From Candidatus Anammoxibacter sp. (lineage in GTDB: Bacteria; Planctomycetota; Brocadiia; Brocadiales; Anammoxibacteraceae), in assembly GCA_021777055.1 (NCBI GenBank), contig JAIQZO010000067.1:135932-199931 (forward strand): a stretch of 64,000 bases of DNA, written 5' to 3'. Below are positions 1 to 64,000 of this stretch, piece after piece (the first letter of the stretch is position 1; the number at the start of each line of letters is the position of its first letter). The notes below the pieces were generated by a model, which saw only the letters and a list, made by a program, of their open reading frames with translations, was not told the DNA's origin and ran no database searches. The position numbers and the translations under genes are program-made.

Positions 1-411
1 GTTTTCAGATATAAAAGTAAAAGCTTTTTTTAACGCATGACTAGTCTGTTTTAAAGTCTGGATATCTTTCATCTCCAGGCTAATTGATTTGTCATCAACG
101 TTTATAGTAGTGATATCCGATTTTTCGTCAAAATTGACAAGTAGTTCCGGAATAGCCTTTTCAAGTCTTTTTAAGGCATTCGTCACCATCTCTTTTGGGT
201 TGATTTTGTCAGGGTAAACATAAAGTTTTTCAACATAAGAGCATACTATATCAGTTAATCGAAAAGAGGAGCTATCCTTATCCCCGGAATAGAGCCTTGT
301 GAATATATTACAGTTGCCTTTTTGATTTGTAGTTACTATAACAATTAAAGTAAGTGTTAATAATAGAGACGTAAAACGTAAGAAATAATGCATGTATGTT
401 TTTTTTGTCAT
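1..411 (-). CDS. 5' part of a secreted/membrane protein, probably S41 (C-terminal processing) peptidase family; runs off the window start
   Basis: Not in the ORF track. Manual translation from ATG at 411 is open to position 1: MTKKTYMHYFLRFTSLLLTLTLIVIV...YVENFYVYPDKINPKEMVTNALKRLEKAIPELLV. It has a hydrophobic N-terminus and a YVxPxxI..EM..AL pattern like S41 peptidase N-domains. Confidence 0.55.
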   Translation of the reverse strand, partial: MTKKTYMHYFLRFTSLLLTLTLIVIVTTNQKGNCNIFTRLYSGDKDSSSFRLTDIVCSYVEKLYVYPDKINPKEMVTNALKRLEKAIPELLVNFDEKSDITTINVDDKSISLEMKDIQTLKQTSHALKKAFTFISEN

Positions 412-791
412 AATAATTTGCCTTTTAATCTTGCACGTACTACAATTAGATATATATATAGAATGAGGGATAAGATGTGTAAAAAAAAGAATGGAAATAT
501 TTGTTTCTTTGTAATATTATGTTAAATAATATTTAATTACATTTGTTTGTTTTATTCTAAATAAAGCGAACAGTTTATGTATAATATCTATAATTTGTTT
601 AAATTTCAAGATTGTTTCTCCGCGTATTTTTAATTAGAGAATTCAAAGTCTTGGTAATGTTTGGGTGGAACTGATTTATTTTAGAAATAAATACTAAATG
701 TTCTGCTAGAAAATTAAACGCTAGTAAATTTAAAATAAAATATTAACATTATAACCCATATAGCTTTAATAATTATGTTTTTAAAAAATAT

Positions 792-820
792 TTGACATGT
801 TTGATTTAATGTAGTATATT
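792..820 (+). promoter_or_regulatory. sigma70-type promoter for the 1038 gene
   Basis: TTGACA-17 nt-TATATT. Confidence 0.6.
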
Positions 821-1037
821 CGAATGGCTTTAAGACATGTTTTTTATGCGTTATGTTTATATCGGAGTTTTTATTATTTTGTTTATAAACTTGGTGCAGT
901 TTTAAAGCTTTAGGAAAGGAGGTGCTTGGCAAGCAATTAGTTTTTATAAGCAAGTAAAGTTTTTGTTTTTTAGTTTTAGCTTTATTTTGTTTTTTAATAT
1001 ATTTAGTATTTTTTTTTTATGGAGGAATTAAAGAGAC

Positions 1038-1748
1038 ATGGCTCAATCAGCAAACGCATTCTTTGATCAGTTGGAAAAGGATTGTTTAAATCATCCTGCT
1101 TTAACACATTCATACTTGGATAAGTTAAATAAAGGTAAAGCCGATCGTGGCGCAATTAAAATTTTGGCAGAGCAGTACTATCTGTTTTCAAAACATTTTT
1201 CAAGATATTTAGCAGCTGCAGTTGCTTCATGCCCTAATGAAGCCGCAAGAGCTCCTTTAATTAAGAATTTGTTTGAAGAGTATGGTGGCAGATCTGAAGA
1301 AAATAAAGGGATGGATGCTGAATTAACACACCCAGCTATTTTCCGTATGTTTTTAAAAGCTTCTGGTGTTGATACATCACCTGCTGGTTTAGATGCAATT
1401 AAGGCTCTTCCAGAAACTAAACTTTTTGTGGAGAAATATCTAAACCTGGGACAGTTACATTATGTTGCAGCGCTTGGAGCTCTAGGGCCTGGAACTGAGT
1501 ATATTGTTCCTTCAATGTATACTCCTATTCGTGAAGGCTGCAGAAAAGCTGGTTTTTCAGAAGACGATGTTTTGTTTTTCTCTGCACACATTGAACTTGA
1601 TGTTGAGCATGGTGCAAACATAAGAACTTCTTTAATGCCATTTGCTGCTTCAGAAGAAAATCAAGCTCTTATGAGAGAAGGTGCTTTGGACGTTCTTGAT
1701 GCAAGGGTTGTTTTATGGAATGGTCTTGAAAGAGCAAGCGGTTTATAA
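1038..1748 (+). CDS. haem-oxygenase-like diiron protein (CADD/PqqC/TenA superfamily, iron-containing redox enzyme)
   Basis: NLFEEYG...HPAIF, GTE and FSAHIELDVEH give an E/H/E/H-D-H ligand set like CADD; strong GGAGG RBS. Confidence 0.8.
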   Translation: MAQSANAFFDQLEKDCLNHPALTHSYLDKLNKGKADRGAIKILAEQYYLFSKHFSRYLAAAVASCPNEAARAPLIKNLFEEYGGRSEENKGMDAELTHPAIFRMFLKASGVDTSPAGLDAIKALPETKLFVEKYLNLGQLHYVAALGALGPGTEYIVPSMYTPIREGCRKAGFSEDDVLFFSAHIELDVEHGANIRTSLMPFAASEENQALMREGALDVLDARVVLWNGLERASGL

Positions 1749-1769
1749 TTAACGTTTGATTTTTATGTG

Positions 1770-1823
1770 AAATGGAGTATTGTCTCTGGGGGGAAGATCC
1801 ACCAGGGCAATGCTCCATTTTTT
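1770..1823 (+). terminator. intrinsic terminator
   Basis: AAATGGAGTATTGTCTCTGG...CCAGGGCAATGCTCCATTT stem followed by a T run. Confidence 0.7.
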
Positions 1824-1867
1824 AATATGTAATATGTATTGTTAAGTAAACTAAGGAGATTTTAACA

Positions 1868-3448
1868 ATGGGAAGTTTGTTAATTCCAAATAAAACAGCC
1901 GTAAACAAAACAAAAACTAGAACTGGCGAATCTGTTGTGCCTTCAAGTGGAATGTGTGTTACCTGTCTTGACGGGTGCCCAGGGTTTTGTGAGATAGGAA
2001 AGTCAGCTTATAGGGGCCCAGAAGTTATTTATCCTGAGCCATTTGGTAAGGTTACTTCAGGTGGTGAAAAAGAATATCCAGTTGATTTTACGCATTTTAA
2101 TATCACCGGATCAATTACTGGTCACCACCAGGTAGAATATGATTTATTTACTAACGTAAACTTAGAAACAAGCATGGGTCGTGATGGTGGTCTTAAGTTG
2201 AAACTTCCTATTATTTGTACAGGTTTAGGTTCAACTAAGATTGCTGCAAATCATTTTGGTGCATTAGGTTCTGGTGCTGCTATTTCTGGTACTGGTGTTG
2301 TTATTGGTGAAAACGTTGCTGGTATGGATGATGAATCTACTATCACTAATGGGAAAATTACCGATAGCCCTGACCTTGTTAGAAGATTTAAATCATTTAA
2401 AGATAACCAGAAAGACGGTTATGGTTTCATCGCTATTCAGGCTAACCAGGAAGACTGGCGTCTGGGTGTATTGGAATATAGCATGGAAAAACTGGGTGCC
2501 GATGCTGTTGAGTTGAAATGGGGGCAAGGTGCAAAAAATATTGGTGGTGAAGTTAAACTGACAAGCCTTGAAAAAGCTCAGAAAATGAAGGGCCGTGGCT
2601 ATGTAGTTATTCCTGATCCAGATGATCCAATCGCACAGGAAGCATTCAAGAATGGTACTATTGAAGGTTTTGAAAGACACACTAGAATTGGTGCTATTTC
2701 AGACTACTTACCAAGAGCAGTTGATGGTTTCATAAATGATGTTGAGCATTTAAGAGGTGCAGGTGCAAAATATGTCTTCTTAAAGACTGGTTCTTATCGT
2801 CCGTCAGACTTGGCAAGGGCAATTAAATTTGCATCATTGTCAAGAATAGACGTGCTTACAATAGACGGTTCTGGTGGTGGTACTGGTATGAGTCCTTGGC
2901 GTATGATGTGTGAGTGGGGTATTCCTACTGTATACATAGCTGCTATGACTTACAATATGTGCAAACGTCTTGCTGATAGAGGCGAATATGTACCTGATAT
3001 TATATTAGCTGGTGGTTTGGCTTTTGAGGATCATATTTACAAAGCATTTGCTTTATTATCACCATTCATTAAAGCTGTTGGTATGTCTCGTTCTACTATT
3101 TGTGCTGCTATGGTTGGTAACACAATTGGAAAATCTATCGAAGAAGGTAAGACAGTTAAGCCAGCGGGTGAATTTGGTAATAATGTTGATGAGATATTCT
3201 ACTACTCAAATAAGGTAAAGAGTGAATTTGGAAATGCTATTCCAAATGGTGCTCTTGGTATTTACTCATACTACCAGAGAATGGGTACTGGATTGAGACA
3301 GATCATGGCTGGTTCTAGAAGACAGAACCTTGCTGATCTTACAAGGGATGACATCTTTAGTTTAACTAGAGAGTGTGAAGATGTAACAGGTATTTCATAC
3401 ATAATGGATTATGATAGAGAGAAAGCTGAAAGAATTTTAGATGCATAA
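1868..3448 (+). CDS. stand-alone FMN-binding glutamate synthase family protein with N-terminal Cys cluster
   Basis: CVTCLDGCPGFC, ELKWGQGAK, IDGSGGGTGMSP, ILAGG motifs; AAGGAG RBS. Confidence 0.85.
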   Translation: MGSLLIPNKTAVNKTKTRTGESVVPSSGMCVTCLDGCPGFCEIGKSAYRGPEVIYPEPFGKVTSGGEKEYPVDFTHFNITGSITGHHQVEYDLFTNVNLETSMGRDGGLKLKLPIICTGLGSTKIAANHFGALGSGAAISGTGVVIGENVAGMDDESTITNGKITDSPDLVRRFKSFKDNQKDGYGFIAIQANQEDWRLGVLEYSMEKLGADAVELKWGQGAKNIGGEVKLTSLEKAQKMKGRGYVVIPDPDDPIAQEAFKNGTIEGFERHTRIGAISDYLPRAVDGFINDVEHLRGAGAKYVFLKTGSYRPSDLARAIKFASLSRIDVLTIDGSGGGTGMSPWRMMCEWGIPTVYIAAMTYNMCKRLADRGEYVPDIILAGGLAFEDHIYKAFALLSPFIKAVGMSRSTICAAMVGNTIGKSIEEGKTVKPAGEFGNNVDEIFYYSNKVKSEFGNAIPNGALGIYSYYQRMGTGLRQIMAGSRRQNLADLTRDDIFSLTRECEDVTGISYIMDYDREKAERILDA

Positions 3449-3485
3449 ACTTTAGAAAATTAAAGTTTAGTTTGTTATGTTATAT

Positions 3486-3535
3486 AAGCGCAATATTGGT
3501 TAAGGAGACTTATACTAATATTGCGCTTTTTTTTT
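3486..3535 (+). terminator. intrinsic terminator
   Basis: AAGCGCAATATTGGT...ACTAATATTGCGCTT plus poly-T. Confidence 0.8.
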
Positions 3536-3682
3536 GTTTTAAAAAACAAAAATGTTTTAAAATGTTGTTGACTTTGACTTTAAGTCATGTTAATATGATT
3601 TTTCATTTCAAAACCTTTCTGCCTAAATGACTTTTTATTATCAACTTAAATTTGATTAACCATAAAAAAAAGAGAAAAATTA

Positions 3683-3979
3683 ATGCAGACAACAACAAAG
3701 AGAGACCTGTGTGAGAAAATAGCCCGGCGGACCGATAATACGCATATTATCGTTAAAGAGATAATACAAATGTTTCTAGATGAAATCATAGGTGAGCTTA
3801 CAGATGGGAAAAGAATTGAGCTTAGGGATTTTGGTGTATTTGAGATAAGAAAAAGGGCTGCACGAAAAGCAAGAAATCCACGAACCGGTGAAGTTGCACA
3901 TGTACCGGAAAAGAGCGTTGTGGTATTTAAAGTTGGTAAACTAATGAAAGAGAAGGTTTGCAATTCTACATCGGTCTAG
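3683..3979 (+). CDS. HU/IHF family DNA-binding protein
   Basis: IELRDFGVFEIRKRAARKARNPRTGE signature. Confidence 0.93.
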   Translation: MQTTTKRDLCEKIARRTDNTHIIVKEIIQMFLDEIIGELTDGKRIELRDFGVFEIRKRAARKARNPRTGEVAHVPEKSVVVFKVGKLMKEKVCNSTSV

Positions 3980-4115
3980 GGTTGTATAGAATTATTCTTT
4001 TATATTTAAATGTTTCCTTCAGCTTTTCTCTTATATAGATTCAGATATGCCTTTACGTTTATAGAACAAGGTGTGAATAAAGTAATAATTATCTCATCAG
4101 TTTTAGATTTTCAAT

Positions 4116-4195
4116 TAAAGTCCAGTTAAGGGCGGCAGAAATATAATCTCTTTGTCTAATCCTTGAGTTAATCTGCTGTGCTTAACTGGACTTTA
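4116..4195. repeat. 80-bp palindromic MITE-like element
   Basis: TAAAGTCCAGTTAAGGGCGGCAGA / TCTGCTGTGCTTAACTGGACTTTA inverted repeat between convergent genes. Confidence 0.65.
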
Positions 4196-4211
4196 TTAGT
4201 TAACGTTAATA

Positions 4212-5705
4212 TTAATCAAAAAAACGGTTTATTTCTACTGCTTTTTCCATATCCCTCTCATATAATTGACGCTCGGTTAAGTCCTTATTTAAAAGGCTGT
4301 TCTTTATTCTGTAATACGGCCTCAGAAAATATTTTCTAGCATAATATGCCATTGGATAGTTCTTTATAAATGAGGGGGTTGTGCATATATAACTAGCGTA
4401 CTTTTTATTATACTTCCAACGTAGGAACTGTAGCTCATCTGGGGAGAGGTTGTTAGTTTTTATGTTGGCCCAGAAACAGTTATATTTGCTAAAATCATCA
4501 AGGTTTGTCACTAATCCCATTTTCACCATTTCTTCACGCATACCTGTTTTAGGGTATGGGGTAAGTATTTGGTCTGCAAAGAAGTCAATATTCTGTTGGA
4601 CGAAAAAGTCATAGTTTTCGGCAATACTTTCCTCCTTATCATCAGGATGTCCGATTATCATTCCTCCAACAATCATAATATTGTATTCCTGCAGTTTCCT
4701 AATGGCAGATTTTGTTTTTTCTAGAATATCCCCTTTTTGCATCCTTTTTAAATTCTCTTTAGATACATTTTCAATACCAAGAAATACGATTCTAACTCCA
4801 GCTTTTGCCATCTTTTCTACCACTGTATTAGATGATGCTATGCCTGCTGAGCTTGCCTGAATAATGTAACGTATGTCATTGTGCCCTGCTGCACAGATTG
4901 CGTCACAAAGCGCTTCAAATCGTTTTAAATCTAATGTGAAATTGTCGTCTGATATTATTATAAAGTTTGCACCCTGTTTCTTTGCGTTTCCTATATCTTC
5001 TACTACACGTTCTATACGGTACTTCCTAAAAGTTTTACCATACATTTTTCTTATACTGCAAAAGTTGCAAGGCATGACGCATCCTCTGGACGTTTCAATT
5101 AGGTCTAATGTAAACCCATAGTATTTGTATCCTTTCCAGATTCTCTTTGATCTTGCAGGAAGTGCTATTGTATCAAGATCCTCTATAGGTCTGTCAGCGT
5201 TATGTATAAACGTGCCATTATGCTTAAATGAAAGCCCCTTGACGCTCTCTTTGTCCCTTTTATTTTCAATTGCTTCCAATAATTCATTAAAACTTAAGTC
5301 ACCTTCTCCTCTTATCAAGAAATCAAAAGGAAAATTTAGAGTAAGATTGTTACTGTTGACCTCTTTGGCTTTCTCTCCAAGCTCTTGGTACATAACTGTT
5401 GCGTGGTAACCTCCTAGAACAGTCTTTATGGATGAGTTTTCCTTTTTAATAATTTCTGCTACCTTTTTTGCTGTGGCATACTGAAAACTCATAGCACCTA
5501 AACCTATGACGTCAGGTTTATATTGTTCTAGTAATTCTGTTATCGTACTTCTTAAAGTGTCCCTGCGTAATATGAGATCAGCAATGTAAACATTATGGTC
5601 TTTAATGTTACCTGCGATAGAAGACATTGCAAGGCTTGGCGGTTTCCATCTCTTAGGACTAAAGTGCGGTGCGCAATCTGGCATTGATAATAATAGGATG
5701 TTCAT
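4212..5705 (-). CDS. B12-binding radical SAM protein (paralog 2)
   Basis: N-terminal B12-binding domain (GGYHAT, RGEGD) and SRGCVMPCNFC CxxxCxxC; start moved to ATG 5705 (MNILLLSMPD) by alignment with its paralog. Confidence 0.9.
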   Translation of the reverse strand: MNILLLSMPDCAPHFSPKRWKPPSLAMSSIAGNIKDHNVYIADLILRRDTLRSTITELLEQYKPDVIGLGAMSFQYATAKKVAEIIKKENSSIKTVLGGYHATVMYQELGEKAKEVNSNNLTLNFPFDFLIRGEGDLSFNELLEAIENKRDKESVKGLSFKHNGTFIHNADRPIEDLDTIALPARSKRIWKGYKYYGFTLDLIETSRGCVMPCNFCSIRKMYGKTFRKYRIERVVEDIGNAKKQGANFIIISDDNFTLDLKRFEALCDAICAAGHNDIRYIIQASSAGIASSNTVVEKMAKAGVRIVFLGIENVSKENLKRMQKGDILEKTKSAIRKLQEYNIMIVGGMIIGHPDDKEESIAENYDFFVQQNIDFFADQILTPYPKTGMREEMVKMGLVTNLDDFSKYNCFWANIKTNNLSPDELQFLRWKYNKKYASYICTTPSFIKNYPMAYYARKYFLRPYYRIKNSLLNKDLTERQLYERDMEKAVEINRFFD

Positions 5706-5871
5706 TAATTGTATTTTTGTATTAAAACTTGCAAAATCTTTCAATCTGTTTCGCAAACTTCTTATTAAAAAAATTAGTATGCATTAGACCTGAAATATAC
5801 TTCTTGATTACTTTGGGTATTACTCAGTTTAGAAATGTTTAAATATTGATTCTTTCATTCGCAAAAAATAT

Positions 5872-7338
5872 TTAAAATGTAAAATCATTCATCTCTTTGT
5901 ATTTTCGCATCTGAATCTCAAACACTTCACGTTCTGATTTACTTAGGGATACAATAAAATCCTTTAATCTGAAGTACGGTCTAAGTAGTAAAATCCGTAT
6001 AAGATTTATTAATGGAAAGTTTGATTCAAACGCTTGTGTTGTCTTGAAAAATGTGGAATACTTTTTTTTGTATTTCCAGCGAAGGAATTGAAGTTCGTCA
6101 GAAGAGAGGTATTTCGTCTTTACATTTGCCCAGTAACCGTTATATCTTGATATATCATTTAAGTTTGTTACGAGTCCTTCTTTTATCATCTCTTCCCTCA
6201 TGATAGTTTTAGGGTATGGGGTAATGATCTGTTCTCCATAAAAATCAATATCAAGTTTATCAAAGAATTCATAGTTTTCCTCTATCTCTTTTACGTTATC
6301 TTCTGCATGTCCTAAAATCATTCCACCGACGATTAAGATGTCGTTCTTATGTAAAAGTTCTACAGCTTTTTTTGTCTTTTCAACAATGTCTCCTTTGCTC
6401 ATCAGTTCTAAGTTCTTTTTAGAAACATTTTCAATTCCCAGAAATACAATTTTAAAACCTGCTTCGCTCATTTTCTTTACAAGGCTTGGTGACGATGATA
6501 TTCCGGTACTGCTAGCTTGTACTATGTAGTTTATTTCATTGTGACCAGCATCAATTATTGCCTGTGCCAGCTCCTCAAAACGTTTAATGTCTAGTGTTAT
6601 ATTGTCGTCAGCAAATGCAATATAACCTGCTCCCTGCTCCCTTGCATTTGAAATGTCTTTAATAATTCTTTCAATTTTATATTTTCTAAAAGAACGGCCA
6701 TACATCCTGTTTATACTGCAAAATTTGCATGTCATGGTGCATCCTCTAGAAGATTCCACCATGTCAAGTTTCTTTCCATTAAATGTGTAGTTTTGCCAGA
6801 TGCGAACTTTTCTATTAGGAAGCTTAATGTTTTCTAGATCTTCTAACGGTCTTTCTTCATTATGTTGAAATAGTCCGTTGACCTTATAAGAGAGCCCTTT
6901 AATTCCAGTGACTTCACCTTTTTTGTCTAAAGTATCAACCAGCTCCTTAAATGTCATCTCGCCTTCACCTCTAATTACAAAGTCTAAATGTTCTCCGTCT
7001 TTGCCATCACAAATCTCTTCATACATTAGGGTTGAATGGTATCCGCCAAAGGCTATCTTAATATCAGGCTTAAGATATTTCACAAACTTTGCAATTTTCT
7101 TTGCAGTCTTAAACTGAAAACTCATTGAGCTTAATCCCACAAGCTCAGGGTTGTAATCTCTGATAACATCTTCTAATGATTGTTTTAATGTTGATCTTTT
7201 TAAGATCAGATCAGCAATGTGCACGTCATGACCTTCAAGGTTTCCTGCAATATTTGACATGGCTAAGCTCGGGGCACGCCATGTCTTTTCTGTAAATTGC
7301 GGAACTGTATCAGGCATTGAAATCAATACAATTCTCAA
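5872..7338 (-). CDS. B12-binding radical SAM protein (paralog 1)
   Basis: GGYHST, RGEGE, SRGCTMTCKFC; TTG start with AAGGAG RBS. Confidence 0.9.
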   Translation of the reverse strand: MRIVLISMPDTVPQFTEKTWRAPSLAMSNIAGNLEGHDVHIADLILKRSTLKQSLEDVIRDYNPELVGLSSMSFQFKTAKKIAKFVKYLKPDIKIAFGGYHSTLMYEEICDGKDGEHLDFVIRGEGEMTFKELVDTLDKKGEVTGIKGLSYKVNGLFQHNEERPLEDLENIKLPNRKVRIWQNYTFNGKKLDMVESSRGCTMTCKFCSINRMYGRSFRKYKIERIIKDISNAREQGAGYIAFADDNITLDIKRFEELAQAIIDAGHNEINYIVQASSTGISSSPSLVKKMSEAGFKIVFLGIENVSKKNLELMSKGDIVEKTKKAVELLHKNDILIVGGMILGHAEDNVKEIEENYEFFDKLDIDFYGEQIITPYPKTIMREEMIKEGLVTNLNDISRYNGYWANVKTKYLSSDELQFLRWKYKKKYSTFFKTTQAFESNFPLINLIRILLLRPYFRLKDFIVSLSKSEREVFEIQMRKYKEMNDFTF

Positions 7339-7494
7339 CGAATGCTCCTTTTGTTATAAATCTTTCAAGACAATATGTTCTCTGTATTGTTAAGTACATA
7401 GCATAAGGCCAAAGATAATATGCGTAGTAACTTAATTAATATGACTTTCTTATCAATTTAGAGATCCGTTTGCAATATTCCGACCATTTGCTCT

Positions 7495-8226
7495 CTGGTT
7501 TTGGTAGATCTCTTTAATTCTATTTTTTAGACGTTCCTTAAATATTTGTTTGTAAAATGTAAGAGAGCTTTCCCTTGCGTTTTTCGAATCAAAATTTGTT
7601 ACAACTTTTTCGAACTCTTTTACGGTTTTTTTTGTTGGTTCTACTTTTTGATTGTAAAAGATTTGCAGTCAACTGAGGGGTAGATTACCTTTGCCATTAG
7701 TCTATAATATTTTTGTATTTGGCTTAAAATGAAGTTGGAGACGGCAATAAAATACTCTACCCGCATACTGGATGTGACGTCCCACGTACGAAAATAGTTT
7801 TCAAGAAAAGCACGGTTTTTTTCTGAAATAAAACCTTGTTTGTTTTCATTAAAGTATGCGAAATACATGTCCCATATCCAGCGCATTGAACTAAAATAAT
7901 AGCAAATATGTGTAGATGATAGGCTGGTAATAACACCTTTAGCAATACAGTGGTTTAAGCTTACAATGAGGTTGTATCCGTTTAAATTAAAAGATTCGCT
8001 AGCCGAAGGGGAAAACGGTAAGTAGTGACGTTACCCGAGTAAAAAATGAAGATTCTGTATAAAATGATGTCTTTATTTCCATTTCCTTTTTTGACAGACA
8101 AACTGAACCTATATTGTGTAGCAATGTATATATATATCTGCTACGGGTATATTCCGCAAAGGGCTTCCATACAATTTCACTGCTGCGCATACTTGTTAAC
8201 CACTCTTGAATTAAAGTCACTCTCAA
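7495..8226 (-). pseudogene. degraded GT4 glycosyltransferase
   Basis: Fragments in several frames: MRVTLIQEWLTSMRS (cf. MKVALVHDWLTGMRGGE), HCIAKGVI, SMRWIWDMY, FIAVSNF..YY...VIYPSVD; C-terminal domain largely missing; 3' end approximate. Confidence 0.75.
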
Positions 8227-8411
8227 GCTTTTTCTCTCTTGTATGGTAATTCTGAAATATCTCTTATCATTTCCAGTTTTAGACCATTTGCATTTCTACC
8301 TTATAATTAATAAGTATTCAAGGTTAACATATAATTACACTTTTCTCCCTTTTTGTCAATAGATGAATTGTAGATTGTGTAGTGTGGAATTAACCTTTTC
8401 TAATTCAGCTT

Positions 8412-8993
8412 TTACTTCACCTTATCCCTGGGGATAAGGTGAAGCCATCTGGTAAACTCTTTGGCAACTTGTTCAGATTCGATCAATACAGACGCTTCAT
8501 TGTTCTTGTTTAAAGCACTATAGGTCCAATTTGTACTCCCGACTATTGTTATATAGTTATCAACAACAATAATTTTGTTATGAGTTATCTGCTTTTTATC
8601 ATCATAATATACAGGGACGTTGGCTTTTAGTAATAGGCGGTACGCTTCACTGCTTTTTCTTTCAATATGGCCTTTGTATTTCCCCTTTGCCCAGAAGTTT
8701 ATATTCTGGTCCAGTATTACCTTGACATCAACGCCTCTCTTATGTGCATTTATCAGATCACGGACTAATGTTTTAGTATACCCTGATTCACGGTTTTTCG
8801 GCAGCTTTGCCAGGTACATTACGCAGAATATGGACCTTTGTGCATTTCTTAGGACTTTATGTACCTTTGAGAAATATTGATCATTAATTAATGGGACTAC
8901 GTTGTCTGCAGGAAGTGCGTAACATTGATGTAAATAATAAAATGGCAAAGAACAAATAAATAAAATGCTAATAATGAGAGCTTTTTTTGTCAT
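8412..8993 (-). CDS. phospholipase D-like protein (single HKD), exported
   Basis: HNKIIVVD...GSTNWT...NNE; N-terminal signal peptide. Confidence 0.85.
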   Translation of the reverse strand: MTKKALIISILFICSLPFYYLHQCYALPADNVVPLINDQYFSKVHKVLRNAQRSIFCVMYLAKLPKNRESGYTKTLVRDLINAHKRGVDVKVILDQNINFWAKGKYKGHIERKSSEAYRLLLKANVPVYYDDKKQITHNKIIVVDNYITIVGSTNWTYSALNKNNEASVLIESEQVAKEFTRWLHLIPRDKVK

Positions 8994-8998
8994 TCTAC

Positions 8999-10297
8999 TT
9001 AAGTAAGCGTGCCTACTATATGATTGTTCTCAATACGATTAGCGTAAATAGTAATGATTTTATTCATTTTCTCTCTACCGCCTTTAAAAAACACTTTTAT
9101 GTAGCGTTCAGTATACCCACATAATAAACCAGTTTCCTTGTCAACGCTTGATTCCACCAGTACATCCAGTTTTTTATCTATAAAATTTTGTTTATAACGC
9201 TTTGATAACTCGTCCCCAAGGGAATTCAGTGCAATCTTTCTCCTGGTAATAGTACTCGAATCACAATGATTATCCATCTTTGCTGCTGCGGTTCCTTTAC
9301 GTTTACTGAATGGAAATATGTGAATTTTGCTAAAACCTGCTTTTTGGCAGGTAGAGATTGTGTTCTCAAAGTGTTCATCTTTCTCGCCTGGAAATCCAAC
9401 TATAACATCTGTTGTAAATGACGGTAGTTTTATCTTTCTTCTAATACTATCTAAAAGAGATATATATTGCTCCGATGTATACTTCCGGTTCATTCTCTTC
9501 AATATATAGTTGTCGCCGCTTTGAAGAGGTAGATGGAAATGGGGGCATATTTTCTCTGAATCAGCAATTACGGAAACCAAATCGTCTGTAATTTCATAAG
9601 CTTCAATAGAACTTATCCTTATTCTTTTTAAACCATGAATTGCCTCAAGCCGCTTAAGTACTTCAACAAGTGTGTTAGACTGTCTACCAGAATCAACATC
9701 AGTTCCGTAAGCCCCGAGATGAATACCGGTAAGCACTATTTCCGGATATCCATTTGATGTCAGGCGTTCTGCTTCCCATATGACGTCATCAATTGGCCGG
9801 CTCTTAACACTTCCCCTAACATATGGAACGATACAATAGCTGCACCAATTGTCACACCCGTCTTCAATCTTAAGGAATGCCCTGGTATGCCCCTCAAACC
9901 TGCTAATCTTTAATCCGAAAACGGAACTATGTCTATGATCACCATCTTCCTTTTGGTTGTTTTCTATCAGATCTATAATTTCAGCCTTACTATTGTGACC
10001 AATAATTACGGTCTTCTCTGGGGTAATATTGTTTAATTCCTCTTTATAGGCGTCAGCGTAACAACCGGTTACTGCGATTATTGATTCTGGATTACCCATT
10101 CGCAACCTTCTTATGTACTGTCTTGACTTTTTGTCACTAGTTTCAGTAACCGTGCAAGTGTTAACTACATATAAATCAGCTTTTTCTTCGGCCTTTACCA
10201 CCATATAGCCTTTTTTCTGCACTGCTTCTCTGATGGCCTGTGTTTCGTACTGATTTACCTTGCATCCCAGTGTAATAAATGCGCATTTTTTCATCAT
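8999..10297 (-). CDS. mtaB: tRNA t6A37 methylthiotransferase MtaB
   Basis: TLGCKVNQYE, NTCTVT, KIEDGCDNWCSYC, HIFPFSKRKGT. Confidence 0.92.
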   Translation of the reverse strand: MMKKCAFITLGCKVNQYETQAIREAVQKKGYMVVKAEEKADLYVVNTCTVTETSDKKSRQYIRRLRMGNPESIIAVTGCYADAYKEELNNITPEKTVIIGHNSKAEIIDLIENNQKEDGDHRHSSVFGLKISRFEGHTRAFLKIEDGCDNWCSYCIVPYVRGSVKSRPIDDVIWEAERLTSNGYPEIVLTGIHLGAYGTDVDSGRQSNTLVEVLKRLEAIHGLKRIRISSIEAYEITDDLVSVIADSEKICPHFHLPLQSGDNYILKRMNRKYTSEQYISLLDSIRRKIKLPSFTTDVIVGFPGEKDEHFENTISTCQKAGFSKIHIFPFSKRKGTAAAKMDNHCDSSTITRRKIALNSLGDELSKRYKQNFIDKKLDVLVESSVDKETGLLCGYTERYIKVFFKGGREKMNKIITIYANRIENNHIVGTLT

Positions 10298-11322
10298 TGT
10301 TCGGCAAGTGGTAACCCTTCTGCCCCCTTTATTTCTTCCATATTAACCTTATTTTTATTCCAGCCATAAAGCATCAGGATAACTAATCCCATACCCGCCC
10401 ATATAAGTTCACGTAAGCGCCTGAATATGCTATAAGCCATCCCTGACTCCGCGCTTAGCCCAAGTGATGTGAATATCAGTATGCCCCCGCCCTCCACAAC
10501 GCCAAGGCTGCCAGGAATAAAGAAGGAACAACTTTTTACCAACTGAACAATTGATTCAATGGTTAGAGCTTGCAAGAAAGTTATCTCATAACCCATTAAA
10601 TAGAGGATTGTGTAGACTTCTATAAGGCCGGCCATCCATGCAAGGAAATAATACATTAGGGAGAGGTAAAATCTTTTCTTCCTGTATCGATAAAAATATC
10701 TTATCTTTCCATCTAACGATTCGATCTTTTCCTTATTCTTTATCAAGAAATCAAATTTAAAATTAAATCTGTGGAGTAGATTTGATATTGATGTGAAGAG
10801 GCCTTTTCTTTGCCAGACAAAAAAACCGTATACCAATGGTATTGAAGTGACAACTGCGATAGTGACGGTTAATATCAGGTAGCTGTTTGGAGAGAAATAG
10901 TTTGTTGCCGCTACTATGCCGCATATAAGGAAAACAACCTGTGCCATTGTCATCACAGTTTTACCTACAACGACAGATGCCAGGCCATCTTGAAGGGGGA
11001 CATCGTACCGACGTAAGATATAAGCCTTTACAGGCTCTCCTCCTACATATGCTGTAGGTGTTAACACGTTTATTGCCTCTCCCGCCCACCTTACAGGAAA
11101 GATGTATTTCAGTTTTATCCCTTCAAGCCAATGATTAAAAGAAAATTGCCATCCAAGAGTATCAAGAAATGAGACTAAGATAAAAGGTATGAAAATAATG
11201 GGAAATTTGTAACCCATTAACAACAGATTACTATAAATATTGTCCAGCCCGATCTTGTATATAAGAAAAGCGAACAACAAAATTCCTATACTAAAGAACA
11301 GAATCTTTAATTTTTTGACCAT
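10294..11322 (-). CDS. LPG-synthase TM / flippase-like membrane protein (HpnL-like)
   Basis: Multi-TM; GEAINVLTPTAYVGGEPVK and FIPGSLGVVEGG motifs. Confidence 0.8.
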   Translation of the reverse strand: MVKKLKILFFSIGILLFAFLIYKIGLDNIYSNLLLMGYKFPIIFIPFILVSFLDTLGWQFSFNHWLEGIKLKYIFPVRWAGEAINVLTPTAYVGGEPVKAYILRRYDVPLQDGLASVVVGKTVMTMAQVVFLICGIVAATNYFSPNSYLILTVTIAVVTSIPLVYGFFVWQRKGLFTSISNLLHRFNFKFDFLIKNKEKIESLDGKIRYFYRYRKKRFYLSLMYYFLAWMAGLIEVYTILYLMGYEITFLQALTIESIVQLVKSCSFFIPGSLGVVEGGGILIFTSLGLSAESGMAYSIFRRLRELIWAGMGLVILMLYGWNKNKVNMEEIKGAEGLPLAEQ

Positions 11323-12020
11323 CTCTTTTTGTATACTGCAACAAGTATAAGAATGCAGTGCACTTGTACTCCTATCGCAGCTATTATCAATAATAGATGC
11401 AGCATTCCGATAAATGCACTTAAAAGGAAATAAAAGCTGAGGTTCTTATTCAAAGTACCATCAACAAATGCATCTAATTTTGTTGGCTCTTTACCATTTT
11501 CTGTTATGGCAAAACATAATGAATCCTTATCACTATCCCTTTTTACTGCATTGTAAAACACCAAAAGACTTGAAACCAAAATTCCGCAACCAGCCATCGC
11601 TCCCCACACAATGTAAGATGGTTCATTCAAATAAGTGGAAATACCTATTCCGGAAGAAATAACAACTGTGGTTGAAACTATAGCATCTGTAGTTACGTCA
11701 AGCCAGAAGCCAAACCTTGATGATTGATTCTTTTGCCTGGCAATTTCTCCGTCACAGTGATCTACGATTGTATTCACTTGAAAAATAACGGCACCTATTA
11801 GAATATTATAATAACTGCCTTTCATGAAAAAGAATATTGAGGATAGACCTATAAATGCATTAAAGATTGTGACCTGATTTGCGGAAACAGGAGTTCTAAT
11901 AAGAAGTGCAGTAATAAATGATGATATCTTTCTGTTAAGATATTTATCTATAAATCCGTCATTTGGTATACTTTTTCTCTTATTTGTTACCGATTCCGCA
12001 GAAATCGTACTATTTAACAT
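11307..12020 (-). CDS. CDP-alcohol phosphatidyltransferase family protein
   Basis: DHCDGEIAR...GFWLDVTTD signature; start uncertain (ORF track 12065). Confidence 0.9.
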   Translation of the reverse strand: MLNSTISAESVTNKRKSIPNDGFIDKYLNRKISSFITALLIRTPVSANQVTIFNAFIGLSSIFFFMKGSYYNILIGAVIFQVNTIVDHCDGEIARQKNQSSRFGFWLDVTTDAIVSTTVVISSGIGISTYLNEPSYIVWGAMAGCGILVSSLLVFYNAVKRDSDKDSLCFAITENGKEPTKLDAFVDGTLNKNLSFYFLLSAFIGMLHLLLIIAAIGVQVHCILILVAVYKKRWSKN

Positions 12021-12094
12021 ATGCAAATTGCACCAAAGTGCGACAGGAAAAACATTAATGAACAAAAAACATTTCGAACATGGATATCCGAAAA

Positions 12095-12823
12095 CTACAT
12101 TTTAAAACTTTCTTTCATTATCTCTTCTGCTTTCTTCGCGTCTTCCGGGAAATCTATCTCTATCCACGCCATACCGTCAACCGTTTCATAACCAACTGAG
12201 CTCTGTTTAAGGATATTATCATATATCTCTTCATGCTCGCAGTTATCTATACCCCTGTCAATTGCCCTAGACAAGGCCTCTGCAAGTAAACTGGCATCTT
12301 CCCCTGCTAATTTCAAGAAACCGACAGCTTCTCCTGTCAAGTCAAATTGGCCATTAAGCGGCTTCTTGGAAATCGTCAAAACCCTTTCATTCAAGATGCC
12401 TAATTTCTGTTCCTCTCCAGTGTCTTCAAAATCACTATCCATGAGAAAGCAGCTTTTCTTGGGAGAAACAATCAATTTCTCAAGGAGCTTTCTGTTGTAA
12501 ACGACATCAGCATCCATAATAATTACATCATCATTCAGTTCCTCTTTTGCGGTCCACAAAGAGAGAATGCTACCAATCTTATAGTTATCATTAACTATAT
12601 ATTTTATCTTAGTGTCTGGCTCTACCCATTCTAACTCATCATATATCTTCTCTTTTTTATAACCAACAACCAGTATAATATCTTTAATTCCATATGCTAA
12701 TAAATCTTCAACAAGGCGGTTAATAATAGATTTACCGCTTATTTTAAGAAGACATTTGGGGCTATCGTCTATAAATTGGCCCATCCTTTTTCCCACACCT
12801 GCAGCCAGAATAATTGCTTTCAT
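12095..12823 (-). CDS. LicC/PntC-like cytidylyltransferase
   Basis: MKAIILAAGVGKRM..PKCL and WIEIDFPED; start set at internal Met. Confidence 0.88.
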   Translation of the reverse strand: MKAIILAAGVGKRMGQFIDDSPKCLLKISGKSIINRLVEDLLAYGIKDIILVVGYKKEKIYDELEWVEPDTKIKYIVNDNYKIGSILSLWTAKEELNDDVIIMDADVVYNRKLLEKLIVSPKKSCFLMDSDFEDTGEEQKLGILNERVLTISKKPLNGQFDLTGEAVGFLKLAGEDASLLAEALSRAIDRGIDNCEHEEIYDNILKQSSVGYETVDGMAWIEIDFPEDAKKAEEIMKESFKM

Positions 12824-12922
12824 CTCACACTTATTTCCAAAAAAATATGTTATCAAACAGAGCCAGATTAATAAAAGCAACAAGCTGGTCTGTTCTAATC
12901 TAAAATTCCTTAATCATACATT

Positions 12923-14002
12923 TTATAATATCTCTTTAAGTGCAGAAAGAAAGCCTTTGTAATCTTCCATTGAGTGGTCACCCATATTAGAAACTCGAAA
13001 TACCTTATCTTTCAGTTCACCTTGACCTGCATAAATTATGTAGCCATGCTTCTTTAGCTCTCCATGTATATCCTTATATGTAAATCCATTCGGAAGATAT
13101 ACAGACGTAATGGAATTGGAGCAAACATCTTCAGGAAGCAAAAGCTTTAACCCCAAATCTTTAATACCGGCCCGCAAGAAATGTGCTCGTTCTTTATATG
13201 TTTTTACCCTATTATCATAACCTTCATCTGTTAGTTCATCAAGGGCCTCGTCAAATGCATACATTATTTGAACAGATGGAGTGAAAGGTACCTTGGCGCA
13301 AAAGTTGTCATCAACATAGTTTCCTAAATCAAGAAACCCTGATCGTGGAGTAATCTGTTTCATCTGGTTAAAGAGCTCTTTCTTAAAAATAACAAAAGAA
13401 ATTCCAGGAAAGCTGTGAAGACACTTATTTGTCGTTCCAATGCATACATCGATATTATTTTTATAAAAATCTACATTCTCCGCACCCAGACTGCTAACCG
13501 TATCAACAAAGAATATCTTCCCATACTCTTTGCACAACTTTCCAATATCCTCTATTTCGTTTAAAATCCCTGTTGTTGTTTCGTGATGAATAACAGAGAC
13601 GGTTTCTATATTTTTTTCTCTATCAAGGATTGCCTTTATTCTATTAATGTCAGGCGGGGAACCCCATTGGTATTCATCTTTAATAGTCTTTATTTTAAAA
13701 ATTTCTGCTGCGTCAGCCATACGTTCACCATAAACGCCATTACATATGATAAGCATATCTTTGTCTTCTGGCATTATTGATGCGATCGCTGCTTCTTGTG
13801 CCGCAGTACCACAACCGGTAAAGATCGCAACTGTATAGTCTTTTTCAATGCTGAAAACTCGTAAAAGTTTGCTCCTGATACCTTCAAGCAAGTTGACAAA
13901 CTCATCTTCCCTGTGACAAATATCGTCTCTAAGCAATGCGTTGCGTACCCTTGATGTCACATTAACAGGACCGGGGTTTAACAAAATATTTTTTTTTCCC
14001 AT
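12923..14002 (-). CDS. 2-aminoethylphosphonate aminotransferase (PhnW/AepZ, class V PLP)
   Basis: LLNPGP, HHETTTG, DTVSSLG, NKCLHSFPG (PLP Lys); located with ppd and pepM. Confidence 0.9.
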   Translation of the reverse strand: MGKKNILLNPGPVNVTSRVRNALLRDDICHREDEFVNLLEGIRSKLLRVFSIEKDYTVAIFTGCGTAAQEAAIASIMPEDKDMLIICNGVYGERMADAAEIFKIKTIKDEYQWGSPPDINRIKAILDREKNIETVSVIHHETTTGILNEIEDIGKLCKEYGKIFFVDTVSSLGAENVDFYKNNIDVCIGTTNKCLHSFPGISFVIFKKELFNQMKQITPRSGFLDLGNYVDDNFCAKVPFTPSVQIMYAFDEALDELTDEGYDNRVKTYKERAHFLRAGIKDLGLKLLLPEDVCSNSITSVYLPNGFTYKDIHGELKKHGYIIYAGQGELKDKVFRVSNMGDHSMEDYKGFLSALKEIL

Positions 14003-14111
14003 AACGTTCTATAACAATATCAGAAAACTGATCGAAAAATGTTTAATAAACTGAACATACTTGCCAATAATTATTGGTTATCACCAAAACCATATTAATC
14101 TCTATTTGTAT

Positions 14112-15098
14112 TTATTTATAACCCCAGAGTTTTAATAAATCCCCATTGTCGCTCTTGGAATAGTGCCAATATTTTATTAATGTGTCAATGGCATCAGATG
14201 TACGCTCAATATTGCTCTCTTCATTGGGAAAATCACCCCAACCGTCTTCATTTTTAACTGAAATAACCCATTTTAAACCACGTTGAATGATGTTGTCCAT
14301 CTTTGTGCGGTCTAGGCCCTCCAGCATTACCGTTGACAACATTAATGTCCTTAGGGTATCACAAGTGTGGTCCACATCATTAACGTCCCATGCTCCATTC
14401 TCTTCCTGCAAATCAATAAGCCTGTTAACGGCACTCTTATAGACGTTATCTGGAACCTTCTTTGTTATTAATAAATCTGGTAGCAATGAGTCCTGAATAA
14501 TATGTGCGGTCAAACATACACATGATTTATAAAATTTATCATCACTCCAACCGCCATCCGCGCCCTGGTTTTTTAATAAGAACTCTATTCCTTTTGATAA
14601 AGGATTAGAGGCTAAATCCTGCAGGGATTTGTTTGCCAATGTATATATCAAGGAAAGAAATTGTACCGGGTGACTAACTGCATCAATGTCAGCCCATGAA
14701 GGATCTTGCCACAATCCGTCTTCTTTCTGATTATTGGTAAGGTAGTTTGTAAACTTTCTTAATGAATCGTCAATTACACTATCACGGAGTATTTGATTAA
14801 CCCTTATGAGCATTATGGCACAAAAAGTACCCCCCCAGACCTCACTCTTCTTACTTGTGGAGTATGGCGCCCATCCTCCGTCATCATTTTGAAACTTTGT
14901 CAATGCTAGAAAATCATCCCTGTATTTGTCTGCTTTATCCACATGTAGGATAACCCTTAAAATATGTGCAACAACTTCAAGTTCTTGATCTCCTTTTAGT
15001 AAACTCCACTGATCGCTTTTAGAGAACAGACTTTCAGACTCCATATCTATTAATTCTTTTATACTATTCCTGTCTATTAAACCTTGGACTTCCGCCAT
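14112..15098 (-). CDS. prenyltransferase/squalene-cyclase QW-repeat (alpha/alpha)6-barrel protein
   Basis: QNDDGGW, QKEDGLW, QGADGGW, QEENGAW, KNEDGWG repeats; GAGG RBS. Confidence 0.78.
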   Translation of the reverse strand: MAEVQGLIDRNSIKELIDMESESLFSKSDQWSLLKGDQELEVVAHILRVILHVDKADKYRDDFLALTKFQNDDGGWAPYSTSKKSEVWGGTFCAIMLIRVNQILRDSVIDDSLRKFTNYLTNNQKEDGLWQDPSWADIDAVSHPVQFLSLIYTLANKSLQDLASNPLSKGIEFLLKNQGADGGWSDDKFYKSCVCLTAHIIQDSLLPDLLITKKVPDNVYKSAVNRLIDLQEENGAWDVNDVDHTCDTLRTLMLSTVMLEGLDRTKMDNIIQRGLKWVISVKNEDGWGDFPNEESNIERTSDAIDTLIKYWHYSKSDNGDLLKLWGYK

Positions 15099-15137
15099 AA
15101 CTACCTCACTAAAAAAAAACAGATAAATTTCTATAAA

Positions 15138-15692
15138 TCAGATTACAGCCATAAACCTCTTTTTAATCTCTTCGGGGGCGTGCGAGACTCGTTCGATTTT
15201 CTTATCATACTCCGTATTTACCTTTACAAGGATAAATACAGGCCCTTTTATCTTTAAACACTCTTCCGCTATTACACGCAGCTCTCCAGAATTAATAGCT
15301 CTGTATGTTTTTATATAGCCGCTAGCTCGAGCAACCTTCTCAAGTTCAATAACATTTGTTAAAGTTGGTTGATTTCCTGTGGAACCGTATACTTCATTAT
15401 CAAATACAAAATGATAAAAGTTCTCGGGGCAAAGGGTGCCTATCTGTGCCAATGTGCCCATATTCATCAACACATTCCCGTCACCGTCAAAAACAACAAT
15501 CTTTCTTTCCGGTTTGCTAACCGCAATTCCAAGTCCAATTGAAGCTGCTAATCCCATAGAACCGATCATATAAAAATTTTGTGGCCTGTCGTTGATAACA
15601 AAAGATTCACGACAGATCAATCCATTGGCATGGACAACTAGTTCGTCACTCAAAACTGTTAAAACCGTTTTAATTGCTTCGGCCCTTTTCAT
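15138..15692 (-). CDS. phosphonopyruvate decarboxylase beta (ThDP-binding) subunit
   Basis: GSMGLA, DGDGNVLMN...DNEVYGSTG; ComE/Ppd family in pepM context. Confidence 0.88.
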   Translation of the reverse strand: MKRAEAIKTVLTVLSDELVVHANGLICRESFVINDRPQNFYMIGSMGLAASIGLGIAVSKPERKIVVFDGDGNVLMNMGTLAQIGTLCPENFYHFVFDNEVYGSTGNQPTLTNVIELEKVARASGYIKTYRAINSGELRVIAEECLKIKGPVFILVKVNTEYDKKIERVSHAPEEIKKRFMAVI

Positions 15693-16183
15693 CCAAGTAC
15701 CCCATTCTTTATCAGGATTACAACCGGTATACTTTTTTCTTTCATCAGTTTCATAGCGGACATTATAACGTTTTCTATATTCTCTTTTTCTAGTACAAAA
15801 AAAGGAATACCTGCAACACGTAGAATTTTCTCACTTATATCACCTGCGATCAGATGTTCTGGCGCGTCCTTACCTTTATAACCACGCCAGCTTACTAGCA
15901 TAAGACATGGTATTTTATAAATAAGACTGAGTGATGTTAAAACATTGAGTGAATTACCCAAACCGGAATTCTGCATAAGTACTACTGGTGATTTACCTGC
16001 CATATATGCGCCGCTGGCAATACCAACGGCTTCATCTTCTCTTGTTGAGGATACATAAGTAACCGAATCATCATCAATTAATTCTCTGATAATGCCGGTT
16101 AAAATACTGCATGGGACTCCTGAAAAGAAATTAATACCCTGCTGTTTTAATAAATAAATGAACGATGAAGCGTTATATATCAT
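15689..16183 (-). CDS. phosphonopyruvate decarboxylase alpha subunit
   Basis: GVPCS, REDEAVGIASG, MQNSGLGN, WRG...DAPEH; 4-nt overlap with beta subunit. Confidence 0.88.
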   Translation of the reverse strand: MIYNASSFIYLLKQQGINFFSGVPCSILTGIIRELIDDDSVTYVSSTREDEAVGIASGAYMAGKSPVVLMQNSGLGNSLNVLTSLSLIYKIPCLMLVSWRGYKGKDAPEHLIAGDISEKILRVAGIPFFVLEKENIENVIMSAMKLMKEKSIPVVILIKNGVLG

Positions 16184-16292
16184 TTAATGTGTAAATCAAG
16201 GATAAATAGCAAAAAAGTGTCTGCACGTCTACTAGAATTAGATGAAGTGCAGTTTGGGAACTTTAATTAGTTGCTATATTTATAATAATAAA

Positions 16293-17282
16293 CTATTTCT
16301 TCTTCTTCTTCTCTGTGTCATTTTCTTCCACATCGTCATTTTCCGTTAAATTACTGGTAGGGGCAAAAGGATCAAACTTTCCTATTATAGTAGACACAGG
16401 TAATCCCTTGTTAATTTTTTCTACGATTGCGGCCTCTTTTTCATCCTTTAGTGCCTTAATTACCGGTATCCGCAACACTATTTCCCTGCATACTTCTTCA
16501 CTTGCCCTTGAGCGGTATACATCCCTTAATGACATACTGTTCTGAAAAGAGGCGATCACAAAATCAAAGGGATTTGTTGCGACCCTTATTTCATTAGCAG
16601 TCCTTGTCTCCTGTGCTTCAAAGAGTACTGTTCCGTCCTTTGTAGATATGCACCTGACTACCATTCCGATTGCAATTTGGGAAAAGAGAGCATAATATTT
16701 ACTGTCGTACCTTGTAACCTTTCCATAAATTAAGGCATCTGCCCCCAGTATCTCTCCCAATTGTTCAGGTGTGTAGCTGTATAACTTTTCAGGCGTATCT
16801 ATCTTTAAACCATGCAGGATAGCATCCACCGCAATTAATTCTACATCATCAAATTCGCGTGGTACTAAGTGCCCATAAAAATATGTGCGAAGCCTATTGG
16901 CATAAGTCCAGCTCCATTCGTCTTTTTCTTTGGTATCTTCCCGTTTTATCTCAAAGCCGTTTAGAATCAGGTTTCCTCCTATAAGATTTTCAAAAGGAAG
17001 TATAACAATAACCCTAGGAGGGTCTGATATAAGCTTTTTATCATACTTAAAACTGTTTCCTCCCGGATCCAACTGATAAAGTCTGTCCAACTTACCTTTT
17101 CTACCGTGTTCGGCATAATCTTTTTGGTCCAGAAAGAATCCTGCCTGATCATTATCTACTGCTTCTTTTTTATCACGTTTTGAGAAAATGGAGCCGCATC
17201 CAAATAGAGACAATGATAATATAAATGTCAAGAAATAGACTATACCGCAGGTAAATCTCTTTTTTGCCACAAATTTTTTCAT
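16293..17282 (-). CDS. lipoprotein (DUF799/GNA1162-like fold)
   Basis: Lipobox LFGC; VILPFEN and LGADALIYGKV motifs. Confidence 0.65.
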   Translation of the reverse strand: MKKFVAKKRFTCGIVYFLTFILSLSLFGCGSIFSKRDKKEAVDNDQAGFFLDQKDYAEHGRKGKLDRLYQLDPGGNSFKYDKKLISDPPRVIVILPFENLIGGNLILNGFEIKREDTKEKDEWSWTYANRLRTYFYGHLVPREFDDVELIAVDAILHGLKIDTPEKLYSYTPEQLGEILGADALIYGKVTRYDSKYYALFSQIAIGMVVRCISTKDGTVLFEAQETRTANEIRVATNPFDFVIASFQNSMSLRDVYRSRASEEVCREIVLRIPVIKALKDEKEAAIVEKINKGLPVSTIIGKFDPFAPTSNLTENDDVEENDTEKKKKK

Positions 17283-17520
17283 AATTAACCAACCGGTTTA
17301 AAATTTAAAAGCTTTTCAGATAATGCAAAAATTAAACTCTAATATAGCATAAAATAATCTTATAAGTATTAGGTTTTTATTATATTGAAAATTTTATATA
17401 TAACAACTATTATATAATCCATTGTAAATATTTCTCTAAAAATAGTACGTGGGGGCTTTATTCCATGAAATATTCTACTACTATATAACACGTATTACAA
17501 TGAAAGGCAGGTAAAAAGAG

Positions 17521-18186
17521 ATGGTATCGTTAAATTGCAAAGAGACATTCATTGCAAGAATAACATCCGTTAATTTTATTATTATCATTATTACGGCTTT
17601 TATATTACAAATAACCATGGTAAATGCAGACAATTTAACGAAGAAAAATAATAGCACTGAAGTCGCAACTTTTGCCGGCGGATGTTTCTGGTGTATGCAA
17701 CCTCCTTTTGATAAACATGATGGAGTTATCTCTACATTTGTAGGATATACAGGCGGAAATGTTGAGGACCCTACCTACGAAGAAGTTTGTTCCGGTACAA
17801 CAGGACATACTGAAGCGGTGGAGATTGAATTTGATCCGGCAGTGGTATCTTACGATGAATTGCTTAATGTTTTCTGGCGAAATATAGACCCTACTGCACT
17901 TAATTCCCAGTTTGCGGATAGGGGTAGCCAGTACAGAACTGCAATTTTTTATCACAATGACGAGCAGAAGAGATTGGCTGAAGAGTCTAAAGAAAAACTT
18001 GCAAAATCAGGTAAATATGATAAGCCTCTTGTTACAGAGATTACACCGGCAACGGAATTTTATAAAGCAGAAGGGTACCATCAGGAATATTACAAGAAAA
18101 ATTCATATCGATACAAGATGTACAAGTCTGGCTCCGGTAGGGAGAAGTATATAAAAGATGTTTGGGGAGAGACAGATGCAAACTAA
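17521..18186 (+). CDS. msrA: peptide-methionine (S)-S-oxide reductase with N-terminal hydrophobic segment
   Basis: [33 protein letters not shown]. Confidence 0.93.
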
Positions 18187-19831
18187 CGGCTTACAGAAGA
18201 ATAAAACACCCATGTTAAAGAAAACGACCCAATTGCGAACACTTATTCAGAGCAATGAACTTGAATTTCTTTTGGAAGCGCACAATGGTATTTCAGCTAA
18301 GATCGTGGAAGAGACAGGTCTTAAAGGGATATGGGCCAGTGGGCTTTCGATTTCGGCATCACAAGGAGTAAGGGATAATAACGAGATCAGCTGGACGCAG
18401 GTACTTGCAAATGTAGAACTCATGAGTGATATAACCAATATTCCTATACTTCTTGATGGCGATACTGGTTATGGTAATTTTAATAATCTACGTAGGCTTG
18501 TAAAAAAGCTTGAACAGCGTGATATTGCTGGTGTATGTATAGAAGATAAACTTTTTCCAAAGACTAACAGTTTTCTACGTACCGACCGTCAGCCGTTAGC
18601 GGATATAAATGAATTTTGTGGAAAGATTAAGGCCGGAAAAGATGTGCAGATGGATGACGATTTTGTTATTGTTGCTCGTGTCGAAGCTTTTATAACGGGA
18701 TGGGGTCTGAATGAAGCGTTGAAAAGGGCTGAGGCCTACAAAGATGCGGGTGCGGACGCTATCTTAATCCACAGTAAGCTTAGTAATGCTAGTGAGGTAT
18801 TTAGCTTTATTAATGAGTGGGAAAACAGGCTTCCGGTTGTAATAGTACCTACTAAATTTTATTCAACTCCAACTGAAAGTTTCAGAGAAAACAAAGTTTC
18901 TGTGGTTATCTGGGCGAACCATATGATACGTGCTGCTGTAACTAGAATGCAGGAGACGGCGAAACAGATTTATAACGATCAATGTCTTCACATGGTGGAA
19001 GATACTATAGTACCGGTAAAGGAGATATTTAGGCTTCAAGATGATCAGGAACTTATTGATGCGGAAAAGATATATCTGGGGGACAGTCCAACCTCTTCTG
19101 TAAATGCCGTTATTCTTGCCGCATCACAAGGAAAACAGCTTGGAAAATTAACAATTGATATGCCAAAGACTATGTTAAGGGTTGGGCGCAAAACGATTTT
19201 GAGGCGAATTGTTGACCATTTGCAAGAGAATCGCATTAACGATATCACTGTAGTGGCTGGTTACAAAAAAGAGGAGATAACGTACTCTGATTTAAATATA
19301 GTTGAAAATAGAGAGCACGAGGACACCGGACAGTTAACATCACTTTTGTGTGCGGTCAGTTCATTGAAAAAGACAACGCTTATAATATTTGGTGATATAA
19401 TCTTCAGAAAATATGTTTTGCAATTAGTGCTTGATGATGACGATGACGAGGATGTTGTAATTATTGTTGATACTAAAATTAATCCTCAAGGGAAGTACAA
19501 ATCTGATTTTGTAAGATCAAAAACAATAAAAGATAATCAATCAATCTTTTGTGATAAAAGTTATGTTAAAGAGATTGTGTTTTCGGAACCGAGCAGTGAA
19601 TATGACGGAGAGTGGATAGGTATAATCAAACTGTCGGGAAAAGCGATAGGATTCGCCAAAGAATTCTTAAAGACGCATAAAGATTCTAAAGATTTCAAGA
19701 GCATGGATATAAATGATCTGATTAACCATTATGTGGGCTCCGGATTTATGGTAAAGATACAGTACATTACAGGTAACTGGATTGATGTCAATAGGGTTTC
19801 AGACCTTACGTTAGCAAATGAACTTTATTGA
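18176..19831 (+). CDS. pepM: phosphoenolpyruvate mutase fused to a C-terminal nucleotidyltransferase
   Basis: Diagnostic [10 protein letters not shown] (EDKx5NS) and DGDTGYG; C-domain VILAASQG...PK...WIDVN; start 18176 has a GGAGA RBS and overlaps the msrA stop. Confidence 0.95.
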
Positions 19832-19885
19832 TCTAGTACTGCGTCATCGTTCTAATGACGGGTATGATCTTAAGCCTTATCCGTT

Positions 19886-20026
19886 GTACCTACTTAGGTG
19901 GATAGGCTGAAGACTGAAGGTAAAAGCATAAAGCATTTTTGGTTGCCAGGCTAATGTTAAAAAAGCAAAAACCACAGGATTTTTGCCTTTAAGCTTTACC
20001 TTCAGCCTATCCACCTGAGTAGGTAC
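19886..20026. mobile_element. 141-bp MITE-like element
   Basis: 27-bp TIR GTACCTACTYAGGTGGATAGGCTGAAG (1 mismatch); flanks TATCCGTT/TATTTGTT may be a decayed 8-bp duplication. Confidence 0.75.
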
Positions 20027-20166
20027 TATTTGTTAACAAAAAGAATTTAGATCGAATAGCTATCACCAATACAACATAGTTGTACTAGTAACTTGTTTTG
20101 ATAATAGGGATAAGAGCTCTGTTTCCGGAACGAGAAGGCGAAATAGGAAAACTTGTACGTGCTTTT

Positions 20167-20853
20167 CTATTCGGTTTCAAGAAAAATATTTGCATACCAA
20201 GTTTCTATCTTTTCATGGGTTCTGTCAGTATTAGTCTGGATCCCAACATATATGATTTCGCCAGGTTCCTGACCAAACTCTTGTATATAATCACTGTAAT
20301 GGTTTACTTTATAATTTAGCCATCTGTTTACGTTTTCCTTTCCACTTTCTACGACTATCATCCGTGCGTTTTTTTTGCAGGGATTTGCAAACCTTTCCCC
20401 TTTCTGGATATTATTGCCAAACACATAAATTAATGCCCTGTATCTGTACGGCATGCCAAATAACGTTTTGCCGTAAACAATACAGATAGACGCAGGATAA
20501 TCATCCGCGCCTTTCTCTTTTTCTATGCTATTGGGTAATATTTTTGATACCTTCCATTCCCATTTAAGAAATTTATACTCCAATGGGGGCAGCTTAACAG
20601 GTTTTAATGCTATTACGCCACTGTCGTTGACGTTTGCATATAGCGTCTTTCGGTTATCAATCTCCATTATGCTGGGTTTTGTTCTGTATTTAATTCTTCT
20701 GCAAAATCCCTTTTTGAGCTCCCACCCGTTTACAATTCCTTGATCTAACTCCTCACTACTGAATTCTGTAATGGGAAAAACACCGCCTTGTGTAGCATCT
20801 GCAACACTTAAATAAACAAAAAGTGTTAACAATAATAATATAAATCTTTGCAT
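20167..20853 (-). CDS. exported DUF3047-like protein
   Basis: Signal peptide; LKWEWKV, DDYPA, IVVESG, TNTDRT motifs. Confidence 0.7.
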   Translation of the reverse strand: MQRFILLLLTLFVYLSVADATQGGVFPITEFSSEELDQGIVNGWELKKGFCRRIKYRTKPSIMEIDNRKTLYANVNDSGVIALKPVKLPPLEYKFLKWEWKVSKILPNSIEKEKGADDYPASICIVYGKTLFGMPYRYRALIYVFGNNIQKGERFANPCKKNARMIVVESGKENVNRWLNYKVNHYSDYIQEFGQEPGEIIYVGIQTNTDRTHEKIETWYANIFLETE

Positions 20854-20891
20854 CGCTAACCTTTCAAAATTAAACTTTTATCACAAAAAAT

Positions 20892-21851
20892 TTATGTGGC
20901 CCTGCTAAACTTTTTGAGCCAGAGATGTTTAAAAACACTTTTGACAATCTGACGAATATTAAATCCTACCGGAATTAGTCTGGGGAGTACAAAGTCAAAT
21001 ATTTTTACAGTGTCTACTGGTTCTCCGGCAATATTTATCTTCTCAATCATGTGTTCGCCTATATCATGCTTGATTGCCGTCTTTAGTATTGGTGAAGACG
21101 AAGGATCCGTATTAAGGACCTCTGCAATCACACGGTCAATTGCAACGCAATCAATACCGCCTAAGATCAGTGAGACTGCTTTTGGATCGCCGCCCGAAGG
21201 ACCTTTTCTCTCCATTGCCATTACAGCATCAACAATAGTAAATACCGGTTTTACCTTGAGATAGTTTGCCAGTAACATTTCTGTATACCAAACCATATCA
21301 CTGTTTGATCTAAAATGACGCCACGCTTTTCTTTTTCCGCTGACGCAACCATACATGTTTTTAACTGCAGCAGTATATAGAAACTGTACATGTGCTTTCA
21401 ACTTTGGAAGATTAATAATTGCATCCACATCCAGTGCTTTGCCTGAAATTGTAAGTGGAAATTCCTTTTCCCTGCACCTGATATTTACTTTACGTGGTTC
21501 ATCCAGTTCAATTATATCTATGTTATGTTGCCGGGCAAACCTGTCAATCCCAATACATTCTGCAATTCGAGCAACAGAACCAAAAGCGGGACTGTCACCA
21601 ATGATAGGTACCGCCCCTATTTCTAGTAATTTTTCGGCAACGGTTTCAATAACTATCGGGTGAGTAACTGTACACTTCTCTGGTGTGCTTCTTTTTATAA
21701 AGTTCGGCTTTAAAAGTACCTTTGTGTCACTCTTTATTACCTTTTCAATACCGCCGAAATATCCAAATGATTGGTCTATTGCTTTACGCACATTTTTTTT
21801 GTCATAATCAAAGCATTTGACAATCGATACAGTTGTTTTGTCCATCTTCAT
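20892..21851 (-). CDS. DUF362 family protein
   Basis: VLLKPN, THP, GDSP, INLPKLKAH, AVKNMYG, D.VAID. Confidence 0.85.
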   Translation of the reverse strand: MKMDKTTVSIVKCFDYDKKNVRKAIDQSFGYFGGIEKVIKSDTKVLLKPNFIKRSTPEKCTVTHPIVIETVAEKLLEIGAVPIIGDSPAFGSVARIAECIGIDRFARQHNIDIIELDEPRKVNIRCREKEFPLTISGKALDVDAIINLPKLKAHVQFLYTAAVKNMYGCVSGKRKAWRHFRSNSDMVWYTEMLLANYLKVKPVFTIVDAVMAMERKGPSGGDPKAVSLILGGIDCVAIDRVIAEVLNTDPSSSPILKTAIKHDIGEHMIEKINIAGEPVDTVKIFDFVLPRLIPVGFNIRQIVKSVFKHLWLKKFSRAT

Positions 21852-21996
21852 AAAAAATTATTTTTCTGGCAAGATATTAAAATAGAGAATTTCTATACCA
21901 TTCATATTTTATTATTATAAAGTTTATATTATACAAATAAACTACATAACGGCAAAATATTCTTTTCTTAAATATTCTGATATCTAAATGTTTTAT

Positions 21997-22235
21997 CCGT
22001 GTTGTCCGGTTAGCTGTTTGTTTCATACATATGTTTATGAACATTGAGTGCCTAAGTTGCCTAAAATGAGCTAAAGTTTTAGAAATTTATTTATTATTAA
22101 TTAAAAACAACGCTATTAACTTTAGGCACTTTAAGTAATTTAGTCATTTTAGGCAATTTCTTGCGCAAGGATATTGGGAAATGTTCATAAATATGAAACA
22201 TTATTATACTACAAAAAGCTAACAGGACAATGCTG
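21997..22235 (-). mobile_element. MITE copy A (same family as 23448-23677, inverted)
   Basis: TIRs CCGTGTTGTCCGGTTAG / CTAACAGGACAATGCTG; flanking duplication ATGTTTTAT/ACGTTTTAT (8/9). Confidence 0.85.
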
Positions 22236-22996
22236 ACGTTTTATAGGTTTTAACTGTTTTGAAAAAATAACATTCAAACTATCCTCGCAAAAATTTCTGT
22301 CCAGAAGGTAAAGGGCCGAATTCCATTTTGTTCGACTGATACTCTCTGCCGGTCAACCCTGGATCACGGATAGAGGTTACATATGATATAACGAATTTGA
22401 TATTTGGCAACTTGAAAGAAAATATTGGATCTTCTCATATTTTCTAGGGTGTAGGCTAAAGAGGAAGAGGTATAGGATTCTTGGATTGAGAGATCTTAAG
22501 TTTAAATACTTTGAGTCCGTGGAAGACAGATCCCTCACTTCTTGGGAGTTTAATTATTCTAGTTATTTCCCTCTAAAACTGCGGCATAAATAGAATATGA
22601 ACGAGGCGGATCTATGATCATTTAGCATTTCCGCAAAATCTATTAGGTGCTTATTATCGATTTTGTATGCTATTGATAACCATTTATCTAGAGGATTATT
22701 GACCCAGCCGATTTTCCAATTTTATTTCTACCTCGACATTTTCTTAGTATTGGATCTTGCTCTTCTTTTAGGCCATTTACTCCCTATTTTAATTCAATGT
22801 AACCCCAGAGTTTTCTTTGGCTACAAGTCCTTTATTTGTTGTGTTGAGTAAAATAAATTCATTGCCCGCCGCAAATTGGCCTCCCTCAATAAACAACCAC
22901 TTAAAGCGTTACAAAGGTAACACTATGTCGGTTTGGCGTTAGAAAACTAACGTTTGTGTTGTGGCTGTGCGTGTGTACTACTACATTTTTCTTACA

Positions 22997-23068
22997 TAAC
23001 ATATTGATTTTGTTGACATTCCCATATTCCCTGCTTTTCGGCTTTGTTCGGTATAATATTTGCTTAAA
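22997..23068 (+). promoter_or_regulatory. IHF site plus sigma54-type -24/-12 promoter
   Basis: AATCAATATGTTA (reverse strand, 22997-23009) fits WATCAAN4TTR; GG-N10-GC at 23050-23063. Confidence 0.55.
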
Positions 23069-23447
23069 CTTAAAGGTTCAGAATAGAGGTCTATACATAT
23101 TTGGCTGAAATCATTAGTGACAAATAATAGTAAATAACTCTAATGCATATGATGCCATTTTATTGTAATAATGATTTTTTGCCGTCAGGTAGATGTTGCT
23201 TCAATAATTAAATACGTGAAATATAGTAAAGAGCGTAAAGCATTAAATATATCAGTCAAGCAGTAAATAGTTTAGGTATTTAATTGCCGAGTTAATATTA
23301 AATTAATATGGAGAAAGGAAGTTTTCGAAGATTAAAAGTGTTGTGTTTGTCTACTTACACGTTGTCTTCTCTTGGTATTTTATCATAACACTCTCAATTC
23401 TCTTTAACCCTATACGTTGGGGAAAGTCCTGATAACCTATTTATAAT

Positions 23448-23677
23448 CAGCATTGTCCGGTTAGTCTTTTGCAGTGCAAAAAACGTTACATATTTATCGA
23501 TATTTTACAGCCGCATAATGGGGAAAGTGCCTAAAATGCCTAAAATACTTAAAGTGCCTAAAGTTAATAGTGTTGTTTTTTATTAATAATAAATAAATTT
23601 CTATAACTTTAGCTCATTTTAGGCACTCAACGTTAGCATATATATATGCTATGCAAATCCTTAACCGGACAACACTG
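23448..23677 (+). mobile_element. MITE copy B
   Basis: TIRs CAGCATTGTCCGGTTA / TAACCGGACAACACTG; perfect 9-bp target duplication ATTTATAAT at 23439-23447 and 23678-23686. Confidence 0.9.
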
Positions 23678-23751
23678 ATTTATAATGAAAATAATACCTC
23701 TGGAGATGTCAATTTAATTCAATATTTCTACCATTATGTCGGGTGCTTTTT

Positions 23752-23907
23752 CAGGCATGGTCAAATGAACTTTATTATTCCTTTAGCGGGGGAGAATAGT
23801 CATAATCAAGGCATCTTTCCCTGGTTTTCGCAGTAAAACTGGATTAAAGTAGGGGATGCAATTCCTGATTTTGCCAGAACCAGAGATTGTTCATTTGACC
23901 CTGCCTG
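23752..23907. mobile_element. 156-bp MITE-like element of another family
   Basis: 19-bp TIR CAGGCATGGTCAAATGAAC / GTTCATTTGACCCTGCCTG (1 mismatch). Confidence 0.7.
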
Positions 23908-24150
23908 TTTTGTTGTAATTTACAGAGAGCTATTTGCAGATGTTCAGGTTTATGTTAAGTTTGTTTCATTATACAAACTGCAATTATGAAAACAGATGTT
24001 TGCGTTGTTATGATATTTGCGAAGAATAAAAACGGCGAATATATTGCGAATCTTAGTGATTGGGAATAAAGATTATGTTTTTATATATTCCGAAACTGAA
24101 ATGATTTTCTAATTTAACGGTATTTTTACATATATTGAGGACTTTGTAAA

Positions 24151-25359
24151 TTGAACTATAGTATTTTAAAGAACAAAACAATCAGATTTTTAAATATTTT
24201 TTTTATTTATTTCATAACCATAACTTCCTTTGCTTTTTTTACAATGACAAACATATTTGCAGAAGAAGTTACAATAACATGGAATGCAAATACAGAAGCT
24301 GACCTTGCCGGATATGAATTGCATCATGGAAATCAAAGTAGGAATTACACTATGAAGGATGTCGTTTTTGGCAACATTACAACCCATACGATTGAAATCC
24401 CTAATACGGGGGAATATTTTTTTGCTTTAAAAGCATTTGATACATCCGGTAATGCGAGTGAATTTTCTGATGAGATAAGCCGTTTTGTCCTAGATACATC
24501 AGGAGGTGTGGTACCAGATATTATACCACCAACAATAACTTCCGTTAAAATGAATGATGATCCAACAAAAGTAATTGTTGCTTTTAGTGAACCAGTTGAT
24601 ATTTCTGGTGCGACTTACTCCATTAGTAGTGGAATTAGTGTTTTCTCGGCCGGAACAAGTGATGGCGTTAAGACTGTTACTTTAACTACAAGCCCACACA
24701 TCGAAAATGTGTCGAATACATTAAACATTGTAGAGATAAAAGACTTGGCCAGTATTCCAAATGTTATAGACCCAAATAATTCTACAACCTATTTGTTTGT
24801 GCCGTCAACACTAACACCAGATGAGACAGTTGATGATTTTAGTGTTGATACAACAGGCAGTTATTCAGTAACTGATGTCAGGACTACAGGAGGATTTGGA
24901 TCATTTAAATATGATGCTTCAGGAGAAAGGATTCAAGTGGTTACAGGTGATAATATTGGTTTGAAGATATCGCAAGATGTGAAATCACTTGGCAGGGGCA
25001 TTTTTAGCATAGATTTTTTGCCGACTGTTAAACATCCCAAAGGTGGGATATTTATATTGCGCCTTGTACAAGATGAAAATAACTATTATAAATTGATAAA
25101 TACTGATGGTTATGGTCCTGGAGAGCTAATGAAATATGTAAATGGTGTTAAAGTTTCTAGCGTGCCATTTGGTAATGAATTCTCACAGAACAGCAATTAT
25201 GCAGTGGTGATAAATTTTAGTTCTGACCAAACTACAGTTGAAGCATTTGGAGAATCAATTTTTATAAGTACTGATAACAATCCAATCATGGTTAATCGTT
25301 TTGAAGTTGAGCTGGAGCAACAGGATGCATTCTTCGATAATATAATTTACAAGGATTAA
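24151..25359 (+). CDS. secreted FN3/Ig-like domain surface protein
   Basis: Signal peptide; WNANTEADLAGY...AFDTSGNASEFS (FN3); DIIPPTI...FSEPVD (Ig-like). Confidence 0.75.
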   Translation: MNYSILKNKTIRFLNIFFIYFITITSFAFFTMTNIFAEEVTITWNANTEADLAGYELHHGNQSRNYTMKDVVFGNITTHTIEIPNTGEYFFALKAFDTSGNASEFSDEISRFVLDTSGGVVPDIIPPTITSVKMNDDPTKVIVAFSEPVDISGATYSISSGISVFSAGTSDGVKTVTLTTSPHIENVSNTLNIVEIKDLASIPNVIDPNNSTTYLFVPSTLTPDETVDDFSVDTTGSYSVTDVRTTGGFGSFKYDASGERIQVVTGDNIGLKISQDVKSLGRGIFSIDFLPTVKHPKGGIFILRLVQDENNYYKLINTDGYGPGELMKYVNGVKVSSVPFGNEFSQNSNYAVVINFSSDQTTVEAFGESIFISTDNNPIMVNRFEVELEQQDAFFDNIIYKD

Positions 25360-25435
25360 TCATCTGGTTAAGTAAATACTAGATTTTGGGAAGTATTGAT
25401 TTTCAGAAATCTGGACTTCTCAACTATATAATATA

Positions 25436-25520
25436 AGTAGTGTCAGGTTAGAGTCTTGCATGCGCGATTCTTGTTTTGGGAGATAAGGTAAAACATGAAA
25501 AAACCTAACTGAGCACTACT
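25436..25520. repeat. 85-bp degenerate MITE-like element
   Basis: AGTAGTGTCAGGTTAG / CTAACTGAGCACTACT (12/16). Confidence 0.45.
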
Positions 25521-25679
25521 GATATTATATAGCTTTGCTGAAATTAAATAGCAAAGTATAACAAGTTTTCTCCGCTTTAGAAAATAGGGAGCACTGGGAT
25601 TTGATACATGTTTAGAAAACTTAGAGTTGATTAATTACAGTAATTATTTAAAATAAGCCTGTAGTCTTTTCGTGTCTTT

Positions 25680-27605
25680 TCATTGAGAAATAGTTAGTGA
25701 TGACAGCCCTGTCACTGCAGGAAATCCAACTGCTCCTATAATAGTGGCCCTTTCTGTTGTTTGGTCTATTTTGATAAGATTAGATGGTGTTCCTATGTTT
25801 GAAGTACTTATGCCGAATAGTGTTTCGTCGGAAAAGTGTAAGTCTCGAATTGAATATCCGGTCATGCCAACGTTACCAATATGGCGGGTACGGCCGGATG
25901 AGATATCAATCTCAACTATTACGCTGCTTGTGCCATTTTTTCTTGCGCCTGAAGCAATGAAAACGTTTTTCTTCAAGTTAAATGCTAAGCCAGTCAGAAC
26001 TATATTTGCGGGATTCACATCTGCTTGTAAAATTTTTCTAGCTGATGCGTTTACTTGGTTTATGGCATAAAGTGTGTTGGTCCTGTCTACTCCAAATAAT
26101 ATATCGTTATCATTGAATGCAATGCCTTTTACAAAGCGAATGGGGATATTACTGTCTTTTCTGACTATTGTGCCTAAGATAAAGGAATTTCCTGTTTCCG
26201 CGTCAATCCTCACCAGTCTTGATTTGCGCCCACCAGTTGATCCGAAGATTTCGCCAGACTGGTTAATGGCAAGGCCTGATATCCTTAATTGGTTTGTTTG
26301 CCCGACGATGGATCCTTTGCCTGTTGTAGTATCCAGGGTTAGCAGTGTTCCTGAGCTTGAAATGTTGAATCCTGTAGACGCATAGCAGATTCCAGGTATA
26401 GCCTTTTTAAACTCATTGCAAATGAAATTTATCCCGGTTGAACTTGTCCCGTCAATTGCTACAAAATCCAGGGGTGTGTCCGGAGGGTTTTTGGCCCCTT
26501 CATCCTCTCCGTTGTAGAACTCCTCTTCATCAATGGATATTGGTGGAGATATGGGTGGAACACTTGAACCTGCTGTAAACCGCGGATTAATTTGTACTTT
26601 TTCAACTGTATAGTTTGCTCCAGGTGTAAGACCGAGAATGTTGAATGTGCCCTTCAGTTCTGGAGGGGTGGGGCCTGGGCCAAAAATACTGTTGGGGAAA
26701 AAAAGTCCTCCGGATACACTCGAGACTGCGTCGCCAAAAGGGTCCGCTACGTTTCTGGCGATAATATTGGCGCCACGAACTTGCGTTACCATATTTTCAC
26801 GAAAAACTTGCCCGCTTATAAAGCCTTTCTTTCCTGTGTCATTACCGTAAATGAATTCTGCGGTTGAAAGATCATCCCTTGTGGGTGTTGTGGAACTGTT
26901 TCCATCGCCGATTAATATGGGAAACATTATTTCCACTATACCTTCGCCTTCAGGTGGCAGACCATAAATGGTAAATCCCGGGTCATCAGTGTCACCAATA
27001 AATGCCGTGCCGTTAACTTGAGAATGTCCGAAATTAAGGGCGTGTCCCATTTCGTGTGTAATAACTGTTTGTGCTACGGACAGAGGAGCCTCTATGCCAT
27101 CTGAAGTGTCTCCGTCAATCAGGTTTCCGTTGTAGGCCTGGAATGTTTCAATAATCTCAAATGTTTCAGTATCTATAACCTCTATTGTTGCAAATCCTAT
27201 AACCCCTTCAGGAAGGCCCAAATCTGCAAAAAGGGAGCCATCTGCGTCAAATACAACAGGGCTTTTATCGTCTGCGACAGAGAAAATGGCGTTAAACTCT
27301 TCAATTGTGTCCACATCTCCGTCTGCCGAAAGGGATCCGATGCTGTTAATGGAGAATCTCAGCTCTAAAGTGGGCTCATTAGCGCCGCTCCAGATATTTA
27401 TGGCATTCATTGCGAAATCTATTGCTTCGGTGGATGAGAGTGTGCCGTACGGTCCTTCGTCAAAATCAGTTGGTGTGGGTTTAGATGTGTCGTGCCGAAA
27501 TGGTATACCTGTGTTGCTGACAAACGTATAACCTCCCGGGAATACTTTTGGCATGAACAGAAATGAAATTGCCGCTATACTTAACATTACCGTTCTTAGC
27601 AACAC
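25680..27605 (-). CDS. secreted metzincin zinc metalloprotease with C-terminal beta-propeller-like repeats
   Basis: Signal peptide; HEMGHALNFGHS and Met-turn IMFP. Confidence 0.8.
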   Translation of the reverse strand: MLLRTVMLSIAAISFLFMPKVFPGGYTFVSNTGIPFRHDTSKPTPTDFDEGPYGTLSSTEAIDFAMNAINIWSGANEPTLELRFSINSIGSLSADGDVDTIEEFNAIFSVADDKSPVVFDADGSLFADLGLPEGVIGFATIEVIDTETFEIIETFQAYNGNLIDGDTSDGIEAPLSVAQTVITHEMGHALNFGHSQVNGTAFIGDTDDPGFTIYGLPPEGEGIVEIMFPILIGDGNSSTTPTRDDLSTAEFIYGNDTGKKGFISGQVFRENMVTQVRGANIIARNVADPFGDAVSSVSGGLFFPNSIFGPGPTPPELKGTFNILGLTPGANYTVEKVQINPRFTAGSSVPPISPPISIDEEEFYNGEDEGAKNPPDTPLDFVAIDGTSSTGINFICNEFKKAIPGICYASTGFNISSSGTLLTLDTTTGKGSIVGQTNQLRISGLAINQSGEIFGSTGGRKSRLVRIDAETGNSFILGTIVRKDSNIPIRFVKGIAFNDNDILFGVDRTNTLYAINQVNASARKILQADVNPANIVLTGLAFNLKKNVFIASGARKNGTSSVIVEIDISSGRTRHIGNVGMTGYSIRDLHFSDETLFGISTSNIGTPSNLIKIDQTTERATIIGAVGFPAVTGLSSLTISQ

Positions 27606-27683
27606 GTATAAAATCCCCTAACCCCCGTTTCTAAATGGGGAAAACTTGTTGTAATTTTACAAACTGTTTTTTTAAGACTATAA

Positions 27684-28289
27684 CTACTTGTCATTTAGGC
27701 TTAACATCTTTTCTATTATGCCTATAAAAAGGTTAACATTAACTGCCCCTTTTTTGCGGACCATTAGCTCTTTCTCGTTTTCATCAAATATTTTATATCG
27801 CTGTGATTGCAGATCCATTCGGTGAAACAATCCTTTATTTCCGAAGTTGTTTACTGCCTCCTCTGAGTTAATCATCTGAAAAGCACCCTGTTCCATACCT
27901 ATAGGGCTTGCAAGTCCGTATCTGCTCTCGTTTCTTAGAAAGAGTATATATTTGCGGCCTTTTTCGTAATATGGCATTCCAATTATACTTCCTATGCCAT
28001 TTGCTTTGCCTATTTGCCTTAGCTTGACAGTTGGGCCGTAGGTACCTTTGATTTTTTTGAGGATTTTAAATGTGTATTCGGTGCAAGTTGTATGATTTTC
28101 ATTGGAGACGTTTATCTTTCTCTCTTCTACCAATGTGCAGATGCCGATAAATATCTTATCTGCCAGTTTGGTCAACTCTTCTGCATTTCTATGTAATAAT
28201 GTTGTTGCGTTGGTATCATTTGTTTTGGCATAGAATACCACGCTAGAGAGTAGTATCACTGTGAGAAAAGAGGTAAATTTACTTTTCAT
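27684..28289 (-). CDS. exported hypothetical protein upstream of the protease
   Basis: Signal peptide; 201-aa ORF. Confidence 0.7.
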   Translation of the reverse strand: MKSKFTSFLTVILLSSVVFYAKTNDTNATTLLHRNAEELTKLADKIFIGICTLVEERKINVSNENHTTCTEYTFKILKKIKGTYGPTVKLRQIGKANGIGSIIGMPYYEKGRKYILFLRNESRYGLASPIGMEQGAFQMINSEEAVNNFGNKGLFHRMDLQSQRYKIFDENEKELMVRKKGAVNVNLFIGIIEKMLSLNDK

Positions 28290-28311
28290 GATAAATAGGC
28301 AGATTATTGTT

Positions 28312-30237
28312 TTACAGTTTCAGGGCCGCTTCCATTCCCTCCGATATTGCTTCTAATGCTGTACGTCCTGAAACGGCATCACCCACAACTGCAACTTCCT
28401 TCACAAAATCCTGAATCGATTCAGCAAGATCTTTGTTTGGTTTGTTTAAGGTTGACATAACTATATGGTCAAATCCATCAAGTCTTTGTTCTTCCTCTCT
28501 TCTTTTCTTCACCACAAGGTAGCCTTTTCCAACTTTAACTACCTTTGTGCTGATAATCATTTTTACGTTAGCTTTTTTTAATCTTTCAACTATATGGTAT
28601 CTTGGATGGGCGATCAGCCCCATACCGATAATCCTCTTCATTTCCAGTAAAGTGATGTTCTTTCCCGCTGAGGATAAAAAATCTGCAAGTTCGCAACCCT
28701 CGGGGCCAGCACCCACAATCACAATATTTTTGCCTAATTCGTTTACGTTTAAGAATGCGTCTTTAATATCAATGATATCTGCGTCTTCTACACCTGGTAA
28801 TTCCAGTTTGACCTCTTTTGAACCAACTGCCGCTATTACCGCATCAGGTGCAAATTCCATTACTGATTCAGTTGTTGCCTCTTTGTTCAACTGAACATTA
28901 ATGCCGTGTTGGTTGACGTGGTTAACAAGATACTTCAGCATATTTCTCATTGGTTCTTTAAATGGCGGTAAAGTTGAATATCTAAAGTTTCCACCTAGTT
29001 CATTTTCTTTTTCCCATATGGTGACTTTATGTCCCCGTTTAGCGGCAGTCTCTGCCGCGCTCATTCCCCCAGGTCCCCCTCCTATGATTAAGACATTTTT
29101 GGATAGTGGTTTAGGCATTGCTGCAATTGCAGCCTCTTTTCCTATGGCAGGGTTTACTGTACAAGTCAGCTTTCTGTCCATTATACTGTTAATGCACTTG
29201 TTACATGATAGACACGGTCTTAGTTCCTCAAGTTGCCCAGCCTTTGCCTTTTCTGGCATGTGCGGTTCACCGATCAGGACCCTTCCAAATGCGACAAGGT
29301 CTGCTTTGTTCTGTTCCAGAATTTTTTCTGCGTATTCAGGGCCCAGGATTCGTCCCACTGTAATAATCGGTACATTAACAACGCTTTTAACCCCTTCTGC
29401 AAGATGTGTAAAACAACCCTCCTCCAGATAGTATGTGGGTATGTTAAAGAAAGGAGATGCGCTATTACATGCTGAAACATGTATGGCGCTAGCTCCTGCT
29501 TTTTCAAGCATTTGGGCGTGGAGCTTCCCTTCTTCGAGTTTGATGCCGGTATCTGTATATTCATCTGCGCTTATTCTGCATATAACAGGATAGTCTTGTG
29601 GGACTTGTTCCCTGATTGCTTTAACAATTTCTACTGCAAACCTTGCCCTGTTTTCTGTGTTTCCACCATATTCATCTGTTCGAATGTTTGCTTCAGGTGA
29701 CAGAAACTGATTAACAAGGTAGCCGTGTGCCATGTGGATCTCTATTCCGTCTGCGCCTGCTTCGTAAACTCTTTTGCCTGAATCGGCAAATTTCTTGACT
29801 AAGTCATGTATCTCCTTTACAGTCAGTGCCTTTGGGGTTTGCTTGGTTAAAGGACTTGGTATGGATGAAGGAGAGACCGGGTCTAGGCCGGTAAAGTAGG
29901 TTAGGGCCTCTTTACCTCCGTGGCTCAGCTGAATAACTATCTTTCCGTCTAACTCATGAACAGCATCTGTAAGTTTTCTCAGGCCCGGTATAAACTTATC
30001 TTCAAAGATGCATAACATCCCATCGTTTAGTCTCCCTGCAGGATCAATGGCTGTGTTTTCTACAGTGACATATCCGACTCCGCCCTTAATCCGTTCACTA
30101 TAATATGATATGATTGCATCGGTAACATGTCCCTCTTCGTTGCAAAGATGTGTTTCCATTGCAGGCATAACTATGCGGTTTTTTAATTCCATCGAACCTA
30201 TCTTAAAAGGGCTAAACAGTTTTGGAAAGTGATTCAT
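28312..30237 (-). CDS. NADH:flavin oxidoreductase (OYE + Fe-S + FAD; FadH/BaiCD-like)
   Basis: LKNRIVMPAM, HMAHGYLVNQFLSP, CLSCNKC...CTVNP, IGGGPGG. Confidence 0.9.
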   Translation of the reverse strand: MNHFPKLFSPFKIGSMELKNRIVMPAMETHLCNEEGHVTDAIISYYSERIKGGVGYVTVENTAIDPAGRLNDGMLCIFEDKFIPGLRKLTDAVHELDGKIVIQLSHGGKEALTYFTGLDPVSPSSIPSPLTKQTPKALTVKEIHDLVKKFADSGKRVYEAGADGIEIHMAHGYLVNQFLSPEANIRTDEYGGNTENRARFAVEIVKAIREQVPQDYPVICRISADEYTDTGIKLEEGKLHAQMLEKAGASAIHVSACNSASPFFNIPTYYLEEGCFTHLAEGVKSVVNVPIITVGRILGPEYAEKILEQNKADLVAFGRVLIGEPHMPEKAKAGQLEELRPCLSCNKCINSIMDRKLTCTVNPAIGKEAAIAAMPKPLSKNVLIIGGGPGGMSAAETAAKRGHKVTIWEKENELGGNFRYSTLPPFKEPMRNMLKYLVNHVNQHGINVQLNKEATTESVMEFAPDAVIAAVGSKEVKLELPGVEDADIIDIKDAFLNVNELGKNIVIVGAGPEGCELADFLSSAGKNITLLEMKRIIGMGLIAHPRYHIVERLKKANVKMIISTKVVKVGKGYLVVKKRREEEQRLDGFDHIVMSTLNKPNKDLAESIQDFVKEVAVVGDAVSGRTALEAISEGMEAALKL

Positions 30238-30326
30238 TTTCGTTTATAACCTCGTTAATTTTTGTTGTGGATGATTGCCGTTGTGGATTTGAACAAATAG
30301 ATACAATGCCTTCGCTTCAAAACGAT

Positions 30327-31436
30327 TTATACTGCAACTGTACTGTTCCTGTTTTGTGTCTCGTATAAAGTATCCCTTTCAACTGGAACTCGTCCTGCTT
30401 CTTTAATTAAATTAACCAATTCAGCTACGCTAAGTGATTCTGGTGTATCAGCTCCGGCGGAGTGCGTTATCTTCTCTTCGGAAACAGTACCATCAATGTC
30501 GTCAACCCCGAAGCTTAATGATACCTGTGCCAGTTTTATTCCCAGCATGATCCAGAAGGCCTTTATGTGGGGAAAGTTATCTAACATCAGACGTCCAAGG
30601 GCCAGCATTTTCAGGTCGTAGAATCCTGTTGTTCTTGAAAGTTCGCTTAGTTCTGTATTCTTAGGATGAAATGCAAGGGGTATGAATGATAAAAACCCGT
30701 TTGTCTCATCTTGCAGATTACGTAATGCCAGAAGGTGGTTTATTACGTCCTCAGCTGCTTCTATATGGCCATATAGCATTGTGGCGTTACTCTTAAAACC
30801 AATGTTATGGGCTTCCCTCATAACGTTAAGCCAACCCTCTCCGCTAAGTTTTTCTGGACAAAGTTTTTCTCTTAACCTAGGTGAAAATACTTCAGCTCCT
30901 CCCCCAGGAAGTGATCCCAAACCTGCATTCTTTAATTCCATCAATGTGTCGTGTACTGACATGCCTGCGATTTCTGCCAGGTGTGCGATCTCTACGGCAG
31001 TAAATGCTTGGATATGAACATGGGGAAATCTGCTGTGTATTTCGCCGATCATCTTGATATAGTAGTCAAACTTAAAGTCTGGATGCAGTCCTCCCACAAT
31101 ATGGAGTTCAGTGGAACCGTCTTTTAACACCAAAGATGCCCTTTGCATGATCTCTTCCATGTCCATAACATAGGAGCCGTCTTCGTCCTTATCCCGGCTG
31201 AATGCGCAAAATTTACACCGGTTTTTACATATGTTTGAGTAGTTAATATGACGGTTTATTATATAATAAGCATTGTTGTTGTTTTTTTGCTCTCGAACAG
31301 TGTTTGCCATGAATCCTATGTGGTTTATGTCGTAACTGTTATAAAGCTTAATGCCGTCATCAAAGTTCAGGCGCTCACCGTTCTGCAGTTTAGCAAAAAT
31401 GTCTGCTAATTCGGAATCAGCAAAAAGTTTTTCCAT
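30327..31436 (-). CDS. mqnE: aminofutalosine synthase (radical SAM, futalosine pathway)
   Basis: NICKNRCKFCAF, HIVGGLHP, PGGGAE, ATMLYGHIE, HIKAFWIM, EKITHSAG. Confidence 0.88.
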   Translation of the reverse strand: MEKLFADSELADIFAKLQNGERLNFDDGIKLYNSYDINHIGFMANTVREQKNNNNAYYIINRHINYSNICKNRCKFCAFSRDKDEDGSYVMDMEEIMQRASLVLKDGSTELHIVGGLHPDFKFDYYIKMIGEIHSRFPHVHIQAFTAVEIAHLAEIAGMSVHDTLMELKNAGLGSLPGGGAEVFSPRLREKLCPEKLSGEGWLNVMREAHNIGFKSNATMLYGHIEAAEDVINHLLALRNLQDETNGFLSFIPLAFHPKNTELSELSRTTGFYDLKMLALGRLMLDNFPHIKAFWIMLGIKLAQVSLSFGVDDIDGTVSEEKITHSAGADTPESLSVAELVNLIKEAGRVPVERDTLYETQNRNSTVAV

Positions 31437-31720
31437 AAAATACTCCTTTATCCTACAAATATGATATATTCAACTAAAAGTTATCAAAATATATATATAA
31501 AAGCAAGTAATATCCTATACTTAGGAGGTATAAATAATGTTACAGATTTTCATGCTTTACGTTTTTGCGATGAAAAAGTATAATTTTTAAACAATTAAAT
31601 ATTAATGGGTTACAGTTTTACAGTTATGGATTATTCCAATAATTGGAATGCGCGGCTTTGCGTTTGCAGAGGTATGAAAATCATTTGTTTGAATGAGCTT
31701 TAACGGTTTATTATTTTACC

Positions 31721-33871
31721 ATGAATATAAAACAGATTTTAGGGAAAGATTTTAATTTAAGAGCGGAGCAGGTTGACAACGTAATAAACTTACTTGAAAA
31801 TGACGCAACTATTCCTTTCATTGCCCGGTACAGGAAAGATGCTACCGGTGGCTTAGATGAAATTGTTCTTCGGGATATTAGGGACAGATATGATTACCTA
31901 AAAGAGCTGGAGACGAGAAAGGTAACTGTACTCCAAACAATTGAAGGGCTGGGTAAACTGACGGAAGAACTGAAGGAAAAGATAGATACGTGCTTAGAAA
32001 AGACCGTGCTGGAAGATCTTTATTTACCGTACAAACCGAAAAAGAGGTCCAGGGCTGTTGCTGCTATGGAAAAAGGTTTAGGGCCACTTTTAGATTGGAT
32101 AGTGGTACAGACAAATCCATTGCTTAACATTGAAGATGAGGCCGCGAAATATGTTGACGCGGAAAAAGGGGTTAATGATTGCAGGGAAGCCCTTATGGGT
32201 GCGGCAGATATATTTGCGGAGTGTGTTGCAGAAAAAGCAGAGAACAGGGAGTATGTGAGGAGTGCATTCCTTGAAAACGGAGTCTTTGTTTCAAAGGCTA
32301 AGAAGGCGTTTCTTGAGAAAAAGACGAAATTTTCGATGTATTATGACTACAGATCTCCGGTTAATAAGATTTCATCTCACAATATGTTAGCCTTAAGACG
32401 TGGTGCAAAAGAGGGTATAATAGGGTTTGAGATTGAAGCTGATGACGAATCATTGATTAATGAATTAAGTCGCAGAGAAGTAAAAATTGCAGAAGGTACG
32501 GTTTCTGGATTCTTGAAGGATGCAGTTAAAGACAGTTATGAAAGGTTAATAAAACCCTCTATTTCTACAGAGGTTAGGCTTATAAAAAAGCAAGAGGCTG
32601 ATCAGGAGGCGATTCTTATCTTTGGTAAAAACCTTCAAAAATTGCTGCTCTCATCACCGGCTGGACAGGTGTCTTTGGTTGCCGTGGATCCTGGGTTTCG
32701 AACAGGCTGTAAAGTCGTTGTCCTTGATACCACAGGCAAGTTTCTGGAATACCAGGCAATATTTCCCCATGAACGGAATAAAAGAGGAGAAGATGCAAAA
32801 AAAACCTTGCTCTATTTTATTGAGAAGTACTCTCCGCAATTTATTGTAATTGGAAATGGTACTGCTTCACGTGAGACAGAGAGGTTTATCAAACAGGATG
32901 TTGTTGATGGGCTTGATGAAAAGAAGAGACCTGTTGTGCTTGTTGTAAGCGAAGCGGGGGCTTCTGTATATTCTGCAAGCCAGAGCGCTATAAACGAATT
33001 TCCGGAACTGGATATTACTGTCAGGGGTGCTATTTCCATTGGCAGGAGATTAATGGACCCTTTGGCGGAACTTGTAAAGATAGAACCTAAATCCATAGGG
33101 GTTGGACAGTATCAGCATGACGTTGATCAGAAATTCCTTAAAAACAAACTTGGCGAGATAGTTGAATCATGCGTGAACTATGTGGGGGTGGATCTTAATA
33201 GCGCTTCTGTAGAGCTGCTGTCGTATGTTTCCGGAATAAAGCCGAAGATTGCGGAAAATATCGTACTGCGACGGAACGAAAAAGGACCTTTTCTAAAGAG
33301 AGACAATCTCCTTGATGTTGCAGGCCTTGGAGAAAAGACGTTTTTGCAATCAGCTGGATTTTTGCGCATAAAAGGTATGGAGAATCTCCTTGATGACTCT
33401 GCTGTGCATCCTGAAAGCTATTATGTTGTCAAGAAGATTGCTGAAAAGTTTAATGCTCCGCTAAAAGACCTTATAGGCAATGCCGCTCTCCTTGAGAAGA
33501 TTGAACCGGCTGATCTTATAGATGAACAGACGGGCGTGTCTACTGTCATGGATATTCTGGAAGAATTGAAGAAACCGGGACGTGATCCCCGTTCTACATT
33601 TACGTATGCCAAGTTTCGGGAAGATGTAAACAGTATTGATGATTTGTCTGTGGGGATGGCTTTGCAGGGGGTAGCAACAAATGTTACAAACTTTGGAGCA
33701 TTTGTGGATATAGGTGTGCATCAGGACGGATTGGTACATATTTCACAACTGGCTGACCGATTTGTTAAAGATCCGACGGATGTTGTAAATGTTGGAGATA
33801 CAGTTAATGTTAAAATTATTGATATTGATGTGGAACTGAAGAGGATTGCACTTTCTATGCGGGTAAAATAA
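31721..33871 (+). CDS. tex: Tex family RNA-binding protein
   Basis: TIPFIARYRK, DPGFRTGCK, EAGASVYSAS, IGVGQYQHD; C-terminal S1 domain. Confidence 0.93.
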   Translation: MNIKQILGKDFNLRAEQVDNVINLLENDATIPFIARYRKDATGGLDEIVLRDIRDRYDYLKELETRKVTVLQTIEGLGKLTEELKEKIDTCLEKTVLEDLYLPYKPKKRSRAVAAMEKGLGPLLDWIVVQTNPLLNIEDEAAKYVDAEKGVNDCREALMGAADIFAECVAEKAENREYVRSAFLENGVFVSKAKKAFLEKKTKFSMYYDYRSPVNKISSHNMLALRRGAKEGIIGFEIEADDESLINELSRREVKIAEGTVSGFLKDAVKDSYERLIKPSISTEVRLIKKQEADQEAILIFGKNLQKLLLSSPAGQVSLVAVDPGFRTGCKVVVLDTTGKFLEYQAIFPHERNKRGEDAKKTLLYFIEKYSPQFIVIGNGTASRETERFIKQDVVDGLDEKKRPVVLVVSEAGASVYSASQSAINEFPELDITVRGAISIGRRLMDPLAELVKIEPKSIGVGQYQHDVDQKFLKNKLGEIVESCVNYVGVDLNSASVELLSYVSGIKPKIAENIVLRRNEKGPFLKRDNLLDVAGLGEKTFLQSAGFLRIKGMENLLDDSAVHPESYYVVKKIAEKFNAPLKDLIGNAALLEKIEPADLIDEQTGVSTVMDILEELKKPGRDPRSTFTYAKFREDVNSIDDLSVGMALQGVATNVTNFGAFVDIGVHQDGLVHISQLADRFVKDPTDVVNVGDTVNVKIIDIDVELKRIALSMRVK

Positions 33872-34026
33872 TTGCGGTAGGCCCATTCAGTGGTATAGTT
33901 GGGAATAAAACGTGGAGTAATGTAGTCTTGGATCGATGCGAATGTTCTAACTCATATTACCTGAATTATGTATTCCAGGAAAACGACAAAATCGTAAAAA
34001 GAGAAGTTTTTGCAGGGTAGTGTTAT

Positions 34027-34482
34027 ATGACAATGATTTCTAGAAAGATAACTACAACTATTTATATTTTAACTCTTTTGCTAGGTATGGGTAGTTTTGT
34101 TCGCCACTGTTTCTGCCAGTCGCACTTTGATGTTTCTGGGAAATGGACGGTAAATTTTGTAGGTATTGAAAAAGGGTGTAAGGATAGTTCTAAGAATGGG
34201 AGCAAGGAAGGCTTGTTTACGTTTGATGTTTTGCAGCAAGGTGCATCTGTTTCCGGTTTATCCGATGATGGAGAAACGACTAATTTACTGTCTGGAATGT
34301 TAACAGGAAACCGCATTAAACTTGTGGTTAAAGGTGTGGATGGGGATTGTATGTCGAAAACAAAGCTAAGGGGGCAGGTAATTGCGGGAAATATAATTAA
34401 AGGATCGTATGAAGGTGGAAATCTTAATTGCGATACTTGTAAATGGCATGGTATGTTTTCTGTTGAAATAAACAAAAAATAG
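34027..34482 (+). CDS. exported hypothetical beta-rich protein
   Basis: Signal peptide; DVSGKW; several Cys. Confidence 0.65.
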   Translation: MTMISRKITTTIYILTLLLGMGSFVRHCFCQSHFDVSGKWTVNFVGIEKGCKDSSKNGSKEGLFTFDVLQQGASVSGLSDDGETTNLLSGMLTGNRIKLVVKGVDGDCMSKTKLRGQVIAGNIIKGSYEGGNLNCDTCKWHGMFSVEINKK

Positions 34483-34495
34483 TTATTGGTTAAAT

Positions 34496-35014
34496 ATGAT
34501 CATAAATAGGATATTGTCATTTGCCATTACATTGTTGGTGTTCTTACATGTTTGTAGCTATTCGATATATGCAAACGCAGAAGGTTACAATTTTTCCTTT
34601 TTTAAAAAACTTCTAGGTGATGGCCGGCCTTACCGTTTAATGGGAGGAAAGGACTTTACGCTGGAGTGTAAAAAAAGTATTGTTAAAAGAGTGAACGATT
34701 TTAACGTTATGTATATAGAAGAAAAAGAGGCCATAGGTTGTAAGTTAGTTGTTGAAAAAGAAATAATAGATAAGGCAAAAGGACCGGTTACGATTGCATC
34801 AGAGTTAAAACATGGTGAAAAGGTTTCTGTCTGTGTAACTCCTGGTAGCGGTATGACTAACGATGCAGGGGTGTTTCCCGTTAAGATAACCGGAACTGAA
34901 AAAGGTGTAGACTGGATTGGGTGGGCTATTGTGGATAAAAAAGGAGAAATTGATTTTAGTAAAAAAGCTTATGATTCCGGGAAGGCTTGGGGTGTATATA
35001 TATTTGTAAGGTAA
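34496..35014 (+). CDS. exported hypothetical protein
   Basis: Signal peptide; 172-aa ORF 13 nt after the previous gene. Confidence 0.65.
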   Translation: MIINRILSFAITLLVFLHVCSYSIYANAEGYNFSFFKKLLGDGRPYRLMGGKDFTLECKKSIVKRVNDFNVMYIEEKEAIGCKLVVEKEIIDKAKGPVTIASELKHGEKVSVCVTPGSGMTNDAGVFPVKITGTEKGVDWIGWAIVDKKGEIDFSKKAYDSGKAWGVYIFVR

Positions 35015-35160
35015 ATACAGTAGATTTTTGCTCAAATATTTGTCTAAAATTAGTCAGTTCTAGGTTTTATTCTACATGTATTAATTGCCTCTATTACTCT
35101 TTTCTAAAGGTTTAGAATTTGTTGTTGCTTTGCCATTTGCTTTTGGTGAATCTATAATTC

Positions 35161-35252
35161 TCACTTTCTGAATCCTGCTCTCTGTTGTTCTGATTTCTGT
35201 ATCCATAAAAACCACAAAATTATAAGAAAAGAAGTTTTATATAGTAATGCTA
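35161..35252 (+). repeat. partial copy (right end) of the 43182-43409 element
   Basis: TCACTTTCTGAATC...CCATAAAAACCACAAAAT...AAGAAGTTTTATATAGTAATGCTA aligns with 43314-43409; weaker third copy at about 33960-34025. Confidence 0.7.
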
Positions 35253-35263
35253 TAATAATTAGA

Positions 35264-37015
35264 ATGAGACTGTTAAAAGAAAAATATATTTGGGCTTTAA
35301 TTCTACTTTCAACTGTAGTACGTATCTATGCATGGTACTTTACCCCTGTTGTAGGAAGGGATGCGTTTGATTTCGTAAGTATTGCGAGACGTTTTGCTGA
35401 AGGTGATTTTATAACCGGTCTGCAGCATCCATTTCATCCTCTTTATTCTTTGCTGATATCATTTGTGTCTCAATGTGGTTTTGAACTTATCCTTGCTGGA
35501 CGTATTGTGTCTCTGGTTTTAAGCATTCTAACTGTAGTAGTGCTGTATGTTGTTGGTGAGAAGATGTTTAATAAGACTATTGCACTTATTGCAGCATTTA
35601 TATTGGCGATACATCCTTATGCCGTCCGTCTTGCAGTTGATGTAATGTCTGAATCTACATACTTTTTCTTCTACGTTACTGGATTCGGTTTGGGATATAT
35701 AGCGATAAAGACAAAGAGACCGTATATCTTCTTTTTAACTGGTCTGTTTAGTGCTTTTGCATATCTTACAAGACCTGAAGGGGTAAGTATACTACTTATA
35801 ACAGGCCTTTGGCCTTTTGTTCAGTTTGTAAAGAGTGTTCCGGTATTAAAAAATTTTGGTAACAGATTACCACCTTATGTTGAAAAAAGAGCAATTCTCG
35901 CTAGTTCTATAAAGTCTATCTCCCTCTTGTTAGTGGGTTTTTTTCTCCTTGCCGCTCCATATATTTTTTGTATAAAGGGTGAGACCGGTGGCTGGACACT
36001 TACGAAGAAGAAGAGGCTGTCTCAGATTACAGGGGTGGAACTCCTGTTGGATGTGGAGGAGAAATCTGGTTCTGGTATTGAGCAAAATAAAGATGATGGC
36101 GCTTTGTCATCAACAGATGCGTATATTGCTTGGTTAAGCGGGCAGGAAAATCTGGATATGCAATCCCTGAATGCGGACTTTGATATTGCAAATGCGCTGA
36201 AATATGTTCCTGAAAAGAGCTATTCAAAGACTCTTTATAACGTTGTATGGCAGTATATAGATTCTCTTCATTATCCTCTGCTGCTTTTTCTTATTATAGG
36301 GATTGTATGTTTGTTTAGAAAGCCAGGTGGCGATTTTCTCAATATTTATATACTTGTATATATTGCAATATTTTTGTTTGTTTTATTCTTTTTACGAAAA
36401 TCGAACGGTTATGCTAGTTACAGACATTTAATGAATATTGTATTGGTTACTCTGTTTTGGGTCGCAATTGGACTTAATCGTTCGTATTTTTGGGTGGTTG
36501 AGAGGGGACTTGCTCGTAAACGTGCTGTAACAGTGGATGGTTCTAACTGGTGGAAGTGTGGTCAACAGACAATGGATATAAGATCCAGGGGATTTATTGT
36601 TCTTCTTTGTATTCTTTCTCTGCTTATATTACCAAAGACTTTGAAACCGCACAGGACAAGTAAGATAGTTAGGAAAGAAGCGGGACTATGGCTGAAAGAT
36701 TATGACCCTGGGAATAAAATTGTTCTTACTGATAAGCTTGTGGTCGCTCTTTATGCAGATGCTAGTGGTATAGAGCTCCCCATCAATATAATAGGATACG
36801 ATAAGATATTGAAATTCGCCTGGGCATTTAATGCCGACTATGTTGTGTTTACAGATTCTATAGAAAATACCAACCCCGGTTTCTTTTCTGCTGTTATAAA
36901 GAGTGATTTAAAGAAGTTAACGGAACTAAACAATAACGATAGGAAAGTTGTTGTTTATGAGGTTGTAAAAAATGTTAATGATCGCATCCTGGATGAGTGG
37001 GGTGATAGTGAATAG
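35264..37015 (+). CDS. GT-C (ArnT/PMT, GT39/83-like) membrane glycosyltransferase
   Basis: Multi-TM; HPLYSLL, VMSES, AYLTRPEG. Confidence 0.8.
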   Translation: MRLLKEKYIWALILLSTVVRIYAWYFTPVVGRDAFDFVSIARRFAEGDFITGLQHPFHPLYSLLISFVSQCGFELILAGRIVSLVLSILTVVVLYVVGEKMFNKTIALIAAFILAIHPYAVRLAVDVMSESTYFFFYVTGFGLGYIAIKTKRPYIFFLTGLFSAFAYLTRPEGVSILLITGLWPFVQFVKSVPVLKNFGNRLPPYVEKRAILASSIKSISLLLVGFFLLAAPYIFCIKGETGGWTLTKKKRLSQITGVELLLDVEEKSGSGIEQNKDDGALSSTDAYIAWLSGQENLDMQSLNADFDIANALKYVPEKSYSKTLYNVVWQYIDSLHYPLLLFLIIGIVCLFRKPGGDFLNIYILVYIAIFLFVLFFLRKSNGYASYRHLMNIVLVTLFWVAIGLNRSYFWVVERGLARKRAVTVDGSNWWKCGQQTMDIRSRGFIVLLCILSLLILPKTLKPHRTSKIVRKEAGLWLKDYDPGNKIVLTDKLVVALYADASGIELPINIIGYDKILKFAWAFNADYVVFTDSIENTNPGFFSAVIKSDLKKLTELNNNDRKVVVYEVVKNVNDRILDEWGDSE

Positions 37016-37044
37016 TTGTGGAAATGGAGATTCGAGATAAATAA

Positions 37045-38448
37045 ATGCTAAGAAAACATAGAGAATTTTACGCAAATCTACTGTTTATGCAGGATGTGAT
37101 TATTATTTCTGCCTCGTGGATTTTGTCTTATTATTTGAGATTAAAAGAGAGTATTGTTCCGCTTTATGAATACCCTCCAGAGTTAAAGTATTATTTGGTG
37201 CTTCTGGTATTTATAGTACTATTGTGGCGTATCATTTTTAAATATTTTAGATTATACAGCCCTAAAGGACGTTACTCTCTCATAAATGAGATCGCTGGCG
37301 TTGTAAAAGCATCAACGGTTTCCATCATCCTTTTGACTACGCTTACCTATTTTTTCAGACATTACGAATATTCCCGTGTGGTGTTTATCTATTTTTGGTT
37401 TATAAGTATTGTCTCTCTCTCTCTTTCCAGAATAATTACAAGAAAGGTAAGATCATATTATCTAAACAAGGAAGGTAATCAACGCAATGTGCTTATTGTG
37501 GGGGCTGAAGCTCTGGGAAAAGATGTTTTAAAACGCATAAAGAGGCATCCTGATCTCGGGTTAAAAGTTGTGGGTTTTCTTGCAAGTGATAAAGAGAATG
37601 TTAATTCGCGTATTTACGGATCAACGATTATTGGTACATATGATGAGATTGAACGTGTGGTAAATACCTATGAGGTGGAGCTTGTAATCATTGCGCTGCA
37701 GTTAGAAGAACTGTCAAAGGTTAAGTGCATATTGAAGATGATAGAGTGCGAAACTGTTGATATAAAAATTGTGCCGGACTTTTCACAGTTTATTACTTTA
37801 AGGGGAGAAACAGAAGAATTTGACGGCCTTACGCTTGTAAATGTACAATCTTCACCACTTTATGGCTGGAACATAGTAAAAAAAAGAATTTTTGATGTTG
37901 TGGTAACTTTTGCATCCTTAATCGTCTCGTTTCCATTACTTGTAATTATTGCCCTTGCGGTAAAGACAACATCACGCGGCCCGTTGATATATAAGCAGGA
38001 GAGGATGGGTATGGATGGAAGGGTATTTGGTATGTACAAGTTTCGCTCAATGAAGGTTGATTCAGAGGCCGAAACAGGGCCTGTCTGGGCGGTGAAGGAT
38101 GATCCCCGAAGGACATGGCTTGGTAAGATTTTGCGAAATACGAGTATGGATGAACTTCCTCAGCTTGTAAATGTCATAAAGGGAGAGATGAGTCTTGTGG
38201 GGCCACGGCCGGAAAGGACTATATTTATAGAAGATTTTAAGGGAAGACTACCAAAGTATATGTTGCGACATAAAGTAAAAGCAGGTATGACTGGGTGGGC
38301 GCAGGTTAATGGATGGAGAGGTGATACCTCTATAGAAAAACGTATAGAGTATGATTTGCATTATATCGAGAATTGGTCCGTCGGACTTGATATTAAAATA
38401 GTCTTGCTAACAGTATGGAAAGGTTTTATAAACAATAATGCTTATTAA
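37045..38448 (+). CDS. undecaprenyl-phosphate glucose phosphotransferase (WcaJ-type)
   Basis: KFRSM, DDPR, DELPQLVNV.KGEMSLVGPRPER, GMTGWAQVNG. Confidence 0.9.
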   Translation: MLRKHREFYANLLFMQDVIIISASWILSYYLRLKESIVPLYEYPPELKYYLVLLVFIVLLWRIIFKYFRLYSPKGRYSLINEIAGVVKASTVSIILLTTLTYFFRHYEYSRVVFIYFWFISIVSLSLSRIITRKVRSYYLNKEGNQRNVLIVGAEALGKDVLKRIKRHPDLGLKVVGFLASDKENVNSRIYGSTIIGTYDEIERVVNTYEVELVIIALQLEELSKVKCILKMIECETVDIKIVPDFSQFITLRGETEEFDGLTLVNVQSSPLYGWNIVKKRIFDVVVTFASLIVSFPLLVIIALAVKTTSRGPLIYKQERMGMDGRVFGMYKFRSMKVDSEAETGPVWAVKDDPRRTWLGKILRNTSMDELPQLVNVIKGEMSLVGPRPERTIFIEDFKGRLPKYMLRHKVKAGMTGWAQVNGWRGDTSIEKRIEYDLHYIENWSVGLDIKIVLLTVWKGFINNNAY

Positions 38449-38488
38449 TTTATACACTGGAAGTCTATAGTTTATTTTTTTTATAAGC

Positions 38489-38545
38489 TTGACGAATGGA
38501 AAAAAAGGGTTTATTATTGGTTAACGATAATTATTACTAATAGAT
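38489..38545 (+). promoter_or_regulatory. sigma70 promoter with downstream Fur/Per-box-like operator
   Basis: TTGACG-17-TATTAT (38489-38517), then GATAATTATTACTAATAGA resembling GATAATGATAATCATTATC. Confidence 0.55.
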
Positions 38546-38583
38546 AGTAATTGCTTTTAGCGAACTATTATTTTGAGGGAAAA

Positions 38584-39030
38584 ATGGATTCTTCTGGTTT
38601 AAAAGATATCAATGCTAAAGTTGAGTACTTAAAGAAAAATAAAAGGCGAATCACTCCACAGCTTCTGGAGGTGCTGCGAATTATAAGCCGGAATGGCGGG
38701 CACTTTACTGCATCTGATATTTACAATGAAATAAAAAAGACATTCCCTTCAATTTCATTAAATACCGTTTATTGCATTTTAAAGAAACTCAATACTGTGG
38801 GAGATGTACAGGAAGTTGTAACGCTGGGGAAAGAGACTAATTATTGTCCGAACGGAAAACAGCATCACCATGTTATATGCACTAAATGCAAAAAAATTGA
38901 AGATGTTGAATTGAAATTGTTTGATATAAATGCTGTTAAGAAACAGATGGAGACAGACTACGAAATAGAGAATTACTCTGTTATGTTTAATGGCTTTTGT
39001 AAGGTATGTAGGGTAAAAGGTGCGTCTTGA
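38584..39030 (+). CDS. Fur/PerR family regulator
   Basis: RITPQ, HFTA, ISLNTVY, HHHVICTKC, CKVC; start at ATG 38584 after GAGGGA. Confidence 0.9.
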   Translation: MDSSGLKDINAKVEYLKKNKRRITPQLLEVLRIISRNGGHFTASDIYNEIKKTFPSISLNTVYCILKKLNTVGDVQEVVTLGKETNYCPNGKQHHHVICTKCKKIEDVELKLFDINAVKKQMETDYEIENYSVMFNGFCKVCRVKGAS

Positions 39031-39052
39031 TAATGGAGAAAAGGGGATTTAT

Positions 39053-39550
39053 ATGAAATTTGAGATTGTCGGTGATGAGATAAAGATATATGATTTCAAT
39101 GCGCTGCAGGCATATAAGATTGGACGTCATTTGGAGGCTGAAGGTATTGAGTTTTACAAAAACTTGTTAACTCGTGGTGATATTGCCAGCAGTGCGGTTA
39201 AGGATGGCATCAAAATGTTAATAGATGAAGAGGTTAAACATCTGAAGGTTTTGGATGAAAAGATCGATGAGATCTCAGCGCAAGAAGATGATGGGTTTGA
39301 AGAGGAGGATTTTGAAGATATTATAAATACGGAAATATTTTCAAACTTTAAAGACATAAAGAATAATAAGGATATTTTTGATAATGTACAGAAAACTGTT
39401 GAATTTGGAATGTTTATAGAGAAACGATCAATTATGTTTTATGAGGCATTACTTAAGCATACTGAAAATGAGAGTGGAAGGGATGCTATTAACAAGATGA
39501 TTTCTCAGGAGCGTGACCATCTTAATAGACTTGATATGATTCCGAGGTAG
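39053..39550 (+). CDS. ferritin-like/rubrerythrin diiron protein
   Basis: E...FY...EEVKH and E...FY...QERDH repeats. Confidence 0.8.
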   Translation: MKFEIVGDEIKIYDFNALQAYKIGRHLEAEGIEFYKNLLTRGDIASSAVKDGIKMLIDEEVKHLKVLDEKIDEISAQEDDGFEEEDFEDIINTEIFSNFKDIKNNKDIFDNVQKTVEFGMFIEKRSIMFYEALLKHTENESGRDAINKMISQERDHLNRLDMIPR

Positions 39551-39635
39551 GTGATAAATTTAAGAGATGGCGAATTGCTCATTTTAAGATAAATAGTTCA
39601 TTAGGGCGTTGCCCTTAACCATGAAATAATAGGAG

Positions 39636-40034
39636 TTGGACATGGAAGATAGTACACCAAAAGGCCCTTATAGCGATAGCGTAATGGACCATTTTTCAAA
39701 TCCGCGAAACATGGGTGAGATGGAAGATGCTGACACCATTGGTGAGGTCGGCAACCCTAAGTGCGGAGATGTAATGAAGCTCTATTTAAAGATCAAGGAG
39801 AATGTCATCGTTGATGCAAAATTTAAGACATTTGGATGTGGAGCGGCTATTGCAACTAGTAGCATGGCGACAGAAATGATAAAGGGTAAAACAATAGATG
39901 AAGCCAGAGAAGTAAGTAATGATGCGGTGGCGAATGCACTTGGCGGATTACCTCCGGCAAAGATGCATTGTTCTGTTCTTGCAAAAGAGGGAATAGATGC
40001 GGCTATCGATGAATATTTGAAAAAGTCTAACTAA
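39636..40034 (+). CDS. iscU: Fe-S scaffold IscU/NifU
   Basis: HFSNPRN, GNPKCGD, FKTFGCG, KMHCS. Confidence 0.9.
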   Translation: MDMEDSTPKGPYSDSVMDHFSNPRNMGEMEDADTIGEVGNPKCGDVMKLYLKIKENVIVDAKFKTFGCGAAIATSSMATEMIKGKTIDEAREVSNDAVANALGGLPPAKMHCSVLAKEGIDAAIDEYLKKSN

Positions 40035-41423
40035 ATGGTAGGCAAAATGTCTGATTATTTGATCATTGGCAATGGTGTGGCGGGTAAAAAAGCGGCAGAA
40101 ACAATTCGTGGCTTGGATAAATCTGGAAGTATAACTGTTGTTTCAAGTGAAAATCATGATTTTTATTATAGACCACAACTTCCAAGTTTTGTTGCAGGTA
40201 AAGTTGAGAAGGAACGCCTGTTTGATAATCAAGGAAGGTTTTATGAGGAAAATAATATAGACTTGCTTTTGGGTACTAAGGCGGTAAACGTGCTTCCTTT
40301 TAAAAACCGCGTGGTATTTGATAATGGTAGCAGTCTTGAGTATGGAAAATTGCTTTTATCCCCTGGCGGTAGATTAAAACAGAGGGTTTATCCGGGTGGA
40401 GAGGGCACTTCTGGTGTTGTTGGTATGAAAACACTTGATGATGCAGCATTTATAAAAGGTAAAATTGACAGATTAAAGCATGCCCTAGTTATAGGCGAAA
40501 GCTTTCTTGCTACATATCTTGTTGAAGCACTAAATGAAGGAGGGGTTTCCGTGACGTATATTTTACGTAATGAAAATCTCTTTCCGAATCTTCTCGATGT
40601 AGATGCTTCCGCGATTCTGGAAAGGCGGCTGCAACTAAAGGGTGTAAATGTCCTAAAGGATGAAGACATAAGAGAGATATGTGTTAGTGACGGTTCTGTA
40701 AATGGTGTAAAAACGATTAATGACAACTTTATTGAATGTCAGTTGGTGGGGATTGCGGATGGGCTTAAACCAGATATAGAGTTTGTAAGAAATGCAGAAA
40801 TTGCAACTGGAGAAGGTATATTTGTGGATAAACAAATGCGTACTAACGTACCAGATATTTTCGCGGCGGGAGATGCGGCAATGCGTATTAGCTCAGGGAA
40901 TAATGAGATGCCGCAAATTAATATACGATGGCTTAAAGCTTGGAAACAGGGCATTGTTGCCGGGAAAAACATGGTAGGTAATAATGCGTCTTATGACGAT
41001 CTGGAATGTTTTGCTTCAACGCGGATCTATGATGTTAATCTGGTTTCGTTAGGGATTTCTAATCCGTGTGGAGGGAAATACAAAATAATGACAGGCAAAC
41101 ATGCACAGATTGGGAAAGACATTTATAAAAAGATTGTATTGGATAATGGAAAGATCGTAGGTGCCCTATTGGTTGGTGATGTGGCGGAGGCCTCTATACT
41201 AATGGATGCAATTGCAAAAGAGAAGATGATTACGGACATTGATGAAGGGTTTGTAAATCAGATGTTTGGAGCTGGCATTCAATTGAAACCAAATAGTTGT
41301 GTTGTATGTCCAGTTTGTAAACTTGATATATTATCGGACTCACTATTGAAAGAAGGGAGTCTGATTGGCTGTCCTGCTTGTGGAATTGACATAAATTTGA
41401 AAGAAAACATGGTGCAATTATAA
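40035..41423 (+). CDS. FAD-dependent pyridine-nucleotide oxidoreductase (rubredoxin-reductase-like) with C-terminal CxxC..CxxC domain
   Basis: IIGNGVAG, YYRPQL, TNVPDIFAAGD, CPVC...CPAC. Confidence 0.82.
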   Translation: MVGKMSDYLIIGNGVAGKKAAETIRGLDKSGSITVVSSENHDFYYRPQLPSFVAGKVEKERLFDNQGRFYEENNIDLLLGTKAVNVLPFKNRVVFDNGSSLEYGKLLLSPGGRLKQRVYPGGEGTSGVVGMKTLDDAAFIKGKIDRLKHALVIGESFLATYLVEALNEGGVSVTYILRNENLFPNLLDVDASAILERRLQLKGVNVLKDEDIREICVSDGSVNGVKTINDNFIECQLVGIADGLKPDIEFVRNAEIATGEGIFVDKQMRTNVPDIFAAGDAAMRISSGNNEMPQINIRWLKAWKQGIVAGKNMVGNNASYDDLECFASTRIYDVNLVSLGISNPCGGKYKIMTGKHAQIGKDIYKKIVLDNGKIVGALLVGDVAEASILMDAIAKEKMITDIDEGFVNQMFGAGIQLKPNSCVVCPVCKLDILSDSLLKEGSLIGCPACGIDINLKENMVQL

Positions 41424-41529
41424 TAATATATGTGCAGATTTTGTTTTTGAGTTTCAAAGTATAAATAATAGCAGCATTTAAAGTGCGTGAATTGAAATAT
41501 TGATAAATTCATCTTTCGGAGGTTAGATA

Positions 41530-41748
41530 TTGGTGGCAGACGAAAGCAAAAAGGTCTTATCAGAGGCAGCGCAAGCAGTTGTGATGGCAATTGGTAGGGA
41601 GCGAAATGCTGTTGAATTTTATAGTTATCTGGCTGAAACAGTTACGATATCCAAGGCCAGTGAGTTCTTTGAAAGGATGGCACAAAGAGAACTTGAGGAT
41701 ATGGAAGAACTGGAACTCTTTTTAGCAAAATTGAACAAGAAGAAGTAG
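41530..41748 (+). CDS. small half-rubrerythrin/ferritin-like protein
   Basis: GGAGG RBS; AIGRERNAVEFY...MAQRELED. Confidence 0.65.
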   Translation: MVADESKKVLSEAAQAVVMAIGRERNAVEFYSYLAETVTISKASEFFERMAQRELEDMEELELFLAKLNKKK

Positions 41749-41759
41749 GAGATGGAAAA

Positions 41760-43184
41760 ATGAAATTATTCAAAAAAAAGGTAAAAATACAATATAAAGT
41801 TGAGAATGTTGCCAAAGCAATAGATAGATTAAAGAGCGAGGTTGGAGACTCTCGGGTCTATAATAACATAGAAGAACGGATCTGCTACGCCTTTGACGCA
41901 ACAAAGCAGAGTTCTCTGCCTGATGTAATAGTAAAGCCGGAAACAACTGAACATGTTGCCGCTGCAGTTAAAATTGCCAATGAGCTTGAAATACCTATTT
42001 ACGCCAGAGGTGCTGGTACAGGGTTGACAGGCGGTTGTGTTCCCATTAAAGGTGGCATGGTTATTGATATAATGAAGATGAATAAGATTATAGAGATCAG
42101 CCCCCATGATTTGACCGCAGTAGTTGAGCCTTGTGTAATAACCAAGCATTTGCAGGATGAGGTAGGGAAACACCGCCTCTTTTACCCCCCGGATCCATCA
42201 AGTGCGGATTCATCTACAATAGGGGGAAATGTCGCAGAGTGTGCTGGAGGGATTACCGGTGTGAAGTATGGTGTTACCCGTAACTACATCCTGTCTCTTG
42301 AAGTTGTTTTGGCCGACGGAACAATAATGAAGTGTGGGCGTAGAACATTGAAAAGTGTAACAGGATATGATTTGACCAGATTATTTGTGGGATCAGAAGG
42401 CACCCTGGGGATTTTTACGAAGATAGGGGTCAGGCTTATTCCTATGCCTAAGAAAATCTTGTCGGTTCAAGCTCAATTTACTAACGTTGACGATGCTTTG
42501 GCCACTGGTGACGATGTGATTAATAATAATGTTCTGCCCAGAACACTGGAAATGATGGACGAAATCAGTATCAAGTCGGTTAGGGATTATGGTGGGCTTA
42601 AAATACCGGAAGAGGTAAAGGCCATTCTTATTATCGATGTTGACGGACAGGAGACTGCGGTTTTGGAAGAGTTAGATACAATAGAGGAGCTATGCCGTAA
42701 AAACAATGCTGTCCATCTCATCAGGGCGAACACAACGGAAGAGCGTGAGAAAGTCTGGGCAGTAAGGAGGTCCATATCTCCTGCCTTATACAAGATCGCC
42801 CCTTTAAAGATAAATGAGGATATTTGTGTGCCACGAAGCAAGATAAAAGTTATCCTTGATAAGGTGAAGAAATCCCTGGAAGGGACTTCAATCTTAATGG
42901 CGGCATTTGGTCATATTGGTGACGGAAATATACACCTGAACTATATGCATCACGAGGATGAGAAAGAACTGGTCCATAAGCTGGTAACGGAAATATTTAA
43001 AGAAGTGGTTGCCGTTGGTGGAACCATCTCCGGAGAACATGGTATTGGAACAACCAAGCAGGAGTTTATGAGAAGCGAGCTTACGCCTGAAGAGCTTACT
43101 GTTATGAGATCACTAAAGAATCTTTTTGATCCAAAGGGTCTTTTAAATCCAGGTAAAATGTTTCCAGTGGATGATGATGAATAG
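41760..43184 (+). CDS. glcD: GlcD-like FAD-linked oxidoreductase (glycolate/D-lactate)
   Basis: RGAGTGLTGG, YPPDPSS, GSEGTLG, GHIGDGNIH, SGEHGIG, LNPGK. Confidence 0.85.
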   Translation: MKLFKKKVKIQYKVENVAKAIDRLKSEVGDSRVYNNIEERICYAFDATKQSSLPDVIVKPETTEHVAAAVKIANELEIPIYARGAGTGLTGGCVPIKGGMVIDIMKMNKIIEISPHDLTAVVEPCVITKHLQDEVGKHRLFYPPDPSSADSSTIGGNVAECAGGITGVKYGVTRNYILSLEVVLADGTIMKCGRRTLKSVTGYDLTRLFVGSEGTLGIFTKIGVRLIPMPKKILSVQAQFTNVDDALATGDDVINNNVLPRTLEMMDEISIKSVRDYGGLKIPEEVKAILIIDVDGQETAVLEELDTIEELCRKNNAVHLIRANTTEEREKVWAVRRSISPALYKIAPLKINEDICVPRSKIKVILDKVKKSLEGTSILMAAFGHIGDGNIHLNYMHHEDEKELVHKLVTEIFKEVVAVGGTISGEHGIGTTKQEFMRSELTPEELTVMRSLKNLFDPKGLLNPGKMFPVDDDE

Positions 43185-43409
43185 TATATCATAGCGCGGC
43201 AAAGCCGCAACCAAAATACAGAATACAGAATACAGAATTCAGGAGTCAGAATTCAGAATAAAGCATAGATTTCTGATTGTTTTAGAATATAGTTATTAAT
43301 TGTAAATTTGTATTCACTTCCTGAATCATGTTTTCTATTATTCCATATTCTATATTCCATAAAAACTACAAAATCTTTTTAAAAAAGAAGTTTTTATAAA
43401 GTAATACTA
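43182..43409 (+). mobile_element. 228-bp repeat element with internal heptamer tandem repeats
   Basis: Ends TAGTAT/ATACTA; GCGGCAAAGCCGC hairpin; (TACAGAA)3-TTCAGGA-GTCAGAA-TTCAGAA with complementary TTCT/TTCC units downstream; two partial copies elsewhere in the window. Confidence 0.7.
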
Positions 43410-43523
43410 TAAATACCGATAGTTTAAGAAATTGACCAGCTTTGCGAAGATATTAATTGCGGTTTGTAAGACTGAGTTTGTCTAACATTTTAGGATTGTA
43501 AATTTTATACAGAAGATATAATC

Positions 43524-44783
43524 ATGTCATTAAATTGGGAAGAAGAGATAGCAAAATGTTCCATGTGTGGTAAGTGCCATTCTGTTTGTCCTGTCTACCT
43601 TGAGACTGGAGAAGAGTCCATGGTTACCCGTGGCAGGATAAGTCTGGCTATTGCGCTAAGAGATCATCAGATAACCATGACAGAGGCCCTGAAGGACTCT
43701 GTGTTTTCATGCAAAAAATGTTTGAGGTGCTGTAAGATATGCCCCTCAGATGTTAACTTTGAAATTATTATCCAACACCTTTTATATAGCGTGGCTGAAG
43801 AGATGGGGATTCCACTGCTTCCAAAGCTTGTCTTCAGATGGGTTTTGCCAAGAAGGTGGCTCTTCAATTTGATGCTTAAATGCGCTGGAATTGGGCAGAA
43901 AATTATGCCAGCCAAGGAAAGGGGGCTTATGCGTCACCTCCCAATGATGTTTCTTGGCGACCGATGGATACCCACTCTATCTAAAGACTCCGCATTAAAG
44001 CAGTTTGGTGGAGTGCACAAGGTGGCAAACCCCAAAATGCGTGTGGCTTTTTTTACCGGATGTCTTATTAACTATGTATATACAGATATAGCAGAAGCGG
44101 TAATAGATGTGTTGAACAGGCTGGATATTGAAGTTGTTGTTCCAAAAAAACAGCTCTGCTGCAGTATACCTGCGCTGTCTCTTGGTGACCGTAAGGCAGC
44201 AACGACAATCATGTTTAAAAATCAGGATGCGATGAAAGAGGAAAAGGTTGATGCTGTAGTTGCTGCATGCGGCACGTGTACAAAGGCTCTAAAACATGAC
44301 TATTTGCATGTACTGGAAGATTCCTGGCAAGAGATGTCTGACAAGGTTTACGATATATCAGAATTTATTGAAAAGTTTACCGAATATAAGACTGAACCAA
44401 GCGAAGAAAAGTTGACTTACCATGACCCATGCCATCTGTTCTGGGCACTTGATATTCATGATCAACCCCGGGACCAGCTCAAAAGATCAGGAAACTATGT
44501 AGAGCTGGAAGGTGCTTCTAATTGCTGTGGTGGAGGTGGTGTGTTTACCTTGCTGCATTATGACTTAACGGTAAAGATTATGAACAAAAAGATTGATGAC
44601 ATAGAAAAAAGTGGAGCTGATATTGTTACGTCCAACTGCCCAGGATGTGTCATGCAGATCTCAGATGGAATTGCCGGGCGGGATCTTAATGTAAAGGCGA
44701 TGCATACTATTCAGGTGCTAAGAAAGTCGTTGATTGATGGTAGTAAGAGGCAACTTAAAGAAGAGGTTGAAGTGGCTAGCTGA
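43524..44783 (+). CDS. glcF: GlcF-like Fe-S protein (2x[4Fe-4S] + CCG domains)
   Basis: CSMCGKCHSVCP, CKKCLRCCKICP, FTGC, YHDPCH, CCGGGG, CPGC. Confidence 0.85.
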   Translation: MSLNWEEEIAKCSMCGKCHSVCPVYLETGEESMVTRGRISLAIALRDHQITMTEALKDSVFSCKKCLRCCKICPSDVNFEIIIQHLLYSVAEEMGIPLLPKLVFRWVLPRRWLFNLMLKCAGIGQKIMPAKERGLMRHLPMMFLGDRWIPTLSKDSALKQFGGVHKVANPKMRVAFFTGCLINYVYTDIAEAVIDVLNRLDIEVVVPKKQLCCSIPALSLGDRKAATTIMFKNQDAMKEEKVDAVVAACGTCTKALKHDYLHVLEDSWQEMSDKVYDISEFIEKFTEYKTEPSEEKLTYHDPCHLFWALDIHDQPRDQLKRSGNYVELEGASNCCGGGGVFTLLHYDLTVKIMNKKIDDIEKSGADIVTSNCPGCVMQISDGIAGRDLNVKAMHTIQVLRKSLIDGSKRQLKEEVEVAS

Positions 44784-44903
44784 GGTAATATAAATGGGTT
44801 GGTTTCTGCAAATACGTATACTTTCTGGTGAAGGTTTTGCGGTACCTATACGTGATTGTTCATGTTTAATATAATTAAGTGGTGTCTTAAGAAGAAAAGT
44901 CAA

Positions 44904-45632
44904 ATGAAAACATTATTTTCGTTTTGTGCTATATTAACAGCGTCTATTCTACTTTCACAAGGTTTTTGTTTTTTTGAAGCCAGTGGGAAGAATTATAGAT
45001 ATAAAGAATGGACATTTCTTTATGAAGAGAAATGCTCAAAGTGCCATACGCTTGAGAGAGTGTTCAAGGATGTTAAAACTGAGGATGAGTGGAAGGCCTG
45101 TGTTACGGAGATGATGCGAAAGAGCCCGTTGTGGATTACGCCGGAAGATGCCTCGCAGATCGCAGATGAAATAATAGGTATAAAGGAAGAGCTTGTAGTT
45201 GAAAAATCGCAAAAACGAAAATATGATAACGCTACAGTTCTTTTTATAGATAGGTGTACTAGGTGCCATTCCGCAAATATGATACTTACTAAAAACAAGA
45301 CAAGGGAAGAGTGGCGAGATACTGTCTGGAGAATGCGTGACAAAGCACCTGATACCTTTTTTCGAGGAGATATTAGTGCTATTTTAGATTTCATTGTCGA
45401 GAGAAGTGAGTTGATGAAAGATGATATCTCTGCAGACATTATGGTAAACAAGTGCTTGATTTGTCATGAATCGGGGAGAATTCTGCTTGAACAAAAGACT
45501 AGAAAAGAGTGGGAAGAATGCGTCAGGGATATGCGTGATATTGTACGTGATAAGTTGAAAAAAGATTGGTATACTCATGACGAATTTAAATTAATAGTTA
45601 ATCTGCTTGTAAAGACACAGGGAGTGGAGTAA
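44904..45632 (+). CDS. exported trihaem c-type cytochrome
   Basis: CSKCH, CTRCH, CLICH; start set at MKTLFSF. Confidence 0.85.
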   Translation: MKTLFSFCAILTASILLSQGFCFFEASGKNYRYKEWTFLYEEKCSKCHTLERVFKDVKTEDEWKACVTEMMRKSPLWITPEDASQIADEIIGIKEELVVEKSQKRKYDNATVLFIDRCTRCHSANMILTKNKTREEWRDTVWRMRDKAPDTFFRGDISAILDFIVERSELMKDDISADIMVNKCLICHESGRILLEQKTRKEWEECVRDMRDIVRDKLKKDWYTHDEFKLIVNLLVKTQGVE

Positions 45633-45715
45633 CTGTTGTTTATGAGTTCTTTGCGGAGAAATTCTTAACTTTTAATTGTGGGTCTATCTTTTTTTTGCTG
45701 TAAAATGGAGGATAC

Positions 45716-46918
45716 ATGAAATCGGTTGAAATAAAAGAAAATGTGTTTTGGGTGGGCGTCTTGGATCCTACTCTTGTAGTGTTTGATATTGTTATACCCA
45801 CGGAACATGGTACAACATATAACGCATACCTTGTTAAAGGTAAAGAGAAGACCGCATTGATAGACACGGTAAAAGAACCGTTTAAAGAGGATTATCTAAA
45901 TCTTATCGGAACAATTATTGACCCAAAAGAGATAGATTATATTGTAATAAACCATTCGGAACCTGACCATTCAGGTGCACTTCCATACCTTTACGATTTT
46001 GTCCCAAACATTACGCCAGTTTATTCAAGAACAGCCAAGACGTTTGTTAGTAGCATACTTCACAAAGAGTTTAATCCTATTGTTGTAGGGGATGGAGACA
46101 AAATTGATCTGGGCGGCAAGACTCTAAGCTTTGTAACGGCTCCTTTTTTACACTGGCCTGACACAATGTTTACATACCTCGAAGAGGATAAAATCCTGTT
46201 TCCTTGTGATGCCTTTGGTGCCCATTATTGTAGTGAGCAACGATTTAATGATGAGATTGATGAACCTGATGTAGTTCATGCTGCTTTTGAATATTATTAC
46301 AAGTGTATATTAAGGCCGTTTAAAGACCATATAGTAAGGGCAATGGAGAAGATAAAGGATTTGGACATTGATATTATAGCACCTTCTCATGGTCCGATTT
46401 TACGGTCAAATGTATCCGGTTATATTGAGGATTATAAAAAATGGGCATATAACGCCAAAGATCCTTCTGTAAAAAAGAAGATCAGCATATTGTACGTCTC
46501 CTCTTATGGCAACACTGCAAAGATGGCAAAGTCCATTGCCAGGGGCGCTGTTCTTCCCGGTGTAGAGATATCCCTTTATAATGTAACGGAAGTTCCCCTG
46601 GATAAGATAATAGATGAAGTTGAGATATCTGACGGTATTATTATTGGTACTCCAACTTTAAATGCAAAGACACCTGAACCAATCTTTGATATCATTTCAA
46701 AGCTTGTGACACTTAATGTTAAGGGAAAGGCTGCTGCAGTGTTTGGCTGCTACGGCTGGAGCGGTGAAGCTATACAAATGACAGAAGATATCCTGAAAAG
46801 TTTTAAATTCAAGATCATTGTTGGCAGTTGCAAATTAAAGTTGGTTCCGACAGAAGAGGAATTAAAGCAATGCGAAGAGTTTGGCAGAACATATGCTAAG
46901 ACGCTATTAGGAAAGTAG
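45716..46918 (+). CDS. fprA: flavodiiron protein (A-type flavoprotein)
   Basis: HSEPDHSG, LHWPDTM, CDAFGAH, PSHGP, SYGNT, FGCYGWSGE. Confidence 0.92.
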   Translation: MKSVEIKENVFWVGVLDPTLVVFDIVIPTEHGTTYNAYLVKGKEKTALIDTVKEPFKEDYLNLIGTIIDPKEIDYIVINHSEPDHSGALPYLYDFVPNITPVYSRTAKTFVSSILHKEFNPIVVGDGDKIDLGGKTLSFVTAPFLHWPDTMFTYLEEDKILFPCDAFGAHYCSEQRFNDEIDEPDVVHAAFEYYYKCILRPFKDHIVRAMEKIKDLDIDIIAPSHGPILRSNVSGYIEDYKKWAYNAKDPSVKKKISILYVSSYGNTAKMAKSIARGAVLPGVEISLYNVTEVPLDKIIDEVEISDGIIIGTPTLNAKTPEPIFDIISKLVTLNVKGKAAAVFGCYGWSGEAIQMTEDILKSFKFKIIVGSCKLKLVPTEEELKQCEEFGRTYAKTLLGK

Positions 46919-46994
46919 TTAACGTTGTTGTTGGTTATTCAGTATAGAAGATTTGATTGTTCTTTATATTTTTCTTTGGTTAGTTCCATATTTC

Positions 46995-47039
46995 AAAAAA
47001 AAAGCTTGTACATAAATAAATGTGCAAGCTTTTTTTTTT
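46995..47039. terminator. intrinsic terminator (symmetric)
   Basis: A-run-GCTTGTACAT...ATGTGCAAGC-T-run. Confidence 0.8.
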
Positions 47040-47147
47040 GATTTTAATAAGAATTTCTCAATTTAGATAAAAGCAAGCCGATTAATAATTACATGTAATT
47101 TGATAAATTTATCAAAGATATCTAACATGTCACGCTAGGGGAAAAGT

Positions 47148-48644
47148 TTGAACGAAAAACTTCTGTTTGTAAACCAAAAAGACAGTAAATTAATAGCCCT
47201 ATTCGGAATTTTATTAATTGGTCTTTTTCTGCGAGTATATGACTTAGGGGGTGAAAGTATATGGTTTGATGAAGGATACTCGATTAGATTTGCGAATTTA
47301 AGCTTATCCCAGATATTTTTCCTTCCAGAGAACAACCCTCCGCTATATTATATTATTCTGCATTGGTGGATTAATTTGTTTGGCGATTCGGAATTTTCTA
47401 TTAGATTTCCGTCCGTTATATTTGGATTCCTATCAATATATATGATATATAAAGTAGGGAGTCAAATTTATAATAAAGATGTAGGTATATTAAGTTCATT
47501 ACTCCTGGGATTGTCTGCTTTTCATATTCGCTATTCTCAAGAAGCAAGGACGTATAGTTTGTCTACTCTTCTAACTCTCATTTCCATATATTTCTTCATA
47601 AGCTTACACAGAAAGGGGAATTATACTGTTTTGCTTGGGTATATTTTCTTTAGCACCCTCTTAATATATTCTCATATCTATGGTTTATTCATAATAATAT
47701 TTCAGAATATTTATTTTATTGCATTGTTTTTCTTGTCAAAAGAAACTCATAAGCTTAGCCTTAAAAGATGGATTTCTATACAGATTATATTAATTATTCT
47801 ATTTCTTCCGTGGATTAAGATTTTTATGACCCAAACATTAGGGGTCGTAGTGGATGGTTTTTGGATAAAGGTTCCTGGTTTAGGAACAATAAAAGCATCT
47901 CTTAGAAAGTTTTCTGGAGGGGAATTGCTATTTTTGCTTTTTATGATATTAATACCTTTGTCTATGATAACGTATGAAAAAATTGGAGGTAATAAGAATT
48001 GGAGAAGTATTTTTCGTTGTATTGAGAGCTGTCGCTGGAAAATACAATTTATAAATACTGATAAGATTTGTTTGTTGATACTATGGCTTTCAAGTCCTAT
48101 TATTTTGCCATTTATAATTTCGCGATTTACAACTCCGATTTATCATACCAAATATACAATCGTAGCTTCGTTGGCTTTCTATTTATTAGTGGCCAAAGGA
48201 ATCAACAATATAAGTCATAAATATCTTAGGTTAATCATAATTAGTGTTGTCGTTGCATTTTCGTTAATATATATTTCTGGGTATTACACCAAAGCGAATA
48301 AGGAACGATGGAGAGATTTGGCGTATTATATAGATAAAAATGCTAAAAATACTGATTTGTTACTTTTTAACTCAGGTGATTGTATAGATATTGTCTTTAA
48401 TTATTACTCTAAAAGGGTAGGTTTAATTAAAAAACCGTTTCCTGAGAAAACTAGATATGTTGATGATGAAAATATAAAAGAGTTAGGGCCCATCACTGAT
48501 GCTTTCAATAGGGTGTGGGTTATATTCTCACATAGTAGGGATGAGAAAGGGCTTATTAACCAACGGCTTAGTGAAGCTTATAATTTATCATATCAAAAGA
48601 AATATTATGGTATAAATGTATATCGTTGGGACAGAAGAGAATGA
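47148..48644 (+). CDS. GT-C (PMT/GT39-like) membrane glycosyltransferase
   Basis: SIWFDE, NPPLYY, YSQEARTYS; multi-TM. Confidence 0.85.
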   Translation: MNEKLLFVNQKDSKLIALFGILLIGLFLRVYDLGGESIWFDEGYSIRFANLSLSQIFFLPENNPPLYYIILHWWINLFGDSEFSIRFPSVIFGFLSIYMIYKVGSQIYNKDVGILSSLLLGLSAFHIRYSQEARTYSLSTLLTLISIYFFISLHRKGNYTVLLGYIFFSTLLIYSHIYGLFIIIFQNIYFIALFFLSKETHKLSLKRWISIQIILIILFLPWIKIFMTQTLGVVVDGFWIKVPGLGTIKASLRKFSGGELLFLLFMILIPLSMITYEKIGGNKNWRSIFRCIESCRWKIQFINTDKICLLILWLSSPIILPFIISRFTTPIYHTKYTIVASLAFYLLVAKGINNISHKYLRLIIISVVVAFSLIYISGYYTKANKERWRDLAYYIDKNAKNTDLLLFNSGDCIDIVFNYYSKRVGLIKKPFPEKTRYVDDENIKELGPITDAFNRVWVIFSHSRDEKGLINQRLSEAYNLSYQKKYYGINVYRWDRRE

Positions 48645-48776
48645 AGGGAGATCTTAGCTTAAACTATTTCCATTTCCGCTGTACTTATTATATCTGTGCT
48701 TTAAAATTTCCAATAGGAGTTAAAAATAATTTACTACTAAAATCTGAGTATAAAAAGAAATTATTTTTCTAAACAC

Positions 48777-49532
48777 TCAAAGAAAAATAATATAATTTCT
48801 GATAAATTTCATGCTATTTCCTAAACGAATCCACCATGCATTTATTATAAACTCAACAATATCAGAAGCACCTAATTTTGTTTCACCTTTTATTCTATCA
48901 ACAAACTCTACCGGGACTTCTTTTACGATGGCTCCTTTAGCTACCGCTTTATGCAATAAAGTCATTTGAAAGGCATAACCTTTTACCCCAAGATTTCCAA
49001 TATTTATTCTTTTTAGAACTGAAGCATGTATTGCACGAAAACCAGCAGTGCAATCACGAATTTTGTATAGCCCAACAATATAACGTGCAAATATATTTCC
49101 ACAAGTAGAAATCGTTTTCCTTCTGAGTCCCCAGTCATGCGGGACTTTCCCTCCGTCAATATAGCGGCTGCCAATAACAAAGTTAACTCCTTTATCAAGG
49201 GCGGCAATAATTCGTGGAACATCTTCAGGTTTATGAGAAAAATCAGCATCCATCTCCATGACAATATCAGCATTTAGGTTATCAATGGCATATTGCATGC
49301 CTCTGATGTATGCAACGCCTAAACCTTGTTTTTTGCCTGTAATTAGGTGGATATTTGCAGACTTTTTAGTTTCTGTTTTAACAATTCCGGCGGTTCCGTC
49401 TGGGGAATTATCGTCAACAACAAGTATATTCATGTTGTGTGGCAATTTTCTGAACTCTTCTTGTAATGAATCTATCAAATGGCCAATGTTTTCTTTCTCG
49501 TTATAAGTTGGTATAATTATTATGATTTTCAT
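48777..49532 (-). CDS. polyprenol-phosphate mannosyltransferase (GT2, Dpm1-like)
   Basis: IPTYNE, VDDNSPDGT, EMDADFSH, DCTAGFR. Confidence 0.9.
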   Translation of the reverse strand: MKIIIIIPTYNEKENIGHLIDSLQEEFRKLPHNMNILVVDDNSPDGTAGIVKTETKKSANIHLITGKKQGLGVAYIRGMQYAIDNLNADIVMEMDADFSHKPEDVPRIIAALDKGVNFVIGSRYIDGGKVPHDWGLRRKTISTCGNIFARYIVGLYKIRDCTAGFRAIHASVLKRINIGNLGVKGYAFQMTLLHKAVAKGAIVKEVPVEFVDRIKGETKLGASDIVEFIINAWWIRLGNSMKFIRNYIIFL

Positions 49533-49573
49533 GTTTATGTTCTATCGGTTAATTTCGAACACGGTTCATCCAT

Positions 49574-49610
49574 AAAAAAAAGCAGGAACTTTAATTGCTC
49601 CTGCTTTTTT
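49574..49610 (-). terminator. intrinsic terminator after PEP-CTERM gene
   Basis: A8-GCAGGA...TCCTGC-T6. Confidence 0.75.
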
Positions 49611-49640
49611 ATTCCTTAGATCTGTTTTATTTAAAAAGCA

Positions 49641-50423
49641 TTAGATTAATGCTTTATTTCTTCTCTTTTTCCTAATGCCGGCACCAACTAGCCCTACCAA
49701 ACCTAGTCCTAGGAGTGCTACTGTGCCTGGTTCTGGTACAGGCTGAACTGATTCAACTATTACGACGAAATCGTCATAATCACCATCGCTGTAAGCTAAA
49801 TGTAAGTCTTCAAATGCGAGAATATATTCGTTGTCTGTCCATAAACCAGGGGCAAATCCGGGCATCTGTATCGTGTCGGTATCATTTCCCTGGTAGGATA
49901 CCATATGGTCATATCCATCACTATTTAGGCTGGTATCAGAATACCACGTTTTTATATTGTTTGGATTATGTGTGTCTTCCAGGAAATAACCGAAGCTATT
50001 ACCAGCAAAAAAAACACCGGTTGATGCAAAATTAATGACAACTTCTCCAGTATCTTTAATTCCTATCGCTTTTTGATCTCCAGAGCTATCCGAACCCTCA
50101 AAAAGTACAACTTTATTGGAACTATCAGTTTGGTCATATATACCAAATTGGTTGGTTCCTGCATAACCAGCTAATTCAATTATTATTGTGGAAATAGAAC
50201 CACCTGACCCGGTAATTGACCAATAAGAATCGTTTGTATCTGATAGCGCATCAGTTGTGACATCTACAGTGCTAGGTCCACCAACTGTAATATCATCTAT
50301 GATTCCCTGTAAAGAAGCCCCTCCGTCACCGAAAGTCATAGGGGCAGACAAGCCAACCTTGGCACTAATAAGGCACATGCTAAAAATACCGACAAATAAC
50401 AAAAATCGTTTATTCTTTTTCAT
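49641..50423 (-). CDS. PEP-CTERM protein (DUF4114-like)
   Basis: Signal peptide; FEDL...DYDDFVV; VPEPGT-TM-RKKRR. Confidence 0.9.
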   Translation of the reverse strand: MKKNKRFLLFVGIFSMCLISAKVGLSAPMTFGDGGASLQGIIDDITVGGPSTVDVTTDALSDTNDSYWSITGSGGSISTIIIELAGYAGTNQFGIYDQTDSSNKVVLFEGSDSSGDQKAIGIKDTGEVVINFASTGVFFAGNSFGYFLEDTHNPNNIKTWYSDTSLNSDGYDHMVSYQGNDTDTIQMPGFAPGLWTDNEYILAFEDLHLAYSDGDYDDFVVIVESVQPVPEPGTVALLGLGLVGLVGAGIRKKRRNKALI

Positions 50424-50598
50424 TTTTCTTCTCCGTCTTTAAATTGTACTAAACAATATTAAATAAATACCTGTGAAAGAGTCTATAGTTATTTACATTG
50501 TTTTCTCCTTTCTTCTTGAGAACCGTTTTTTACAAAAGTTATGGTAATTAATTAACGTGAGCTGTTCTTATGTTTTTCGTTAATCTTTATGTAAATCT

Positions 50599-50672
50599 TT
50601 TAAGCAATTATGATACCAAATACTGTGTTTTCTTTGTAAACATATCGTAACGTTTTTTGTATTAATTGGTTA
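50599..50672 (-). promoter_or_regulatory. sigma54 promoter plus IHF-like site for PEP-CTERM gene
   Basis: Minus strand TTGGTATCATAATTGCT (GG-N10-GC); IHF-like TATTAATTGGTTA at 50660-50672; PEP-CTERM genes are known to carry sigma54 sites. Confidence 0.65.
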
Positions 50673-50994
50673 CGCCTGGTTGTCTGCTCGCAGATATTTT
50701 CTCTGTTTATGTTTGTTGTTGTTAAAAATGCTAACGTTTGACGGTGTGTGTGTTCGTGTGTATTGTTTTAATATATTGTGGGTAGAGTGTTTAGGTGGTG
50801 GTATATATGTGACGTTTGCGTTGTTGGGTTTGCTCCGGTGTTTTTTCTGCTTTTTTTTGGGGTATCTGATTTAAATATTATACTTTTACGAAATGTATAT
50901 ATGAGGTATGCTTTTCGAATGTGTTTGAATAATGGTGGTTCTTTCTCTGTTCTTTAGTTATCCAATAAAGCTGTAGTTTCTCCTCTTTAAATCA

Positions 50995-51023
50995 TTGACA
51001 ATATGCTTTTAATATTTGATAAT
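50995..51023 (+). promoter_or_regulatory. sigma70 promoter for lepB
   Basis: TTGACA-17-GATAAT. Confidence 0.55.
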
Positions 51024-51123
51024 AAGAAAAATTCCCAGACTGGTAATGGTTTTAACCTTGTATGGAAATTGTAATTAACTGAAATTTAAACTATTTGGCG
51101 TAGAATATTATAGAAAAGAAATT

Positions 51124-52686
51124 ATGGATGAAAGTAAGGATGTTGTGTCGGATATTGATGGAGAAGATGGAAAGAAGAAAAAGAAGCCAAAAAACAAGAT
51201 CAGGGAAAATTTAGAGTCAATATTGATTGCGATTGCAATGGCGGTATGCATTCGTTATTTTGTTGTAGAGGCGTTTAAGATACCAACTGGCTCAATGGCG
51301 CCAACGCTTCTTGGTCAACATAAAGCGGTTACTTGTCCTAATTGTCGCTGGGATTTCAGGGCGGACCACAATAGCAATACAGTTTTATGTCCTAATTGTG
51401 TTTACGAGTTAGATATATCAAGATATTGTGAGCAATGTAATCATCTACTAGATTTCGCTAAACCGGAAGGGTTGCGAAAAAGTGCGTTATGTCCTGATTG
51501 CGGAGTAGATTTAACAAAACAGGATGCTTCCAATAGGGTAAGACATGGCGGTAACAGGATTGCTGTAAACAAGTTTATATATAAGTTTAAGGATGCGAAG
51601 AGATGGGACGTTATTGTGTTTATCTATCCACTTTATGATGCAACCTGTAAGAGCTGTTCTACTAAATATAATAATGCTCCTTTAGATCACGGGTTTAAAT
51701 GTAGGAAATGTGGATCAAAAAGGTTTAGTAAGAAGAAAAAGAATTATATAAAGAGGCTGATAGGGCTTCCAGGGGAGAAACTTCAGATAATAAACGGAGA
51801 TATATATATAGATGGCCAAATAGTTCAAAAGCCTAAAAAAATACAGAAAGAGTTGTGGATGCCTGTATATAACAGTAATTTTCCGCCGAAAGAAGAGGTC
51901 GTTCCCACATGGAGAATAGATAATCCCCATTGGAAATTTGATAATACAACCTTACAATTATCAATGCAAGGGAAAGAAAATGCTCCAGCTTTCATAACGT
52001 TTGGCCAGAAGATTACAGACCTTACATCATATAATGATAAAAACATATCTTCTCTTGTGACGGGTGATGTTAAAATAGAGTTTGATATTGAAGTTGAAGC
52101 ATCAGATTCTGGTGGTATCCATATGGTGTTAGAAGAAGATGATAAGATCTTTGATGCATTTCTTGCTGTTAACAGGAACAAGCAGAAAGGTTCGTATCTT
52201 TCTGTTGTTGAAAATTTAGGTGATAGTAATGATGGTGTAGGTAAAAGAAAAAAAGATTTTGTGGCGGAAAATAAAGAATTATTTCTTGAACCTGGTAAAC
52301 TTTACCATGTTGTGTTTTCAAATGTTGATAATGTCGTAAAGCTGTCCTTGGATAAATCTGAGGTTTTTTCATATCTTTATGATATCGACAAGTTGCCAAA
52401 ACGTATTTTTGCACCCAGGAGTGGTATAAAACTAGGTGGGATAAATACAAACGCAACCATTGAGAATGTAGAGATTTATAGAGATATATATTATTCTAAC
52501 CTTCCATCTGCCCAATATGCAACCAAAGCCCCTGTACAGCTAGGCGAGAAAGATTATTTTGCCTTGGGTGACAATAGCAGAAACAGTAATGACAGTAGGG
52601 TTTGGGGGGTGGTTCCTGAGAAAAATTTAGTTGGTAAGGCCTTTTTTGTCTGGTGGCCTATTAGTACTTTCAAGATTATACGGTAG
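51124..52686 (+). CDS. lepB: signal peptidase I with Zn-ribbon and beta-domain insertions
   Basis: IPTGSMAPTL, YIKRLIGLPG, LGDNSRNSNDSR; six CxxC. Confidence 0.9.
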   Translation: MDESKDVVSDIDGEDGKKKKKPKNKIRENLESILIAIAMAVCIRYFVVEAFKIPTGSMAPTLLGQHKAVTCPNCRWDFRADHNSNTVLCPNCVYELDISRYCEQCNHLLDFAKPEGLRKSALCPDCGVDLTKQDASNRVRHGGNRIAVNKFIYKFKDAKRWDVIVFIYPLYDATCKSCSTKYNNAPLDHGFKCRKCGSKRFSKKKKNYIKRLIGLPGEKLQIINGDIYIDGQIVQKPKKIQKELWMPVYNSNFPPKEEVVPTWRIDNPHWKFDNTTLQLSMQGKENAPAFITFGQKITDLTSYNDKNISSLVTGDVKIEFDIEVEASDSGGIHMVLEEDDKIFDAFLAVNRNKQKGSYLSVVENLGDSNDGVGKRKKDFVAENKELFLEPGKLYHVVFSNVDNVVKLSLDKSEVFSYLYDIDKLPKRIFAPRSGIKLGGINTNATIENVEIYRDIYYSNLPSAQYATKAPVQLGEKDYFALGDNSRNSNDSRVWGVVPEKNLVGKAFFVWWPISTFKIIR

Positions 52687-52754
52687 TTATAGGGTATATG
52701 GAATTTAACGTAACATCAGAATAAGTTTGGTATATACATAGGAGTCGCTGATAT

Positions 52755-53471
52755 ATGAAGCTGTTAGATGTAAAAGGATTAACAAAGTCATTTAATAAAA
52801 GAAAAGTTGTCAATAATGTTGACTTTGACGTTTTTCCAGGAGAGATTATAGGACTTTTAGGGAAAAACGGGGCAGGTAAAAGTACTCTCTTTAGGATGAT
52901 TATCGGTTTAATAAAGCCGGATGAAGGTAAAGTCTTTTTTCAGAATAATGAGATCACAAAGGAGCCCATATATATGCGTGCACGCCATGGTATGGGTTAT
53001 TTGGCCCAGGACTCGTCGATATTTCAGAAACTGACGACTGAAGAGAATATATTGGCAATACTTGAAACACTAAAATATAACAGAAATGAGAAACAGGAAA
53101 AGCTTCTAAAACTGTTAAGTGAGTTTGGGTTGACAAAACTTGCAAAGATGAAGGCCTTTACATTGTCTGGTGGTGAAAGGCGCCGACTGGAGATTGCTCG
53201 TTCATTGGCATCGTCTCCATCATTAATTCTATTAGACGAGCCGTTTACAGGGGTTGATCCAATCGCGATTGGTGAGGTAAAGGATATTATTATGCATCTA
53301 AAAGATAAAGGGATTGGTATATTAATTACTGATCATAATGTTCGTGATGCCCTGAGTATTACTGATCGTTCATATATATTAGATGAAGGTAACGTTATTA
53401 CTAAAGGTACTACAAGTGAAATACTTGATGATCCTCTAGCCAGAAAATCATATTTAGGGGAAGAGTGGTAA
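52755..53471 (+). CDS. lptB: LPS export ABC ATPase
   Basis: GKNGAGKS, LSGGERRRLEIAR, DEPFTGVDP, ITDHNVR. Confidence 0.92.
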   Translation: MKLLDVKGLTKSFNKRKVVNNVDFDVFPGEIIGLLGKNGAGKSTLFRMIIGLIKPDEGKVFFQNNEITKEPIYMRARHGMGYLAQDSSIFQKLTTEENILAILETLKYNRNEKQEKLLKLLSEFGLTKLAKMKAFTLSGGERRRLEIARSLASSPSLILLDEPFTGVDPIAIGEVKDIIMHLKDKGIGILITDHNVRDALSITDRSYILDEGNVITKGTTSEILDDPLARKSYLGEEW

Positions 53472-53577
53472 GGAAAACATTAAACCAAGGATCTCCCTTT
53501 TTCAGCATATTTATATTATATTTGTACACATTAAAGCATTTACGTCGTTAATGTTATGCTTTTGGTTTTGTCCTAAC

Positions 53578-55146
53578 TCATTTTCGAAAACTTTTCCAGA
53601 AAAGAAAGAAGCCTAAAATTACAAGGACAACGTTTGCACCCCATATTGATGGGATTATTGCTAATTGGTCTTCTGCAAAAATTACTCCTACAACGGATAG
53701 CGGATAGTAAACAAGTATAACAGTTAAGAAACTGAGGCCAAAACTTATTAATATGTTTCCTGTTCTTGTTAAGATTCCCAATGGTATTCCTATTAATGCA
53801 AATGTTATGCAAAGAAATGAAGAGGATATTCTTTTATGTATGGTGATCTGGAGTTCGTCAGCTTTTTTCTGCCCCTGCTCAAACAATGAGTAGTTTAAAA
53901 GGGCTTCACCTTCTTTATTTAGAACGAGAATATCTTCTTTTATCTTTTTTGAATTGGCTTCTAATGTCTGTAATTCTTCCTTTCTTGATGAAATAGATTT
54001 CCGTACAGATTTCAAATCGGCTCTTTTCTTTTCTTTGGTTGTGCGATACCCCGCAAGCTTTTCGTTTATTTGCTCTATCTTTTCGGTATCAATGCTTCCT
54101 GTGTTAGCATCAAAACGTTCCAGCTCTATATTTAGGACTGCGATATGGCCTTCTATCGTCTCTAGGTCGCTTTTTAGGTTTTCGCTGTCAGATTCTTTAA
54201 GCTCCATATTACTTTTGATTTCTATAATTTTTTGGTCTGTATCATTCTGGTTAATTAGAAAATCATCGTATTTTTTCTTAAACTTTCTCAGCTTCTTTTT
54301 GGCTGTCTTTGCAAACTCTTTTTTTCCTTCAAAATTAAGATCAAGCGCGTATTTGTCCAATTCGTTGTTGATATAATTTCTTTCATCGTTAAGTTCAGTT
54401 AGTGTCATATATTTCTTTGAAGTGGTGGCTATCTCTTTGTCGCTAATAGGTATTTCAAAACTCATCTCTTCAAAACTTCCAATCATTGGTATTTCAGTAG
54501 GCTTTTTATAATTCATCTTGGCAAAATCGCCATTTTCTAGGGTAAGTACCAATGCTCGTTCATCTTCTGACATTGTTATAGTTCCTTCTTCAGCCAAAAG
54601 AATATTTGTTACATAGTCTTTAAAATATTCAATAATTGCAAGGTTTTTGTAGGTGTTGTTTTCAACTTTTCCTATATAAATGTGGTAAGGGTCAAAAACT
54701 ATCTTTTTCTTAACCGTTGATATTTTCCTTGATAGGATTGAACTTACAGCTGTTTCTTTTAAGGTCTTTATCTTTTTGTTTGAACTTGGTAACATTTCCG
54801 CATTAAGGTAGAACGTGAGAAATGCTAACAATATGCTCATGATGATTACCGGTGTAATAATAACGGATAGGTGTGCACCGCTGGTCCTGATGGCTAAGAT
54901 TTCATTGTTTGAACTCATTTGCCCGTAGGACATGACAATTGCGGCAAGAAATGATATTGGCAGTGCGTCAGGGCAGGCAAATAGCATCAAGTGAGGGAGT
55001 ATAGTCCGTATATCTATTATGTCTAAACCCTTGTGTAGGAGCTGTATAGTAAGGCCTAGGAGTATCAAAGATCCAAAACCACAAAAAGCAGGTACAAATG
55101 TCCTAAGTACCTCTTTTATTATGTAACTTGGTAAAATATATTTCAA
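53578..55146 (-). CDS. LptF/LptG family permease with coiled-coil insertion
   Basis: NEILAIRTSG, HKR...ALIGIPLG; 3+3 TM layout. Confidence 0.85.
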   Translation of the reverse strand: MKYILPSYIIKEVLRTFVPAFCGFGSLILLGLTIQLLHKGLDIIDIRTILPHLMLFACPDALPISFLAAIVMSYGQMSSNNEILAIRTSGAHLSVIITPVIIMSILLAFLTFYLNAEMLPSSNKKIKTLKETAVSSILSRKISTVKKKIVFDPYHIYIGKVENNTYKNLAIIEYFKDYVTNILLAEEGTITMSEDERALVLTLENGDFAKMNYKKPTEIPMIGSFEEMSFEIPISDKEIATTSKKYMTLTELNDERNYINNELDKYALDLNFEGKKEFAKTAKKKLRKFKKKYDDFLINQNDTDQKIIEIKSNMELKESDSENLKSDLETIEGHIAVLNIELERFDANTGSIDTEKIEQINEKLAGYRTTKEKKRADLKSVRKSISSRKEELQTLEANSKKIKEDILVLNKEGEALLNYSLFEQGQKKADELQITIHKRISSSFLCITFALIGIPLGILTRTGNILISFGLSFLTVILVYYPLSVVGVIFAEDQLAIIPSIWGANVVLVILGFFLFWKSFRK

Positions 55147-55240
55147 AAATCACCTCTTTTTAATATTTGATCAGTTGCAAGAAAATCTTTCACAATAAAA
55201 TATCAGAAATAATCATCTAATTCAAGTTATTCATATGTTA

Positions 55241-55271
55241 ACAATTATAACAAAACAATTATAACAAAACA
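55241..55271. repeat. 14-bp direct tandem repeat
   Basis: ACAATTATAACAAA x2 plus ACA. Confidence 0.7.
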
Positions 55272-55673
55272 TTTTTTGACTCCCCCCGGTAGGTCAGGTC
55301 TATTTGAACTTTTAATTTCTTTATGATAGGTGTAAAATGTGATTGTTGTTATTCTATCTTGACGGAGTCGTGTTGGAATGGTTTTCCAATCAATCATGTT
55401 TTTTTCGTGTGAAGCAACCCTCTGTTTATCGTCTGAACTACTTACAGTGATTGTGCTGACTATCTTTAATCAATGTAGAGGGATAGCGGGCTAATATTGG
55501 AGCTTTAGAGATGTAGTTAACTAGAATTTTGTACTTTGGTGACAATGTCATTGGACATGATCTTTGAAATGCCCATAAGTGTCATCGTATTAAGGAATAA
55601 TTTGGCTACGCAAGCAAAGTTCTAATAGCTTAATAATTAAGAGAAAAAAAATTTTAAAAATCTTTGAAAGGGA

Positions 55674-56219
55674 TTGATTATGATGAGAATAAAAAATCTT
55701 TTGCAAAAAAGAGTTTTTACGGTAATAAGCTTTGTTGCTCTTGCTTTTATAATGACAGGATTTACTTTACCAAGTATTCATATGCGTATCAGAGATGATG
55801 GCAGACCGATGAAAGCTCTTAAAGAGATAAGTGGCCGGTGTCTTACAAAGGATTCGGAACTTTTATTGATGTTCAGTGCGGTAAATGATCCTGATGAGCT
55901 TATTGCAGATGAGGAACTCTTCTTTAACTTGGATATTCAGTTTGACGATATATCTCAAATTCCTTTGGGTGTACCTTTAGATATAACAGATAATCCTGAT
56001 ATTAATGCAAGTGCTGGAATTTTGTGTTTTTGTTTGCCACCTCAAAATCCATTATCATTGGCAACTGGCGTTATTACAATTAAATCATTTTCTGAAGATT
56101 TTATATCTGGAAGTTTGATTCTTTCATTTCAAGATCCATCTGGATTAAACATAAATGTAGATAGGTCGTTAAGCTTCTGGACAAGGTTTGCAAGGATCCC
56201 TTGCAATAGTGCGGAATGA
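55674..56219 (+). CDS. exported/membrane-anchored hypothetical protein
   Basis: N-terminal hydrophobic helix; 181 aa. Confidence 0.65.
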   Translation: MIMMRIKNLLQKRVFTVISFVALAFIMTGFTLPSIHMRIRDDGRPMKALKEISGRCLTKDSELLLMFSAVNDPDELIADEELFFNLDIQFDDISQIPLGVPLDITDNPDINASAGILCFCLPPQNPLSLATGVITIKSFSEDFISGSLILSFQDPSGLNINVDRSLSFWTRFARIPCNSAE

Positions 56220-56486
56220 CAACATGTTAAGAAAATACAAGCTTAATGGTGCTGGCTAAATTGGTGCCATCTGATTGATCTCTGCTCTCTGAGAAGATTT
56301 CCGTCAATTTAACTATATGGAGGGACATTAGAGCCGGACCTTGTCATTTTTTTGCAAAACCATTAATTTCTGACCATCATGAATAATATTGTTGTCTGCA
56401 TTTAGGGTCTATATTTCCCCTCTGTGGTGTATGGTATGTTGTAATGTGTTGTATTACAAAGGTTTTGCGGTGTGGCATATTCTGGC

Positions 56487-57698
56487 TTATCTTGGTTTAA
56501 GCCCTTCAATAATACTTTCTACAATATGCTTTAGATCATTGTCTGTAAGAGATGGGTATATGGGTAGGCTTACAGCGTTCTTGTAGAATGATTCTGCTTC
56601 TGGGAAATCGCCTTCTTTAAAGCGGAATCTCTTTTGGTAGTATGGCTGTAGGTGTATAGGTATGTAGTGTACTTGTAGTGATATCCCTTTTTTCTGCATC
56701 CTCTTGAAAAATTCGTTTCTTGTTGTACTTAAGGAGTCAAATGTAATCTGTACAGTGTATAGATGGTTGGCTGATTGGCTGTTTTTCTGTGCTACAGGAA
56801 GCTTTATATGTGGGGAATCTTTTAAGGATTCATTGTAAACTGTGGCAATTTCTTGTCTTCGTTCCATGAACTTGTCTATTTTCTTTACCTGGTTTGTTCC
56901 CAGGGCGCATTGTATATCGGTTATTCTGTAATTGAATCCTAACGCCTGCATTTCGTAATACCAGGGGTTTGGAGTGTTTTCTGTGTATGCAAGGTTGTTG
57001 TTTATAAAACTCTCTTGATCTTTTGTTATGCCGTGGCATCTGAACAGTTTTAGCTTTTCGTAGAGATCTTTGTCGTTTGTGGTAATTATACCGCCTTCTC
57101 CCGTAGTTATTGATTTTACGGGGTGAAAGCTGAAAACTGCGGCATGGGAATGGGAACAGCTGCCTACTTTATGCCAGTTTCCATCGTTGTCCTGCCATTT
57201 GGCGCCCAAAGCGTGGCATGCATCTTCTATTATTACTAAATTATTTTTTTTGGCAATGGTTGATATCGCCTCCATATTACATGGCAAACCTGCGAAATGG
57301 ACGGGGACTATTGCTTTCAGTGGATGATCATTATCGTTGGTGTTAATGTGTGAAACTGTTTTATCTATTTTGTCTGGAGATATGTTGTATGTCGTCGGGT
57401 TGATATCTGCCAGATATGGCTTTGCCCCTGCGTATAGAGCGGCATTTGCAGTTGCGGCGAATGTTAATGGACTAGTGATTATAGAATCATTTCTGCCCAG
57501 CCCTGCAGCTAGGTATGCAAGATGGAGTGCCGCAGTACCGTTACAGCAGGCAACTGCGTAGTGCGCGTTGCAATAATCTGCAAATGTATCTTCAAACTCT
57601 TCGACGTGAAAACCTTGTGTTAGCCAACCTGAACGAAGGGCATCTGTTACCGCAGTGATATCGCTTTCATCTATTGTCTGTTTTCCGTAAGATATCAT
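56487..57698 (-). CDS. pseC: UDP-4-amino-4,6-dideoxy-N-acetyl-beta-L-altrosamine transaminase
   Basis: MISYGKQ, WLTQG, EDACHALG, FSFHPVKSITTGEGG, QVHYIP; coupled to pseB. Confidence 0.88.
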   Translation of the reverse strand: MISYGKQTIDESDITAVTDALRSGWLTQGFHVEEFEDTFADYCNAHYAVACCNGTAALHLAYLAAGLGRNDSIITSPLTFAATANAALYAGAKPYLADINPTTYNISPDKIDKTVSHINTNDNDHPLKAIVPVHFAGLPCNMEAISTIAKKNNLVIIEDACHALGAKWQDNDGNWHKVGSCSHSHAAVFSFHPVKSITTGEGGIITTNDKDLYEKLKLFRCHGITKDQESFINNNLAYTENTPNPWYYEMQALGFNYRITDIQCALGTNQVKKIDKFMERRQEIATVYNESLKDSPHIKLPVAQKNSQSANHLYTVQITFDSLSTTRNEFFKRMQKKGISLQVHYIPIHLQPYYQKRFRFKEGDFPEAESFYKNAVSLPIYPSLTDNDLKHIVESIIEGLKPR

Positions 57699-58710
57699 TA
57701 TCCTGTCCTTTGAAATGCTCGTTGATTAATCTCTTCGTTTCTTTAGAGGAGAGTTTCTCTGGGTTGTTGTTACTGGCGTACTTAAACCCTTCCTTTACAG
57801 GTTTTCCGTTCTTGTTTGCCGCTTTATTTCCTGTCAATGATGCAAGGTAAGGTAGTATGGTAAAGTGGTCTTGTGACTCCAATGTGTACATGGCGTCTTC
57901 TTCCGTTATCAGTGTTTCGTGCAGTTTTTCCCCCGGCCTGATCCCAACGATTTCAGTGTTACACTCTGGCCCGATTGCTTTTGCTATGTCTAAAATTGTT
58001 GTACTCGGAATTTTTGGGACAAAGAGTTCACCTCCTCCCATCCATCTGAATACTTTTAATACAAAATCAACACTCTGTTGCAGGGTTATCCAGAACCTTG
58101 TCATTTTTTCATCTGTAATAGGGAGAGTTCCGGTGTTTTTTAACTTAAAGAACAGGGGAACAACACTTCCTCTGCTTCCTACAACGTTTCCGTACCTGAC
58201 AACACTAAACCGTGTAGCCTTCTGTCCCACATATGAGTTTCCAGAAATAAAAAGTTTGTCGGAACAGAGTTTTGAAGCGCCGTAAAGGTTGATGGGACTT
58301 GCGGCCTTATCTGTGCTAAGGGCGACAACCTTTTTCACTCCAACATCGATTGAGACGTCTATAACGTTTTGTGCTCCCAAGACATTTGTCTTTATTACTT
58401 CAAATGGATTGTACTCTGCAGTTGGTACATGTTTTAAAGCCGCAGCATGGACGATATAGTCAACACCTTCAAATGCCCTGTGAAGTCTGCTCTTGTCTCG
58501 GACATCACCTATGAAGAATCTTAAGCACGGGTCCGTGAATATCTGTTGCATTTCATACTGTTTAAACTCGTCCCTGCTAAATATAATAACTTTTTTTGGT
58601 TTATAATTGGCAAGGAGAGTTTTTGTAAGCATATTGCCAAAGGAACCGGTACCGCCTGTTACAAGTATTGTTTTTTCGCTAAATATATCGGAATTAGTCT
58701 TTTGTACCAT
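57667..58710 (-). CDS. pseB: UDP-GlcNAc 4,6-dehydratase (inverting)
   Basis: TGGTGSFG, FSRDEFKQ, AALKHVP, STDKA..P.NLYGASK, RYGNVVGSRGS. Confidence 0.92.
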   Translation of the reverse strand: MVQKTNSDIFSEKTILVTGGTGSFGNMLTKTLLANYKPKKVIIFSRDEFKQYEMQQIFTDPCLRFFIGDVRDKSRLHRAFEGVDYIVHAAALKHVPTAEYNPFEVIKTNVLGAQNVIDVSIDVGVKKVVALSTDKAASPINLYGASKLCSDKLFISGNSYVGQKATRFSVVRYGNVVGSRGSVVPLFFKLKNTGTLPITDEKMTRFWITLQQSVDFVLKVFRWMGGGELFVPKIPSTTILDIAKAIGPECNTEIVGIRPGEKLHETLITEEDAMYTLESQDHFTILPYLASLTGNKAANKNGKPVKEGFKYASNNNPEKLSSKETKRLINEHFKGQDNDILRKTDNR

Positions 58711-58915
58711 TTTTTTAGTAATGGAAATTAACTGTGGTTGTAAGAAAATAATAAACATTATACTACTCCAAATAATCGGATTAAAAAAGGTTTTATTTAA
58801 ATGAAAAATTTTTATTCTATAACGTTGCTTTTAGGACAATAAGGGCTATAATTAACTTGTAAATACAAAATTGTTCTGTTTATCTCTGTACACATTAAAA
58901 AAAGGAGAATAGTTT

Positions 58916-60520
58916 GTGGAAAAATGGAGCTATATAGGTTTATTGTTGATTTGTTTGTTTTTGTGTCTGGGGGGCGATGTTGCTGCAGACGGGGTAGGGT
59001 CAGAAAAACCTCTTATTTCTAAACATGCGTCAGCTTCGGAAGGGTTAATTAACAGAGGGCGTGAGTTATATAATAGACAATGTATTGGATGTCATGGTGA
59101 GAAAGGTAACGGTGACGGTGTAGGTGCGTATCTACTTAAACCGCATCCCAGGGATTTTAGTTTAGGAGAGTTTAAAATAGTATCTACGATTAACCACATT
59201 CCGTCATTTGAGGACCTTTTTAATACTATTTCTCACGGTATGCCGGGAACCTCTATGCCGCCTTGGTCTCATTTTTCAGAAAATGACCTGACTGCTCTGG
59301 TTCATTATGTTAGGCAATTGGCGATGGATGGTAAAGTAAGTAGAATAATGGCGAAATCTAAGAAAAAGACACTTGAAAAAGCGAGGGCTACTGCAGAACG
59401 GAAGTTAACACCCAAAGAAAAGATTACTCTTCCCGAAAAGATTCCTTTGTCAATGGAGAGTATTGCTCACGGTAGAAAACTGTATGTTGCTCAGTGTGCC
59501 GGTTGCCATGGTCTTACTGGAAAAGGAGATGGGATGGAAGATTTGAGGGATAATGCCGGATTTCCTATCGATCCCAGAGATTTTACAGGCGGCGTGTTTA
59601 AAGGTGGGTCAGGGGATGATGAGATTGCCTACAGGATAGTCGCTGGAATGCCGGCAACACCAATGCCATCTTTTACTGAACTGAACGGAGAGGAGTTGTG
59701 GTCCCTGGTTTACTATATAAAATCTATTGCAAACCCTATAGCGCAACGGCTTGTGGAACAAAAAAGAAAAGAAGTCAGGGTGAAGAGGGTGTCGAATGGA
59801 GCCGACTTTACTGTTGATTCTGAGATTTGGAAGCAGGCGGAGCCGTCATATCTTGCGCTTTTGCCTCTCTGGTGGCATCGTGATGCTGTTAATGGGGTGT
59901 ACGTGCAGCTCGTTCATGATGGAGCAAGGTTGGCTGTAAGGATGGTTTGGGAAGATGAAACAAAGGACGATAATGTCCTTGATCAGACGGCTTTTTCTGA
60001 TGGTGCAGCGGTCCAGTTTTCTCCGAGTACAGAGCCTCCTTTTTTTGCCATGGGATATGAACATGATCCTGTAAATATATGGAACTGGAAGGCGTGGCGT
60101 GAGCCGGAAGCTTTAAAGATAGCAGATCTACAGACGGTTCAGGTAAATATGCCTTATGATCTCTATCCGGACGGAAGATCTCCAGATGAAAATGTGTTAT
60201 TTGAGACATCTGTAGATGTGGCTAATCCGGTTTCATTGACAAGCCAGACATCTTCGGTGGAAGATTTAAACGCTGGAGGGTTTGGATCTCTTACCAGTCA
60301 GGAAGAGGGTGCTCAGAATGTGAATGGAAAGGCTGTGTGGAAGGATGGCTTTTGGGAAGTTATCTTTATTAGGGACTTAGCATCGAAAGATAATGGCGAT
60401 ATTATATTTACACCCGGAAGTGAAATTAGTGCCGCATTTGCAGTCTGGGATGGTGAGAATGGGGAGCGTAATGGCCAAAAAGCAGTAACTATATGGCATA
60501 AGCTGATTATTTATTATTAA
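58916..60520 (+). CDS. exported dihaem cytochrome c fused to an ethylbenzene-dehydrogenase-gamma-like haem domain; NXR-associated
   Basis: Signal peptide; CIGCH and CAGCH each followed by PRDF; C-terminal D.AAVQF...AMG...WNWKA...AFAVWDG...K. Confidence 0.82.
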   Translation: MEKWSYIGLLLICLFLCLGGDVAADGVGSEKPLISKHASASEGLINRGRELYNRQCIGCHGEKGNGDGVGAYLLKPHPRDFSLGEFKIVSTINHIPSFEDLFNTISHGMPGTSMPPWSHFSENDLTALVHYVRQLAMDGKVSRIMAKSKKKTLEKARATAERKLTPKEKITLPEKIPLSMESIAHGRKLYVAQCAGCHGLTGKGDGMEDLRDNAGFPIDPRDFTGGVFKGGSGDDEIAYRIVAGMPATPMPSFTELNGEELWSLVYYIKSIANPIAQRLVEQKRKEVRVKRVSNGADFTVDSEIWKQAEPSYLALLPLWWHRDAVNGVYVQLVHDGARLAVRMVWEDETKDDNVLDQTAFSDGAAVQFSPSTEPPFFAMGYEHDPVNIWNWKAWREPEALKIADLQTVQVNMPYDLYPDGRSPDENVLFETSVDVANPVSLTSQTSSVEDLNAGGFGSLTSQEEGAQNVNGKAVWKDGFWEVIFIRDLASKDNGDIIFTPGSEISAAFAVWDGENGERNGQKAVTIWHKLIIYY

Positions 60521-60542
60521 CTGAAATTATGGAGAGTTCAGA

Positions 60543-63500
60543 ATGGGAACATCCCGTAGGGAATTTCTAAAAACAGTCGGAGGGGTTGGTTTAGGTGCTT
60601 TTGTTGCACCTGGTCTTAAACTGCTTTCATTTGATGCCGTTGATGTCGAAAACCCTTTAGGTGCCTATCCGGCCAGAGACTGGGAGAAGGTTTACAGAGA
60701 TCAATATAAATATGACAGCACTTTTTCGTGGGTTTGCTCCCCTAATGATACCCATGCATGTAGAGTGATGGCATACGTGCGTAACGGAGTCATTGTAAGG
60801 CATGGATCTGAGTATAATAACGATACATATTCTGATATATACGGAAATAAAGCGACCGCAGGTTGGAATCCCAGGCAGTGTGCTAAAGGATATACTTTTC
60901 ACAGGGTTGTGTACGGTTCGCATAGGTTAAAGTATCCTATTATACGAAAAGGTTGGAAACAGTGGGCGGATGACGGATTTCCGGTCCTTGATAAGGAACT
61001 TAGAAGTAAATATAAATTTGATGCGAGGGGGCAGGATCAGCTAGTTAAGGTGGGTTGGGATGACGCGTTTACATATATTGCAAAGGGGTATATGGCCATT
61101 GCAAAGGCTTATAGTGGTGAAAAAGGGGCGAAATTGCTCTTGGAGCAGGGTTATCAAAAGGAGATGGTTGATGAGTTGGGAGGTGCAGGTACTAGGACTT
61201 TGAAGTTCCGTGGCGGGATGGGGCTGTTGGGTGTATTTGGTAAGTACGGCTCGTACAGGCTGAACAACTCTATGGCCTTACTTGACCAGTATGTTCGTGG
61301 TGTTTCTCCAAAAGATGCAAAAGGTGGGCGAAATTGGTCTAACTATACATGGCATGGTGATCAAGCGCCTGGACACCCATGGGTTCATGGGCTTCAGACT
61401 TCGGATGGCGATCTTAATGATATGCGTTCCAGTAAGCTGATAATAATGGACGGTAAAAATATGGTGGAGAATAAGATGGCAGACAGCCACTGGTTTCTCG
61501 AGTGTATGGAGCGTGGTGCCGTGCTGGTAACTATATCGCCTGAATATAGTCCTCCTTCCACAAAATCAGACTACTGGCTGCCCATCAGACCGCAGACAGA
61601 TGCTGCCTTGTTCTTGGGGATAGCAAAGATATTAATTGATAAAAAGTGGTATGATGAGGATTTTGTAAAACAGTTTACAGATCTACCACTGCTTGTTAGG
61701 ACAGATAATTTGTTGCGTTTGAAGGCTTCGGATATCTTTCCTGATTATAAAAACGGGCTTGCTGATGACGGCCCGAGTTTTAAGCTACAGAATCTCAGCA
61801 AGGAACAGTATGGAAAGCTTGGGGATTTTGTGGTTTGGGACAAGAAAACAGGTAAACCAACGGCTGTAACCCGTGATGATGTGGGGCAGCTTTTTCAGAA
61901 AAAAGGTATAGACCCTGAATTGCACGGTAAATTTAATGTAACGATTGATGGTAAAGAGGTTGAAGTTATGCCGCTGTTTGAGTTATACAGCACTTACCAT
62001 CTTAAGGATTATGATCTGGACACGGTTTACGAAATTACGACAACGCCTAAAGATCTTATTTTGAGATTGGCAAAGGATATCGGTACTATTAAACCCGCCG
62101 CTCTTCATCAGGGAGAGGGGATTAACCACTGGTTTCATGCTACGGAGATGAACCGGGCTGCTTTTTTGCTTGTAATGCTTACTGGTAATGTGGGAAAACC
62201 GGGTGCAGGATGCTTTACATGGGCAGGCAATTATAAAGCCGCTAATTTCCAGGGATCTCCCTGGACAGGGCCAGGATTTAAAGGATGGGTGGCTGAAGAC
62301 CCGTTTAACCCTAATTTAAACCCAGATGCCCACGGTAAAGATCTTAAGATAAAAGGGTATTGTAAAGGTGAAGAACCGGCTTACTGGAACCACGGGGATG
62401 CTGCGCTCATCGTGGATACGCCGGAAGACGGGCGAAAGGTGTTTACAGGCAAAAGTCATATGCCGTCTCCTACAAAGGCCCTGTTTTTCAACAACGTAAA
62501 CATCTTTAACAATGCAAAGCATGCGTATGAAATGTTTAAAAATGTTAACCCGAAGATTGATATGATAGTCGGTGCGGATATCCAGATGACTGCAACGGTA
62601 GAATATTCGGATATAACACTACCCGCAAACTCATGGACAGAGTTTGAGGGGTTGGAGATAACTTCATCGTGTTCCAACCCGTTTTTGCAGATATGGAAAG
62701 GCGGTATTAAGCCAGTCTTTGATTCTAAGGACGATTTGTCTATTTTAGTGGGAATTGCGAAAAGGCTTGGTGAGTTGACAGGGGATAAGCGGTTTGCTGA
62801 CTATTTTAAGTTCGAACTTGAAGGGCGTCGGGATGTCTATTTTAAACGGTTGCTGGAAACATGTACAACTACCGTAGGGTATAAACTGGAGGATATAATG
62901 GCCGGAAAATACGGCCCTTCCGGAGGCGCCCTTATGTTGTTTAGAACCTATCCGCGAATACCTTTCTGGGAACAGATTAACGGAGAGATGCCGTTTTATA
63001 CTGATACTGGGCGGATGAACGCATACTCTGATCTTCAGGACGCTATAGATTACGGTGAAAACTTTATTGTTCACCGTGAAGGGCCGGAGGCAACGCCGTA
63101 TCTTCCCAACGTTATTGTCAGTTCTAACAAATTTGTGCGGCCGCGAAACTATGGTATATCGATGCATAGTGAACACTGGGATGAAAGAACCGTTAGAAAC
63201 GTTAAGATGTCCTGGGAAAAGACAAAGGGGACAAAAAACTTTTTGTGGGAAAGCGGGTTCAGGTTCTTTTTTATGACGCCAAAGACCAGGCACAGAGTGC
63301 ATTCCCAGTGGAGCAATGTGGACTGGCATATCATGTATGATTCTAATTTCGGTGATCCATACCGGGTAGATAAACGTACGCCGGATGTGGGGGAGCACCA
63401 GATGCATATGAACCCTAATGCTGCAAAGGAACTTGGTGTAGAGGATGGGGACTATGTTTATGTGGATGCTAATCCTGCAGACAGGCCTTATGTCAATGCA

Positions 63501-63974
63501 GATCCAAAAGATCCATTTTATAAGGTTGCAAGGTGTTTGGTGCGTGTTATCTATAACCCGGCATACCCGTATAATATAGTAATGATGAAACACGGGCCGT
63601 ATATGGCTACAGAACGCAGTGTAAATGCACATGAGACAAGATCTGACGGGCGTGCTCTTTCCAAAGATACCGGTTATCAGTCAAACATGCGATATGGCTC
63701 ACAGCAAAGTTTAACTAGAAACTGGCATATGCCTATGCATCAGACAGATACGCTTTTTCATAAATCAAAGGCGTATGTAAGTTTTCTTTTTGGTGGTGAA
63801 ACGGATAATCATGCGATAAATACTGTTCCTAAAGAGACTCTGGTAAAGGTTGTAAAAGCAGAGGATGGTGGGCTTGGGGGGAAAGGTATATGGCTACCTG
63901 CAACAGAAGGGGCCACCCCGGGTAATGAGAATAGTGATATGAAGAAATATATGGATGGCGGGTTTGTGGGGTAA
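60543..63974 (+). CDS. nxrA: nitrite oxidoreductase alpha subunit (periplasmic/anammoxosome type)
   Basis: Tat SRREFLK; CSPNDTHAC...C Fe-S motif with Asp; NYTWHGDQAPG; TPKTRHRVHSQW. Confidence 0.95.
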   Translation: MGTSRREFLKTVGGVGLGAFVAPGLKLLSFDAVDVENPLGAYPARDWEKVYRDQYKYDSTFSWVCSPNDTHACRVMAYVRNGVIVRHGSEYNNDTYSDIYGNKATAGWNPRQCAKGYTFHRVVYGSHRLKYPIIRKGWKQWADDGFPVLDKELRSKYKFDARGQDQLVKVGWDDAFTYIAKGYMAIAKAYSGEKGAKLLLEQGYQKEMVDELGGAGTRTLKFRGGMGLLGVFGKYGSYRLNNSMALLDQYVRGVSPKDAKGGRNWSNYTWHGDQAPGHPWVHGLQTSDGDLNDMRSSKLIIMDGKNMVENKMADSHWFLECMERGAVLVTISPEYSPPSTKSDYWLPIRPQTDAALFLGIAKILIDKKWYDEDFVKQFTDLPLLVRTDNLLRLKASDIFPDYKNGLADDGPSFKLQNLSKEQYGKLGDFVVWDKKTGKPTAVTRDDVGQLFQKKGIDPELHGKFNVTIDGKEVEVMPLFELYSTYHLKDYDLDTVYEITTTPKDLILRLAKDIGTIKPAALHQGEGINHWFHATEMNRAAFLLVMLTGNVGKPGAGCFTWAGNYKAANFQGSPWTGPGFKGWVAEDPFNPNLNPDAHGKDLKIKGYCKGEEPAYWNHGDAALIVDTPEDGRKVFTGKSHMPSPTKALFFNNVNIFNNAKHAYEMFKNVNPKIDMIVGADIQMTATVEYSDITLPANSWTEFEGLEITSSCSNPFLQIWKGGIKPVFDSKDDLSILVGIAKRLGELTGDKRFADYFKFELEGRRDVYFKRLLETCTTTVGYKLEDIMAGKYGPSGGALMLFRTYPRIPFWEQINGEMPFYTDTGRMNAYSDLQDAIDYGENFIVHREGPEATPYLPNVIVSSNKFVRPRNYGISMHSEHWDERTVRNVKMSWEKTKGTKNFLWESGFRFFFMTPKTRHRVHSQWSNVDWHIMYDSNFGDPYRVDKRTPDVGEHQMHMNPNAAKELGVEDGDYVYVDANPADRPYVNADPKDPFYKVARCLVRVIYNPAYPYNIVMMKHGPYMATERSVNAHETRSDGRALSKDTGYQSNMRYGSQQSLTRNWHMPMHQTDTLFHKSKAYVSFLFGGETDNHAINTVPKETLVKVVKAEDGGLGGKGIWLPATEGATPGNENSDMKKYMDGGFVG

Positions 63975-64000
63975 GTGGATATTACATTGGGGAGTTTAAT

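Follow-up and report, generated by a model that had tools for sequence, protein, structure and literature searches.

Eukaryotic ethanolamine/choline phosphotransferases use CMP-2-aminoethylphosphonate (CMP-AEP) in a Kennedy-type manner, and IPCT/DIPPS enzymes take inositol phosphate as substrate and give a soluble solute as product. Among bacterial gene clusters, the Group 1 phosphonolipid or Burkholderiales_CDP-OH family (Li and Horsman, 2022; PMC8942020) has a core formed by a PepM-PntC fusion, a phosphonopyruvate decarboxylase (Ppd), a 2-aminoethylphosphonate aminotransferase (AEPT), a second PntC, a CDP-alcohol phosphotransferase and an LPG-synthase-TM (HpnL-like) protein. In the part of that study devoted to these clusters, the product of the family is given as uncharacterized in every organism so far, and the phosphonosphingolipid cluster of Bacteriovorax stolpii is placed in a different gene-cluster family, GCF 761.

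The same core gene set was found in the window, that is, the whole stretch of 64,000 nucleotides analyzed. An anammox-type bacterium (Brocadiales) encodes a complete cluster for AEP synthesis, which spans positions 10294-19831 as judged from ORFs, Pfam and NCBIfam. All the genes listed in the initial annotation (PepM with its EDKx5NS motif, a split Ppd, AEPT, two nucleotidyltransferase domains, a CDP-alcohol phosphotransferase and HpnL) were located where it had placed them. Every step of its pathway, from PEP through phosphonopyruvate, phosphonoacetaldehyde, AEP and CMP-AEP to transfer by a CDP-alcohol phosphotransferase, was matched by Pfam, NCBIfam or motif evidence. The system is of no unknown kind, however: the gene set had been described (in the family section of PMC8942020), is widespread outside anammox bacteria, and includes a PepM that NCBI had already annotated in MAGs of Ca. 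Anammoxibacter and Ca. Scalindua. By its predicted gene content, the cluster is of this recognized kind, the Group 1 phosphonolipid/Burkholderiales_CDP-OH pepM family minus its 2OG oxygenase, and we consider it likely to be a working member of the PepM-PntC/Ppd/AEPT/second PntC/CDP-alcohol phosphotransferase/HpnL-like family in an anammox host.

PepM, fused to a PntC-like cytidylyltransferase domain, is encoded on the plus strand (18158..19831; TIGR02320, 392.6 bits, cut-off 319.55), with the EDKx5NS motif at residues 129-138 and an NTP_transf_3 domain at residues 317-438. Its best solved relative is the PEP mutase 1m1b (416 bits), and the database version of the protein starts 6 codons later (551 aa). 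The ORF of the methionine sulfoxide reductase MsrA (17521..18186, plus strand; PMSR, 229 bits) overlaps the pepM ORF start by 29 bases; this gene is probably co-transcribed with pepM and is regarded as context outside the pathway. The minus-strand operon begins with a GNA1162-like lipoprotein (16293..17282; PF05643, 32.6 bits), which shows a lipobox LFGC after a hydrophobic N-terminus. The alpha half of Ppd (TPP_enzyme_N, 15689..16183; TIGR03297, 135.9 bits), 45-53% identical to its relatives, and the beta half (TPP_enzyme_C, 15138..15692; TIGR03297, 188.6 bits) come next, and sulfopyruvate decarboxylase models score as well on them as the Ppd model (TIGR03845, 149.1 bits for alpha, cut-off 147.95; TIGR03846, 187 bits for beta). 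Also inside the operon lies a single-domain alpha/alpha-toroid protein of 328 aa (14112..15098; SQHop_cyclase_C, 49 bits) with prenyltransferase/squalene-cyclase repeats and no TM segment. Its structure model (pLDDT 92.3) matched prenyltransferase beta subunits, class II terpene cyclases and complement TED in Foldseek with a TM of about 0.6, and its named homologues come from Ca. Anammoxibacter and Nitrospinota, another one lying in the Binatia cluster L084. The toroid protein, the lipoprotein and MsrA had been left out of the earlier gene list.

Further along the same strand, the class V AEPT (12923..14002) scores 357.4 bits against TIGR03301, just below the cut-off of 360.8, and forms a long branch in its tree. 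The second cytidylyltransferase, NTP2 (12095..12883), is LicC/PntC/IPCT-like, its closest solved structures being LicC (1jyk) and the AEP-specific PntC-AEPT (6pd1). The CDP-alcohol phosphotransferase, CDPOH (11307..12065; PF01066, 54.2 bits), has the complete motif D(x)2DG(x)2AR(x)8G(x)3D(x)3D, read as DHCDGEIARQKNQSSRFGFWLDVTTD; AF2299 is its best solved relative (4o6m, E 1.3e-21) and IPCT-DIPPS is also near. The last gene (10294..11322) encodes a stand-alone LPG_synthase_TM flippase-like membrane protein (PF03706, 121 bits) that passes the curated HpnL model TIGR03476 with 201 bits (cut-off 195.65). Its stop is overlapped by the ORF of the tRNA methylthiotransferase MtaB (8999..10297, minus strand; TIGR01579, 450.8 bits), which is probably merely co-transcribed, and 5 bases downstream of MtaB starts a small PLD-like protein with a single HKD and a signal-like N-terminus (8412..8993, minus strand; profile search), whose belonging to the system is uncertain.

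In the route proposed, PepM would isomerize PEP to phosphonopyruvate, and the two-subunit TPP decarboxylase would form phosphonoacetaldehyde, drawing the unfavorable PepM equilibrium forward. The class-V aminotransferase would then give AEP, and CMP-AEP would arise from one or both LicC-like cytidylyltransferase domains. In a Kennedy-type reaction, the integral-membrane CDP-alcohol phosphotransferase would use CMP-AEP as donor of the aminoethylphosphonyl group and a membrane-lipid hydroxyl as acceptor; the zwitterionic product may be moved or further handled by HpnL, a protein similar to the flippase domain of MprF. The attachment of AEP to a membrane lipid by the cluster products is probable on these sequence grounds; we infer each enzymatic step in this way, and the lipid acceptor especially. 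The nearest solved relatives of the CDPOH in the AEPT operon, AF2299 and IPCT-DIPPS, are presumably not lipid-acceptor enzymes. The Burkholderia-type 2OG-Fe(II) oxygenase was absent from the cluster and from the whole genome, so plain AEP would be expected rather than 1-hydroxy-AEP. At the locus L052 of family f2, AEP transaminase and NTP2 form one 651-aa ORF, a fusion that, as in the characterized Tde1415 (in the sections of PMC6697681 on that protein), ties NTP2 to the product of the transaminase. NTP2 differs from Tde-PntC in having Asp at the position of Glu104, as LicC does (same sections of PMC6697681), so AEP specificity is not readable from its sequence.

Besides lacking the oxygenase, the window differs from the Burkholderiales_CDP-OH family in its two-ORF Ppd, its additional toroid protein and lipoprotein, a PepM-PntC that is divergent instead of in line, and an anammox planctomycete as host. 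The gene set of the window is also found on the annotated pBRH01 of Mycetohabitans rhizoxinica, and the identities to the Mycetohabitans/Caballeronia versions were 48-52% for PepM-PntC, 36-42% for AEPT, 33-36% for NTP2, 20-32% for CDPOH and 25-33% for HpnL. Work by Yu et al. from 2013 is reportedly also cited for this pepM family. The Nitrospirota loci L068-L083 have an order identical to that of the window (divergent PepM-PntC, PpdA, PpdB, AEPT, NTP2, CDPOH and HpnL), with a split Ppd and no oxygenase as well. They differ in lacking the toroid protein, in an identity below that to Brocadiales (33-41% for PepM) and in a long N-terminal extension of CDPOH (494 aa in L068); no publication on this Nitrospirota cluster was found in the literature searched.

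The solved PntC and LicC (Rice et al., 2019; PMC6697681; 6pd1, 1jyk) share the PF12804 fold with the domains in the window. NTP2 aligned with them over 227-240 residues, and the domain fused to PepM matched them only over its N-terminal 100-115 residues; such a fusion is reported for about one third of PepM proteins in the passages of the same paper on PepM. As in IPCT/DIPPS (4mnd) and AF2299 (4o6m), a cytidylyltransferase here goes together with a CDP-alcohol phosphotransferase, and the two are fused in some relatives; the pair in the window differs in belonging to an AEP operon that also encodes a flippase-like protein. The PF03706 domain, common to HpnL and the MprF flippase domain, spans residues 10-306 of the window protein, which unlike MprF has no aminoacyl-PG synthase domain and whose gene is not next to hopanoid genes. 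The string 'phosphon' has no occurrence in the available text of bioRxiv 2025.07.29.667474, which treats HpnL. The eukaryotic Kennedy-type and B. stolpii systems have the same logic as the window, CMP-AEP and a lipid alcohol giving a phosphonolipid and CMP.

Gene content, motifs and conservation of the gene set across phyla are demonstrated. Across Brocadiales, the operon with HpnL was detected in families f2 and f4 (the latter probably including Scalindua, going by a protein name in a source) and was essentially absent from f3 (47 genomes). PpdA-PpdB-AEPT-NTP2-CDPOH stood in one line in all 14 fetched loci of relatives. An HpnL-alignment scan of genome contigs kept 80 loci, and HpnL homologues almost always adjoined this module (NTP2 or CDPOH homologue in 71 of the 80), the other partners being AEPT (63), Ppd (61) and PepM (52). 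Besides the Nitrospirota loci, there are related clusters in Nitrospinota, Binatia and Burkholderiaceae. Family f2 and one f4 genus, g25, retain the operon without any PepM: TIGR02320 matched none of 14 f2 genomes, PF13714 had no member in five near-complete f2 genomes, and only ICL-like matches were obtained in the three g25 genomes.

The contig being mis-binned or chimeric, with a cluster from a non-anammox organism, is extremely improbable. The MAG consists of 114 contigs, its contamination is estimated at 2.64%, the gene order of the window is closer to Nitrospirota than to f4, and hydrazine synthase alpha (NF052339, 1351.4 bits, cut-off 800), which bears out the anammox identity first suggested for this genome, sits on another contig (C14). 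However, the tetranucleotide usage of the contig (C78) correlates with that of the remaining genome at 0.997 (median 0.995, 52 contigs), that of the 12-kb cluster does so at 0.980 (random 12-kb pieces, median 0.978), and one Logan contig spans 6000-19862 with zero differences. The closest named homologues are from Ca. Anammoxibacter (PepM 73-74%, toroid 69-70%), followed by Brocadiales f4 and f2, compared with the low PepM identity of Nitrospirota, and the window also encodes a type II DMSO-reductase-family (NXR/NAR-like) pair. A relative about 95% identical, from another study, keeps the order MtaB-HpnL-CDPOH on one contig, and a second contig covers part of NTP2 and AEPT. It is also quite unlikely that the PpdAB-AEPT-NTP2-CDPOH operon acts not, or not only, on phosphonates, the decarboxylase taking another beta-anionic 2-oxo acid (sulfopyruvate or a phosphorylated analogue) and the module installing a non-phosphonate head group of the amino-alcohol type, PepM being an optional addition. 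This would fit the PepM-less operons of f2 (AEPT at E ≤1e-82 in at least 11 of 14 genomes) and of all three g25 genomes, and the alpha subunit above the sulfopyruvate decarboxylase cut-off. The Verrucomicrobiota loci, one of them in a genome without PepM, hold NTP-CDPOH-HpnL without Ppd or AEPT, which indicates a transfer module not tied to AEP. By contrast, PepM-PntC divergently adjoins the operon in the window and in Nitrospirota, PepM lies above cut-off elsewhere in the genome in 17 of 28 f4 genomes, and the same holds for three of the four Nitrospirota/Nitrospinota genomes without it at the locus, the fourth (Nitrospinota) having a match of 276.9 bits, below cut-off. The AEPTs of PepM-less genomes show no divergence: branches are short for f2 and g25, the latter is nested in PepM-positive f4, and their identities to the window do not differ. 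As 86 of 92 genomes, across all families, encode phosphatidylserine decarboxylase, PE formation does not require the operon, and a sulfonate could presumably not be cytidylylated and transferred in a known way. The operons without PepM call for caution in assuming that every such operon makes phosphonate. A soluble or glycan-bound product, either an AEP phosphodiester solute resembling di-myo-inositol-phosphate or a glycan decoration, in place of a phosphonolipid is very unlikely: NTP2 plus CDPOH have their best NCBIfam and PDB relatives in IPCT/DIPPS and AF2299, and the window contains polysaccharide genes at other places (35-38 kb and 47-58 kb), but the IPCT/DIPPS scores of 73-101 bits are far under the cut-off of 580, neither a LicD-type transferase nor a glycosyltransferase was found in or beside the operon, the lipid-flippase-like membrane protein is a constant partner of the module, and the published reading of the family is phosphonolipid (in the family section of PMC8942020).

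Within the preferred reading, a phosphonolipid cluster of the known family, the acceptor could be a glycerolipid (ladderane or ether lipids included) or a bacteriohopanepolyol. No sequence feature pointed to the ladderane acceptor first proposed; the two B12 radical-SAM genes nearby are not orthologous to the genes of this type that adjoin HpnL in relatives (23-28% identity), and 37 such matches occur in the genome. The transfer of AEP to a bacteriohopanepolyol hydroxyl, giving a 'phosphono-BHP' with HpnL, CDP-alcohol phosphotransferase and PntC as a hopanoid head-group module, is a sub-case competing with glycerolipid and ladderane acceptors, and we regard it as possible but doubtful. The initial annotation had named this alternative, which gained circumstantial support from HpnL context and squalene-hopene cyclase (SHC) co-occurrence. 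HpnL is by NCBIfam/TIGRFAM definition a hopanoid-locus protein of unknown function (as worded in the available text of bioRxiv 2025.07.29.667474), and terpene-phosphonates are speculated on for other taxa in passages of two papers (PMC8942020; PMC8776678). An MMPL transporter, ispH, hpnH and hpnA are encoded no more than 12 kb from the Mycetohabitans cluster, an HpnN homologue occurs at Pararobbsia loci, the operon of the relative G089 abuts HpnI (360 bits, cut-off 310), HpnJ (745.6, cut-off 577.6) and a YdjC/HpnK-like gene, and HpnJ (51-56% identity) is found at Binatia L084 and delta-proteobacterial L096. HpnL beside the module, together with SHC above cut-off in each of the 38 carrier genomes examined outside Brocadiales (5/5 and 33/33; controls 0/14), makes a hopanoid acceptor possible. 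The own genome holds SHC and HpnH, and a terpene-cyclase-like toroid protein lies within the operon. However, clear hopanoid genes were within 10 kb at only about four of the 80 HpnL loci, none adjoins the cluster in the window, and SHC and HpnH are on other contigs. Within the order, 88 of 92 genomes have SHC, among them every one of the 47 module-free f3 genomes, so co-occurrence cannot discriminate there; the 38 carriers outside the order form clusters of kin, mostly in lineages where hopanoids are common, and the toroid fold match is generic. To our knowledge, no phosphorus-containing bacteriohopanepolyol has been described.

These results add an anammox host to a known cluster family: such a cluster had no prior report in anammox bacteria, and it probably serves to attach AEP to a membrane lipid, a product of such clusters never yet seen in any organism.

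ORF calling resolved two divergent transcription units between 8.4 and 19.8 kb of the window. On the plus strand, the msrA gene (17521-18186) overlaps by 29 bases the ORF of a PepM-PntC fusion of 557 aa (18158-19831), in which the first 300 residues correspond to PEP mutase and the last 240 to a MobA-like nucleotidyltransferase. The minus-strand series starts with a lipobox lipoprotein (16293-17282), followed by the two halves of a TPP-dependent phosphonopyruvate decarboxylase, PpdA (15689-16183) and PpdB (15138-15692), a 328-aa toroid protein with squalene-cyclase/prenyltransferase repeats (14112-15098) and a class-V aminotransferase (AEPT, 12923-14002). It then includes a second nucleotidyltransferase of the PF12804 type, separate from the PepM ORF (NTP2, 12095-12883), a CDP-alcohol phosphotransferase (CDPOH, 11307-12065) and an LPG_synthase_TM membrane protein (HpnL, 10294-11322), after which MtaB and a small PLD-like gene follow with no gap. 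Every gene named in the initial annotation was recovered by profile searches and motifs, and its list was therefore correct as far as it went; the toroid protein and the lipoprotein had been left out.

The region 3' of pepM contains short, high-copy intergenic repeats (19833-20080, 22080-22180, and 23447-23600), with a summed contig depth of 270-1233x vs about 38x in the flanks, and many joints and loose ends. Further along the plus strand (58916-63974), a multihaem/EB_dh gamma-like subunit was found next to a 1143-aa alpha subunit of the type II DMSO-reductase family, which scored 364 bits against TIGR03479, under the cut-off, and 153 bits against narG. This pair may be a nitrite oxidoreductase of the anammox type.

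The attribution of the cluster to an apparent anammox bacterium was borne out. The genome (5.94 Mb in 114 contigs, 93.8% complete, 2.6% contamination) encodes the alpha subunit of hydrazine synthase on another contig, C14 (NF052339, 1351.4 bits vs a cut-off of 800), together with a squalene-hopene cyclase (SHC). It is very improbable that the contig carrying the cluster, C78, of which the window covers 135932-199931, was mis-binned. Both contigs have a GC content of 0.38 and resemble the remainder of the genome in tetranucleotide composition (correlations of 0.997 for C78 and 0.999 for C14), and the 12-kb cluster is compositionally as typical as random 12-kb pieces of the genome. Moreover, one independent Logan contig, from the probable source run, spans 6000-19862 with zero differences. 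In a run from another study, a relative of about 95% identity keeps the order MtaB-HpnL-CDPOH on one contig, and a second contig covers part of NTP2 and AEPT. The closest named proteins also belong to Ca. Anammoxibacter MAGs (73-74% identity for PepM and 69-70% for the toroid protein).

The assignment of the individual enzymes was supported to different degrees. PepM carries at residues 129-138 the motif EDKxxxxxNS, which sets PEP mutases apart from the rest of the isocitrate-lyase family; the other PF13714 member of the genome, on C60, has EDQ...KKCGH in its place. PepM exceeded the curated cut-off of TIGR02320 (392.6 vs 319.55 bits) and matched the solved mussel PEP mutase 1m1b with 416 bits. 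The Ppd halves scored 135.9 and 188.6 bits against TIGR03297, whose cut-off of 312.5 is set for the whole protein, and 149.1 (passing the cut-off of 147.95) and 187 bits (below 221.5) against the sulfopyruvate decarboxylase models. Ppd should be encoded together with PepM, whose equilibrium has to be pulled by coupling; in the window the two are 1.3 kb apart, and in the f2 family and the g25 genus of family f4, which lack PepM, this pairing was not found. AEPT fell 3.4 bits short of the curated TIGR03301 cut-off (357.4 vs 360.8), which its orthologues exceed in 31 of the 92 genomes of the order Brocadiales. In a tree of 34 of the 94 operon-holding loci (L068 was left out for its short HSP), the AEPT of the window lies on a long branch that joins the outgroup without resolution, so that the tree speaks neither for nor against Nitrospirota as the horizontal source of the cluster.

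For the later steps, the PntC domain fused to PepM lies at residues 317-438 of the ORF (PF12804). NTP2 has an Asp aligned with Glu104 of Tde-PntC, as in LicC, so that sequence cannot settle its specificity. The traits sought in a PntC are a preference for AEP over phosphocholine, a small pocket and, in Tde-PntC, Glu104 and Glu196; in PMC6697681, however, Ari-PntC is described as LicC-like too, yet AEP-specific, and the residue at this position is therefore not diagnostic. CDPOH contains the complete motif D(x)2DG(x)2AR(x)8G(x)3D(x)3D at residues 102-127 and scored 54.2 bits against PF01066 (gathering cut-off 22). HpnL passed the curated TIGR03476 cut-off (201 vs 195.65 bits), which was reached by no other of the 92 genomes of the order, the homologues in f2 and f4 scoring 139-174 bits. 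The toroid protein was not assigned to the terpene cyclases, as its fold matches were generic (TM about 0.6) and no DxDD motif was seen when the translation was inspected by eye.

The gene set was compared with the pepM neighborhoods classified by Li and Horsman (PMC8942020), where, in the part of the article available, 'Burkholderiales_CDP-OH' is the largest family, is equated with the Group 1 phosphonolipids of Yu et al. and has a product that was never characterized. The core described there is a PepM-PntC fusion together with Ppd, AEPT, a 2OG oxygenase, a further PntC, and a pair of phospholipid genes. Exactly this set is annotated on the megaplasmid of Mycetohabitans rhizoxinica, in which the phospholipid genes encode a CDP-alcohol phosphatidyltransferase and a 'lysylphosphatidylglycerol synthase domain' protein. 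The window shares six of the seven core genes but lacks the oxygenase, for which tblastn gave no match at E 1e-5 or better in the whole genome, and unmodified AEP would thus be expected as the head group. Because of this difference, the cluster was filed as a variant that probably works like the Group 1 family, strict membership not being claimed. It represents a common and previously known type of cluster in variant form, not a new kind of system, and the PepM of such clusters in anammox MAGs is already annotated by NCBI. No literature on phosphonate biosynthesis or phosphonolipids in anammox bacteria or Scalindua was found, although the supplements of PMC8942020, of PMC9902471, and of a hopanoid-gene preprint (bioRxiv 2025.07.29.667474) may list Brocadiales or Nitrospirota clusters. 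Within the literature searched, what appears to be unreported is the presence and family-level distribution of the cluster in Brocadiales, the same architecture in Nitrospirota and a related form in Nitrospinota, the near-obligate linkage to HpnL, and the operons without PepM.

The route predicted, at every step, from family membership and context would begin with the conversion of PEP to phosphonopyruvate by PepM, of phosphonopyruvate to phosphonoacetaldehyde by PpdAB and of the latter to AEP by AEPT. The PntC domains would then form CMP-AEP, CDPOH would use this donor to place the aminoethylphosphonyl group on the hydroxyl of a lipid, and the product would be flipped or handled by HpnL. The strongest contextual support for a putative action of NTP2 on AEP comes from f2, where NTP2 is fused to the transaminase in a 651-aa ORF, the same fusion as that of the characterized Tde1415 in the available part of PMC6697681. 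CMP-AEP as the donor and a lipid alcohol as the acceptor of CDPOH are suggested by the neighboring AEP genes and the flippase-like protein. A soluble product is also possible, as the nearest relatives of CDPOH are AF2299 and IPCT-DIPPS; however, the flippase-like partner is invariable and LicD and glycosyltransferase genes are missing, which favors a lipid acceptor. An operon serving as a needed route to PE in place of Pss/Psd was discarded, PS decarboxylase being present in 86 of the 92 genomes and in all families. A C-P head group on anammox lipids, the central idea put forward initially, stays a reasonable prediction that can be tested.

The survey of pepM neighborhoods that had been proposed for Brocadiales was carried out on the 92 genomes of the order. 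PepM exceeded its cut-off in 19 of them, namely the genome of the window, 17 of 28 in f4 and 1 of 47 in f3, and each of the 14 loci retrieved from f4 and f2 showed PpdA-PpdB-AEPT-NTP2-CDPOH in one colinear run. Homologues of CDPOH were detected in 12/14 genomes of f2, 24/28 of f4, and 1/47 of f3, and those of HpnL in 12/14, 26/28, and 0/47, respectively. In f1, the module was found in the genome of the window only, its sole family-mate (G001) having neither PepM nor HpnL. The module is thus present in f1, f2, and f4 and essentially missing from f3, which we infer to hold the commonly cultured genera. The one PepM-positive f3 genome (G045) carries a different, unfused PepM in a 438-aa frame, 33% identical to that of the window, with its own PpdA/PpdB directly after it and a CDP-OH transferase-like gene 7.7 kb upstream (locus L041); this phosphonate cluster is a different one and was probably acquired independently. 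A PepM of 58% identity bears the source name 'Ca. Scalindua sp. AMX11', and since this matches the identity level of f4, that family probably includes Scalindua.

In f4, PepM-PntC lies away from the operon, next to regulators, FUR/AhpC or CTP synthase, with no further transferase around it, so that its only plausible partners are in the operon. Oxidative-stress genes adjoin PepM-PntC in the window (MsrA) and in an f4 relative (FUR and an AhpC/TSA peroxiredoxin, L037:8083-9109). This fits a passing mention, given without analysis in the available part of PMC9902471, of oxidative-stress transcripts from 'phosphonate' clusters of MAGs including Scalindua.

The same operon was also observed in genomes with no PepM. 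None of the 14 f2 genomes (G002-G015) matched TIGR02320, no PF13714 member was detected in five of them with a completeness of 94-98% (best E-value 0.019), and all three g25 genomes (G087-G089) gave only isocitrate-lyase-like matches. The operons concerned (L052-L055 in f2, L050-L051 in g25) encode Ppd, AEPT, NTP, and CDPOH with the same identity to the window as those of PepM-positive genomes, and the tree shows no divergence of their AEPT sequences. Phosphonopyruvate may come from another source in these genomes, or the decarboxylase may act on a different substrate for a use other than phosphonates. A systematic assembly gap is unlikely, as it would have to span 17 genomes. A conserved gene of 287-289 aa, with 67-77% identity, lies directly upstream of PpdA in the four f2 loci (L052:5887-6756, L055:6226-7089, and homologues in L053 and L054) and is absent from the genome of the window. 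Considered as a candidate PepM substitute, it gave no Pfam or NCBIfam match, and the protein atlas pointed only weakly to Zn-dependent phospholipase C (0.86). The operons without PepM make it less certain that phosphonate synthesis is common to all such operons; this matters less for the window, because PepM is adjacent there.

Additionally, a scan with an HpnL alignment over one genome per prokaryote species yielded 80 loci. By tblastn, NTP2 or CDPOH was found at 71 of these, AEPT at 63, Ppd at 61, and PepM at 52, counts that, the query being drawn from such clusters, speak for close HpnL relatives and not for all LPG_synthase_TM proteins. Seven of the nine loci with no partner were on contigs under 8 kb. 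Close relatives of HpnL are therefore nearly always linked to the module, whose carriers were Burkholderiaceae, Nitrospirota, Nitrospinota, Binatia, delta-proteobacterial and Thermodesulfobacteriota MAGs, Steroidobacteraceae, and Brocadiales. The Nitrospirota loci have the exact gene order of the window, including the divergent PepM-PntC. Three loci from Verrucomicrobiota MAGs (L085, L088, and L090) contain only the NTP-transferase, CDPOH, and HpnL, with no Ppd, AEPT, or PepM, and one of the genomes with such a locus is devoid of PepM. Evidently, AEP synthesis need not accompany the transfer module.

Regarding the lipid that would receive the head group, no evidence for ladderane specificity was obtained. 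The model for ladderane-type B12 radical SAM proteins (TIGR04072) gave 37 matches in the genome, none of them over the cut-off (best 150 vs 360 bits). Two B12-binding radical-SAM genes on the minus strand (4212-5756 and 5872-7338) are paralogues with 53% identity and reached only 71.6 and 88.3 bits. They were dismissed as a link to ladderanes, since they are only 23-28% identical to the radical-SAM proteins beside HpnL in f2 and the genome holds 37 such matches. A Fom3-like methylation of CMP-phosphonate by these proteins was likewise dismissed, as no specific family matched and the best model, BchE, scored 172-180 bits, far below its cut-off.

A hopanoid as the acceptor is considered rather unlikely, though several observations point toward it. 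The HpnL model itself is matched, hopanoid genes adjoin the cluster in Mycetohabitans and Pararobbsia, and HpnJ occurs at 51-56% identity in Binatia and delta-proteobacterial loci. In the g25 genome G089 (L050, 4562-9225), the genes that directly adjoin the AEP operon encode HpnJ (745.6 bits), HpnI (360 bits), and a YdjC/HpnK-like protein. Moreover, SHC was present in 38 of the 38 non-Brocadiales carrier genomes tested vs 0 of 14 control genomes, and a terpene-cyclase-like toroid protein belongs to the operon of the window, recurs in Binatia and is known by name from Nitrospinota. However, adjacency to hopanoid genes is rare (about 4 of 80 loci), the carriers are interrelated and come from hopanoid-rich lineages, and SHC is near-universal in Brocadiales (88/92), including the module-less f3. 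The genome of the window encodes SHC (770.5 bits, C14) and HpnH (434.8 bits, C36) but no homologues of hpnI, hpnK, or hpnN, and no hopanoid gene was found in the cluster itself. L050 also contains a second, N-terminally extended CDP-alcohol phosphotransferase (2848-4419). Three genomes of genus g23 of f4 (G064, G065, and G066) have SHC on the same contig as the operon, 28-43 kb away, and at L048 the operon has a polyprenyl synthetase at a distance of 4 kb. No paper linking hopanoids or HpnL with AEP was found; the hopanoid-gene preprint (2026), in the part available, calls the function of HpnL unclear and never mentions phosphonates. It is improbable, although conceivable, that HpnL, CDPOH, and PntC form one hopanoid-decorating module by which CMP-AEP provides a C-P head group to bacteriohopanepolyol in the Anammoxibacter-like lineage, f4, the small-genome f2, the nitrite oxidizers of Nitrospirota and Nitrospinota, Binatia, and Burkholderiaceae. 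The preferred reading is that of an AEP head group on a lipid, of whatever class.

Production of such a lipid would give marine and subsurface anammox lineages a head group resistant to phosphatases and phospholipases. As AEP is 16 Da lighter than phosphoethanolamine, it would be missed by ordinary lipid screens targeted to PE, PC, and PG, and the near-absence of the module from f3 offers a further explanation for such a lipid being unreported. The tight linkage of HpnL to the module provides a testable hypothesis on two long-standing questions, namely what HpnL does and what the Group 1 pepM clusters make. Were the acceptor a hopanoid, HpnL would gain a function, the most abundant family of pepM clusters would gain a product, and a new phosphorus-containing hopanoid biomarker would be predicted to be common to the main nitrite-using guilds of the nitrogen cycle. 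The finding would place anammox bacteria among the producers of reduced phosphorus compounds in oxygen-deficient waters and sediments.
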